Assembly (NCBI GenBank): GCA_050084985.1
Contig: JBITNC010000001.1
Coordinates: forward strand, 72,416,001-72,480,000
DNA: 64,000 nt
Direction of reading: 5' to 3'
Source: Nageia nagi
Lineage: Eukaryota; Plantae; Pinophyta
A program made the position numbers and the translations under genes. How positions within the stretch are numbered: the first letter of the stretch is position 1; each line of letters opens with the position of its first letter. Of this stretch, positions 1-64,000 are shown one piece after another. The notes under the pieces are model-generated. The model did no database searches and was not told where the DNA came from. It saw only the letters and a program-made list of their open reading frames with translations.

Positions 1-296
1 TAAATGCATCTGTTGTGCCTTACACAACTCGCCCCCTAAATTTTGCAATTTCGAGGACCCTCGACAATCTGGAGCCTTGAATGTCAAGTCAAAACCATTT
101 CCCCTTGTCTCCAGTAAATCCATAACCTGAAATTGAAGTGTAATCGCCTATCCAGCCCTAGCCATCTCAAAGCGTATAGTAAAACCTCATAAATTAACTA
201 AGTCTGGCTGAGTGTAGATCAAGGTCTAAGTGGTATAGGGAAGTCCAAGTCAAGATTCAAGCTGAAACGAACGGACCCAGGCTCCTCCTAGGCTTG

Positions 297-1245
297 GCGC
301 ATGCTCCAAGAAGACAAGATTGTCTTTTTGGGACGTGCGCCCAGCCTGGAAGGAAGCCTGGCTTCGAAATTAAGTTCCAAAACGCAAACTGGGCCACTCC
401 TTGAACCAACGCATGTCATGAAAAGACAAAATCTTGTCTTTCTGGGGCATGCGCAAGTACAAGAAGGATCCATGAAATCAAGCCCGAAAAAGGACAAGTT
501 AGTGCATGAGAAGACTGGCATAGGCCTCAAAAAGACAAAATCTTGTCTTTTGGGAGCATGCACCCAAGCTCGAAGGTTGCCCGAGAAGACTTGGAGCCTA
601 GAAAGAAGAAATACACTCACCTAAGGGGTTGGCACATGCCTCGAAAAGACACAATCTTGTCTTTTTGGAGCATGTGCCTAGCCTAGGAAGCCCCCCAAAT
701 GGGACGAAATGGAGAATTTGGTAAGGCATGTTTTGAAGCTTGGAGCACACTCCAGCATAGCCAAAGTGGCTAGTGCATGCCTCCAAAAGACAAAAACATG
801 ACTTTTTGGAGCATGCGCCAAGCCTGGGAAAGCATCAGGCGGAGCAAGTATGGGAAAATGATAGTCCAGGGATCAGGAGGCCAAAACAAGGCAAATATGG
901 CCATTTGCAACCCAACACATGCCACAAGATGACAAGATTGTGACTTTTGGGAGCATGTGCCTAGACTGGGAAGTTGGAGAAGTTGGATGGAGTTTCAAAA
1001 AGACAAGATCCTGTCTTTTGAAACCATGCCCCAGGCTTGGGAAGGACCCTGGGTCAAGTCAGGAGGAGAAAATGAGCAAGTCGAACCCCAGAGAATTAAG
1101 CACCAAGCAAAATCAAGGTCAGGACGGTGCTTAGGGTCAAGTTGGATGAGTAGGAACACAAGGAGGGCCAATGTTGGGAATGCAACCACCCCAAGGGCTG
1201 GGCATGCCTCAAAAAGATGAAACTTTGTCTTTTGGGAGCATGCAC
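297..1245 (+). repeat. Array of 8 spaced palindromic ~44-46 bp repeats (GCATGCCTCAAAAAGACAAAATCTTGTCTTTTTGGAGCATGC-like)
   Basis: Copies start at about 297, 409, 518, 632, 773, 915, 986 and 1200. Each is an imperfect inverted repeat; the intervening spacers differ from one another. Confidence 0.9.
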
Positions 1246-1400
1246 CAAGACAAAAAACCTCAGAATCCCAACGATTGGTCCCGGACGGTCAGGAATAAGG
1301 TTTCAAGATGGCACACATCTTGAGGTCGACCACTTCAATGGTTGGGATGTGTTTTCCTCCAAAACTTAGCCAAACTAGGGTTTTAAAAATGCCCACATCA

Positions 1401-1410
1401 GCTATAAATA
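1401..1410 (+). promoter_or_regulatory. TATA box upstream of E1 gene
   Basis: GCTATAAATA lies between the array and the ATG at 1623. Homologous GCTATAA(A/G)AG occurs in E2 (~24416-24425, -) and E3 (~49070). Confidence 0.55.
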
Positions 1411-1622
1411 TTAACTTGGGGACCTCATTTTCCCAAATTCAAATCACACTCTCTTCTACACTTGCACTGAAATTGCAGATTTTTGAGTTTCAAATCCATC
1501 CATTTGCTTGGGGAGGCTTGCGCAAGAGATATAGGATGATAGGAGGAAGACGTGGGGGTCATAGGCTTGCCAAAAAAAAGCAACACATCACCTCGAAGGG
1601 TCCCGTCATTTGTTAGGGCATC

Positions 1623-2664
1623 ATGACTAGTTCCAAAAGCAATTTGGCCAAGGAGTATGCACGAGATCTGGAATACATCAAGCAAGAATGCCTCATCACC
1701 ATATGCGAGCGACAAGACCCTTACCCAGGGGGCTAAATTCTCCAAAAATGGGTTGGCCACTATCAAGGACACAGACTGGCAGAAGGTGGATCCGATGCAG
1801 ATGAGGGAGAAGATTAGGAACAAACCCATCACAAGTTGAAACAAGACATCGTCTTCTTCTCGAGGCTCTCAACTTGTACATTCATCCCATTCATAGCTCC
1901 TTTCCCAGAGTTGTGCTTGGAAGTTGGCCAGCATTGGAAGATGGGTGAGAGTGCTCCGAGACATGAAGGGCAACATCATCATGGACTTCAGCCTCGAAGG
2001 CATCAAGAAGGCATTCCAGTGGATGGTAGAAGGCAACTTTAACTACACAGAAAGAGGAGTCGTTGGCATGCTATCGGGACACCAACAGGGTAGCTGGAGC
2101 AATCAAGAGTTGGATGTTAGAGGAGCACCATGGTCTAAAGGGTAATGCACCTATCAATGCCCCTCACTCCCACTTCTACCCCTCTGTTCAATTAATGATC
2201 CTCATGTTGTCAAGAGTTCTTAGGAAGGAGGATGCATCCAAGTTTCGAAAGGAGTTCTTCGGCTTCATCGTCGAGATAACCCAGGGAAAGAAGATCGAGT
2301 GGAGCAAAGTGTTAAGCGACAGTATCATGGACCAATTGTCATTAGTAGGAACCATACACAAGTTCTACCTCAACTCTTGCTTGGTATACCTATTACTGCA
2401 TTGCAAACCGAGGCCCACAGCTTTAGGAGAGGCAGACTTGACCACAAAGGGAACATACGCAATGTGGAAATGCTATCCTAAGTGGAAGGTCGAGAGAAGA
2501 TGGGAAGACTTCACAATGAGGAGTGATGGATGGGAGTACAAAATTTACAAGGACCTTAAGGGAGAGATTATTGTTGCTAGGATCTCCAACATAGCCCAAG
2601 ATGTGTTGAGAAGACATGGAGACTTCTTCACACACCACCAACACTACTCTTACATCCGTCTCTA
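1623..2664 (+). pseudogene. E1 gene, N-terminal conserved domain (retrotransposon accessory protein, possibly PMD/Transposase_28-like); frameshifted and cut by Athila LTR
   Basis: ORF fragments 1657-1839, 1836-2042, 1924-2145 and 2063-2664 join up. Motifs IPFIAPFPELCLEVG, MLSRVLRKEDASKFRKEF, KFYLNSCLVYLLL, YPKWK and DGWEYKIYKD match E2 (IPFATPFPKLCYEVG, MMSRVTSKEDDYKFRNEF, KFYMNSYLIYLLL, YPKWW, DGWEYQIYKD). Confidence 0.75.
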
Positions 2665-4219
2665 TGATGAGTTAAATAATGACACTCCAAATTCCCCCAG
2701 GGCTGTCACTACCCTCCCCTTAGTGATCCTCACACCTGTTATTGTGAAGGGACCAGTTAACTCAAAGAGTTGGTACACCAACACTCAGGAAAGCTTTTAG
2801 TTGCCTCTCACTAAGTTTGGAATATCAACATTTATCCTCTTCATTACTTTTATCAAATCCGGGAGGTGTTCAAGGTTGTATGCTATTGAGCTCTGCTCTC
2901 TAAGCTGTATCTACTTCAAGCAAAGTGGCAGAAAGCAAATGTGCAGAATTGAACGTTGCAGAATTGAAAGTACAGGAATCTGAAATACTAAAAGAGAGAC
3001 AAACTGGAAAATGCTGAACTTAAAGCAAACTCACATTTGGAGTGGGCCCTTGCTCCTCTTGGTGGAAGACTTAGAGAACTCAGAACTGGAAACTCTTTAA
3101 CAGATCACTTTATTGTTGCATGCAGTTCGTCTTACATAGAATGTGCTTGACAAATCTAATACAGAGCTTCAACACAATAATCTATTCACACAATACTTTC
3201 TTAATTTTCTAACCCCTCCTACCGTCAACAATTGAGGTATAAAATATCTTCCATTGTTTAACAATAGGTAGGTCAAGAATAACCATAATCTGAACAGTAT
3301 TCTGTTATGGAAAACAGAATCATTTATTCTACTAACTGGCTAATACTAAAATTATCATACTAGTAGTATCCATGCCCTGTCTAAAGAGAGCTGCAATCCC
3401 TTAGAAAAAGGGATAGCTCATCTCAACAGGTCAACACTATCCTATTTACATTCATAGGTAGTTTTTTATGCTTAAATTGGAGTCAAACATACTCCAAAAA
3501 CAAGAATCATATTTGACTATATCTGATGTGTTGAAACCATGCTTATACAGACTATATCTGGAGCAGTTCATATCTCCTAAATATCTGGATCATACAAGGT
3601 TAGAATAGAGCTAACAATATAGTCAAAGATGACAATCAACTGCTTAGATCTAGGCCTGGAGTGGAAGCTCCGGACAAGTTTGAAGCAGGAGCTCCGGATG
3701 AGTCCAACATAGAGGCTCCAGACAAGCTTGAAATAGAAGCTCCGGACAAGCTTGAAATAGAAACCTTTGACACGTCTGAGTTGAAGACCTTGGGTGAGTT
3801 GAGAAGGGCTCCAGACAAGTCTGGAGGAGAGCTCCAAACAAGTCTAGCTCTTCTTTATTCAGATGAGGCGCCAACTATGTCTGGAGCGGAGCTCCGGACG
3901 ATGCAGACCTGTGTAAAAATCTGTCTGGAGCGGAGCTCCAGACAATGTAGAATTTGTTCAAAGGCATCTTCACAAGACTTGCAACCCATCCAAATTACCG
4001 ACCATCATTCTATGTAGCAAAAAGAAGCATTTTTGTTCAAAACAAACACAAAAGTATAATCAGTATGCACAAAATACTAATATAAGGAAGGTATGCATTT
4101 AACCATATATTAAGCAACTAGATAGTTCAACCATTACAAATAATCCGTCCCATAATGTCCAAATATACAAAATGAACTATTGAACCGTGCCAAAACCAGG
4201 TAATTTCTGAGACTCATCA
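2665..4219 (-). repeat. 3' LTR of Athila copy 1
   Basis: Terminal inverted repeats TGATGAGT...ACTCATCA. Homologous to 32722-34569, with fewer 24-bp repeats. Confidence 0.93.
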
Positions 4220-4271
4220 CTCTCACCAGCTGAAAACATTGCTACCCCTGGAGCAATAAAAGGAGACAGTT

Positions 4272-6547
4272 TCAATTAGAATCACTGGAACTGTCATCAA
4301 CAGTAACAACTGATGGAGCATGAACTAGATGAGTCAAATCATAGGGTCCGTCAGCGAGTTGCAATCTTTGGCAGGTCCGAATGTCAATGGTGCCTTGTTG
4401 AACTTGTGGAACACTTGCTCCTCCACCATGTTGCCGGATAAGCCGAGACTCCCAAGTTCTAAATGTAGCATTTGATTGGGGCCCGTTTTCATTCTCATCT
4501 GGAACAGGGAATAGAAGTAACGGAGGACGAAACTGACTACCAACCCAATTATCAGGATCTCTTTCTAGCAGAGAGATGAGAGAGAGAGAGCTCTCCTTCT
4601 GCTCCAATATAAATTACCAGGTGTGAACATTTCATGAACACGGAGCTCATAGTGTAAACCCATCCAACGTGTGTTACAACACACAACAGCTTCATCAAAC
4701 ACAGTGTGAAGAGTTTCTCGGCATTCCTGTACACATTGTGATATTGCTGCTTTATACTGGGCTTTAATGGGGCCCTGTACAAGAAGTGCATGCAATGCAG
4801 CCTGAAACTGTTGGGGAAAGTATATTCGCATTGGAAAGACATCATTCTCCTAATTGTTCTGGAATTGAGCTATTTCTTTTTCTCCACTGAATCTGATTTA
4901 ATAGGGCAGAAATAAAGGCCCTTAACTGGACTTCTCCCACATACAGGTTAACAAAGAACCCCTGATCAGACGGAACAAAGAAACCGTGAATAAAGCATTC
5001 ACACATCAAGAAGCATTGCTCTTCCGAAGCAATAGAATATTTCCTGAAGAAATTGTTTGGGGGTGTCTAAACAATAAGGTCGCCCTTTCGTAAGCTGTGA
5101 TAACTGCCATCTATAGAAAAGTTCTTTCAAATATACACTGTAAACTGATGAAGGTGAGCCTAGGCGTAGAATTTCCTCAAAGATGGAGGAAGCATTCTGG
5201 ACAAGTTGCCTTGGAACAGCAGAGGTTTGGGAGAGTGCCGCAACTCTACGCTGAGCTTCTTCAAATTTATCTTGTAGACTCTGATGCTCAGCCACCAACT
5301 GTGTATGTACTGTGTTGAGATCAGAAGAGGCATATTGTTCCTGCGCTATCTGATATCTTAATTCTTCAATTTCCTGTCCCAGCCTAGCAGTGGAAGCTTT
5401 CTCTTCTGTCAAAGTAGACATACAATCAAAATTCTGCTGAATTCTGTCCTTTAAAGCTAACTGTTCAGCTGTGATGTGCTTAATCATTACATGGAGTGTC
5501 TGTGCGTCCATGTGTTGTCGCCGCATTGTGGCATTAGCTACAGCCAACTCTCTGTTTTTCTGTTCTGTCTCAGCATATTGGGCACGCAGAATCTGATTTT
5601 CTTGCTCCAATTGTTTAGTCTTTCCCTCTAATTCCTGAACCCGAGTTAATAGCAATCCATATGACACGTCTAGAGTAGTAGGCGAATTTGCAGTCACAAA
5701 ATCCGGCTGCAAACTGATAGAAGCTTGTGGTGATGCAACACGTGATCTCTTCCTACACGGTCTAGCGGAAGACTCTGCATGTGGTTGATAGATGGAAGGC
5801 TTATCTTGGATATGAGCTGTTGGAACTGCCTCTACCCGATTTATGCTAAATACAGGTACTGTATCCGTTTCAGCAGCCTCCTCCTTGCCTTTTAAAAATG
5901 CTTGCCAGGCTTCTCCACCAATTTGAAGAAAATACTCCCGACAGATTAGAGTGATAAGTCCATGGTGTTTCAAAGGTGAAATCTGATTCGACTCACGCCA
6001 CTTAGCAGCCATGGACTGCAGACTGTCAAATAAATGTTGGGGAATATTATACCTATACTTTGTTGGGTGTCGTAATTGAACCAATAGTCGCATCTGATGT
6101 CCTTGCAGTGTTGCATACTAGCCCTCACAAAAGAAATATTTCAGCACCCAGGTGGCAACTTCACTCCAAGGCTCGGGTAGGGAAACGCGATTAATTCCTC
6201 GGTTGCGTCCTTTGCTCGTGAATTTAGTTGCGCGGGGTTTAGCAAGATGATGGAAGGCGTCGAGAACATCATCCGGCGATTCCTTTCCAAGTGTCAACTC
6301 TTCGCCTTCAGCAGGGATACCAGAGATGGAACTGATTACTGCAGGAGAAACTGGAATGGTGTGCCCTCGCAGAGTAACAGAATTCTCATTCAATTCGGCT
6401 GCAAACTGCCGCACCAACCAGAGTTCATGGCCCTGAAATTTGTCGAAAAAACGGAAGCCATTGGGCCGTGGCAAATATTTCTGACACCCTTTGATCCTTT
6501 CGAAGCTCTTCCGTTGAGCTGGGTTCTTCTCGGCGCTTCTGACCCAT
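4272..6547 (-). pseudogene. Athila 3' extra ('env-like') ORF, ~760 codons: conserved N-domain, coiled coil and unknown C-domain; disrupted
   Basis: Runs MGQKRREEPSS...WLPFFDKFQGH...KYFFCEG...LKHHGLITLI, then a heptad region, to ...TVDDSSSDSN*. Sits between pol and PPT; copy at 41532-43803. Confidence 0.8.
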
Positions 6548-7830
6548 TTTTCTGACAACCAGTTGGTCTGCAAATGCTTGGTTGGAGTTTGAATGTGGCG
6601 AGGTGGCGAACAGAGCATTAATGGCGGATGGTGGTGTAGCGTGAAAATGGATGTCCGGTACGTGTGAGGATGGTAAGGTGATATACCACTGATTGCATGC
6701 ATGATAATCTGGAGCCGCCGCTTGCCTCCAATGAATCACATGTCATGTGAAGGACGTTTGACATGTGTGAAGTATTGGTTGATGTGAAGTAAAAAGGTGG
6801 TGGTTGATTTGTGTGCAGGGAAAAAGGTGTTAGTTGGTTTTATTTATGGCATGGAAAGAGGTGGCAGCCAGTTTTTGAACCGTGTGCCATGGAGTGGTGA
6901 GTATGGATGTTTGGATACGTGGATGTACTTGGTTACTGAGCTGTCCCGTGGTCCGTTGTGCTGCGCTCCCGACAGGTGACGTGTCCTTGAAGACTGGTCC
7001 ATCACGTTGTAACTGAAATCGTGTCAAGCGCATTGTGCAAGGGAGGTGACGAAGAAACTGGCAGCTCTGGAAGTGTTCAGAGAAACATCGTCCAACGCTC
7101 CAGTCACCATACGTATGCAAGATTCACACCATCTTTCGGAACTAAAATAGTCCCTGTTGACATGGGAATTCTGCATGTGACCCTGCATTATTATATAATA
7201 TATATATAATTTTAAATAATTTTTTTTTTCTCGTTTTTTTTCTTTTTTTTGTTTGCATATAATACTAAGCTTCTTGTGTTTCCAGTGTCAATGGTTTTCA
7301 CCCGACAAGTGTCAGTTTCCTGATTTTCACTTGTCGACTGCCAAATCCACTGGAATCAATGTTCCACACGCCTGGGGAACGGGGATACGGGGGAACGCGG
7401 GAACGCATATCCGGGAACGGTGGGGAAAAAATAGGGTCTTTTGGGGAACGGCAGGGAACGGCAAACATAATACTAGTAAAAATTATTAGATTTTTAAGAG
7501 TATCATTTCCAATTCATTTTTATTATGATGAATGATCATATTATCAAATTTAATTATGTATGATGTATACAAAATTACAAATTAAAAACATGGAATCGAA
7601 ATTACTCAATTAGAAATTCAACTTCATAGCCCATCAAATTAAAAAAGCCCAAGGGTAAACCACTAAACCGTAAATCTGATAACACAATCATAATATCATA
7701 GGCCATAGCCCATAGGTCTGAAAGACTGAATGAAATACATAGATGGGACATCAGTATGTCGAATACGGAATACGAATAAGTGTTTGAATAACAAAATGAA
7801 AATGCCAAAATATTAAATAACCACTATAGT

Positions 7831-10800
7831 CTATGGATCTATAGGCTCATGTGCTAATGGTTGTGCATCCATATCCTCCTCATCTGTTGAGCTATCTGAC
7901 GATATGCTCTCATCATCTAAATGAAGAGTATGCAATGGCAATCCAAACATCGACTCATCAGCCTCATCATCATTAGCCTCAAGCTGGCCTGCCTCCACTG
8001 GATCAATGTCCCAACGTGCATCTGGACTAGCTCTATACTCTGGCGTAACTCTCTCTCTAAGGCGAAGAGAGCTATGCACTGCAACTAACTTCTCTGCTCT
8101 ACGAGAAGTAAGTTTATTCCTTCGCAGACTATGGATAAAGCCATAGGTAGACCAATTTCTCTCCGCAGCAGATGAACTACCCACTTACAAACAATCATTC
8201 AAATTAGATTTTTCATTTTTGATTATGTGAGAAAGGAGCATAGTACAATACTTAATGGCATGGCAATGGCATCTACTAACCTGGGAAAGGAGCCTAATCG
8301 CAAGATGCTTCAAGTGTGGAGCATCATCTCCATATAGCTCCCACCATCCAATGGGATCAGTTTGGGCAATGGTAGCCCTATCCTCCTTGCACTCTTGCCT
8401 GCTAAAACGAGGACCCTTAAGTCTCACAAATTTTACAAACTCCTCTCTAACTATACGACCATCCTCTCGTGAAAACATTTTGGCAAGGAAGTTCATGAAC
8501 CCATCTTTCAACTCAACATCATCATTAGGTGCCATTTTCCCAATCTTTGGTGCATACCATTTTGGGTTCAACACATGGGCAGCCATATGGAGAGGGGTAT
8601 TCATTTTATTCCACCTACAAAAAGTTAAAAAAAATAATTTAATAAACTTAAAGACAAAAGTTAACAAACCAAATTGAAACTAAACTCTAAAGTTAATGAA
8701 GGAGAAACTCCAAAAGCCAAGTATTGTATTAATTTGATCTCTTATAAATACATATGACTTTGTCTTTTCATTTCACCCTCTAAGGTGACTTTTGGACTTC
8801 TTTAATCCGCAACTATTAATAATCATAAATTACCTTAATCCCTAAGGATTAAGTTTCCAACATTCCCTCCTTTAATCCGCAAGGGATTAAGAAATAAATG
8901 AGAATACAAAGATGCCTCAAGGTGTGTAGTAGATGCTACAAAACATTTCTGGAGCCTTTTCTGGAGCTCGTCTGGAGCCTTTTCTGGAGCTCTGATACCA
9001 AATGAAGAATTTTGACCATTACACAATATTGAAACCTCAGATAACAGATTGCATTAACTGAACTTACAATGGAGCAAGATTACAATCTTAGAGCTTCAAA
9101 AAACGTTTCTGGAGCTCGTCTGGAGCATTTTCTGGAGCTCGTATGGAGCTAGTCAGGAGCTAGACAACCACTGCCTCGCATGATGAACACAATTCTCTAG
9201 CGTCGTCTTGTGAGAAAGCGTGGCATTGGGTGGACGTGCCGTCATGAGAGACCCAAAATGCGTAAGCGCATTCAAATCCTCCTCTCGCAAGGCATTGTTG
9301 CATCATCTGTCACATAATCATATGACAAACACGAACTAAGCTCATGTACTCGAGTCCATGTCAGTGAAACGAACTCATTCTGCGACACTACATGGAACAA
9401 ATTCGCAAAATAAAGTACCTTCAATAGCTCCGCTAAGGCCCGTCGGAAAGACCCCCGAGCACCCCTTCTCCCAACCGCCCATTGGCATCCAGACGGAGTC
9501 GCGTGCCCAAGGGATGGGTTGGACCCGAGTGGAGTTGAACGCCCGTGGGATGGGCAGAGTTGTGTTGATCGCCCATGGAGAGGGCCAGACTAGAGCAAAG
9601 CAGAGCGCCCAAGGAGTGGGCAAGACGAGGTCGGAGTTGAGCGAGGAGCTCCTCCGGGCCAAACGGTGGACCAAGTGGGGTCCGGAACAGAGCCGCCAGG
9701 AGCCGTGGCATGAACGAGTCCGAGGAGACGGACGGAATGCGATTGGAGAGAGACAGAGTTGGAGACCGCGTTGGAAGAGAGGAAGAGGCAGGCAGACGAC
9801 GACGTGGGAGATAGCAGGAGATCTTCTTCGGCCAAGTAGTGGGCGAGTGTGGATGGACCGGCGTCCAGAGTTGGAGCCCGTTCACCTACCCTGCGTGCGT
9901 TTCTGAAACTAGCATACGTTTTATTTTGGATACTGTTGTTTCCATTTTGGTGATCGTATATTTTCGGAAACAGCTTATTGTTGGTGGAGAATAGATTCTC
10001 TGCAAGCGTGGCATGGACCTGCCTTATTGAATTTTGCATAGGTTTGAAGATACCATGCACCCATATGAAATGGAGCCTGCCTGAGTAGACATGGTGCTTT
10101 ACTAGCCCTTGGTGAAGAGATTGAACAGAGAGAAAAAGAGCTTGCTCAGGAAATCTCACATAAACATGTTTGTGATGATGAAATCTCACATAAAGCCAAG
10201 TATTGTATTAATTTGATCTCTTATAAATACATATGACTTTGTCTTTTCATTTCACCCTCTAAGGTGACTTTTGGACTTCTTTAATCTGCAACTATTAATA
10301 ATCATAAATTACCTTAATCCCTAAGGATTAAGTTTCCAACATTCCCTCCTTTAATCCGCAAGGGATTAAGAAATAAATGAGAATACAAAGATGCCTCAAG
10401 GTGTGTAGTAGATGCTACAAAACATTTCTGGAGCTTTTTCTGGAGCTCGTCTGGAGCCTTTTCTGGAGCTCGTCTGGAGCCTTTTCTGGAGCTCGTCTAG
10501 AGCCTTTTCTGGAGCTCTGATACCACTTGAAGGAGAAACTCCAAAAGCCAAGTATTGTATTAATTTGATCTCTTATAAATACATATGACTTTGTCTTTTC
10601 ATTTCACCCTCTAAGGTGACTTTTGGACTTCTTTAATCCGCAACTATTAATAATCATAAATTACCTTAATCCCTAAGGATTAAGTTTCCAACAGTTAACA
10701 ATCAACATTTGTTTTTGTTACCTCTTCTCTATGATGGGTCTAATATGGCCTTCATAAAAAGAAGGATCTTTGGCATTAATTATTCTTTTCATTTCCCCAA

Positions 10801-12488
10801 GCATGCTATCGAAGGTCTCGTATATCTCTCCTAAATTAGGAGAATCCGTATCGGCATACCTTATCACTTCAAAAACTGGGGAAATAAAAGATACAATGTA
10901 CCTACATTAAAAAAAAAGAGTTAAAAAACTTAGAAAGTTAAATCTAATTGAACAATTACCTAATGACCAATCCAACTTGAAATTCAAACTACAATAATGA
11001 AACTTTCAAACTTTGTTACCAATTCTCATCCAAGACTTTATCTCTAAGTCTTTTTCCCTCCTGTGTTTGAGATTCTGGCCACCTCTTCCATTCTACACAA
11101 ACTACCATGGATTGTAGTGCCTCCTGCACCTCAATCATCCTTTGCAATAGGATGAAATAAGTGGCATATCTCGTATTTGCAGGTTTAAGAAACTCCTTTG
11201 AGAAGGAGCGAAAGAGGGCCAATGAGGTATGATGGTTGCAAATAAACATTTGCAAGTCTCTCGCTTCTGCAACAACATTCTTCACCCAATCTATTTTCCC
11301 AATGTCCCTCAATGCATTATTCAATACATGAACGCAACATGGGGTCCAAAAAATATGCCTGTAAGTGCCCTCTATCAATTTTCTTGCACGCTTGCAAACA
11401 GGGGCTGCATCTGTAATTATTTGTACAAAAAAAATTAAAACGTTACAGTTTGCCGTTTGGCATTTTACAACAATGTCAAAAATAAATTAGAAAACTAAAA
11501 GTAAAGTTTAAAGTTTTAAAATTTAAACTTAGTAAAGTAATTACCTGGACAACATTGGAGGATCCAACCTCCTCAATAGCCTCCTTCAACAGGAGGAACT
11601 GGAACTCTGCATCCTTTTTTTTTCCCAAGCAATCAACAGCTCGAAGAAAATAAGGACCCTTTGAACATGACACCATTATATTGATGAGTGGACGTTGATG
11701 AATGTTAGTCCATCCATCCATAATAATGGAACATCCACTACGCATCCATGTAGCCTTCATCTCCGACATCATCAAACTGCATCTACTATACTGCTTCTCC
11801 AAAATAAAGTACGGAGTCTGGTCTCGCCAGGTAGTACATATGAAGGTCCAGCCAACCTTACTTCCTCAAATGCTGCCCTCAAGTAAGGTGAGCGTGCAAG
11901 ATGAAAAGGCAAGGCATGTGCATAAAATAATCTTCCCACTGCATCATCAGCTCTCTCTTTCTGCTGCAAGTTTAATGCTTCAGCTATATTTCCTCTTTTT
12001 TTGGAGGGGAATGTAGGACTTGGCAAGCTAGAAGAGAGTCCAATTTCTTTTTCTCTAATTGATGAGGAGGAGGAAACAATGGAGGCTTGGGTAGATTTAG
12101 GAATGGCTGGCCCATGATTCCTAAGGTAAGCCTCTTGTGCAAGCCTACTAGCTTCTGCAAACATAAATTTATTCATTTCTTTACAAACCCTCACCCTGCC
12201 CCTTGTTTATCAGTCAAATGTGATTCAATCCTAGTATAACTCCCTTTAAATGTGGAGTTACAAATGTGACATTTATAAGTTCTTGCTCCCCCTTCAATCT
12301 TTATCCCAACATCTAGGTTTGTGACAAACTGTAACAGTGGTTTTTTTACGATTAAATGGGCCTTTAGCAAAATGTTTTAACATTGTGGATGGGCAATCAA
12401 AGACTGATGTGTTTTCTTGCTCATTTTCAACTCCCATTTGTGATGTTTCTACCTCATAGCTTTGATTTTCTTCCTCAATATCACTCAT
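7831..12488 (-). pseudogene. hAT transposase (DUF659 + hAT dimerisation domain), multi-exon, frameshifted
   Basis: Motifs LPFHLARSPY, GCSIIMDGWTN, IFWTPCCVHVLN, PANTRYAT, TPLHMAAHVLNP, WWELYG, SSSAAERNWSTYGFIHS. Confidence 0.9.
8697..10693 (-). mobile_element. Tandem/chimeric TRIM in a hAT intron
   Basis: Apparently identical 166-bp LTRs at 8697-8862 and 10528-10693, plus a partial LTR at 10192-10341. PBS-Met TGGTATCAGAGC (- strand) at 8989-9000 and 10514-10525. PPT AAAGGAGGGAA. Perfect TSD GTTAA (8692-8696 / 10694-10698). Confidence 0.93.
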
Positions 12489-13229
12489 CTTGGACTGTTT
12501 TTTTTTTAAAACTACAAGTAAAGTTTAAAATTTAAACTAAACAAGTAGAGAATGAGAAACAGAAAATTAAAAACCTTGGACTGTGCTAGGTAATTTTCTT
12601 CTCCTCCTTGGCTTTTCTCCACTACACTGTTGTGTTTCTCTTCCTCCCTCCTTGCTCTTTCTCCTCACTGCTGTGTTTCTCTTCCTCCCTCCTTGCTCTT
12701 TCTCCTCACTGCTGTTTTTTTTCTTCTGTTTGCTGTCTTTCTCTTCCTCTTTGCTGTCTTTCTCCTCTACACAAAGACAAATGATAACAAAATCACTTTT
12801 AGCCTTTTAGAGGAGCTTTTTAGGGTTAAGGGGGGTGCAAAGTTAGGTGGGACCCATGCTAGGAGGTTTAAAAAGTTTTTTTTTTAAGTGAATCCTGTTT
12901 TTTTTTGAGATTTAAGCTCTCCAGCCGCGCGGGGAACGTCAGACGTCCCTGGGAACGTTCGGGGAACGGCGGCCGTTCCTTGGCCGTTCCCGGGGACGGC
13001 CAGCCGTTCCCGATCAGGGGGACGGTCGAGGAACGTTCCCCCTTCCCCGGGAGCCGTCTCGGGAACAGCCCCCAGCCGTCCCCCAAAAGGGGAACGGCTG
13101 GGAAACGTTTCCCAAGGTGTTCCCGCGTTCCCAAAACGTGGGAACGTCGGAACGGCTCCTCCAGGAGGGGGAACGCGTCCCCGTGGAACACTGATTGGAA
13201 TCACTTATTTATAGAGCTGATCAAAGAGT

Positions 13230-14041
13230 TTATTTTACCACATCCGAGGAAGAAGAGGCTTCCCTGGATACATCAGGATCTGCTATCTTTATCTGTTGTG
13301 TGAATTGCTCCTTCGTTGATGGTATCAAATATGGTCGGAGGCAATGTCCATTAACCAGGAGAATCCTCTGAGAATTGTCAATTGGCTGTAACTGGATTGA
13401 ACCATTAGGGAATATTTGAAGAATCTTATATGGCCCCAACCATCGTGTCTGGAGCTTCCCTATGAAATCATTATATCGGGAATCAAATAATAGAGCCCAT
13501 TCCCCTACCTGAAATTGATTCTGTTTCAGATTTTTGTCATGCCAAAGTTTCCGTTGATGTTGGATGATTTCAGTATTATGCAATGCCTCCATTCTTATTT
13601 CATCTAGCTCATTTAACTGGAGCAGTCTATTTTTCTGAACTTCTGTTATGTCCATCCCAACTTCTAGGGCTGTTCTCAATGTCTGGATCTCAAATTCTAT
13701 TGGCATTAGAAGCTTCTTACCAAAAACCAATTCATATGGAGTAAATCCAGTGGTGGATTTCCACATGGTATTGTATGCCCAAACTGCTTCAGGAAGCCTG
13801 GATACCCAATCCTTTCTATGTGAAGCTACTGTCTTGGTCAATATATTTTCCAGCTCTCTGTTAGTAACTTCAACTTGTCCATTTGTTTGTGGGTGATAGG
13901 GCGAAGCCTTCTTATGTCGGATCTGATATTGGTTTACAAAATGTTGTATTGTCCTTGACATGAACTACGGACCCTGATCAGAAACCAGAAACCGAGGAGC
14001 TCCAAATCTCTGCATAATGTTATTATACAAAAAATCTGCCA
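13230..14041 (-). pseudogene. Gypsy integrase C-terminal part (Athila copy 1)
   Basis: SPYHPQTNGQVE...TPYELVFG...KLQTRWLGPY. Confidence 0.92.
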
Positions 14042-14053
14042 TAATGTTATTAT

Positions 14054-15660
14054 GAACATGACGTGAGGGAGTTGGAGCATATGGCCACCGATAAGGTGGT
14101 GAGATGTGTGAGGAACCAAAGACTGGATCGGACTCCACCCCAGAGGCCAGCAAGGATAGCTGCAACGCATCCATCCTCGACCATTCCACAATCAGGATCA
14201 GAATCCTCAGGACCCCAATATGAAGACCATGGCACCCCTCATGGAGAACAAGCAGATAGATAGGAAAATGGTGATCGACAAAGCATGCTTGAAGAAGGGG
14301 AATATGAAAGTATTCCGCAAGACGAGTTAAGAGGAAGGTCCGAGAGATGAACACTAAGCCAGTACCGATCCAGAAAGAGATATACAGGATGCACAAGGTG
14401 AGGAAGGACCATCAGTGGAGATCTTGAATAGCACCCATAATCACGCCACCTCAGAGCCATCATCCTCCTAGAGGAAGGATAAAGACCTCGCTCCAGAGTT
14501 AATGCCGAGGAGAACCCAATTGAAGAGAGGATCCCAATCCAGGTTGTCGGTAACTCTAGGGGAAACTGCAGGGCAAGGTGAGAGGCCTTTGAAGAAGATC
14601 CGAAACAACGTAGTCGTCATTTCAGAAGCAATTGTTGAGACCCATTAGCCTCTGTCGAATCCTGAGTGGGGAGTAGATATAGATGAGTGTCTCGATGTTT
14701 TTAACATGGACGTGGGAGAAGAATTCAGACCCTGAGGGATAGGAGATCAGGTTGGAGAGAGTTCCACTTGCTTGGGGAAGAGTCAGACCTACGTACATAT
14801 GATAGAAAATGTAGTGTGCATCAAGACCATAGTGGCAGACAAGGACAACCCTAGGGTCTTGGAGACTTGAGGCAAATAAATCAGATCATCAACATGGGCC
14901 CAATTAGTGTGACTGGCAGGAAGCATGCTATTATTTCGAATACCGAGGCAATAGCCAAGGATGGGTTGTTGAAGGAAAAAGAGATAAAGAGCTTGAAGGA
15001 GGAGTTGGCAACCCAGAGGAGATTGACTCACGAGTTAGAGTCTGCCAAAGTACCGCAATGAACTCAAGAAGGTAAGACCTCTCAAGAAGGAATGATTGTT
15101 GTGAAACAAGAGGTGATAGAAGAGCCCTTAGCAGGTCGAGACGATTCATCGATATCCTCCACCAAATCTCGTTTGCAGAGGAGCAGTTGAGGTTATTGTC
15201 ACGAATGTGTTAGGCACTCAGATCTTAGACTCTCAGAAACCATGTACTAGATACGAGCAATGCATACTCAAAGACCAAGGACCGAGTTTTGTGAGGACTA
15301 CTAGTTCTATTTGGGTGAACAGCTAGGTACATACTCTTTCTGAGACAAAACACGTGACGCAATAATGATAGGGTCCATGCATGTATGGAACGGATTACTT
15401 TCAGGTATAGTTCTTGGAGGAAGACCATTCGAAAGCAGTGAGGTATGCCTAAGTCACACCTTCCTTCGCCTAATGATGATTGAAGAGATGAACTCCTACA
15501 AATAGCTGTTACTGAGCATTGTTGGGCAAACTGGAAGGACGAATGCAAAGAATGGTGATGAGTTAGAGAGCATGACTGCGCAAACAAAGTTCTAGAATTT
15601 GATGGTGCAAATGATAGAGTCCTGGCATCGTCGAAGATCAGTTCGGTTGGGCCACATTAG
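14054..15660 (+). pseudogene. E1 gene, C-terminal half (linker + coiled coil)
   Basis: NMGPISVTGRKHAIISNTEAIAKDGLLKEKEIKSLKEEL aligns with E2 KKIGWVECKHAINYNVDEMVNQGIKSECKIKELKRR and E3 NMLAKLELTTRKHIVMQNVVVMEQEGYEAKKEGKRLKKEL. Confidence 0.65.
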
Positions 15661-18600
15661 CTTAGTCATTTATTTCAGTTTTCTTTTCACATCTCATGGA
15701 ATCTAATATTATTATCAAACCGTGAAGGATGCGATTGCTCAGATTGAGAGTTTTGATGCTGTGCAATTTCATTGACCGCTTGTTATTTGTGAATTAGGTT
15801 AGGCACATGTTGGTTGCTCCTAAGATTATTAAACCCCATGCTGACTCATTTGTAGGATTTGACATTTCGATATCTTAATACAACTTTGCTATGTCAATTG
15901 CTCTTAAGTGTTGAAGTGGTTATTGATGTTATTGTGATGATATTGTTCATGTTGCAATAGTGATGTGAATGAATGCTAGATAGTGTTATCTGTTTTCCTT
16001 TGCCATTACTTGATGTTAGCTCAGTTTACTTGGTGCATTTCATAAACGTCACTGGAGTGGATGAGAGGTTGCTTGCATATGTTGAGAAGTAATTGACTGA
16101 TATCTCATGGGTGGCATTTCACTATTGGCAGTATTGGTTTGATGTTCTTGGGATGTCTCATTGATATTATTCGCTGCGGGGACTTCACTCGAGCCCTTTA
16201 GTCCCACCTTGGTCCCGTCTTATCTCACCGCCCTGGCGTCACCCTCCGTTCACCCAACTATTCGTGTTGTTGGTTGGTGGGCTGGATAGTGGGTGCTTGG
16301 AACCCGCATTGAACCCAAGTGAGTCGACTTCCAAGAGTCTTTATCAAGTCCATGAATTAGCATGTTTACTCTTGCATTCCTTTCCCACAATCTTTCCACC
16401 ATTTTATCTTTCTTTATTTTCTTCTATTTTTCACTTTCTTTTCGCGGCTTTCGCACCCCAATTTTCCTTTCAGTACTCAAGAAGTGGCCTTGGTGAAGCC
16501 CAAACACAGAATAATCTGAGTCCCTTGAATCGGGTAACCAATCCCCATAACGAAGGGATTAATGTCCCTCCACCTGAGATGTTGGTGCTTTTCCCACTGC
16601 TCTAGGATAGGAAAGAAAAACCCCCCAACACATCCCAAAGTGGTGCTTGTCTTCTTATGCCAAGCGATGCTTGACTCCATAATGGTTCTTCAAATGTGCC
16701 AACTATCCGTCCAAACAATCTTTGAAGGAATTCCTTGATGATGCCAAGATCGTGTAAACATGGAAGCAGCTGTCCCAAAGTGTGGGGCCAAGAAATGTTG
16801 TTGATGATGTATGCCTATTCAACCTCCAACCTTGTGTCATGGTCCAAAACTGATCCCAATGTTCTGCTGTCCCAACAATATGAAAAATCACAGCTGATAG
16901 GTGGTTCAAATGCTGCCAAGTGTTTCTTCTTCATAGGACCTAGTAGTCACATCTCTTTTACCAATAGTACTGAATTTGGTAGGGCTATTCCCAACCAAAG
17001 TAATGTGCAATTGGGTTAATAGTGGACTGATTTTTGATTTCACAAACTCTCTCTCTCTAACCATATCCATCTTCAAACAATCTCCCAACTGAGCTTTACT
17101 TGTTTGTATCATAGTTGTATAGGGATGGTTGTAAGTTTGTACCTTGTTTGGCAACATCAAGATTTATACATGTTTTATGAAGCATCATTGTCGAAATAGT
17201 AAGGACTCATGTTTCCCCTTTATCATGTCATAAACCATGTGTCTAAATGTTCCAAAGGAGGTGGTCGTATGAGTCTCAAAATGTGCCCATTTGTCACATT
17301 TTATCATAGCAGCCCAAGAGAATGGAATACAACTAAGATCATTGGTGTTGTGAGAATTAAAGGGGCTGATATACCTTCTTGAAACTGTCTTTCACTGCTG
17401 CCCAAAATTGAGTATGCGTGGGTGTCAAAGGTGTCTCTTGTTATCATGTGGAGCACCCCTTTGTAGGTGGCAATATGGTTAAGTTTGTCCCTCAAAACTT
17501 GCTTCCCATCTTTCACAAATAATAAAATCAGAGTTGGTGTCTTGGCTATCCCTTGCCATTGGTAGTGGGTTTTGATTCCCTTTCACATGGTCATTACGGC
17601 TGCAACCTCTAAGAGTACTGTTGTCCCTGTTTTTTTGTTGTTTGGAGCAATTTTTGGCAATATACTTCATCCCCATGCACCCCAAACTGAGCATATACCA
17701 AGGAGATGAAAATTTGATCCCTAAACTGTCACAAAGTCCAACTATATTGCTTTTCCATGTGGCATGAGGGTTGGGACTGTCTTTTGTTATCAAAGGCTGC
17801 CTACAAACTCTGTCAAAACTGATATGACTGCTGTCCAATCCAACCGTGTTGCTTTCCCATGAAGTGTGGATGTTGGGACTTGGGACTGCCCTTTTTTGTC
17901 CAAAGCTGTCCTTGAATTTTACCCAAACTGAGTTCACTGCTGTTATTACTGTCATACCCCTTGAAAAGGTGTTATGGCTGATAGGGATAATTCCTAAACT
18001 GTTAAGACTTTCCAAGGGTGTGTGGCATTGATTCCCCCTTAGGGTAACCTTCATCTCTTGCTCAAAGAAACTCATTTCTAGCTTCTAGTAGTTGAAGTTG
18101 ACATCTCCTAATCGTACAACCATTGGACCCTAGAGTGATATGAGGAGAACTAACTATGAGGTAAACATAGAAATCGACTACAATGGTGTAGTTTCCAATG
18201 GTCACTTGAAGATATCTAATCATCCATTTATACTTAGTTTGGTATCCCCTACCATTGGTGACTCCAAACTCTTGAGTTTCAATTCTTTCCAAGTTTCTTC
18301 TAAGGACAAAAGCTTCATCAAGAAAGTTATTGGTGGCTGCATTGTCTAGAGGATAATAATGGGTTCCCCTAAGAGATGCCTTTCTAATTGGAGAGTGGGT
18401 ACTTGATGGGTTTAATCAAGGGTTGCAAATGAGTTCTCTAAGATCCCTCTTGATTCTTTTGGTAGGTGGATGAGGGTTATCTTTTGTAGTAATCTTTTCC
18501 CATATATGTGAGGCCTAGTAGACATTCTAGGTTTTCTTTAAAGTACTTGGTGGGCTCTCAACATTTTTTGGTGAAGTGGAAGAACTAATTTTACCTTTGA

Positions 18601-20129
18601 AATTTGAAGAATGTGAAGAGGAACCAAAAGAAAATGGATTTACATGTGTACCTTCTAGAAAGTACTTGGTGAGGTCTCATCATTTTAAGTGAGGTTATCC
18701 ACCTTTGCTCCAAAGTATTTCCCAATGGCTGCCCTCTTCCTTATTGTGTAGATGAGCCACTTCTAGGCTAGGGAGCATCCCTAAGCCCTAGAAGGTAGAG
18801 AAGGGAAGCATCCCTAAGGTCTGAATCATCCAAGATCTAATGCATAAGATGACGTCTTCAAATGACCAAATGACTTTGTTGATGTGTATTCCTTTCCCCC
18901 CCGCAGGAAAGAACATCGCCCGTGGGTGGAGTAGCGTTACTTACCCCGCTTGAAAGGACTTTAACTCCAAGGTTTCTTTAAAATATATTGATTTCAACAT
19001 TATAGTGCAACGATTTTAAACCATGGTAGTTTGTGGTTGACAGGATGGCCCAGCCCCTTAAGGAAGGTATGCGCTCAGGGATGGTTAACTCACAATTATG
19101 CGGACCTATTGAGGTTTATCTCAATTGATGTTCACGTGACAGTACACAAGCAAAAGGGGTATGAGGAAGAAATATGAGAAGGTTTCGGCGGTTGATAGTG
19201 AAATAAGTAATAGGTTCTTACCGCTGTGCAAGGTTTGGGGCTTTCATCTCTCAGATTTATTAAGAATTTCTCCTTAGGTTATCAAGCAAGGGAAGAAACG
19301 ATTGGGTCTGGATCTTTCCCAAGCAAGAGCATGGGGAAGTAGGCAGGGTGGACAAAGAAGTGAAATGGAGTATTCAATTATCTATGTGCCAGTAGAAGAT
19401 TCCAATCAAATGACACAAGAGTAAAGTGACCCAAAATATCAAACTTTATGCAAACCACAAAAATAGTCATTCATACATTTAAGAAAGATATTCAATCCTC
19501 TTTTCTTAAAGTGCCAATCTTTCAAACAAAATGCTTGTAAATGTATAAACAACACAACAACATAATAAGCATGTCATTTGGGCATCTATGATTCCAAGAA
19601 ATGAGTGACTATACTTGCATTAATAACAAAGTTTCCCAAAATACATACATTGGAAGCCTCAACTCCAAAATGTTTCCAAAGAGAGATTTTGCTTTCAAAT
19701 CAAAAGGAACTCCTAACAAACATATAATTTTGCATACATTGAAGAGTTCACTCTAGCATCTCCTTCTTTTCTACTCTATCTATATCTATCATATCTATAT
19801 CCCATATCTATGTAAAAAAAATGACCTTGCTAGGGTACTTATAGCATATGTCTAACTTTATTAAATGAAGCGTCGCCCTAATATTAATTGCGGTGTTGTC
19901 CTAAACAATCAAGCAACCTTAATACTACTTTGGAAAAAGTGAAACCATCAAGAAAACAAAACTGCAGCTATACAATACCGCTGAAACGTCACATCAATAT
20001 CAAATCACATCACATCACATCAAGTCTTCTTGCGGTTGTGGCAGCAAAAACTCATCCGTCACAACGCAAGTTAAAATAATAATTATCTTAAAACTAATAA
20101 AATAAATATGCATTTTCAACTATTGCTCT

Positions 20130-23100
20130 GTGGGGCTAGCAGCTCATCACGATTGGCAACAAAGACTTTCTCAGAATCCCATGAGACCTATCATCGAAGA
20201 AGGCCCTAGCCTTAGTGAGTCCTATGGCAAGTGCATCTGCAATTCTTCATCTTTTTTGTTGTAGAAATCCAAGATGTAGTGGGAAGTGCATTCCATTTGA
20301 AATTTCCAAATGGTTAAGTTTTGTTGATTTTCAATGTGGGTTCCTGCTCTCAATAGATTTACATCGTTGGTGAAAATGAGCTTTCGGACAGTATTTTGAA
20401 CTTCTTGGATCACGAGCTCAACACGCCTTGACTTCCATCTTCATTAATGAACCCGATCAACTGTACAAACTGACTCAACTAAAAAGTTATAGTGAACAAC
20501 AGATTGTCCCTTGCCTTAGTGAGATTAGTGCATTCTCTTGCCACGAACCTTAGCCAACATAAATGGTAGGTGAACTCTGGCAATTTTGAATTTGGTTTGC
20601 TTGCCCTGCAGACATTTTCCTTAGGTTTTGGATAGTGTGCTCATGATTATGAAAATCCTACAATAACTAGGAAACGACTGCGTTCATATTCTCTTTTGCC
20701 TTATGTTCATCCATGAGGCTAGCCATCTAGAGTAAAAGTTCATAGACTATCCTCATTATGCCATTAACTAGGATCTCCTCGGTTGATGTCACACCAATTT
20801 TCAATGAGGCTTGCACCTTGACATCTTCAATGGACATTTTGGCAGCTTCTATCTCCTTCACCAATTTTTTTTACCAACCATCTCCTTTTCAGCTCCTTGA
20901 TTTTACACTCGCTTTTAATGCCTTGATTGACCATCTCATCCACATTATAATTGATGGCGTGCTTACATTCTACCCACCCAATTTTCTTGACTTTGAACTC
21001 CTTGGTGTGGACTCGCACATCTTGTAAATGTTGAGGATGTTTCTTCTTAGAATAGCATCTGTTGATGGTCATCGCATCCTTTTTCATGGATACGAAGGTA
21101 TCTATTTCTTCAATTGGAGAATCCTCAGAGGCATTCTCCATCCTTTGGCTATATTCTTCTTTATCACTACAACAACTCATCTGGAGGTCTTTGATGACTG
21201 CGTCAATATGAAAATCATACTTTTGTGGACCAGAACTTGATGCAATATTGGCCATGGTAGTGTGCATGTTAGTGGTGGGAATTCTCTAGGGATCTCCTCG
21301 ATTCTCAACTATTGGCTCTTGACTTCAACTGGCTTATCTTTGATCTTTAATGGTTTATGGTTGCCATGCTCTAGTTGTTTTCTCTTCTTTCTTTGGTCTT
21401 CCTCTCGCCTTTGTCTTCTTCATCTCCTCCATCTCCTCTGGCTGTATAAGCCTTGCTTAGATTAGAGGGCTTACTAGGGGTTGTTTTGGAAACTCCTTCT
21501 TTGGGGATGACCTCCTTTTCCTCCTTGGAGTGGTGGACTCAGAGGAGGTAGCCTTGTTCACAGGTATCGATCCAGTAGGTAAAGTCTCGCTAACCTTCTT
21601 TGTTTCGGATTTTCCTTCAATGTCTACAATTTGGGTATCTTCAGTACCAGGTTGCGAGTCTTCATCATCCTGATGCTCTCTTTTAGTTTCTCCCTCTTCT
21701 TCTCCTGAACTAGATTCAAATGAGCCGAAAGATTCATACGATGTCTTAGAATCTAAAGGTGAACTTGAGTGTCAGGCTCTTCAGGTTGGTTTATTGTGGG
21801 TGTATTTTGGATATTGGTTTGGTTTCTGCTTCAATAGGCTCTAGGTATTCAATTCCTACATATTCTTCAACAGGCGTCACAAGACTTGGGAGAGCCAAGG
21901 GATATTCCACCCAAACTGGTACTATGGGCATCATGGGGACGTTCTTTGGGTGGCATTCTCAAGCTGTTGGAGTGGGAAATCAAGATACCCCATTTCTGCC
22001 ATGATATGGACGTATTTGGTGATTTCTTTGATAAGGAGTGGATTTCGGGTCTAGTTCTGCCCAAAGTGGCATATTCTCCTATTCCTCCTTGGTGTCTTCT
22101 TACTCTTGAAGAGGAGGTGGATTTCTCAACCGGGCTATGTGAGGCTCACTCAAATTTTGGATTCTTTTATTGATCCGGCCTTCAACCGCCAACACTTGAT
22201 GTACTTTCTTGAATTTGCTTTTCCTCTCTCCTATTCCTGTACCTTTCCTTGTCTCCTAGAGGTCTATGCTCATAGGTTATAGGGTTTATGAAAACTTGCC
22301 TATAAAAGACTTGCATTCTCCCTTCAGGGTCATAATGGGAAGTACCTGTTCCTACTAAAACAGTAGTAAGAACAGGTGTATTCCACAATGGTAATGGGGA
22401 GATTTATTGTAGCAAAATTCCATGAGAATCAACCGATTACTAGCATAGCGGGGTAGGAGATAAGGCTTGACTTCGGAACCATAGATCCACATGTATGTGT
22501 GTGAGGGGTCTTCCAAAAAGTAACTGCATGCCCCCGGATGGCTTGTACTTTAGAGTTAGAAATTCTCTTCACCATTTGTTTCCCTTTAATGTCCTTGTAT
22601 ATCTGATACTCCCATCCATCATTCCTCATGGCATAGTAATCCCATTTGGACTCCATCCACCACTTGGGATAAGCTTTCCATATAGGTTTTTCAGGATTGT
22701 TCAGGATTTCCATATCTGCATGTGTCAATTTCTGATTTTTTCCACTAAGGAGGAGGTATATGAGGTAGGAATTCATATAAAACTTCTTTGAGGAGCCGAT
22801 ATGAGCCAATTGGAAGAACAGGGAGTTACTTATCACCATGCTCCACTTAATCCTTTGCTTGTTCCCGATCACAACTATGAATCCGGTGAATTCGTTCCTG
22901 AATTTGTAGTCATCCTCTTTGCTAGTGACTCGAGACATCATGCTAATGATTCTCGAAATTGTGGGATAGAAGTTTTGTCTCTTTGCATTGATCAACTTAT
23001 TCCCCGAAAACTCCTTGCTTTTGTTTTCGAGCCAATCCCTAATGAGGTCTTTGACTCATTGAGATTTCTCATAGTAGTCTAGAGAGTCCTTTTCAGTGTA

Positions 23101-23520
23101 GACAACTCCATTGCTCCACTTAAAGGCCTCCTCGATGCCTTGTGGAGAGAAATGGAGGATCTTCTTGCAATCTATATCATAAAGGGCATGGTCTTTGAAG
23201 TTGGCATGCCTACCCACTTCATAGCACAATTTAGGGAAAGGTGTGGCAAAGGGGATCAAGGTGGCTGAGGCTAAACTGAATGTGCATATGAACTCTTTGA
23301 GCATCTGATTCTTGCTTAATTCATTGATGGAATGCAACAAACGATTGGGATCGGTGTGTGACCATTAAGTGTCCCGGATATTTGAGAGGTTGTTTTTGAA
23401 TTTTGCTTCCTTCAGCAGATCTTTAGGATTTTCTTTGGCAATGTCAATTTGGCTAGGCTCAGTCAATCTAGCTAGCTGAAGTTCCCGAGTATTTCTTAAT
23501 TTGGAGTTTTTCTTTGACAT
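20130..23520 (-). pseudogene. E2 gene, ~1100 codons: conserved N-domain, S/P/E-rich linker, Arg-rich NLS-like tract, coiled-coil C-domain
   Basis: ATG at 23520 (MSKKNSKLRNTRELQ), just after acceptor-like TTTATCTTTACAG. ORF fragments 23056-23340, 22429-22995, 22182-22388, 20827-21267 and 20222-20413. Homologous to the E1 and E3 ORFs. 3' end approximate. Confidence 0.78.
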
Positions 23521-24020
23521 TTTGAAACCTGTAAAGATAAATCAGGTCAGTAGAGAAAGGACTGATTGACACTAGATTGACTAGGGGAGTGGTGGGAAAT
23601 GATGTAAGAGACATATGATACCTGGAAAACTTGTATGCCTTGATAGAGGGGTGTGGAAATGCAAACATACTAGAAGTTTAATGTTTACGACGAAGAGGTG
23701 GTCGGCCTACTTAATGCAACGTCTAGAATGTGCTTTAAACAATTAATGCATGCATACATCCATTTAGCCACCTTATGGTACCCAACTTGTTATGAAGACA
23801 TGCATGAATGCTTGAAGGGCTTGGTCGCACCCAATTTAAAAGTTAATTTTCTAACTTGGATGATGTGACAGATAAGAAAGGTTGACTTTTATGTGACGTG
23901 ACAAAAATGGAGGGACGAGTACTAACATGGACAATAGACAACTACTAAATTGACTAAGACCAAACTTGACATATATTTAAGTGTGGGGCCCCTTAAAATG
24001 GGACTTCTTTAATGTGTGAG

Positions 24021-25391
24021 TGGGCGCAACTCGAAACAAAGATGCAAATGTAACCTTTAGAGATAATGCGACCATGCAACAAAGCATTTGACTTGACCAA
24101 ATTCGATTAAAACTTGCAAACTTTAATGGGCGCACTGTTTTCAAAAGATAGAACCTTATCTTCTTGGAGTCATGCGACCACACGTATTTAAGATGACCAA
24201 TGCAAAGTGAAACCAATGCAAAACTTTAATATTGAAACTAATGAAGAATGCCATGATGTTATTGGAAGGAAAGGTGATCAATGAATATGGACCGTTTAAC
24301 TTTAATGCAAGAAAGGGTGGTCGCATGCTTCAAGAAAATGCAAATGTAACTTGGAAAAACGATGCCATCAACCTTGGAAGGGTAAATGTTTTGCAAAAAA
24401 TTGACTAAGCCCCTTCTTTTATAGCTATCTTGGTTGCCAAATGGCAACGTTTTGGTGGCCAAAGGACAAATTCTCAACAAGTGTCGAATTTCATGCAAGG
24501 CATGTGGTCCGATCGTTCCAAAAGGATGCAAATGTATCTTCTTCAAACCATGCGATCAAGGATAGGGGTGCTAATTTTCACACTTAATAAAAAAAAAATG
24601 AACCGAAAGGTGGTTGCATGCCTCCCAAAAGATGCGAATGTAACATTTTCAAACCATGCGACCAAGCTGAATTATGCCGAAAAGTGGACACTTGATAAAA
24701 AGATGCTTGAATAGAGTGGTTGCACCTTGCTCAAAAGATGGAATGGTATGTTTCTCCAACCATGCGAACAACCTTTTGAGTGTATTGGGCTAACACTTAG
24801 CAAAAACTTTGAAGGCCAATACAAGAAATGGGGTGGTCGCACCCTTTTCATAAGATGAAATTGTAAGTTTTGCCAACCATGCAACAACCTTGGAGCACTA
24901 CGTTGAACCAGCCAAGGTAATAATGAGAGTCTCTTCTCCTTTATACCAACATGTCATGCCAGGTGGCCATGCTAGACAACTAGGATGAAGGTCCAATGAG
25001 GTCAACGTGAGCTTCATGGTGCACGTTCAATGCCAAGATGGAGGTGGTCACACCTTTTCAAAACGATAAAAATGTAACTTTCCTGAAACATGCGACCACT
25101 TTTGGATGAGGCATTTGAGGATACTTAGCCAATTTATAGGCTCTAAAAGTTGAAAGAGGGGTGGTCGCACCTTTTACAAAAGATAGAAATGTAACTTCTC
25201 CAAGACATGCGACCACCTTGAGAGGAATTAAACTTGGTGAAATTTTTCCATTTTACCTTACTGCCTTGAGCTTTAATAGACCCTTTTGAGTGTCATGTGT
25301 CAGTGAAGGGCGACCATTTTAGAAAGAATGATGAGATCATGGTCGCACCTCTTTGATAGAAGGAAATGTATCTTCCCTCAACCATGGACCA
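24021..25391 (-). repeat. Array of 10 spaced ~53-bp repeats, + strand consensus TGGTCGCAY..CAAAAGATGCAAATGTAACTT..CATGCGACCA
   Basis: Copies start at 24021, 24127, 24318, 24505, 24611, 24717, 24834, 25045, 25162 and 25340. Inverted terminal arms TGGTCGCA / TGCGACCA. Confidence 0.92.
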
Positions 25392-26187
25392 CTACTTTTT
25401 GATGTGAAAACTTTGTGATTTTGCTTTGTTCCCAAAACATAGCCAAACTTTGTCAGATGCCTGCATTCCCTCGTTCTTTCATTTGTTGCAAGCAAGTATT
25501 CCGGTGAATTTTAAAGTTGCACATCGGGCTTATTGATTAGCTCATCTCTTCACTATGCTTTTCAAAAGGGTCTCTCCTTATTGGGCTCTGTTCTCCACTT
25601 TAGCTGAGGGTCCCCAAATTTCGAAAAATTAGGGAGGTGTTGCTTCGACAACAGACTTGCCTTTATAGCAGTCCAAACTTGTCATTATTCCCTAAAAGGT
25701 AGCCGACTAGGATAGAGGGAATAATAAATTATTAAATGGTGCCAAACCTCCCTAATATGGCTGACTTGGACATGGGGGCATAATTCATCTCAATGGCCCT
25801 TTTTCATAGCTTGAATAAATATATAATTTGCCCTTTTTGAGCGTTTGCATTAAAGGCACAAATATAGATATCATAAATACATAATTTGACAAATAAATCA
25901 TTCCTTTTCTAAGTCCTAAAGATCACAATGAATAAGCATGATGGGAGATGTTTAGATGTTCCAAATTGGGGACATTCCAAAGGAAGGTACAAGCAGTGGT
26001 AATGCAAAACAAACCAACAAGATTAGCCAACCGCATAACATTTCTATAGGCACTAGTAGTGTAGTGAGGTGTGATTTTTTGTCCCTTGTAGTAGTCTTGG
26101 TCACCAACCCTCACTTGACTCTACATGGAACATGTATAGGGTGCAAGAAGCTAGAAAGGAAGTGGCCGATTTCTAGTATTACTTGAC

Positions 26188-28397
26188 ATGCCCTTCAATA
26201 TCGCGAGATCACCATATTGGGAGTACATGGTTAATGTTATTTTAGTTTGTAGTGTTGGGTTCAAAGCACCATCTTACCATGACCTACAAGGCCCTTTTCT
26301 TGAAGAGGTTGCCATAGATATTAAGAAGCTTATTGAGGAGAAAAAAAAGATTTGGAGAATGAAGGGATATAGCATTCTTAGTAATGACTAGACTGATGGA
26401 AGGGGAAGAACATTGTTGATCTTTTTGGTTTCTTATATAGGGTGTCTATTCTTCCTAAAATTAGTAGATGCATCGGTGGAGATAAAAAAATGTTGAGTAT
26501 TTATTTAGCTTGTTGGAGGGAGTCATGCTGGAAGTAGGGCCTGAGAATGTTGTCCAGTAAATTTTGCATCTTACTCTAATTTTATCCATTTCATTTTCAT
26601 TTATTTTGTGCAAGTTATCATTGTTGGATTTAAATTTGTAATAATTAATTCATTTTCATTTATGTTGTGTAGATTATCACAAATAACACTACTTGCATAC
26701 ATCTTAGTAGGGAAAATGATTGAGGAGAGATACCCCACCATTTTTTGGAGTCCTTGTGCTACACATTGCCTTTATTTACTTCTCGAGGACCTTGAAAGAA
26801 TTGGTTGGGTTAAAGAGGTTGTAGATAAAGCTTAAAATATCACCAAATGCATCTACAATCATACATGGGTCCTCAATTTGAAGAAGATAGATTTTACTCA
26901 GATGGACAAGTGCGCATGTAGGGGTTACACGATTTGCTACATCATTTGTTTCATTGGAGAGTGTTTATAACTTAGGAGATGGATTGAAGCAAATGTTTGT
27001 GAGCAATAAGTGGTCAAAATCGAGATATGCATGTGACCTTGACAACAAGAATGTGGAATTGATCATTGATGATGCCTTTTGGGCATCGCATGAGGTTCTT
27101 GAGGTATAATTCTATTTCAACTTTTCCACATTTTTGCTATCAATATTTAAGTTTACTTGAGGTTGAGCTTATTAAATTTTTTATTAATTTAGTTGCATAT
27201 TTTCATTACAGTTTACGAAGCCTTTAGTGAAGGTGTTTGACCTCATGGACTTAGATAAACCTCCTATGGGGTAACTTTATGAGGCGATGGATAGGGATAA
27301 GGAGGCCATACAATCTTATTACCTTCGTGATGAGAGGAAATATCATCCCATTTGGGACATCATTGACCGTAGGTGGTCAAATCAACTACACAAGACTCTA
27401 CACATAGAGTGGTTGTACTTGAACCCAAATTTTTCTACTAAGAGTCTTTTGAGGCAGATGAGGAGGTTACCATAGGTGTTCATTTATGCATTGAGTGTAT
27501 GGTGATTGATGTGGCAACAAGGAACGTAATTATCAAAGATGAGCTTCAAATATATAAGAAAGCAGAAGGCTACATGTTCCAATCCCCATAATGCCTTTAT
27601 GCAAGGACAATTCTAGCTCTAGGTAACAAAATGCATTTTATTTTAGTGAATTGTCCAATTAGTATAACAAGTTAAAAAATTAAAATCTTATTTTTTTCAG
27701 ATTTATGGTGGGAGGATTATGGCGGTAATACGCCAAATCTCAAGAAGTTGGCTATCAAGATCTTATCCCAACTATGTAGGATTTCTGGGTGTCAGCAAAA
27801 CTAGAGAACTTTTGATCATATACATTCAAGGAAATGTAATAAGCTAACCCATGAGTGCTTGAATAATTTGGTTTTTGAGCATTATAACCTTTTCCTTCAT
27901 CATAGATAGATTGAAGGAATTAGTCACAACGTGATAGAGTTTGATGCAATTGATCTAGCTGATCCACAAATTGAATGGTTGTCAAAGATAAAACAAGAAG
28001 AACAAGTCGGAGAATTTAATTTCGCCTTTGAGGATGTTGAATCCTTAGAACAAGAAGCTTTTGCAAGAGGAAAGTGCTGCAACAAAAGCCTCACAAGCAC
28101 AAGAAGAAGGTCCATCAAAAGCAGCAACAATAGTAACCAGGACCCAGACTAGCAAAAGAGAGAGAAAAGGGGCAAATGCACAAAGAAAAGAAGAGAAAAT
28201 AAGTGTTTTGGTTCATGTTTTGTTTTGTAAATTTGGAAATCTTTGATGTATTTTCGACATTCAAAATTTAATAGAAAACTCTATAATTTACATTATGTTG
28301 TCACTTGTGTAATATGTTATTAACTTATTTGATGTGGAATGTTGTGTTATTTGATATGCAATATTGAGAGATAGCTAGAAATGAATTGTTTAAATGT

Positions 28398-28441
<44 letters not shown>

Positions 28442-28523
28442 GATGGATTTTTTATTTTTGTTGAGTTTTTTTCCGAGTCAACAACCAAACATTTTTTTGC
28501 CGATTCCAAGCATGACTACTATG
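26188..28523 (+). mobile_element. Second hAT element, 5'-truncated, degenerate transposase (DUF659 + dimerisation domain)
   Basis: PFNIARSPYW, GYSILSND*TDGRGR, IFWSPCATHCL, WDIIDRRWSNQLH, WWEDYGGNTPNLKKLAIKILSQ. The 3' end ...GACTACTATG resembles a hAT TIR. Confidence 0.82.
28400..28441. repeat. (AT)n microsatellite
   Basis: Read directly from the sequence. Confidence 0.9.
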
Positions 28524-29882
28524 CCTCAAACCATTCCTGATGGGGGAAAGTATTTTGCTCAACCTGGAAATTTGACTGACCACTCCCAGCAACTTGAGAT
28601 GGGCTCCTGTTGAGAGTGCACCTTGCCCACTAGATGCTCAGGAGCATTTGCAGATTCTTGCTTAAGTTAGCTGCAGAAACATTTGTTTTGAGTTCCTTTT
28701 TCTCGATCACCTACAGTTTGTCCTGTTAGGGTGCTCACTGTAGGATAGTGGTTTTTATTTCTTCAGAAGTGAAATCAATTCTCCAATGCTTACACATCTA
28801 CCAAATTTCTTGATTTCAAAACTGTTATTGTTGTCCTTTTGGTTAGTTTATTTTTTATGATAAATTTAAATTTTCAATGCTGGCAAATTTAAATTTCCCT
28901 TGAAATTTCTTTTTTAACCATTATATGATGTCAACTTGAGTTCAATTTGTAATTGTACCCCAATCATGTAAATGGCATTACTTTATTTTTTCAACAATGG
29001 AACAGTTTACAAACCCACATTTACCTTCTAAATGTCTGCTCCAAATCTTGTCATGGGCAGTTTGAGTAAATTCTGTATCGAATGTTATTATTCAAATTTC
29101 AGTTAAGTAAATTATTGTGATCTATTAGTTATTTTCCTTTTCAACCTAATAATTCTAGTCATTTGTTTTTTAACTGTTCAGTTATTTGTGTTTTTAGTGC
29201 TTTTAGCTGACACCTTATTCTATCTATAGGACAAAGTTGCTGTTTTTGACATCTATAACTACCATTGTGATCTTTATTTTGAGCAAGTCCCTGGAAGTAA
29301 AATAGAGATATCTTAGTGTGGAATGAATTGGTGTTTCCTCAATATCTTTGCCACACTAGTGGAAGATAAAATCGCTTTCATATTGCTTCTAAGTTTTGAC
29401 CATGCTTTTGGATTCTAGTACCAAAATTGTAACTGTGTTGAATGACATTTTACTCTGGCCATACCAAGAACTCTGTTTTGTATACTTATTTTCCAAACCT
29501 AAATGTATTCTTCCATTCTCAATTGTTGCTTCCTGTGTTTATACTTTGTAGTCATCAAATTAAATCTGAATGGAAAGGGAACTCTAAGATATTATTACCT
29601 TCTTAAAAGTCATTTATTGTAAGATATTCCTGGGTACATGCAGATGATATACTACGTTTTACAGATTGTATTGGGTGCATTTTGATCCCTTATGGAAATA
29701 ATTCTAAGATTTGTTCTGTTTCTTTGTTATTAGATGTATCCATAAATGACATGCTTTTACTCCGCTGTGATATTTTTTCTTAAAAGTTTTAGCAGGTGAG
29801 ATAGTATCTATAATAAGTACTATATTGAACAGATATCCAAAAGAATGAAGTTCTGTTTGGTGATTATCTATATTTTGTGCAG

Positions 29883-30036
29883 ATATTTATCAGCTTTGAT
29901 TTCTCAATCTTTTTTGGATATTGGATCAGTCTCAAGGATTCTGGACAGCATCATAAAGTTATGTTTGCAGCTTTGTCGTACAATTGAACATTGTGAAGGT
30001 ACTCCAAATGCAGCAGAATTGGAGCAGATTACTGAG
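29883..30036 (+). CDS. GCP4: Internal coding exon of gamma-tubulin complex component 4
   Basis: TTTTGTGCAG acceptor and GAG|GTTAGT donor; 154 nt. Encodes YLSALISQSFLDIGSVSRILDSIIKLCLQLCRTIEHCEGTPNAAELEQITE, recognised as the plant GCP4 C-terminal region. Confidence 0.87.
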
Positions 30037-32721
30037 GTTAGTTAATTTTTGAATGTGTTAGGTTGTCTTAGCTTGAGCTATAGTTACTCTGAGAAAGAGG
30101 AGATTGATCAGCTCTCTATCCACAGTGGCTTCAGTACTTTAAATTTAAAGATGCTCCCCAGAAATACAGTTTGTTTATGTATTTGATAAAGTTGACTGTC
30201 ATCTATTTTTTTCAGATATCTATAGTATGATGTAACATCCCCTTTGAATAAAAACAAATAAAATTGGAATCCAAGAGATTCCCTTTTGTAAATATTTTAC
30301 TTATTTATTTTATTTGTCATTAGTTACTTGGGATAGAAATATAACGGTCTATTGGACCCACATTGTGAGCCCCAAGAGGGACATTTTCCTTTCAAGCAAG
30401 GGTGTGTTGTTTTATTAATCCTTAAAGCACTTGGAGATCCTAAAACGATTGTGGGAATCCCAAACCTCATGTAACATCTAGAATAGCATATTAAACACCT
30501 ACAACCCAACGTTGGACTTGGGCACTTGCGCCAGCCTTGGGGAAGCTTCTAGAGACCCCCATGTTGGCTCATATAGACACATCAACATCCATACATGACT
30601 CATAGACCTTAGTATTACACCCTGGACCCCACATTGGCATTTATGGCTCCTAGGTATCCACGATTGGGCATGCATGAGCCCTAGGCACCCACGTTGGAGA
30701 TCTTGGGCCTCCAGAAGGCCAACGTTGGATTTTGGAAGTAGGGGATGCTCCTAGGTGAGATCTAGATTCAATAATGTGTTATATAAAGGCAGTGGAGCCT
30801 CATTGCAAGGTTATACTGAATTTGGTATTGAAACCCCTTCTTCTATTCAAAGAATTGGTAGTGTCAAGCACCCTTGGACATGTAGACCAAGGAGAGTCCA
30901 AGAGGTTTGGAGCACCTTTTGACTAGCGGTTGAGGATAAGTGTTCATGCTGTAGGTTGCCTACCCTGAGGCATCCTTAATGGTTTGCACCTTCAAATCCA
31001 TCGATGGTATTCTGAAATTACATTCAATTTCTTGCCAGGAGCTAGGCTGCGAGGGAGCCCTTCAGTGTGGCATCCACAAATCTGGTGGAGTGTGGTTGTT
31101 CTAAAGTGGTGTTCACAATAGTATTCATCCTTGCACATCAATGTGCCCTAGTTGGCTCCTTGGAGGCCAATGTTGAGCCCTCTTGGGCCTAGTATTGTAT
31201 TGATCTCATCATTATTCATTAATCCATCTGTGGCATATTTGGATCTCACTTATTGTGTCATATTGTGATGTGTTGATGCTATTTTACTCCTTTTGGTGTG
31301 ACATCATAATTCTTGGACTATTTTGATGTGCTGTGCTTGATAAATGTGTTCATGAATGTGATGTTGGCTTGTAGAGGTGATATCTTGCTTGAGAGATGCA
31401 TCGTTGGGTTTTTTGGCTCATTGTTTGACTTATTTGATGCCCTAGATCAGTTTGTGGCATGCCTGGATGCTTAGTTTGATATTTATTTGATATTTGCTTG
31501 GCTAATTTCCATGTTGAGAAAATTTCGGATTTTATAGTGGTTATTAGAGTTGAGATCTTGTTTCCTGTGAAGATGGAAGCTAGATCTACAACCAGAGGAA
31601 AGAAATCAAAATTTGGAAAGAAAATGTTCCACAAATTGCTCCAACAATTTGAGGAAAGAAAAATTCCTTAAGAGGGAAGGGAGAAGCTATTTTGGTATTT
31701 GAACGAAAGGCATGAAGAAAGGATGAGGAAGAAGAGGGAGAGACGTGGGAGCCCAATATGCTCCACCACATAAAACACCGCCAAAAATTGAAGTTTTGCT
31801 CCAAATTTAGCAAGGAACCTCAAAAGAGTTCCAAAAGAGACATCACTTTTCAGCTTTTTAGGACCTTTGGGATACAAAGTTGCAGAAAGAAGGGAACCCA
31901 ATGTTGGAGGGGAAAAGTGACAAATCCCCCAACATCTAGATCTGGACCGTTCAGAGCATCAAGGATGCAAATACTCCATTGGATCTGAAGAAGAGGTGTG
32001 AACGAAAGTTTGCATTCAGATCCAAAGAAGCATGCAACGGACTGGAGGCTATTGCACAGATAGTTTCGGCTAAGAAGATGAGCACCATCATCTGGAAAGA
32101 GGAAATAGAGTGGGGTTGTGTTTTCACCCTTGCCAAAGGGAGCCCTATGACACATGCGTAGGAGAAGGAATCACAACATGAAGAGATCCAACGCATCTTG
32201 GAAAAATATCATGACATTTTTGGAGACATGCCAAGAGGGTTGCCATCCTCAAGAGGGTTTGAGCACATCATAGAGCTGGAGAAAGGAGCAAAACCATCAT
32301 GATTAGTCCCTAATGGCATCTCAAGGTCTATAATGATGAGATTGAGAAGACTATCAAGGAGTTGTTGGACATGGGATTCATTTGACCAAGCTCTAGTCCC
32401 TTTGCTTCTTCAGTGGTGTTGGTCAAGAAGGAGGATGGGACCATGCGAATGTGCATTGATTACCAAATGCTCAACAAGAAGACTATCAAAAATAGGTATC
32501 CTATCCCTTGATCTTATTGATGAATTGCATGGTGCTAAATATTTCTCCAAAATTGATATATAGTTGTGATATCATCAAATAAGAATGAAAGAGGAGGATA
32601 TTCGCAAGAGAACATTTAGATGTCAGTATGGGCATTTTGAGTTTCCAGTTATGCCATTTGGATTGACTAATGCACTAGCTACTTTTCAATCAACAATGAA
32701 TCAAGTTTTCAGGGAGCAATT

Positions 32722-34569
32722 TGATGAGTCTCAAAAATTACCTGGTTTTGGCACGGTTCAATGGTTCATTTTGTATATTTGGACATAATGGAACGGATTA
32801 TTTGTAATAGTTGAACTATCTAGTTGCTTAATATATGGTTAAATGCATACCTTCCTTATCTTAGTATTTTGTGCATACTGATTATACTTTTGTGTTTGTT
32901 TTGAACCCAAAATGCTTCTTTTTGCCATATAGAATGATGGTCGGTAATTTGGATGGGTTGCCAGTCTTGTGAAGATGCCTTTGAACAAATTCTACATTGT
33001 CCGGAGCTCGCTCCAGACAGAGTTTTACACAGGTCTGTATCGTCCGGAGCTCCGCTCCAGACATAGTTGGCACCTCATCTGAATAAAGAGGAGCTAAACT
33101 GGTTTGGAGCTCTCCTCCAGACTTGTCTGGAGCCTTCTCAACTCACCCAAGGTCTTCAACTCAGACATGTCAAAGGTCTCTATCGCCCAGACTCGTCCGG
33201 AGCGCCTGTTCTAGACTATCCGGAGCGCCTGTTCCAGACTCGTCCGGAGCGCCTTATTCCGTACTAGCCGGAGCGCCTATTCCAGACTCGTCCGGAGCGC
33301 CTATTCCAGACTATCCGGAGCACTTGTTCCAGACTATCCGGAGCGCCTATTCCAGACTCGTCCGGAGCTTCCATTTCAGACCTATCCGGAACGCCTGCTC
33401 CAGACTCGTCCGGAACGCCTGTTCCAGACTCGTCCGGAGCGCCTGTTCAAGCTCGTCCGGAGCTTCTATTTCAAGCTTGTCCGGAGCCTCTATGTTGGAC
33501 TCGTCTGGAGTCCTGTGCAAACTGGTCCGGAGCTTCCGCTCCAGGCCTAAATCTGAGGAGTTGACTGTCATCCTTGACTATATTGTTAGCTCTATTCTAA
33601 CCTTGTATGATCCAGATATTTAGGAGATATGAACTGCTCCAGATATAGTCTGTAGAAGCATGGTTTCAACACATTAGATATAGTTAGATATGATTCTTGT
33701 TTTTGGAGTATGTTTGACTCCAATTTAAGCATAAAAACTACCTATGAATGAAAATAGGATAGTGCTGACCTGTTGAGATGAGCTATTCCTTTTTCTAAGG
33801 GATTGCAGCTCTCTTTAGACAGGGCATGGATACTACTAGTATGATACTTTTAGTATTAGCCAGTTAGTAGAATAAATGATTCTGTTTTCCATAACAGAAT
33901 ACTGTTCAGATTTTGGTTATTCTTGACCTACCTATTGTTAAACAATGGAGGATATTTATACCCCAATTGTTGACGGTAAGAGGGGGTAGAAAATTAAAAG
34001 AGTATTGTGTGAATAGATTATGGTGTTGAAGCTCTAGATTTGTGAAGCACATTCTGTGTAAGACGAACTGCATGCAGCAATAAGTGATCTGTTAAAGAGT
34101 TTTCAGTTCTGAGTTTCTTTAAGTCTTCCACCAAGAGGAGCAAGGGCCCACTCCAAATGGTAGAAGATCTTTTATCTTTCTGTACTTTCCAAGTTTAAAT
34201 GTGAGTTTGCTTTAAGTTCAGCATTTTCCAGTTTGTCTCTCTTTAGTATTTCAGATTCCTGTACTTTCAATTCTGCAACGTTTAGTTCTGCACATTTGCT
34301 TTCTGCCATTTTGCTTGAAGTAAATACAGCTTAGAGAGCAGAGCTCAATAGCATACAGCCTTGAACACCTCCCGGATTTGATAAAAGTAATGAAGGGGAT
34401 AAATGTTGATATTCCAAACTTAGTGAGAGGCAACTAAAGGCTTTCCTGAGTGTTGGTGTACCAGCTCTTTGAGTTAACTGGTCCCTTCACAATAACAGGT
34501 GTGAGGATCACTAAGGGGAGGGTAGTGACAGCCCTGGGGGAATTTGGAGTGTCATTATTTAACTCATCA
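32722..34569 (+). repeat. 5' LTR (1848 bp) with 24-bp tandem array (CCAGACTCGTCCGGAGCGCCTGTT) at ~33187-33540
   Basis: TGATGAGT...ACTCATCA. Near-identical to 43855-44930. Confidence 0.95.
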
Positions 34570-34572
34570 TTT

Positions 34573-34590
34573 TGGCGCCGTTGCCGGGGA
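34573..34590 (+). promoter_or_regulatory. Primer binding site, tRNA-Asp (Athila-typical)
   Basis: TGGCGCCGTTGCCGGGGA, 3 nt after the LTR end. Confidence 0.9.
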
Positions 34591-34780
34591 ACGGTGTTGA
34601 TTGAGCTATCTCTGTAGTTCTTAAGGATAGGGGACTTGACAGAGCCAATTTGCAATCGGGTGCCGTCCTGGTTCCTCAATTCTTAACAGAATGAGTGGCC
34701 CCAATAACCTATATTAAGAATCTGCAGAGAACTGTTGTTGAAGTTGTGATAGTTTGGTTTGATTATTTGCTTGAGAATGT

Positions 34781-37700
34781 ATGAATAGATTAAGAGATAA
34801 TAAAGGGAGATTTGTTACTAGTAAAGGAGAAGGTAGTAAGAAAGTAGTTGTAGGAAAACTACTGAAAACACAAAAATCAGTACCACAAAAACCCCCAAAA
34901 ATAAAACGTTGGATTCAGGAAAGGTTGTGGAAGAACAAGGAAGTAGTATAGTTGTTGAAGAACATCAGGTGGAGCAACCAGAAGAAACTTGGCCAAAGCC
35001 TAGACCTGTGGAGAAATTGAGCCAACACGTGCAGAAGAGGAGTCAGATCATAGTCCAGAACGTGCACATCCAGAAATTGCAGAAGAAACACCTTTCATTA
35101 GTCCATCCTTACCACCATTTCTGAGATTTTCAGATCCACCGAAACAATATAGGAGATTTACAGATACATCTCCTTTAGCACCTGTACGGTTTGCAGAATT
35201 AACTCTTCAGCCAAATTTGGTTGAGTCTGCTCCGGATACAGTCACTCGACCCCAACATCTCATCCGTTCATCCATTCCTTTGATAAACTGTCACCATTAT
35301 CCATTAGTCAACCTCTTTCTAGTGAAAGTGATTTTGAAGCTGAGAAGGAGGCAGCCAAGGAACCCTTCCATATTCACTACCGCAAAGGTAGTATACCAGA
35401 ATTGGATCACAGTTGGAGTATATATATCAATCCGCTGGTAAATATGTCTGGAGGAAGTGGTGGTTTTGGAGTAGGGGGTATTCCTCCTCAAATTTCAACC
35501 CAAACTTTCACTTATCCCATTCGGCTTGCTGCTGGAACCCAGGCTCCTATAAAAAATATTTCACCATCAGTCTTACCTATTTTCAGAGGTCTTTCTAGTG
35601 AAGATCCAGATCAGTTCTTGTTTGAGTTCAAAATATTGTGCAAAACTTATGACTATGAAATGGATGAACAGAAATTAAAACTCTTTCCATCCACTCTGAA
35701 GGACAATGCAATGAGGTGGTTCATGGGACTACCTCCAGATTCTATCTCTACTTGGCAAGAAATGGAAAGAGCCTTCTTAGAAAAATATCAAGAGTATTGT
35801 CGAGTTAAAGATAGGAAGGATGAACTGTTTCGGCTCACACAGGCAACCTCAGAGAGCCTTGAAGATTACCTTGACAGATTCCTATTTGTTCAGAAGAGAG
35901 TGGGGACAACCATGGATCCAGAATTCTCCAAGACCATCTTTTTAAGAGGGCTTCTGGATTCCACATTAGAAGTCCTCAATCTGATGGGAAAAGGTAATGT
36001 CAATAAGTTAACTCTTGATGAAATTGTGGAACTCTGCAGAAACTATTCAAGGACCAGATCACAGAAGAGAAGCGACAGGTTTCAGAATGATGGTCGAATG
36101 GAGACTGGATTGGCAAGTGAAATCAAAGAAGAATTTGCTAACTTCAGGACTGATGTTCTGTTTGAACTAAGTCAACTGAAGCTGACAGCAAACAAGTTGA
36201 AAGAAATGCAGGATTCTTTCTAAAGCACAAATTCGAAGAAGGAAGCCACTGATGAATTCTCATCAAGATACTGTCCTAGATGCCGGAAGAAACATGCTTT
36301 ACATGAATGTCCTTTGAACACCACCCATATATGCAGCCTGTGCAATAATGACCATCCAACAGATGATTGTGACTATCTAACGATAGCACAAATGTCTGTA
36401 GCAGCCCCAAACATGAACATGAACTATATGGGAGCAATGGGGCCTAGGGGAAATAATAATTTTCATGGAAACCCAAATCCTTATTTTTCTAGGCCAACAA
36501 ATCCGAATTGGTGGAACATGCCACACAATTCCCCATGGATGGCAAACCCAGATTGGCAAGTATATGGATGGGATTCTCCACAATGGAATCCACAATGGCA
36601 GCAATATGGAGGACAGAATCGGCAGAACTGGAATAATCAAGGACAGCGAAGGCAAGGTTTGCTGCCACCACCTATTAATCAACAACAACCAATAAATCAG
36701 CAGCAACAACCTCCGAAGCAACCAGCTCTTCCTGCCCAACCTGTTCCCAACCCCAATAATAACAGGCAAGCTCCAGTGCCTGCCTATCAGATTGATCAAG
36801 GAGACACAGCATCAGTAAATGCTATCCAATGCAATAAAATCGAGCTACGATCTGGTAAGAAATTGCCAGATCCTACACCTCCTGTTATCACAGAAGTAGA
36901 GGTGGACAGCTTAGATGAATCTCCAGGAGAGCAAACAGAGGATAGTCTGGAGCCACCAACAGAAACAATTGCACCTGCACATAATAAGGAGCTCCAGAAA
37001 ATAGTTAGTCCATATCCAGAGAGATTGATGGAAAAACCTCAAGAAACAGAATCAGAACTACTGCAAGAGATGAGGAAATTGAATATCACTATACCTGTAT
37101 TACAAGCAATCAAACAGGTTCCTGAGCTAAACAAGCTGGTTAAGGAATTATGCATGCACAGGAGAGGAAGAAGAAAGAAAGTCTATCCAAAGACTATTAA
37201 AGTAGATGGTAAAGTAGCTGATCTTTTGGTTAGCCACAGCAGCTGCATACATCAACTGTAGGTCCGGGGACATGACTATTTCTAATGGCCTAAACACAAA
37301 GACACTTTCTTTGTACCCACCTGCCCAACCAACATTGGATTATCACAATCAGGTATGGATCGACGAGCCTGACATGGATGCACATGACACTTTTGCAACA
37401 TTAGCAACCATCACCATCAAGGACCATGTCGAGGAGATAGAAGAAGATCCTAGTCTGGAAACAGATACAGTATCACTATCCGGAGCAACAGGAAGGAGAA
37501 CCAGAGGGCATGTGATGAGAAAATGGGAGATACAGTGGTCGAACCATTACAAAGCATTATTTTTAATATTCCTTCAGAAGAACAAGCAGCCTTGTTGGCA
37601 ATGTTCAAATGTCCTCTTACTCACATTGTTCCAAAAGGGATACTTTCAGGGAAAGAACAAGGGTATTCCATTCCTTATTCCCACACTCTTGTCCTTTGAA

Positions 37701-40596
37701 TTCCCTAGTTCAGCTTCCAGAACAGAGTAATCTGACCAAACCTGGGATTAAGACTGTTGAAGTATTACCAGGAAAGACTCTTAATATCAGCAGTTGGCTG
37801 ACGGGTGAACAAGAGAAGAAGCTTTTTGACGTCTTGACCACTCACACCGAAGCTTTTGCTTGGAATTACTCAGACATGAAAGGAATTCATCCTCAAATAT
37901 GTACCCATCATATTTATACGAATGAAACCAGACCTGTCCAGCAGCCTCCTAGACGAATAAATCCTGCACTTAAAGAAGTTGTTAAGACTGAAATTGAGAA
38001 GCTGTTGAAGGCTGAATTCATCTATCCTATCTCAGATAGTCAATGGGTCTCACCTTTGGTGATTGTGCCTAAGAAAAATGGCAAATGGAGGGTATGTGTT
38101 GATTACAGAGCTCTCAATAAAGCCACATTTAGGGACCACTTTCCATTGCCTTTCATTGATCAGGTGTTAGACACTCTGTCTGGTAAACAATATTTCTCTT
38201 TCTTAGATGGATTCAGTGGCTATAACCAAATACAAATTGCAGAAGAAGATCAGGGCAAGACTACATTTACCTGTGCATGGGGTACATATGCTTACAAGGT
38301 TCTTCCTTTTGGCTTGTGCAATGCACCAGCAGCCTTCCAAAGAGCTGTGCTAGCAATCTTCTCAGATCTGACTAATGATTGCGTTGAAGTGTACATGGAT
38401 GACTTCACAGTGTATGGCAACACTTTTGAGATGCCTTAAGTAACTTAGAAAAAGTATTGGTGAGATGCAAACTGCATAATCTATCCTTAAGCCATAAAAA
38501 ATGTTTCATGCTTGTACAGGAGGGAATAGTCTTGGGCCATCATATTTCAGCCAAGGGATTCAGGTGGACCCCAAGAAGATAGAAGTCATCAAGCAACTTC
38601 CTCAACCTGAGACTCAAACAGATGTCCGGAGCTTCTTGGGACATGCCGGATACTACAGAAGATTTATAGAAAATTTCAGTAAAATAGCAGCCCCATTATT
38701 TGCCCTGCTGCATAAGGACAATGAATTTGAATGGACGGCTGACTGTGAAGAAGCTTTTCAAACCATCAAAGAAAAACTCACCACAACTCCTGTGTTGAGA
38801 GGTCCAAATTGGGAACTTCCATTCCACATTCATACGGATGCCTCAAATTATGCTATTGGAGCAGTCCTAGGACAAGAAGAACCAAGTAAGTCCCCATATG
38901 CTATTTATTACATAAGCAAAAACTTGGTAGGAGCTGAAAGAAATTATACTACTACAGAAAAAGAATTCCTAGCAGTAGTGTATGCCATCAATAAATTTAG
39001 ACACTATATCACAGGATACCAAGTGTTTGTTCATACTGACCATGCTGCCATTAAATATCTCATGAACAAACCTGTGGTAAGTGGAAGAATCGTGAGATGG
39101 TTGCTGTTATTACAGGAGTTTAATGTGACTATAATTGATAAACTGGCAAGACAATGTAGTAGCAGATTTCTTGTCTAGACTGAACATCATTCGAGAAGAT
39201 GAGCTTGTGGAGGACACTTTTCCAGATGAACAACTATTTGTAATCTCTACCCAATCTCCATGGTTTGCAGACATTGCTAATTATCTTGCCACTGGAAGAA
39301 TTCCTCCATATCTGTCTCCAAATCAGAGGAAACAACTGATAAAGCAGAGTGCATCATACAAATGGGTGGATGGATTATTTGTTTAAATATGGACCTGATT
39401 ATGCACTCTGAAGGTGTCTACGGACAGATGAGGTATTTGACGTTATTCGTGCATGTCATGATGAGCCGTCAGGAGGTCACTATTCTGATAAACCAACCAT
39501 TCATAAAGTCCTAGGAGCTGGTTATGTTTGGCCTTCCATGCACAAAGACATTAGGAAATATGTGAAGCAATGTGACCAGTGTCAACGAATGGGTAGACCA
39601 ACTGCTACTACTCAAATGCCATTACAACCACAGTGGATGTTTGAACCATTTGAGCAATGGGGCATCGACTTTGTTGGACCTATTAATCCTCCATCTCGAG
39701 GTAAGAGACACATACTAGTCTGTACTGATTATGCCACTAAGTGGGTGGAAGTAGTAGCTTTGGCACATGCCAAAGAAGAATTGGTGGCAGATTTTCTGTA
39801 TAATAACATCATGCAGAGATTTGGAGCTCCTCGGTTTCTGGTTTCTGATCAGGGTCCGCAGTTCATGTCAAGGACAATACAACATTTTGTAAACCAATAT
39901 CAGATCCGACATAAGAAGGCTTCGCCCTATCACCCACAAACAAATGGACAAGTTGAAAGTTACCAACAGAGAGCTGGAAAATATATTGACCAAGACAGTA
40001 GCTTCGCACAGAAAGGATTGGGTATCCAAGCTTCCTGAAGCAGTTTGGGCATACAATACCATGTGGAAATCCACCACTGGATTTACTCCATATGAATTGG
40101 TTTTTGGTAAGAAGCCTCTAATGCCTATAGATTTGAGCTCCAGACACTGAGAACAGCCTTAAAAGTTGGGATGGACATAACAGAAGTTCAGAAAAATAGA
40201 CTACTCCAGTTAAATGAGCTGGATGAAATAAGAATGGAGGCATTGCATAATACTGAAATCATCCAACAACAACGGAAACTTTGGCATGACAAAACCTGAA
40301 ACAGAATCAGTTTCAGTTAGGGGAATGGGCTCTATTATTTGATTCCCGATATAATGATTTCATAGGGAAGCTCCAGACACGATGGTTGGGGCCATATAAG
40401 ATTCTTCAAATATTCCCTAATGGTTCAGTCCAATTACAGCCAATTGACAATTCTCGGAGGATTCTCCTGGTTAATGGACATCGCCTTCCGACCATATTTG
40501 ATACCATCAACAAAGGAGCAATTCACACAGCAGATAAAGATAGTAGATCCTGATGTATCCGGGGAAGCCTCTTCTTCCTCGGATGTGGTAAAATAA
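34781..40596 (+). pseudogene. Athila gag-pol (gag, Zn-knuckle-like, protease core deleted, RT, RNase H, integrase) with frameshifts
   Basis: Gag LKLFPSTLKDNAMRWF; RT WRVCVDYRALN, FLDGFSGYNQI, VYMDDF; [15 protein letters not shown]; INT WGIDFVGP, DQGPQF. Confidence 0.93.
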
Positions 40597-40720
40597 ACTC
40601 TTTGATCAGCTCTATAATAAGTGATTCCAGTGGATGTGGCAGTCGACAAGTGAAATCAGGAAACTGACACTTGTCGGGTGAAAACCATTGACACTGGAAA
40701 CACAAGAAGCTAGTATTATA

Positions 40721-40766
<46 letters not shown>

Positions 40767-41531
40767 ATTATATATATATATATTATATAATAATGCAGGG
40801 TCACATGCAGAATTCCCATGTCAAAAAGGGACTATTTCAGTTCCGAAAGATGGTGTGAATCTTGCATACGTATGGTGACTGGAGCGTTGGACGATGTTTC
40901 TCTGAACACGTCCAGAGCTGCCAGTTTCTTCGTCACCTCCCTTGCACAACGCACTCGACACGATTCAGTTATAACGTGATGGACCAGTCTTCAAGGACAC
41001 GTCACCTGTCGGGAGCGCAGCACAACGGACCACGCGCCAGCTCAATAACTACGTACATCCACGTATCCTCACATCCATATTCACCACTCCATGGCACACG
41101 GTTTAAAAAAAAAAAACTGGCTCCCACCTCTTTCCACATCATAAAATAAAACCAACTGACCCCTTTTTCCCTGCACACAAATCAACCACCACCTTTTTAC
41201 TTCACATCAACCAATACTTCACACCTGTCAAATATCCTTCACATGACACATGATTCATTGGAGGCAAGCGGCAGCTCGGATTATCATGCATGCAGTCAGT
41301 GGTATATCACCTTACCATCCTCACACGTACCGGACGTCCATTTCCACACTCCACCACCATCCGCCATTAATGGTATGTCATTTCATCATTATTTAGGTAA
41401 TTAGTAGTTTAATTGTTATAAATTATTTGAACCTGCATGTCCAAATAACAACTGTGCCATAAACTTTGTTCGCCACCTCGCCACATTCAAACTCCAGCCA
41501 GGCATTTGCAGACCAGCTGGTTTTCAGAAAA

Positions 41532-43803
41532 ATGGGTCAGAAGCGCCGAGAAGAACCCAGCTCAACGGAAGAGCTTCGAAAGAATCAGAGGGTGTCAGAA
41601 ATATTTGCCACGGCCCAATGGCTTCCATTTTTCGACAAATTTCAGGGCCATGAACTCTGGTTGGTGCGACAGTTTGCAGCCGAATTGAATGAGAATTCTG
41701 TTACTCTGCAAGGGCACACCATTCCAGTTTCTCCTGCCGTAATCAGTTCCATCTCTGGTATCCTGCTGAAGGAGAAGAGTTGACACTAGGAAAGGAATCG
41801 CCGGACGATGTTCTCGACGCCTTCCATCATCTTGCCGAACCCCGCGCGACTAAATTCACGAGCAAAGGACGCGACCGAGGAATTAATCGCGTTTCCCTGC
41901 CTGAGCCTTGGAGTGAAGTTGCCACCTGGGTGCTGAGATATTTCTTTTGTGAAGGCCAGTATGCAACACTACAGGGACATCAGATGCGATTACTAATTCA
42001 ATTACGACACCCAACACAGTACAGGTATAATATTCCCCAACATTTATTTAATAGTCTGCAGTCCATGGCTGCTAAGTGGCGTGAGTCAAATCAGACTTCA
42101 CCTTTGAAACACCATGGACTTATCACTCTAATCTGTCGGGAGTATTTTCTTCAAATTGGTGGAGAAGAAGCTTGGCAAGCATTTTTAAAAGGCAAGGAAG
42201 AGGCTGCTGAAACGGATACAGTACCTCTATTTAGCATAAATCGGGTGGAGGCAGTTCCAACAGCTCATATCCAGATAAGCCTTCCATCTGTCAACCACAT
42301 GCAGAGTCTTCCGCTAGACCGTCTAGGAAGAGATCCCGTGTTGCATCACCACAAGATTCTATCAGTTTGCAGCCGGATTTTGTGACTGAAAATTTGCCTA
42401 CTACTCCAGAGTGTCATATGAACTGCTATTAACTCGGGTTCAAGAATTAGAGGGAAAGACTAAACAATTGGAGCAAGAAAATCAGATTTTGCGTGCCCAA
42501 TATGCTAAGACAGAACAGAAAAACAGAGAGTTGGCTGCAGCTAATGCCGCAATGCAGCGACAACACATGGACGCACAGACACTCCATGCAATGATTAAGC
42601 ACATCACAGTTGAACAGTTAGCTTTGAAGGACAGAGTTCAACAGAATTTTGATTGTATGTCTGCGTTGACAGAAGAGAAAGCTACCACTGCTAGGCTGCG
42701 AGAGGAGATTGAAGAATTAAGATATCAGATAGCGCAAGAACAATATGCTTCTTCTGATCTCAACATAGTGCATACACGGTGGCTGAGCATCAGAGTCTAC
42801 AAGATAAATTTGAAGAAGCTCAGCGTAGAGTTGCGGCACTCTCCCAAACCTCTGCGGTTCCAAGACAACTTGTCCAAGATGCTTCCTCCATCTTTCAGGA
42901 AATTCTACGCCTGCGCTCACCTTCATCAGTTTACAGTGTATATTTGAAAGAACTTTTCTATAGATGGCAGTTATCACAGCTTACGAAAGGATGACCTTAT
43001 TGTTTAGACACCCCTAAACAATTTCTTCAGGAATATTCTGTTGCTTCGGAAGAGCAACGCTTCTTGATGTGTGAATGCTTTATTCACGGTTTCTTTGTTC
43101 CGTCTAATCGGGGGTTCTTTGTTAACCTGTATGTGGGAGAAGTCCAGTTGAGAGCCTTTATTTCTGCCTTATTAAATCAGATTCAGTGGAGAAAAGAAAT
43201 AGCTCAATTCCATAACAAGCAGGAGAATGATGTCTTTCCAATGAGAATTGAAGCATACTTTCCCCAACGGTTTCAGGCTGCATTCCGTGCACTTCTTGTA
43301 CAGGGCCCCATTAAAGCCCAATATAAAGCAACAATATCACAATGTGTACAGGAATGCCGAGAAACTCTTCACACTGTGTTTGATGAAGCTGTTGTGTGTT
43401 GTAACACACGGTGGATGGGTTTACACTATGAGCTCCGTGTTCGTGAAGTGTTCACACCTAGTAATCTATATTGGAGCAGAAGGAGAGCTCTCTCTCTCAT
43501 CTCTCTACTAGAAAGAGATCCTGATAATTGGGTGGGTAGTCAGTTTCGTCCTCCGTTACTTCTATTCCCTGTTCCAGATGAGAATGTAAACGGGCCCAAT
43601 CAAATGCTGCATTTAGAACTTGGGAGTCTCGGCTTATCCGGCAACATGGTGGAGGAGCAAGGGTTCCACAAATTCAACAAGGCACCATTGACATTCGGAC
43701 CCGCCAAAGATTGCAACTTGCTGACGGACCCTATGATTTGGCTCATTTAGTTCATGCTCCCTCAGTTGTTACTGTTGATGACAGTTCCAGTGATTCTGAT
43801 TGA
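41532..43803 (+). pseudogene. Athila 3' extra ('env-like') ORF, copy 2
   Basis: ATG follows acceptor-like TTTTCAG. ORF pieces 41466-41783, 41780-42385, 42411-42947 and 43064-43750. Highly similar to 4272-6547. Confidence 0.82.
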
Positions 43804-43854
43804 AACTCTCCTTTTTATTGCTTCAGGGGTAGCAATGTTTTCAGCTGGGGAGAG

Positions 43855-45840
43855 TGATGAGTCTCAAAAATTACCTGGTTTTGGCACGGTTCAATGGTTC
43901 ATTTTGTATATTTGGACATAATGGAACGGATTATTTGTAATAGTTGAACTATCTAGTTGCTTAATATATGGTTAAATGCATACCTTCCTTATCTTAGTAT
44001 TTTGTGCATACTGATTATACTTTTGTGTTTGTTTTGAACCAAAATGCTTCTTTTTGCCATATAGAATGATGGTCGGTAATTTGGATGGGTTGCCAGTCTT
44101 GTGAAGATGCCTTTGAACAAATTCTACATTGTCCGGAGCTCCGCTCCAGACAGAGTTTTACACAGGTCTGTATCGTCCGGAGCTCCGCTCCAGACATAGT
44201 TGGCACCTCATCTGAATAAAGAGGAGCTAAACTGGTTTGGAGCTCTCCTCCAGACTTGTCTGGAGCCCTTCTCAACTCACCCAAGGTCTTCAACTCAGAC
44301 ATGTCAAAGGTCTCTATCGCCCAGACTCGTCCGGAGCGCCTGTTCTAGACTATCCGGAGCGCCTGTTCCAAACTCGTCCGGAGCGCCTATTCCGGACTAG
44401 CCGGAGCGCCTATTCCAGACTCGTCCGGAGCACCTATTCCAGACTATCCGGAGCGCCTGTTCCAGACTATCCGGAGCGCCTATTCCAGACTCGTCCGGAG
44501 CGCCTATTGCAGACTATCCGGAGTGCCTGTTCCATGACTCGTCCGGAGCTTCCATTTCAGACCTATTCGGAACGCCTGCTCCAGACTCGTCCGGAACGCC
44601 TGTTCTAGACTCGTCCGGAGCGCCTGTTCCAGACTCGCCCGGAGCGCCTGTTCCAGACTCGTCCGGAGCGCCTGTTCCAGACTCGTCCGGAGCGCCTGTT
44701 CAGACTCGTCCGGAGCTTCTATTTCAAGCTCGTCCGGAGCTTCTATTTCAAGCTTGTCGGAGCCTCTATGTTGGACTCGTCTGGAGCTCCTGTGCAAACT
44801 GGTCCGGAGCTTCCGCTCCAGGCCTAAATCTGAGGAGTTGACTGTCATCCTTGACTAGATTGTTAGCTCTATTCTAACCTTGTATGATCCAGATATTTAG
44901 TAGATATGAACTGCTCCAGATATAGTCTGTAAAAGATTGCTTCCAAACAATTTGAGGAAGATATAATTCTTGAGGGAGAGGTGAACCATTTAAGTATTTA
45001 AACAAACATGAAGAAAATGAGGAATGAGAGTTGAGAGACTATTCCTTCAATTGTTTCCACTCACTTAACAGGCATGGCAAAGTATTGATATTTTTGTCCA
45101 AATTTAGCAGAACTGAAATGAGTTTCCATAAAGACATTACTTTTCAGCTTTTTGGTACTTCTGGATACAATTAGAGAAAACAAGTTGGAGGAATATGACA
45201 CCCCAACTCTGATTGACCGTCAGGAGAGCATCAAGGTAGAAAATACTATTGATTTGAATAGATAGGTGTTGAACGAAGTTTGATGATCCAAAAGCACATA
45301 ACTGTGTACGCAGATATGCTAAGCAGATAACATCATCTGGAAAGAGTATTCAGTTGGTTCGTGTCTTCACCTTGCAAGGGGCCCTACACAATGGTAGAAA
45401 GGGAAACCACATTATAATGCTTTGGTAATTCATAATTTTTGGAGAATGCTTAAGAGGTTCTCCCATCCTCAGAGGTTTGGTCACATCTTAGAGCTTGAGA
45501 ATTGAGCAAACGCATCATTTAGTCCTAATGCACATAAGTCTATTGATGAGATTGAGAAGTATATCAAAGCTTTGGGACATGGATTACATTGCCATAGCAT
45601 ACTAGTCCTTTGAAACTCCTGGTAGTTGTCAAAGTAAGTGAGATGGGAATAATGTTGATATTACCAAATTAGTCAGACAAGAATACATCAAAGGTCTTCC
45701 CTGATTTTGATGATGCATGTGTAAACTCATTGATTTATATTGGGATATCAAAAATAAGATGAGAGTGAGGTATCACTAAGGTAGATGTCAGTAGGGCTTT
45801 TGGTAGATATTTGGATTGTTGCACTATTTATAACTAATCA
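43855..45840 (+). repeat. 3' LTR of Athila copy 2 (last ~900 bp garbled)
   Basis: Matches the 5' LTR to 44930, with 144 bp more tandem repeat. 44931-45840 is a mosaic ending TAACTAATCA, compared with TAACTCATCA in the 5' LTR. Confidence 0.85.
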
Positions 45841-48117
45841 CAACTTGAGGAGATTTGTCTGGTTTTCTTTGATGATATATTGGTGTACTGTTAAATGTGG
45901 GAGGAACACCTGCAACACTTGGACATCATTTTCGGCATTTTGTAAGTTCAAAAATTCTTTGCTAGGCAGTCCAAATGCGAATTTGGGAGGACTGAAATTT
46001 TGTATTTAGGGCATGTGATCTGCCATGAAGGAGTGAGGATGGATGAGCAAAAAATTGTAGCAATCTAGAATTGGCCGGTACCCACCCCCCTTTGACACAA
46101 TTAAGGGGATTTTTGGGGCTATGCAATTACTACATAAGGTTCATCTGTGGTTTCTCACACTTGGGTGCCTCTTTGACACAATTAACCAAGAAAGATGCAT
46201 TCGTTTGGAGTGCTGAAGCTCAAAGGTGCTTTTGAGACTCTAAAAAAAGTTATGTGCTCTTGTTCAAAAAGGACAGCCAATAGCATTTGAGAGCAAGAAA
46301 CTCACTAATGTAGAACAAAATTTCATGTATATGACAAGGAAATGTTGGCTATTATGCATGCATTGGAGAGATTTAACAATATCTAGTATGTGAGCCTTTC
46401 ATTATCAAAAGTGACCATAATAGTTTGAAGTATTTTCTAAGCCAATCAAATTTGAGCAAAAAGCAACAAAGATGGGTAAGTAAACTTCAATCCTTCGATT
46501 TTGAGATTTAGTAAATCAGGGGGAAAAAGAATATAACTGCTGATACATTATCCAGGAATCCATCTTTTTACTCTCTCTTCTATTTTTGCTGATTGAAAAA
46601 TGAATATCATGTTTGAATATGTTAAAGATTAATTTGCTCAAAGCATTTTAGATGGGAAGGTGAAAAATGAGAGGTATACAGGAAAATATAGGCTGATGTA
46701 GAAAAATAACATGATTTTCTTGACCCTTAATTCAAAAATGAAGGAAAGGGTGCTCCATGCTTTGCATAATATACTCCTTGCAGGTCATCCAAGAATTTGA
46801 AAACGTACAAAGCAGTTAGGAGAGGTTTGCATGGAAGGGGATGAAACTGAATGTTTATAAGCACGTTAAGGAGTGTGAGCAATGTCAGGAGAATAAGGAG
46901 GAAAATATGAAATCGGTAGGATTACTTTGACCACTACCCTTCCACAACAGAAATGGGAAGATATTTCTATGGATTTCATCATGGGCCTTCCAAAAGTGCA
47001 AGGTAAAGATTGTATTTTTGTAGTGGTGGATAGCTTACTAAATTTGCCCATTTCTTTGCCATTACCATCACATATACAATAGTACAATTGGTTGATTTAT
47101 TCTTTAAAGAAGTATTCAGATTGCATGGTTTTCCAAAGAGGATTGTGAGTTATAGGGACAACAAGTTTATGAACATGTTTTGGCAAGAGCTCTTTTAGTT
47201 GAGTGGCACTAACTTGACCCCAAGCACTAGCTATTCATCACAAAGTGATGGACAAACAAAAATAGTAAATAAATGGATAAAAGGGTATTTGAGGCATTAT
47301 GTAATAGGGCAGCAACAAATGTAGGTCAAATGGTCCATACTGGGAGTATTGCTACAACTCTATGCATGAATTGTCTATAGGAATGTCCCCTTTCAAATCT
47401 TTGTATGTTTATGATGCTCCTAACTTTGCAAATTTGACTTTTGATGAAGGGAAAGCCCCAAAAGCTAAAGATTTTTGCAAAAAAGCCAAGATATTATAAC
47501 AGCTCTACGAGAAAACTGCAAATGGCCCAAAATCTCAAAAGAAGTATGCTGATCAAAGGAGGACCGATAGAGCTTTTGAAGTAGAGGAGATCGTGTATTT
47601 GAGGTTGCAACCATTTAGTCAATCCTCACTCAAGAGAAAAAGAGAAGAAAAACTACAACCTAGGTTCTTTGGTCCATACAAAGTCTTACGCAAGGTTTGG
47701 GAAGCTGCATATGAGCTTGAGCTGCCCAAAGAAAGTAAGATTCACAATATTTTCCATTTGTCAATCCTTAAGAAGGCGTTGGGACAGCAATATACATCAT
47801 CAACTACCCTTCTGTTGAGGAAGCAACACCCCCCTTAATTTTTCGAAATTTGGGGACCCTCAGTCAAAATATGATAATGGAACTTAGCAAGAGTGGAGCT
47901 TTGGGAGAATCACTTTTTAGAGCATAATGAAGACAAGGTAGCCAAATGAGCCCAAAGTGCAACTTTAAAATTCACCCAGAATATTTGCTTACAACAAATG
48001 AAAGGTACTTTCTAAGTATCAATCCAAATGAAAACGAAGGAAATGCAAGTATCAGATGAAGGCCTAGTTAGGTTTCGAAGAATGTGCAAAATCACCTAAT
48101 TCTCACATAAATGGTGG

Positions 48118-49460
48118 TGATCGCGTGGCTAAGGAAGATACATTTGTGTCTATTTTTAAAACTGCAATCATAATCCTCACTTCCAAATAGCCGCCCCTTC
48201 AATGACACTTGGCACCTGAAATTGTTTATAAAAGAGCAAGAGGCTAAGACAGAAGTATTTGAAATTTGCTAAGTCAAAGGTGGTCGCATAGTTTTGAAAA
48301 GTCACCTTTCCATCTCTAGAAAAGGTTTGACCATCCCCTCAACACTATTTTGAGCCTATAAATTGGTTGAGTGCGCCCAAAGTTCACCCTCCAAGCTGGT
48401 CGCACGGTTTGGAAAAGTTGCATTTGCATCTTTTTGGAAAGGGCGACCACCCCATTTTGGCATTCAATGTGCATCCTCCATCTCATTCGACCTCCATTCT
48501 GGCTATTTAGTAGTTTACACGTGGCATACAAGCCAGTATGAAAGAAAAGCAAGGTAACCTAATTTTTACTTTAGCTAGTCTAACGTGTTGCTCCAAGGTG
48601 GTCGCATGGATGGCAAAAGTTAGAATTGCATCTTGTTTTGAAGGTGCGACCACTGCCATTCCTGCATTTTGGTCTCCAAATTGGCTAGGTGTTAATCTAA
48701 CACCCTTGAAAGTTGGTCACATGGTTGGCAAAAGTTAGAATCACATCCTTCTTTTGGGGTGCAACCACCCCTTTTGAGGAATTTTGAATTGAATTTGCTT
48801 GGAGTAGTCCATTTTGGGACATCTCCTAGTTGGTCGCATGGTTTGAAAGTGTTACGTTTGCATCTCTTGTGAAGCATGCGACCACCCCCCTTTTGCTTCA
48901 TTTTTGACCAAGTGTTGAATTTTGGCACCTCTATCCTTGGTCACATGGTTTGAAATTGATACATTTGCATCTTTTGGAGAGATGCGACCACAACTTGTTG
49001 CATGGAACGGAACACTTGTTGAAAACCTTGCCTTTAGCTGCCGAGGTATTGCCACTTGGCAATGAGAGGGCTATAAGAGTGGGAGACTTTGTCAATTTTA
49101 CATATCATATGCCTTCCCAAGGTTGGTCGCATGGTTTTGCTAAGACAAATTTGCATCCTTTTAGGAACATGTGACCACCTTTTTTGCATTAAAGTCAATC
49201 GACCCTATTCATTGGCCACCTTTTTAGTCATTGAAAGTTTGCATTTCATTTCACGATAGCCACCTTTTTAGTCATTGAAAATCTGCATTTCATTTCACGA
49301 CAACCACTTTAGGGTTGCATGATCGCAAGGTCCCAAGAAGATAAGGATCCATCTTTTGAAAATAATGCGTCCATTGGAATTGCAAGTTTAATTAAAGATG
49401 CATGGTCGCACGATCCATATGAATCACAATTGTATCTCTGTCTTGAATTTTCCCGTGCAT
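48118..49460 (+). repeat. Array of 10 spaced ~53-bp palindromic-arm repeats, homologous to the E2 array
   Basis: Starts at ~48118, 48281, 48397, 48599, 48714, 48831, 48938, 49124, 49320 and 49404. The spacing pattern parallels E2. Confidence 0.9.
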
Positions 49461-49735
49461 GCATGCAAGAAGTCTTATTTTTAGGAAAGGGTCCCACACT
49501 TTGATGCTCATCGAAATTTGGTTTCATTTAGTTAGTCTTTGTTATTTGTGTTTTTACATCGTCCCTTCATTTTAGTCACATTGCATAAGGTTAATCTCCA
49601 TGTTTGGTCACATTATCCATCCAAGTTAAAAAGTTAACATTCTTGAAGGGTGCGACCAAACTTTTGTGCATTCACATGGGGCCCATGAGTTAAAAACGTG
49701 CATATGCATTAATTTTTCAAGGCTCATATCGTGGA

Positions 49736-51728
49736 TTGTCACCTTCTCCTGCTCATACTACATCTTCACCAAGAAAGACACTCTTGCTTCCTGCAGGAAA
49801 GAGGCAAGAGGCTCCAAGGGAACCTATCCCAGGACCTAGCAAGCGTAGCATGGTGATGGCAGATCTCAGAGACGTTGGCTATCATGCTCTCTCCTCAGAT
49901 GTGCTAGATGATGTAGTGAATGTAGCTTGTGCTAGTGATTCACCTACCAAAGTAGTCCCTTCCAGACCAATTCATTCTCCTAGGTGTAGGGAGAAAGTTC
50001 CCCCTTTACAACCAAATTCCAGTTCCAGCTCTAAACGTTCCACTTCTTCTTTTGATGAAGAAACTGATGAGGACCTTGGCCGTGCGGTGGAAGATTTTGG
50101 AAAAGAATTGGAAAGCCGTAGTGAAAGAGAAGAAGAAGAAGATGATGATGTTGATAAAACTGCCAATATTCCTAACTAGGAGGACGTAGTTGTAGATGCT
50201 TTAGCACTTGATGAGACAAAAGTTGAAACCATCCTAGATAATGAGATTGTGGATGTCAGTACTTATGATGATGACGTCCAGATAGTTGGAGAAAGGTGCG
50301 CTAGGGAAGTGGATGCCTCGAAATCCTCTCCTGCTGACATAAGGAGAAGTCCCCTTCTTCGCATAAGTCCACTAAGAGGACGAGTCATATTGATCTCCTC
50401 AGCCATGAAACAAGGCCATGTCCATAGGCGGTGATGGAGGAGATGACAAAGAGAAGATGAAGGAGAGATTGAAGAGCAGAAGAATAAAAGGAGGTAGGAA
50501 GAGCATCGGGGCAAAGAGATAACCCTAGTTCAGATCACTTCAACAAAAGGGGTCAAGAAGATTGGTAGAGGAAGGTTGTTGGTTCAAATATTTCCCCCTC
50601 GACCAGCAATTGAACACCCTGATCTTCACTTGGATGCCTGTCTTAGAGCCCTCAACATGAGCACGGTCCATGATGAAGACATAGATGAGGACTTACGCTT
50701 TGTAGATGAAGAGGAAGAGCTTTCGGATGGCAAGAAGATTATAAGGGTTGACACTTTCGTCTCCACCTCTCAAAAAGAGATCTTCATTATCCATTGCTAT
50801 TCAAAGGAGAAGCACCCTCAGAGAGCAGAGGACTGTGTTATTGAAACATTAAATATGCTTGCGAAATTGGAGTTGACAACCAGAAAGCACATAGTTATGC
50901 AAAATGTTGTAGTCATGGAGCAAGAAGGCTACGAAGCCAAAAAGGAGGGTAAGAGGTTGAAGAAGGAACTCACGGATAGCAAGAAAATCATCAGAGAGTT
51001 CTAGAAGGTTAGCATCACCCCCTTAGATTTACAGAGGCAAGCTTCCTTCCATGAAGTGTGGGAATTGATGAAGCAGCAGCTTAAGAAGGAGGTGATGAGG
51101 CTATCGAGAGATTGTCTTCACAAACTTACAAGCTGATTGCTGAAGATGTTGAAATCAAAGACCTCAAAGCAAGCATCTCAGCACACCTTGGCAAGTTGGA
51201 TACCTATCTTCCCAACATCTCTCACCTATAGCACGTTTTTGCTGATAAACCAAAAAAATTATTCTATTGCCACGAGTTCACCTATCATCATGATTGGTTG
51301 AACCATAGACTCAAGAAGTACAATGCTATCTTGAAAACTAGAATCCCCTTGAGAAAGGAGGTAGAGGAACAAATGAATGAGAATATTTATCAACTCAAGT
51401 TCCAAGGGGAAGACAACAATGTAGGAAGAAGGAAGCAATAATGGCAAAGGCTCATAATCTGTTGTAGGAGCATCTTGATATTGATGACCTTAGTTTGTTG
51501 AAGGTAGGGCATCCCATCATCCATGAGAGGCGGATGGTCATCTGGAGACACCAGATGCAGGCTACATCAAAGAAGATTGAAGATTATTTTCAGCAGAATG
51601 GCATCACTGTTGGCATGATCTTTAGGGGCATGCAGAAGATTGTTGCATTCTTAGAGGAGACCATTGAGTCATACAGTCTCACCAATGAGGAGTGGAACCC
51701 CGCTAGTATCGGATTAGATTTGGCCTAG
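49736..51728 (+). pseudogene. E3 gene, C-terminal half
   Basis: DLHLDA..VDTFVS..IIHCYSKEKHPQ and IWRHQM match E2 DFHIDA..IDTFVS..INRCYSKKKHPQ and IWKFQM. Confidence 0.75.
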
Positions 51729-53144
51729 GTCTGATCCACCCACAAATTTCGTCTACGGTATCCTGTTTTGTGTTTAATGCATGATTAACGTTGGTTTATT
51801 ATGTCAGACCATATTTCATTTGATTTGACTGGTGTAGGGATGAGGTTTTTCTCCCACCAGATCAAATCCGTCAGACTCTTTTATGGCTCTAACTGGTTAG
51901 GGATGAGGTTTTGCTCCCACCATCCTAGATGTCAAACTTTTCAGACCTTTTATTGCATATCAGATTTGCTTTTGCATAGATTAGGGGTAGATTAGACGCA
52001 TTTTGACGATGGCATTTATATTTTGTCATCTTTTAGATGCCACTTGCATAGTTTTGTGTGGACGATCTGATTTTGTATTGATATGCGTGTTGCGTGTGTG
52101 CACACCATATTAGATTTGATGCCTTAAGGGCAACACTTCTAGTGGCCTATTTATACCCCATCCAGGCCATTTAGAAGGGAATTTTTGGTGCTAGGGATTT
52201 TGCATTGGATTAGGACAAAAGAAATTTTTGCATTGGACTTTTGCATATGAGATATTTACATTGGAGGATCTTTGCAATTTTGCATCCAAATTGTTGCATG
52301 ATTTGACGCATTGTTGCATATGCGAGACTTTGTATTTAATAGAAATATTGTATATTTGGGCTCTTTCACCTTTGAGATTCTTGCTATCAAGCCTATGTAT
52401 GTAATCAATTTGAGCAATTGCATCTTTTAGTATTTACATTCCATTGCATAGAATATTGCTACATAAGGGGTTCTATGCATGTTCATTATTGAAGATCATT
52501 ATGAATGTATTTCTCTTGAGGAATGAGATTGTAAAGTTTATATTGTGAAGGATATCATTTGTGGAATTGTGCATATCTGGATGGTTCTCTCCTGAGGTTG
52601 CATATTGAATATCCATTTGGTTGGTTTGAGTTGTTCTTTGCATGATTTGCACGTACGTGACTGTATTTTGAGGCCTATAGCTTGACTCCACTATCCTTTC
52701 CCACCCAGTCTTCCACCGAGACCCAACAGCTTGTTGCTCTCGTCTAGTAGTGATTTGAGCATATTTGCTATTTGCTGCCTGACTTGATAGTGAATGCATC
52801 AACCTTAATGAATTTGAAGATGACTGCTGAGAAACTGCATCATTGATGATACTTTCATAAGCCTTTCTTTCCTCGTGTTCCCTTGCATTTATCCGTATTT
52901 TTGTCGCTACATTTGTGATCTTTCTTTGCTTTCATTCATATATGCAGTCTTTCCTCATTGTGAAAAGGAACTCCAACATGTATTTCCCTTGTATACGGTT
53001 AACAACATACATCTTTGACTACTGAGCCTTGAAGACCATATTCTATGTGAGCGCTTGGGTAACCAGTTCTTTCAGGCAATTCAAGTAACGCTATTTCCTC
53101 CAAGTCCTGTGCATGTTTTGGACGGAAAGAAAAACATACCAACA

Positions 53145-56100
53145 CCTTCTTCATCTTCCCAACCAGTTGTTGCACCTCACTGTCAAGAGATTCCTCAAGC
53201 ATAGGATCAAGGCAAGACGGTGAATGAAGAGGAGAATGAATCTCATGCTTCATCTTATGATCTTGTTGACGACCTCAAGAAAACCAGATCAAGTGCCTCT
53301 ATATATGATTTGATTTAGAGGGATAGACAGCACGAGCCCATCACGAGGGAATTGAATAAGATTGCTCCAAAGCTGAGAAAAAAATGTATAGCCAAAAGTA
53401 TGGGATCTTCCAAATTAATTGAACCACCCAAAGCAATCGAGGCAAAGGCCCTTGCCATTCATAAAGAGAAAGACAAAGGGGATTCCTCGCCATTCTTGTT
53501 GACACTAAGGATTGCGGGCAAAAACTTGCATAATTGCATGGTAGATTCTGGAGCTACCGGGAACGTCATGCCGTACAAAGTTTGCAAAGATTTAACCTGC
53601 CTATCGCAGAAAGTCCGAAGAAGGTCACACAACTAGACAAAATTGAGGTCAAAGTAGTTGGAATGTTGCCATAGGGGCATATCCAGATAGCTTCTAAACA
53701 ACGAATCCAACAACATATCGACGTTTAGGTTGTCGATATCCCTAACACCTATGGGATTTTGCTAAGCCGGGATTGGTCTTGCAATCTTAATGGTTATATC
53801 TTTACTAATTATTCTCATATGTGGCTACCATGGAAAGGACAACCTAACCAAATTTGAGCAAATAGTGAGCCTAGGCTCAAAGAGCTCATTACAGAGTACA
53901 ACATAGTCAATGAGGTACAATTTATACAAGAAGAATTAGGCGTCTATTCTTTAGACCTCTTGAAGGATCTCCAAAAGACCCTCAAAAAGCAATTGGATGA
54001 GCAAGCTGAGTTGCCCTTGTACATCAAGAAAGGCCCAAAGTCAAGTTGTGCACGAAAAGTCATCTATCAGGATCAAGAGCATGAAGAAGAAATTTCAACC
54101 TGATGAAAGGAGATGGAGAAGAACAGCTTCGGAAACTCAAAGAAGCTGGATACGTTGTGTCCAAGAATTAGAAATTGAAAGTCTCAGCGAGGAAATTTTC
54201 AAAGCCCTCAATAAAATGCAAAGGCATCATTCACTCTTAAGGGGAGAGCTCCTGGAACACTCTGAAGATAAGACCGTCCCTTGCAACAACCCAAGAGATA
54301 ACCAAGAATATTCCATTAAAAGGAATAGTAAGAACCACGAAGAACAGTGTTGGATTCTTAGGTTTGACATTTCCCAAATCTAAGCTTGGGAATGGAGCAG
54401 GAGTAGAGCTTCAATGTCCTAAAGGAAAACGCTATCATGCATCATACAATTTGTAGTTCTATTGCACCTGTAATACTACAGAATATGAAGCTTTCATTCA
54501 GGGACTGAGGATGGCTTTGAAGAAAGGAGTCAGACACCTCCAGGTTGTTGGTGATTCCGAATTGATATTAAAGCAAATTTGCAACATATATGCTTGTAAG
54601 GATCCTAGATTGGGTTTGTACAGAACTCGAGTTTGGGACCTTGTTAGAAATTTTGAATCTTTCAAAATTGGAGCAGTGCCCAATAGTCAAAACTTAGTAG
54701 CTGACTCTCTAGCTGTGGTCGTTGGTACCTTCCAACAAACTGAAAACGTCAACCTGCGGAAGTTTATAGTGCATATGATTCCTACCTCTTCCATTCTTGG
54801 CAATGTTTACAATTTTCAGGTCTTTCAAGATAAACAACAAATCAAAGATTTCATGTCCAACTCAGGCGTATTTGCCTCTCAGGTTATCGAGGAAGACTCC
54901 ATCGATTTTGATGAGGACCTTTCTCACAATCTAGAGGATGGGTCATTCAACTCAGGAAAAATAAAATCCCTAGGGGAATTGTCTCTTTGGAGCGGTTTTC
55001 GATCAAGATATGTTCCAGCCTCATATGGGTAACCACATCCAGGCGAAGATGCAAAAGTAGTCAATTTGGACACAAAAACTGATCCTCGAATCATTTTGAT
55101 TGGCAAGTCATGTGTCGGAGCAGAAAGAGAAAGGCTCATCGATGTCATCAAAGAGTACATCAACATCATTGCTTAGAAATATAAACAATTGAAGACTTAT
55201 GATCCGGCCATCATCACACACTATCTTGTTGAAAGCTGAAGTCAGACCTTTCAGGCAGCAACAAAGGGTTGTCAACCCCATTTTAGAACCGATTATCCTT
55301 CAAGAAGTCTAAAAGTTAGCACAAGTAGGTATCATCTTCCCGGTTTGGCATTCATTTGGGTGGTGAACATAGTGCTTGTAAGAAAGAAAAGCGGAGAGAT
55401 AAGGGTATGCATAGATTTCACTTCTTAATCAGGCTTTCGAGAAAGATTATTATCCCTTACCTTCCTTGGATGAAGTATTACATATAGTTAATGGCTCTTA
55501 GATGATGTCATTCCTGGATGGGTATTCGAGATATAATCAAATCATGGTTGACGAAAAGGATAGGTTGAAGATGGCTTTCACCACCAAATGGAGAACATTT
55601 GCCTATGGTTGTATGCCTTTCGGTCTAATTAATGCAGGTGCTACTTTCAATGAGCCATGGATTTTGCTTTCAAAGGATTGTTCGGGAAGTCTATTATCAT
55701 ATACATGGATGATCTTATAGTATTTTCAAAGGATAGATCCCAACATCCACAAGATTTAAGGAAGGCCTTCCAAAATGCCAGAGCTTCGAGATATCTCTTA
55801 ATCCAAAGAAAAACATATTCGGTGCTTCAAAAGGAAAGTTGTTGGGGCATATTATTTCAGAGCATGGAATTTCAATCGATCCTTATAGAGTCATTGCCAT
55901 TCAAAAGATTCCTATCCTTCTAGCATTAAGGAACTAATGTCATTTTTCAGGAAGATAATTTTTGTTCGTAAATTCATTTCCGGATTTACCGAGATTGCAA
56001 AAGCCATCAATGACATGTTGAAAAAAGATTCAAGCATATTTTGAAATGCGAAAACCAAGAAAGCCTTTCAAGAAATCAAAGATGCCATATCAAATGCTTT

Positions 56101-56558
56101 GGTATTAACGAGCCCAGACTACAAGGAACCCTTTCTTCTTTATTCTTTTGCATCAGATCATTCCATTTCCAATGTCCTCATGCAAAGGAACGAAGATGGG
56201 GATGAAAAACCCATTGCATTTATGAGTGCGCCCCTAATAGATGCTACATTGTGTTATTATGCTCTGGAAAAGCAAGCTTACGCGCTAGTTTGAGCAGTAA
56301 AGAAATTGAGGCATTACATTTTGCAAAGTCAGGTTTTGGCCATTGTTGCAAACCTTGTGGTGAAATATCTATTGACCTAGCATGAGGGGAGAAAAGCGAG
56401 GAAATTGGGTCGTGGCCCTGCAAGAATATGACCTCACCATTCAGTCGATGAGGATAGTCAGAGGACAAGGAATCATGAGATTATTGGCAGATTGCGAAGA
56501 TGCTTCTCATATAGATGAAGTGGTGGCGACCCAACATATCCCTCTTAAAGGTTCTTGG
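53145..56558 (+). pseudogene. Tat-clade gypsy pol relic, order PR - archaeal-type RNase H - RT - RNase H
   Basis: PR LHNCMVDSGATGNVMP; aRH TEYEAFIQGL..LQVVGDSELI..NLVADSLA; RT SFLDGYSRYNQI, MPFGLINAGATF, IYMDDL; RH LYSFASDHSIS, LEKQAYALV. Confidence 0.85.
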
Positions 56559-58054
56559 TGATGGTATGTTTTTCTTTCTTCTCCCAAAACATGCACAAGA
56601 CTTGGAGGAAACAACATTACTTGTTTCCGCCTGAAAGGATTGGTTAACCCAAGCGCTCACATGGAATATGGTCTTGATGGCTCAGTAGTCAAAGATGCAT
56701 GTTGTTAACCGTATACAAGGGAAATACATGTCGGAGATCCTTTCCTTAATGAGAAAAGATTGCAAATGTGAACGAATGCAAAGAAAGATCACAAATGCAG
56801 GAACAAACATAGAGATAAATGCAAGGGAATGCGAGGAAAGGAAAAGACCTATGAGAACATGATTAGGGATACAGTGTCTCGACAGGTCATCTTCAAATTC
56901 ATTAAGGTCAATACATTGACTTTCAATCTGGGAAGCAAATAGCAAATATGCTCAACTCACTACCAGACGAGAGTAGGAAGTTGTAGGGTCTTTATGGAAG
57001 ACTCAATGGAAAGGGTAAAGATGGAGTGAGGGCGTATATGTAATAACCTAACCGAATGATATAAAGACAAGTTGTAGGCCTTAGAATATGTCCACTTGCA
57101 TGCAAACCATGCAAAGAAGGATCAAACTCTTTCACAAAATAGTCAATATTTAGTTCATAGAAAGAACCATTCAGATATGCATAATCCCACAAATGATGTT
57201 CCTCACAGTATAACTTTATGATTTTATTCCTCTAAACAAACACATTCATGATTCTTTTCAATAACAGAACATGCATAGAACACCTTATACAGCAATCTTC
57301 TATGCAATGGAATGTGAATCTTATGACATGCAAAGGCTGAAAATGATTGTACAAATAAACTCAATAGGCTCAATCTCAAAATGCAAGAAGTTCAATATAT
57401 AATGCTTTTATTACGTGTAAAAATCCAATGCAAAATAGTACAAAGATCATATGCATAAACTCTTCATGTCAAAATTCCTCATGCAAAAATCCAATATGTC
57501 AAAATCCCCTTCTAAATGGCCCGAGTGGGGTATAAATAGGCCACATGAAGTGATGCCCTAAAGGCATCAAATCTGATATGGTGTGCACACATGCAACACA
57601 CATACCGATACAAAATTAGATTTCTTCACACAAAACTATATAAGCGGCATTTAAAGATGACAAAATATAAATGCCACCGCTGAAATGCATCTACTCTACA
57701 TCTAATCTATGCAACAGAAAATCAGATATGCAATAAATAGTCTGAAAAGGTCCGACATTTAAATCGGTGGGAGCAAAATCTCATCCCTACACTGGTTAGA
57801 GTCATAAATGAGTCTGACAGATTTGATCTGGCAGGAGCAAAACCTCATCTCTAAACCAATCAAATCAAAATAAAGTAAAGTCTGACATAACCAACATAAT
57901 CATATGCATGTAATACAAAAAAGATACTGCAGATGAAGTCTGTGGGTGAATCAGATCTAGGCCAGATCTGATTCGGCACGGGCGGAGTTCCACTCCTCGC
58001 TGGTGAGACCATAGGACTCGACATTCTCCCCTAAGAATGCCAATGTGATGTTCC

Positions 58055-58094
<40 letters not shown>

Positions 58095-59298
58095 TAGCAA
58101 ATCCTCAACATAAAAATGCAAAGATAAATTGCAGCAATAAAACAACTCAGAAATTGCTCATAAAATAACACAAGTATGAGGAGAAATCAGCCAGTATCAT
58201 ATATTAAATATTGCCAAACCAATACAACAGCTGAAATGGACAAATGGAGTCCCCAAGGAACTCAAAATGTAGATACAAACTCCCACAAATGGGACGAATT
58301 GACCTCAAGGATGAATTGATTCAAAAACTCCTCAAAAACGACCCCAAACACAAGCATAGGGTTTGGGGCTGCCAACAGGTCTGAAACACATGCCACAAAT
58401 GCTCCCAAAAATGTCACAAACCAGTCACAGATGCCTTTTTTGTATTTTTGATTTTTATGTCAACAACACCTTCAATGATATTGCCAAAACCCCAACCATG
58501 CACCTCCAATGCACTATGGGAATGAGCAAGACCTGCAATCTTAACTCATGGAAACTCTAGGGTTTCAATGTTCAATTCTGATATCAACATAACATGCTCA
58601 AAATGGGACACTCACTTCCTTTTATATGATGAGGTTCTATTTTTGCATTGACATTTCCAAAACACAAAATCACTTAAAGCCTTATTTCAACTTTATAACA
58701 TAAAGAAATAATAATTAAAACTAATGTTATGTCTCCTAACACATTGCTCCCTTTTTTATTATTTATTTCCTAAGTGTAGGAGACAAAACTAATTATTTCA
58801 ATTTTGGGACATTACAAGTCCATGCTCCTCAAATTGCTTGTCCTCAAGCAATTCCAAAGCTGGATAGTTCAAAATTTCATCAACATTGTATCCAAACTAT
58901 CTCAAACACTTGTGTGTGTCAAAACCCCATATTGTTTCTTCGTTACCAAGCCCATTTTGAATGCATAACAAGGCTGATTTTCTGATAACAGCAGTAAAAC
59001 CATGGTGTTTGCACTCCCAAAACATAGCCAAATTGAGTGATTCTCCATCTCTTATACTCGTACTATGGATGAGCATCAACCAATCAACATGATATTGATT
59101 GGGTTTTTCAGAAAGTGGCTGCAATTTAAGTGTAACAGGTCTAATTTGCTCTTTTCAACAACCATAAATGACTCACAATCATCTACACTCACGCTTTCAT
59201 TGTTTCCCATCAATGTGCCATGCATAAATGAAATGTAGCTATCAATCATACCAAGAAAATAGAGACTGAAAATTGTATGTTCAGCAGTATTATTACAG

Positions 59299-60678
59299 TC
59301 ATATATCTATTTTACTCCCCCATATGAACTCTAAACCAAGCCAAACATTAGGGACTTCATTAGGAATGCTTTTCTTTACAACACTCAATATACATACCCT
59401 TTCCAATGCCCCCTCATGCTGCTGTAGTAACCTTGAACTGAATGTGCATACCATGGATGAATACCTGCTCATAATTTCATGCTCACTCTTAAGACAAATA
59501 TGACTATGTGCTCCCACAACTGAGAATACACCTTCAAAACCAACCAATGCAAAAAGTGTATTACTTGAATTCATGGCAAAATGAAAGTAAGTTACCTTCC
59601 CAAATGTGTGGAGGTTGGCATCACCACAAGACACCAATTTCTGAAACTTATCAAGATTCCTATCAACAAGCTCATCAAAATTATGCTCAAAAGAAAATAG
59701 TGTGCTACTGTCATAAGAAGCAGAATTCAACTTGTACCTATTTGGAATGTTTCCATGGCTGCCCAAGTTTGAATTTATCTTCTTTTTCCTTATATAACTG
59801 ATCGAGGCATCTTTACACATGAATTTTTCTGATCTTACCTTTCCTAAGTTAAGCAAATGAACACATATGCAATATTTCAACTCATGAATAGCAGTCTCAA
59901 ATCTTATTGCATCAAATATCATGCAATGTACAGCCATATTCATGTGAATTGCAGCCATGCTAATTGTCATTAGAACAGTCCAAAACATCTTGCAAAGTGG
60001 AGTACAAAACATGAAGAAAGTTGTACTAATGTTTTGACAACAACTATATATAAAACCTTCCTTTGTGCATGCCCAAATAAACTCACAAATCAAATCAGTT
60101 TCATCTGTAACTTCTACAATCTCAAAACTGTATGCCATCTTATGCATGTCAATGATCAAATACCAACTTGAAATCCTTCGATGTAGTGTGCTCCAAATCA
60201 AACCTGAATTGAATATGTACAAGGGTTCCAAAGTGTGCTCAAGAGTCTTCACAATGGCTACGAACTGTACAAAAGATGAAAAAATACGATTAAGACTGCC
60301 CAAGTGCTTCTCCAAGACCCATGAATTGCACAAAGTGTCTTCCAACTCCAACAATCTGAAAATGAAATGATCATTTTCCCATCTGTAACTATTACACATT
60401 CTCAAAATGAAATCAAAATTCATCAAAACAAAATTATGAAACAATGCATGCCAAGGTTCAACAAGAAGTGGAACCCATTCATCCCATTTGTCTTTCAAAC
60501 TATGTTCCAAGTATCTCAAAATGAAATCAAAAGTCATCAAGACAAATTTAGGAAACAATGCATGCCAAGGTTCAACAAGAAGTGGAACCCATTCATCCCA
60601 TTTGTCTTTTAAACTATGTTCCAAGTATGCACAAGTGTCCCAATAAAGTGTGGAATTAGTCCTTTTTTGCTGTTCCAA
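59299..60678 (-). CDS. 459-codon ORF of unknown function replacing pol
   Basis: Uninterrupted ORF with a 40-aa N-terminal tandem duplication. No recognisable domain. Confidence 0.3.
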   Translation of the reverse strand: MEQQKRTNSTLYWDTCAYLEHSLKDKWDEWVPLLVEPWHALFPKFVLMTFDFILRYLEHSLKDKWDEWVPLLVEPWHALFHNFVLMNFDFILRMCNSYRWENDHFIFRLLELEDTLCNSWVLEKHLGSLNRIFSSFVQFVAIVKTLEHTLEPLYIFNSGLIWSTLHRRISSWYLIIDMHKMAYSFEIVEVTDETDLICEFIWACTKEGFIYSCCQNISTTFFMFCTPLCKMFWTVLMTISMAAIHMNMAVHCMIFDAIRFETAIHELKYCICVHLLNLGKVRSEKFMCKDASISYIRKKKINSNLGSHGNIPNRYKLNSASYDSSTLFSFEHNFDELVDRNLDKFQKLVSCGDANLHTFGKVTYFHFAMNSSNTLFALVGFEGVFSVVGAHSHICLKSEHEIMSRYSSMVCTFSSRLLQQHEGALERVCILSVVKKSIPNEVPNVWLGLEFIWGSKIDI

Positions 60679-61872
60679 AACTTCATCAACAAGTCAACTA
60701 TAATCCTTTGAATTCTTTCAGTTATGATACATTTTTGTTGGCTATCCTAACTGTCTAAATGGCTGAGAATGTCATGTGGGATTGTGAGGTGACAAGTGTA
60801 ACAAATGTTCACATTTCCTACTGCAATTTTTTTGATTTCTTTATCAGATTCATAGGTTGCCATTAAGTGAGAATTTTGCGCAATTTTTTCCACATATAAG
60901 GCCCCAAAAGTCAACTCCAAATCCCAAAACAGAATCAGCAATGTGTATACCAATGAAAGCCACAAAACGAGATCGAAAGATACCACATATGACCATGAAA
61001 AAGTATCCTTCTTTGCAATGTTCCATGTAGGGACTGTTTTACACCTCCTACCATTCATCCACATGAGAAAAATCAGCATTTTATTTGAAGGAACCACGGC
61101 TGTAGTAAATTTACCTTCACATGAAATATCAAGGAGTTGTCCTCCCTCCATGTACTTGTAGGAAACCTTCAAAATTTTGCATGCATCTTTGGATGTGTTT
61201 TCCTTGATTCCTTGTAGCACCATACCCTTGCCATCAAGCACAAATTTTAGTTCCAATTTCTGATAATTGGTAACATAATCACCAAGAGACCAAATCCATT
61301 GGACCCCCAAAACCATATGAGGCACACCACCCAATGGAAATACAGAGAATTGCTCATCACCCTCAGTTTCCAAAGCTGATTTTTATATTCTTCATTGCTT
61401 TATTGCAAGGAATGAGATCACCAAAGGGCTCAATTTGGAAATCTCTCCTAACTCCACTCAAACTATCACTAATTGAAAGTTCTCCAATGCAATTATTATG
61501 TACTTCATTGATTTCATTCCCAAGAAGTGTACAAAATGAAGTATTTTGGGTCTCTTTCAAACATACTTCATGTGAAAGAGTGACATCTCTATCACAAATC
61601 TGAATGCAATCAGTCATGCAAGATGAACCATGCTTCAATGTTGAAATGTCTTCATTATGTTCTCTTTCAAAATTTTCAGTTTAGCCCTCTTCTTCTTTTT
61701 CAATGGTGGGAACAACTTTAGAATTTCCTGCACAAATTACCTCAAGCTCTTCTTTTGGATGGACAATTTTAGTTTTTTCCACATTCCTCCATTCAAACTT
61801 GTTCATAACCCTAACACAAAATTCATCAAATGTATCAATATCACCATGCCCTTGGGTTACTAACCCATGATG

Positions 61873-62437
61873 CTACCATGAGTAAGCACTATCCTCAAGG
61901 TGGAGTGTCGCAATTTGAACTACATCATCTTCAGAAATAGGCTCCAAGGTAAAATAAGTCTGCAATTTTTGAAGCCATGCCCTAGCTGTGAGACCATCTT
62001 GACCATTAAATGAGAGAATGGTCACCTTTTGATGCAATAAGGGTTTCTTTTTCTCTTTTTTAGCCTCAACAACAGATGTATCCACAATATTCAAATATTT
62101 ATCAAAAGAAACTGCTGCCAAATAAAACCTTCAGATTTATTACTATAAGCGCAAACCATTCATCTAATTCATCAATTACCTCATCTTCCTTCGATAAAGG
62201 TGGTGGAACAAGAAACATAGGCTTGGATGGCCTAGGCAAGGGAGTGTGTGAGTTAGATGATGACACATTCCCAATGTTGTAGCCTCTCCTTTCTCCTTCC
62301 CTCCTTGTACCATTTGTGTTTCCCAAAGCTGCCCTCAATTCTTGTTGATTTGTCTCTTGTAAGGACACCATTCTTTGTAGCATGTCAAGTAGAGCATCGA
62401 ACTTTTGCTCATTCTCTTTTCTCCTAAATAGTTCCAT
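61873..62437 (-). pseudogene. Chromovirus gag fragment
   Basis: KVTILSFNGQDGLTARAWLQKLQTYFTL...ATLHLEDSAYSW. Confidence 0.75.
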
Positions 62438-64000
62438 GATCCGCTTTTAGCAAACATCAACCTTCAAAACCTTATTTGTGCAATTCCTGAAAAATAGGTC
62501 AAAAATCATGGGAAATGCTAGATTTCATATAAAAAAATTCAACATTTTTTCTGAAGGTGGTAATGAGAAGTAGAGCTTAATGGGTGCTCAAATCTACCTG
62601 ACAAATACCTCCAACTGATTGAATCTTCAAAAATGTCACTTCCTTTTTTGCTTGAAAAACCCTTTTAGAAGCTTAAAACAATATGCAAAGCACTCAAAAA
62701 TGCTTCTAAGGGTCAGGTACTTGACTTGGCAGATTGAATCTGATGTTAAGAGTCCAAAATGCACCATAAATGACCCCTCAAAATAGGGTTTCCTGATATG
62801 GACGAATTTGAGATTATTTTTTCTACAACCAATCAAATCACAAAAAAACCCTTAATCTGAAATTTCTAAAATCTTACCCAAATTTTTTTTGAAACCATAG
62901 ATCTACAATTTGGCGAAAAGGGTATCCAAATCTACAATTTTTTTTTTTTTCACAAAAAAATCCCTAAAAATCCGCGATTTTCACTAAGCCATAAATTTTC
63001 ACCACAGAAAAACACTTTTCAACATGGATCTGAAATACCCACAAAAGTTTTTTGAAAGCACTAATTTGTTTGAAAACCCTAATTCAAAAAAACTACAAAA
63101 CTGAGATACCCACAACTGCCAAAACTCAGAAAAATAGACACTGACCACAGGCTGGCAAGATTCCAGCTTTGATACCACTGGTGATGTTCCTTTTATATAT
63201 ATATATATAAAATAAACTAAAAATATATATATTACACAGGTGAAGTTTCACAACCCTACGTAAACCAGAGATATTTGCCTAGCATATAAAAAATAAAATT
63301 GCTCATAAACTAAAATATATAAATATATATACATATATATATTAAATTTTAGCAAACCAACTAAAAACTGAGAATGGACAAATGCAGTCCCACAAAACTC
63401 AAAATTGATACAAACTTCCACAAGTTGGGAACGAACTGCAAACCCCAACTGAATATGGATACCAAAAAACTCCCACCTCAATAATGACACCCCAAATACA
63501 ATAAGCATAAGGTTTGGGGCTGCCAACAGGTCTGAAACACATGTCACAAACGCTCTAAAAATGCCATGAACCACTCATAGATGCATTTTTTGTATTTTTG
63601 ATATTTTAGGGCATCAACACCCTCAATGATATTGCCAAAACCTCAAACATGCAGCTCCAATGCACTATGGGAATAAGTAAGACCTGCAATCTCAACTCAT
63701 GGAAACTCTAGGGTTTCAATATTCAATTTTGATATCAACATAACATGCCCAAAATGGAACTTTCACTTCCTTTTATATATGAGGTTCTATTTTTGCATTG
63801 ACATTTCCAAAACCCTAAAATCACTTAAAGCCTTATTTCAAGTTTATAACATAAAGAAATAATAATTAAAACTAATGTTATGTCTCCTAATACATTGCTC
63901 CCTTTTTTTATTATTTATTTCCTAAGTGTAGAAGACAAAACTGATATTTCAATCTTGGGACATTATAATCAAAGTCTTTCGCACACCCTTGGAGATCATG

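Follow-up and report, generated by a model that had tools for sequence, protein, structure and literature searches.

The upstream regions of related mobile elements in the window, a 64,000-nucleotide stretch of Nageia nagi DNA that is of plant origin and rich in nested retroelements, carry arrays of long palindromes (here termed dyads), and comparison of independent copies shows that both the dyads and their spacing are under purifying selection. The gene situated downstream of the arrays is likewise under purifying selection, and modelling suggests that its product is probably a member of the DUF1985/PMD superfamily. We propose, at somewhat less than even chances, that the dyads are operator sites of the element's own VANC/PMD-fold protein, used for self-activation or anti-silencing; in this proposal we infer that the protein binds the dyads and does so as a dimer, with anti-silencing or activation as the result.

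The elements carrying the arrays (carriers) are listed in Table 1. E1 is interrupted at position 2664 by a nested LTR retrotransposon, the segment 2664-4219 being the reverse complement of the LTR at 32722-34570. Its terminus aligns with those of two copies present in metagenome contigs (L001 and L002), and the flanking DNA differs. These two are the independent E1-type copies with an upstream region among the 15 loci obtained when metagenome contigs were searched for relatives of the gene (L003 and L004 represent the same locus as L002). The L002 copy spans positions 2857-10125 (7269 bp) and is bordered by the target-site duplication CTGAC. E3 is inserted in a gypsy integrase, and the 3' 1.5 kb of E4 is 74% identical to E3. 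The TG...CA termini and the perfect 5-bp target duplications of E2, E3 and the L002 copy are traits of a solo LTR. A polypurine tract (PPT) was found before none of five 5' ends and a primer binding site (PBS) after none of four 3' ends, which is a small sample, and no direct repeat is common to both ends of one carrier. An LTR pair, PBS, PPT, gag and pol are absent from the 5.3-7.3 kb TGTTG...CAACA carriers. These are formally solo-LTR-like single TG...CA units, and the small sample examined contained no full-length element in which a pair of such LTRs is accompanied by a PBS and a PPT. Across carrier subfamilies a 3' block (GTAACGCYA, a purine run and CAACA) is conserved, and so is the 5' terminal hairpin TGTTGTG..CACAACA.

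The LTR retrotransposon that cuts E1 is present in the window as two copies in opposite orientation (2664-14041 and 32722-45700). The copy at 32722-45700 has 1.85-kb TGATG...CATCA LTRs containing a 24-bp tandem array (33187-33549 and 44321-44826) and the PBS TTTGGCGCCGTTGCC; the copy in E1 is itself interrupted between 7358 and 13196 by an insertion with hAT-transposase-like ORFs. The copy at 32722-45700 was considered as an autonomous partner of the carriers and rejected as unrelated because of its different LTR ends, its own PBS and its lack of palindromes. About 3 kb upstream of the E1-type carrier in L001, positions 4440-4760 contain what we take to be exons of a host photolyase/cryptochrome-like gene, so that this copy would lie inside or next to a host gene. 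The CACCC+TGTTG match at L001:4524 was dismissed as a chance match within that gene. In L011, an inverted carrier (1155-1687, terminus at 1687) has been inserted just 5' of a distant gene homologue with 35% identity. Its array was considered as that of the L011 gene, which was rejected as it belongs to a separate inverted carrier inserted beside the gene; carriers of the family thus insert into one another.

Table 1. Positions of carriers, dyad arrays, promoter block and genes (numbers without a prefix refer to the window; L numbers are metagenome contigs).
Feature	Position	Strand	Remarks
E1 carrier, 5' part	21..2663	+	starts TGTTG; terminal hairpin TGTTGTG..CACAAC
E2, complete single unit, 6777 bp	18877..25653	-	TGTTG...CAACA; target-site duplication AAGTC
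E3, complete single unit, 5332 bp	47813..53144	+	E2-like ends (TGTTG...CAACA); target-site duplication CCTTC
E4, 3' fragment of a fourth unit	56559..58040	-	terminus mutated to CATCA
E1 type-A array, 8 dyads	296..1246	.	consensus GGCGCATGCCTCAAAAAGACAAAATCTTGTCTTTTTGGAGCATGCGCC
E1 dyads 1-4	296-341, 410-454, 517-564, 631-678		
E1 dyads 5-8	773-819, 916-961, 995-1032, 1200-1246		
E2 type-D array, 10 dyads	24020..25392	-	consensus in gene orientation GGTGGTCGCATGGTTTGGAAAAGTTACATTTGCATCTTTTGAAAAGGTGCGACCACC
E3 type-D array, 9 clear dyads	48116..49373	+	degenerate tenth near 49405-49460
Type-A arrays in relatives	L001:8229-9183; L002:3141-4030		order and spacing as in E1
Type-B array	gene-less unit from L002:12019		dyad reads GCGCATGTTTCAAAAAGTCATAATTATGACTTTTGAAATCATGCGC
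Type-C array	inverted unit in L011		
Promoter block	1376..1410	+	telobox-like TAGGGTTT 1376-1383; TATA box GCTATAAATA 1401-1410; invariant in E1, L001 and L002
E1 gene, N-terminal part, decayed with stops	1623..2663	+	tblastn with P0004/P0012; 19 homologues
E1 gene, conserved ORF	2063-2662	+	
E2 gene, decayed	20100..23517	-	20100 end approximate, read from sequence

The type-A dyad is about 48 bp in length, and its 22-nt core, allowing up to 3 mismatches, is matched 9 times at 5 loci in the window compared to none in 100 shuffles. For the E2/E3 core AAAAGATGCAAATGTAAC we found 10 matches against 0.13 expected, and a gapped scan gave 10 dyads in E2 and 9 in E3 together with one degenerate tenth. 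The dyads were located by motif-guided alignment; palindrome finders, ungapped or strictly gapped, missed most of them as the arms carry indels. Arms of the type-A dyads pair with 65-89% Watson-Crick matches, and the symmetry often continues into the flanking sequence, which lengthens the arms to as much as 26-28 nt. The preliminary description had counted eight near-perfect palindromes in E1 and ten units in E2 and E3: the number holds for E1 and E2 and is nine plus a degenerate copy in E3, whereas near-perfect fits only about half of the E1 dyads, three of which are weak.

The arrays have a constant position within their carriers. In six of six arrays the first dyad lies 262-308 bp from the TGTTG terminus, and in E1, E2, L001 and L002 the arrays are confined to the 1-1.4 kb upstream region. 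The eight dyads of E1 are situated 160-1100 bp upstream of the conserved TATA box, the last one ending about 155 bp before it, and the gene starts near position 1623. The telobox-like element, which precedes the TATA box by about 20-25 bp, recurs at L001:9315-9322 and L002:4161-4168; it is not present in the E2 and E3 promoters. Teloboxes are Polycomb-recruiting promoter elements in plants, and the placement of one beside a PMD/VANC-like gene may be noteworthy. The region L002:12019-13450 holds a very homogeneous type-B array with four near-identical perfect dyads, followed by a TATA box and a 5' UTR-like block. Neither a recognisable gene behind this array nor a 3' end was found in that region, which represents a short relative without a gene or else a derivative formed by deletion. 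No array was found in the flank covered of the distant subfamilies L012 and L015.

All dyad types share a constant skeleton (GCAYG, AAAAG, 12-14 nt, CTTTT, YGC) around a centre that varies. The dyads are 45-58 bp long, with outer arms GCATG/CATGC or GGTCGCA/TGCGACC about 42 bp apart; inside the outer arms lie the conserved AAAAG/CTTTT shoulders, and between them a subfamily-specific centre of 12-14 bp, for which GACAA/TTGTC, GACAT/ATGTC and GTCAT/ATGAC were observed. The core variants change in matched fashion on both arms, so the dyad symmetry itself is maintained. Counted on the consensus sequences, types A, B and D measure 42-43 bp from GCAYG to YGC, which agrees with the earlier claim of a span kept between subfamilies.

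Centre-to-centre spacings are 108-114, 142, 75 and 210 bp in E1 and 106-118 and 178-210 bp in E2. The recurrence distances of the preliminary description (mostly about 105-145 or 160-210 bp) are borne out by these values, as are an array start about 260-305 bp from the element end and a location upstream of the gene. Spacings are kept among the three saturated copies (114/114/116, 142/145/145, 142/144/145 and 75/72/70 bp). The spacings of all arrays (window 296-1246, 24020-25392 and 48116-49373; L001:8229-9183; L002:3141-4030 and 12316-13139) fall into the classes 72-75, 106-118, 142-145, 178-190, 202-218 and 260 bp, each of them close to a multiple of some 36.5 bp (p about 0.002 for 21 non-redundant spacings when the quantum is scanned). 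As this quantum is shorter than a dyad, it is not a tandem-repeat period.

The order of the eight dyads is the same in E1, L001 and L002, which have an identical terminus and unrelated flanks. In the alignment of these three copies, invariant ungapped columns make up 65% of the dyads compared to 36% of the spacers (Fisher p=5e-16), and pairwise identity is 74-77% in the dyads and 48-55% in the spacers, the latter being approximately what an aligner returns for unrelated sequence. Synonymous sites of the adjacent coding region are saturated; the dyads have thus persisted over a divergence long enough to erase neutral positions. A similar comparison of E2 with E3 gives 74% identity in the dyads and 64% in the spacers (p=1.5e-4), with 6 gap columns in the dyads and 95 in the spacers. 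Orthologous dyads are slightly more alike than non-orthologous ones (0.75 versus 0.72, p=0.035; 0.77 versus 0.70, p=4.5e-4). Constraint acts mainly towards the consensus, and a degree of position-specific memory is added to it. The excess conservation of repeats over spacers between copies, the absence of which the preliminary description had named as one refutation of its proposal, is thus present.

Within an array the spacers are unrelated and do not align to each other, and TRF, run with a minimum score of 30 over positions 1-1700 and 23700-25700, reported no tandem repeats; the earlier observation that repeats are alike and spacers different within an array is thereby upheld, and a plain tandem repeat with alignable spacers was not found. 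Spacers could also be decayed half-dyads, an idea that was dropped since orphan half-sites are not enriched in them (1, 4 and 1 found compared to 1.3 expected). Logan contigs of four public runs (at most 3 samples, from four studies), the runs being used as contigs, were placed on positions 1-2660. Contig depth over the palindrome bins was 10-100 times that over spacers, leader and gene, and contigs end exactly at dyad borders (421, 452/454, 524 and 561), the sequence beyond being unrelated. Depth excess and contig breaks at the borders indicate a dyad common to very many copies with differing spacers.

The N-terminal part of the E2 gene (matched by P0004 residues 21-320 at 23517-22615 in a tblastn search) is a homologue of the putative VANC/PMD-like domain and is followed by an acidic linker and a helical C-terminal part. 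Searching E3 by tblastn with P0004 and P0012 gave no match, and the N-terminal domain is missing from E3; its C-terminal ORF (50576-51004) is homologous to E2 20827-21267. Purifying selection on the gene is apparent from dN/dS values of 0.05-0.18 (dS 0.6 to above 3, dN 0.11-0.25). In one contig 126 bp are skipped between 1495 and 1622; this was rejected as an intron, having no GT..AG ends, and is taken for a copy variant. The product has 130 representatives, nearly all of them fragments, in 1.84 billion proteins, and a profile search of a large protein collection gave no further annotated relatives. The preliminary description had invoked VANC-like and PMD proteins, but no match to Pfam, including PMD (PF10536) and DUF1985 (PF09331), was obtained for the window ORFs, 10 long relatives and 54 members at E values up to 10, and hmmsearch against PDB sequences also gave no DUF1985 or PMD match.

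Structure prediction was more informative for a distant relative than for the conifer fragment. AlphaFold with a shallow alignment reached a pLDDT of 42 for P0004, compared to 76 for the intact, 488-residue P0036 with 54 diverse relatives, and in the latter model pLDDT is above 90 across most of residues 60-250. The best structural match of the protein core, obtained with the model of P0036, is VANC21 bound to DNA (9LNK), and this match is borderline. A Foldseek search against the PDB and a second PDB search found no match, neither of which excludes a match to the VANC21 fold, and a whole-protein search of a structure atlas returned nothing usable. In a language-model feature search the nearest named clusters were DUF1985 (0.86) and two PMD clusters (0.82 and 0.81), all below the lead threshold of 0.9. 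We give weight to the VANC-fold match because VANC had been hypothesised beforehand from the DNA alone and because the language-model search then pointed to DUF1985 and PMD clusters. Type A is paired with E1-type proteins and type D with an E2-type protein (36-47% identical), and no gene is visible with types B and C; array type can thus be matched to protein type in two linked lineages only, which does not amount to a test of co-evolution.

In the proposed mechanism, the arrays would act as operator-like recognition sites within the promoter region of an LTR-type mobile unit that carries a gene, and each dyad would be bound by an oligomer of the unit's own protein, in which a disordered linker is predicted to connect an N-terminal VANC21/PMD-like fold to a helical C-terminal part. 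Occupancy of many sites might keep the promoter of the unit active or shield it from silencing, in the manner of VANC and PMD-C modules, and the promoters of gene-less relatives could be served in trans by the same protein. Both E3, which is without the N-terminal domain, and the L002:12019 unit, which has no visible gene, keep good arrays. Arrays on such gene-poor units fit clients of a trans-acting factor and are equally expected for host-factor enhancers.

A different explanation, which we consider less likely, is that host transcription factors use the palindromes as enhancer modules within an LTR's U3 region, the adjacent gene being irrelevant. The sub-motifs AAAG, CATGC and TGTC presumably resemble plant factor sites. 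The arrays lie upstream of a conserved TATA box in a TG...CA unit with 5-bp target duplications and are retained in gene-less units. Repeated and in some cases symmetrical motifs of the U3 region, Sirevirus palindromes among them, usually serve as host enhancers. Each Sirevirus LTR has about seven palindromes in its cis-regulatory region, with a content varying among families (PMC4728375). However, dyads of 45-58 bp containing two nested symmetries at a fixed 42-bp span are far longer than host-factor sites usually are, the entire centre is exchanged between subfamilies on a constant skeleton, and the product of the adjoining selected gene has a predicted fold resembling a sequence-specific DNA binder of a transposon. 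All three features argue against host-factor enhancers.

The symmetry might instead be selected since the dyads work as single-strand hairpins, either in RNA arising by read-through or as the U3 portion of a genomic RNA, where they would be a source of small RNAs or a structural signal, or as DNA cruciforms. Predicted single-strand hairpins have energies of -15 to -40 kcal/mol (z from -8.4 to -1.9), stems of 18-28 pairs are close to the length of a small-RNA duplex, and three E2/E3 dyads lie downstream of a TATA-like site, an earlier observation with which our alignment is consistent. Sirevirus palindromes, moreover, are siRNA hotspots able to form hairpins (PMC4728375). Most dyads, however, are upstream of the TATA box and hence outside the transcript of the unit. 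Among 606 type-A arm pairs, 454 are Watson-Crick, 41 G.T, 39 A.C and 72 other, and G.T and A.C counts this close offer no hint of a stem specific to one strand, as expected of RNA, in a test whose power is limited by post-insertion decay. Information content peaks in AAAGACAA/TTGTCTTT and in the outer GCATG, so sequence is conserved and not pairing alone; the best Rfam match, to a miRNA-precursor-like family, scored 31 bits against a threshold of 96 bits; and selection on the element would not keep a trigger of silencing. A hairpin function is improbable. The simplest possibility, a functionless product of replication slippage or a decayed plain tandem repeat, is very improbable and has been largely refuted. 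Slippage could have left the one 71-bp local duplication in L002 (3716-3769 and 3787-3840), the lack of one whole dyad with its spacer in the same copy and the multiples of 36.5 bp, but TRF found nothing, the spacers cannot be aligned to each other, between-copy conservation of the dyads is far above that of the spacers, and orthologous dyads are slightly more alike than paralogous ones. Our results thus support the protein-operator interpretation of the preliminary description in part: the arrays, selection, symmetry and resemblance in fold speak for it, whereas no PMD or DUF1985 match was obtained at the sequence level.

The nearest precedent for an operator of this kind is VANC21, which binds YAGTATTAY motifs arrayed in the non-coding parts of VANDAL21, an Arabidopsis MULE, and whose targets vary from one subfamily to another (PMC5735166). 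VANC shares structural homology with MAIN (PMD), and a structural atlas describes it as dicot-specific and derived from a MAIN-like host gene (PMC13547354). As in VANDAL21, an accessory gene adjoins arrays of repeated motifs in the element's own non-coding DNA, the motif differs among related subfamilies, non-autonomous copies retain it, and the best, though borderline, match of the protein core is VANC21 itself. The VANC21 motif, however, is a 9-bp, non-palindromic sequence present in one orientation and originating from tandem repeats (PMC5735166), in contrast to dyads of 45-58 bp with unrelated spacers of 70-215 bp. Instead of a dicot MULE, the carrier here is a unit of LTR type that is flanked by a 5-bp target duplication and belongs to a gymnosperm-type genome, and its protein has no sequence match to DUF1985.

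Other PMD-related and retroelement systems share single features with the carriers. The PMD-C proteins MAIL1/MAIN and MAIL2 act via promoter motifs, one of which is palindromic, and resemble VANC DUF1985 (10.1101/2024.09.27.615353). A PMD/DUF1985-like fold, a putative one in our carriers, is in both cases tied to specific promoter-proximal motifs that protect, or here might protect, expression from silencing. PMD-C proteins, however, are products of host genes that act on single short motifs in many host promoters, with direct DNA binding not yet demonstrated there, whereas the sites described here are long, occur many times and share one mobile unit with the gene for the protein. Gypsy elements encode the PMD-A clades (PMC5418596), and the putative PMD-superfamily accessory protein of our carriers is likewise retroelement-borne. 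But the PMD-A ORFs of angiosperm Ty3/gypsy elements lie between the LTRs of complete elements and match Pfam PMD, whereas the gene here is contained within a single TG...CA unit without gag, pol, PBS or PPT and has no Pfam PMD match. LTRs of maize Sireviruses (Ty1/copia) also have several palindromes upstream of the promoter, conserved in symmetry, variable in sequence among families and capable of forming hairpins (PMC4728375). The Sirevirus palindrome is 17 bp long, GC-rich (CACCGGACtGTCCGGTG) and clustered in four loci, and its targeting by small RNAs is documented; it differs from our dyads in sequence and length, and the carriers have no copia genes, while the Sirevirus LTR contains no linked accessory gene.

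Sequence-specific anti-silencing by a transposon's own protein has so far been documented only for VANC in Arabidopsis-type VANDAL elements. Tentatively, and as a possible but doubtful extension of our reading, a single TG...CA unit might encode both a VANC/PMD-fold factor and its dyad operators at quanta of about 36.5 bp, with centre and protein diversifying together in a self-only anti-silencing system, and would then represent a retroelement counterpart of VANC, older than and independent of the dicot MULE case. A VANC/PMD-fold gene joined to a symmetric array on a conifer LTR-type unit would either date these modules to the seed-plant ancestor or show a second origin. The dyads of about 48 bp and the domain of roughly 320 residues offer defined reagents and, if the proposal is true, a concrete starting point for explaining why certain repeat families of conifer genomes evade silencing.

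Follow-up and report, generated by a model that had tools for sequence, protein, structure and literature searches.

Long units with an internal protein gene in Nageia nagi are probably solo LTRs of a gymnosperm retrotransposon lineage

A complete unit carrying a protein gene, E2 (18877..25653, minus strand), was identified in a 64,000-nucleotide stretch of Nageia nagi DNA (the window) and is likely a solo LTR. E2 is 6,777 bp in length with the termini TGTTG...CAACA and lies between two copies of a perfect 5 bp target-site duplication (TSD), GACTT (18872..18876 on the left and 25654-25658 on the right); these boundaries had been proposed in an earlier description made from the letters alone (the sequence-only reading) and were borne out by the coordinates and both flanks. 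We consider it probable that E2 and the related units are LTRs, and likely as well that the gene is an internal part of the LTR. They would represent a Ty3/gypsy gymnosperm lineage that holds a whole accessory gene in U3, in the order of 5' terminus, motif array, a gene with a promoter of its own, the LTR core promoter and about 0.9 kb of R-U5.

All parts of E2 are on the minus strand. The 5' terminal motif, TGTTG...GGGGACCCTC (25604..25653), is common to E1, E3 and a gene-less unit in contig L001, and in its TGTTG...GGACCC form occurred three times in the window, at 11 (E1), 25653 (E2) and 47813 (E3). An array of GGTYRCA / TGYRACC motifs of the E2/E3 type (23823..25347), a decayed ORF of about 1,120 codons (20130..23520, the 3' end being approximate), a telobox-like TTAGGG with a TATA-like motif (19836..19881) and a tail, putatively R-U5, that terminates in the conserved 3' motif (18877..19835) follow. 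A comparison of the E2 ends over 150-1000 bp gave no direct or inverted terminal repeat above shuffles, and E2 thus lacks the terminal repeats that characterize TRIM, LARD or TIR DNA transposons.

Related units were E1, E3 and E4 in the window and at least three loci (L001, L002 and L003) among 577 pattern matches listed in a scan of metagenome contigs. The 3' ends of E1 through E4 can be aligned with each other, the three contig loci share the same 3' terminus, and TG...CA termini were found in E1, E2 and E3 and at the 3' ends of L001 to L003. Duplications of 4-6 bp around a single unit were found for E2 (5 bp) and E1 (4 bp) and are doubtful for E3. E1 (plus strand) is split at 2665-14041 by an Athila-type element plus a deletion into a 5' part (11..2664) with the terminal motif, an AAGACA-N-TGTCTT array, a TATA at about 1402 and the ORF start, and a 3' part (14042..16630) with the C-terminal region of the ORF, a degenerate promoter (about 15795-15840), the tail and the CATC flanks. 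The CATC flanks previously noted are present as a 4-bp duplication, with only 10 bp of left flank inside the window, while E1 itself is not continuous.

E3 (47813..53144, plus strand) is a mosaic of an E2-type 5' arm and an E4/L003-type 3' part; the tail promoter motif is at 52125-52155. Compared in 300-bp windows, the first ~1.85 kb of E3 was E2-like (66-80%) and unlike L003, the remainder was E4/L003-like with only two short matches (25-48 bp) to E2, and the N-terminal half of the ORF was absent. Translations read by eye placed the end of a chromovirus-like integrase in the left flank and the gag-protease region of a TatII-type element in the right flank. The CCTTC claimed as flanks of E3 does occur on both sides but is not safe as a TSD, since flanks from different elements imply either chance or a true duplication followed by deletion, and E3 is best left out when independent clean insertions are counted. 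Only the last 1.5 kb of E4 is visible (56559..58044, minus strand; tail promoter motif at 57531-57561), and its 3' end aligns with those of E1 to E3 as had been claimed but terminates in CCATCA rather than CAACA. The LTR element interrupting E4 (58045-63968) has repeats of about 800 bp (82% alike) starting with TGATGTTCC and holds two ORFs on the minus strand (464 and 211 aa) that gave no Pfam match; no gag-pol was seen.

L002 is E2-like (68% over 3.2 kb) and L003 is E3/E4-like. The 3' flanks consist of protease-coding DNA in L002 (RVP_2, E 7e-4), the C-terminal ORF region of another unit in L003 (E 2e-7) and non-coding DNA in L001. Units of the family are nested in each other's ORF in two of the three contigs (L001:1-1687 and L003:5516-5721), and a distance of 3.4 kb separates the E3 3' part from E4, which belong to the same subfamily and lie within or next to a single TatII pol; the family may be abundant, or it may prefer certain insertion sites. 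What follows E2 (at 16631-18876) and its closest relative L002 (at L002:4180-4700) is in both cases gag-protease DNA from a chromovirus-like element, at different positions.

The window as a whole is a nest of plant retroelements including Athila-type gag-pol, chromovirus-like pieces and TatII-type pol. An Athila-type gag-pol has a PBS at 34573, which we take to be of the tRNA-Asp type. Two copies of the Athila-type element (31600-45700 and 2665-14041) are 90-96% alike in opposite orientations, with a forward eORF after pol giving a weak Transposase_32 match (E 0.003) and coiled-coil matches, and a 24-bp tandem array in the LTR region. The Athila copy within E1 contains a hAT-type DNA transposon (7358-13196; DUF659, weak Dimer_Tnp_hAT). 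A small young LTR unit at 8697-10693 (minus strand) resembles what we would call a tandem TRIM: its 166-bp repeats are 100% identical, a stretch of 280 bp is duplicated internally (99%), and it has two PBS motifs (9000 and 10525), presumably of the tRNA-Met type.

The gene of about 1100 codons previously described was confirmed in length, from the ATG at 23520 to about 20130-20170, but the reading frame of E2 is decayed, with a longest stop-free piece of 208 aa and about ten apparent frame changes relative to L002. Its product would consist of an N-terminal globular domain, a low-complexity middle and a C-terminal part that is coiled-coil-like by a crude heptad score of the homologues only. 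Protein identities of 41% (E1/E2) and 36% (E2/E3) were measured, within the 30-45% estimated by eye. Relatives of the ORF numbered 79 matches (E<=0.001) among 1.84 billion representatives, at least three of which (P0048, P0055 and P0083) look like repeat artefacts and were excluded from alignments; among ten of the proteins looked up, the one named cluster, hypothetical proteins from Taxus chinensis, was a weak match (E 2.6e-4, 22%).

Comparison of dN/dS among copies, put forward earlier as a check, gave values below 1. Fourteen of 28 ORF-segment pairs had at least 40 aligned codons, and the six with finite dS gave dN/dS of 0.10, 0.14, 0.20, 0.27, 0.27 and 0.50, values biased downward by the choice of best-scoring segments. 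The other eight pairs were saturated at synonymous sites with amino-acid identities of 28-46%. Differences between E2 and L002 by codon position were 0.24/0.24/0.49 (778 codons). By these codon patterns, purifying selection clearly acted on the gene during subfamily divergence, and since a solo LTR is unable to copy itself the selection would have acted in replicating elements, the gene-bearing solo copies now being decayed.

The N-terminal domain of the E2 ORF (22492..23376) has a predicted fold resembling VANC21, with a middling match and an identity to VANC of 4-5%. A DUF1985 or PMD Pfam match was found in none of 53 aligned members and none of 12 further pieces, and the suggested PMD route (PF10536) led to no match. 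VANC proteins are reported to bind short motifs occurring as family-specific tandem repeats within the elements that encode them (PMC5735166). VANC, like the host PMD proteins MAIN/MAIL of the same fold, counters silencing at specific DNA motifs. The GGTYRCA/TGYRACC motif had 30 of its 46 window matches inside the 4.19 kb of the E2 and E3 5' arms, including nine inverted pairs with a spacing of 44-45 nt, while AAGACA-N-TGTCTT occurred five times in the E1 5' arm and the array motif of the gene-less unit in L001 was AAAGTCATAATTATGACTTT. The likeness of these arrays to VANC target repeats is suggestive only.

It is possible, and we put it tentatively, that the ORF protein is a DNA-binding anti-silencing factor, in which case the VANC21-like protein would bind the array of the LTR that encodes it and counteract silencing. 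An equally tentative alternative retains the LTR layout and takes the protein to be an accessory factor of a general kind (a chromatin tether, or a helper of nuclear import or of the particle) and the array to be an enhancer for host transcription factors. This is consistent with the middling fold match, with the fact that a common fold gives no function, and with retention of an array in the gene-less unit. CpG observed/expected ratios also agree with it, as the arms (E2 0.50, E3 0.46, E1 0.35) were no higher than the neighbouring TatII pol (0.48) and so give no sign of lasting methylation protection. Against it are the action of VANC and MAIN/MAIL, which have this fold, at specific motifs against silencing, and the fixed spacing in the nine inverted pairs.

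The placement of the gene was examined using the gene-less unit, which interrupts the L001 ORF in reverse orientation and has 1,687 bp visible (about 1.75 kb estimated, the 3' end being off the contig). Its 5' motif is of the E1 type, and it has an array, a single TATA motif and a tail. Similarity to E1 was at z 25 for the arm and z 47 for the tail, with two control regions at background; the tail was collinear with the E1 tail for about 750 bp, and tblastx against five ORF-bearing sequences gave no match. The unit has the appearance of an ordinary LTR that shares the ends of the gene-bearing units. In the gene-bearing units TTAGGG, with CTATWWRTA 15-45 nt further on, is located after the stop codon at 968 (E2), 998 (E3), 983 (E4), 1,030 (L001), 984 (L002) and 990 bp (L003) from the 3' end, and the degenerate promoter of E1 at about -835 to -795 aligns with the TATA of the gene-less unit. 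The pattern had three matches in the window, all in these tails (0.09 expected), and as it was derived from the same tails the constant position is evidence while the match count is not.

The sequence-only reading had placed a single TATA before the gene; upstream candidates do exist, but the second and better conserved TATA after the ORF had been overlooked. Candidate upstream TATAs occur in E1, in E2 (24416..24425, minus strand, present in E3 too, with a degenerate alternative in E2 at 23638-23649, minus strand) and in L003, and a candidate splice acceptor-like stretch lies directly before the ATG of E2 (23521..23535, minus strand), with a similar one in L003. The data point to an LTR promoter after the gene and not before it, and the match of the single promoter of the short form to the post-ORF motif would place the ORF in U3. 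The E1 upstream TATA (window 1370-1412) has the TAGGG...CTATAAATA form, as does the L001 tail promoter, which hints that upstream and tail promoters may have arisen by duplication. Because the gene-bearing form spans several saturated subfamilies, the short form would most simply reflect later gene loss. It is unlikely that only the short form of ~1.75 kb is a true LTR and that the ORF is an ordinary internal eORF, the long units being deletion derivatives that fuse a 5' LTR start, the eORF and a 3' LTR end. A short gene-less form exists, large deletions and mosaics are present in the window (E3, E1) and published plant eORFs are internal, but two deletions at matching places would be required in at least four subfamilies with near-saturated synonymous sites, a PBS motif scan of the inner junctions gave no PBS or PPT remnant, and, once formed, a unit lacking PBS and repeated R would have no way of being copied.

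The reading of the units as solo LTRs with an internal gene was strengthened by the gene-less homologue sharing both ends, the core-promoter motif after the ORF, dN/dS below 1, the mix of 4- and 5-bp TSDs and the eORF balance of REXdb TatII, yet it is not proven because no copy was seen joined to a PBS, PPT or gag-pol. The earlier claim that no PBS, PPT, gag, RT or integrase is attached held in the ends and pieces examined: a PBS followed none of seven 3' ends, a PPT preceded none of four 5' ends (E1 having only 10 bp of flank), no gag-pol was attached, and the two stop-free E2 pieces scanned had no gag, RT or integrase Pfam match. Paired LTRs around PBS-gag-pol-PPT were not seen in the window or the three contigs, and further scans yielded no additional case. 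Ten unattached ends, which are partly dependent, have a probability of 0.002 at a solo:intact ratio of 0.14, 0.017 at a ratio of 1 and 0.16-0.42 at ratios of 4-10. Low removal rates are reported in conifers, Ginkgo and cycads, and the unattached ends set against these rates are the main result against the LTR reading.

It is nonetheless improbable that the units are a non-autonomous element other than an LTR, transposed in DNA form by an integrase of the gypsy type or by an integrase-like transposase such as the Ginger/GingerRoot type. In favour are the unrelated DNA around all 11 ends examined and the nesting of several copies, either in other elements or in the ORF of another unit (L001, L003). 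Against it, inverted repeats do not extend beyond 5 bp, scans of ORF pieces gave no integrase or transposase domain, the order of array, TATA and tail and the presence of a gene-less homologue are LTR features, and the distinct integrase-mobilised unit offered earlier gained no positive support. For a gene-bearing LTR, U3 would be copied to both ends by reverse transcription, so that the gene is present twice per element, and recombination of the two ~7 kb LTRs would leave a single copy keeping the TSD, array, gene and both promoters.

If the units are LTRs, a TatII parent is about evenly balanced and is our best guess, with Tekay, Athila and TatIII as alternatives. An aRH ahead of RT and RH marks TatI/TatII, and TatII is described as gymnosperm-specific (PMC6317226, PMC13477047). 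A TatII-type pol remnant with the order aRH, RT, RH lies between E3 and E4 (53145..56558, plus strand) and provides context only, as most of gag and the PBS are absent and it cannot be assigned as the parent. The 27 REXdb TatII elements are 8.3-18.1 kb in size with 5- and 4-bp TSDs in 51/49% (PMC6317226), which the mix of E2 (5 bp) and E1 (4 bp) fits, a feature shared with Galadriel (62/38%) and Tekay (88/10%). TatII elements have a PBS for tRNA-Asp or tRNA-Asn, and no PBS was seen attached to the present units. REXdb gives TatII eORF-5'F at 23% and eORF-3'F at 26%, and no other tabled lineage is so balanced (Tekay 33% and 18%; PMC6317226). Such a balance is what an ORF present in both LTRs would produce, though the table gives no eORF positions. 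In the account of lineage II in PMC4408406 no eORF was seen and the representatives are about 8.7, 9.6 and 14.6 kb.

The units resemble TatII as presented in REXdb (PMC6317226) in mixed 4/5-bp TSDs, gymnosperm range and the TatII-type pol in the window, and forward TatII eORFs without CDD match are listed there, like the present ORF. Unlike in the present units, the eORFs are placed in that account only up- or downstream of the polyprotein, with LTR location not stated, and the survey limited LTRs to 6,000 bp (PMC6317226). Ogre and TatIII eORFs are likewise large accessory ORFs, with a PMD/VANC-type fold such as is predicted here and a coiled-coil-like end, and Ogre LTRs of up to 6.5 kb are comparable, but these eORFs are described as internal (antisense at the 3' end in TatIII; PMC4408406, PMC6431247), and they bear a PMD whereas the present ORF has no PF10536 match. 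VANC of VANDAL (PMC5735166; PDB 9lnk) is similar in the predicted N-terminal fold and in having family-specific motifs repeated in the element's own non-coding DNA, while VANC is reported from Mutator-like DNA transposons of eudicots (PMC5735166). The reviews, as far as their sections on plant eORFs go, locate them in the internal region (PMC7264820, PMC6431247, PMC11728184).

No description of a ~1,100-codon protein gene inside a plant retrotransposon LTR was found in searches of open-access text aimed at it. MMTV sag and HIV nef are retroviral genes in U3, and Cassandra has 5S rDNA in its LTRs. As here, the gene is carried in the LTR and retained in solo LTRs; those genes are much shorter or RNA genes, whereas the present units have a ~1,100-codon protein gene with an apparent promoter of its own in a plant retrotransposon.

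The function of extra ORFs in plant retrotransposons is treated as a long-standing question (PMC4408406, PMC7264820). Because each unit combines the protein with its candidate target array, and both vary jointly from subfamily to subfamily, cross-binding can be assayed. If ~7 kb LTRs are common, such elements escape surveys limited to 6,000 or 3,000 bp, and solo:intact ratios and LTR ages estimated for gymnosperm genomes would be biased. The fullest reading, which we hold to be doubtful, is that in a gymnosperm Tat lineage a VANC-like gene for sequence-specific anti-silencing was moved into U3, next to its target array. Each LTR, a solo one included, would then be a self-contained cassette able to act in trans on the subfamily; the host's main removal route, LTR-LTR recombination, would leave the anti-silencer behind, and standard LTR finders would miss the lineage because its LTRs exceed their length limits. 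If the units are gene-bearing solo LTRs, a possible anti-silencing gene and its likely DNA targets outlast the loss of the remaining element.
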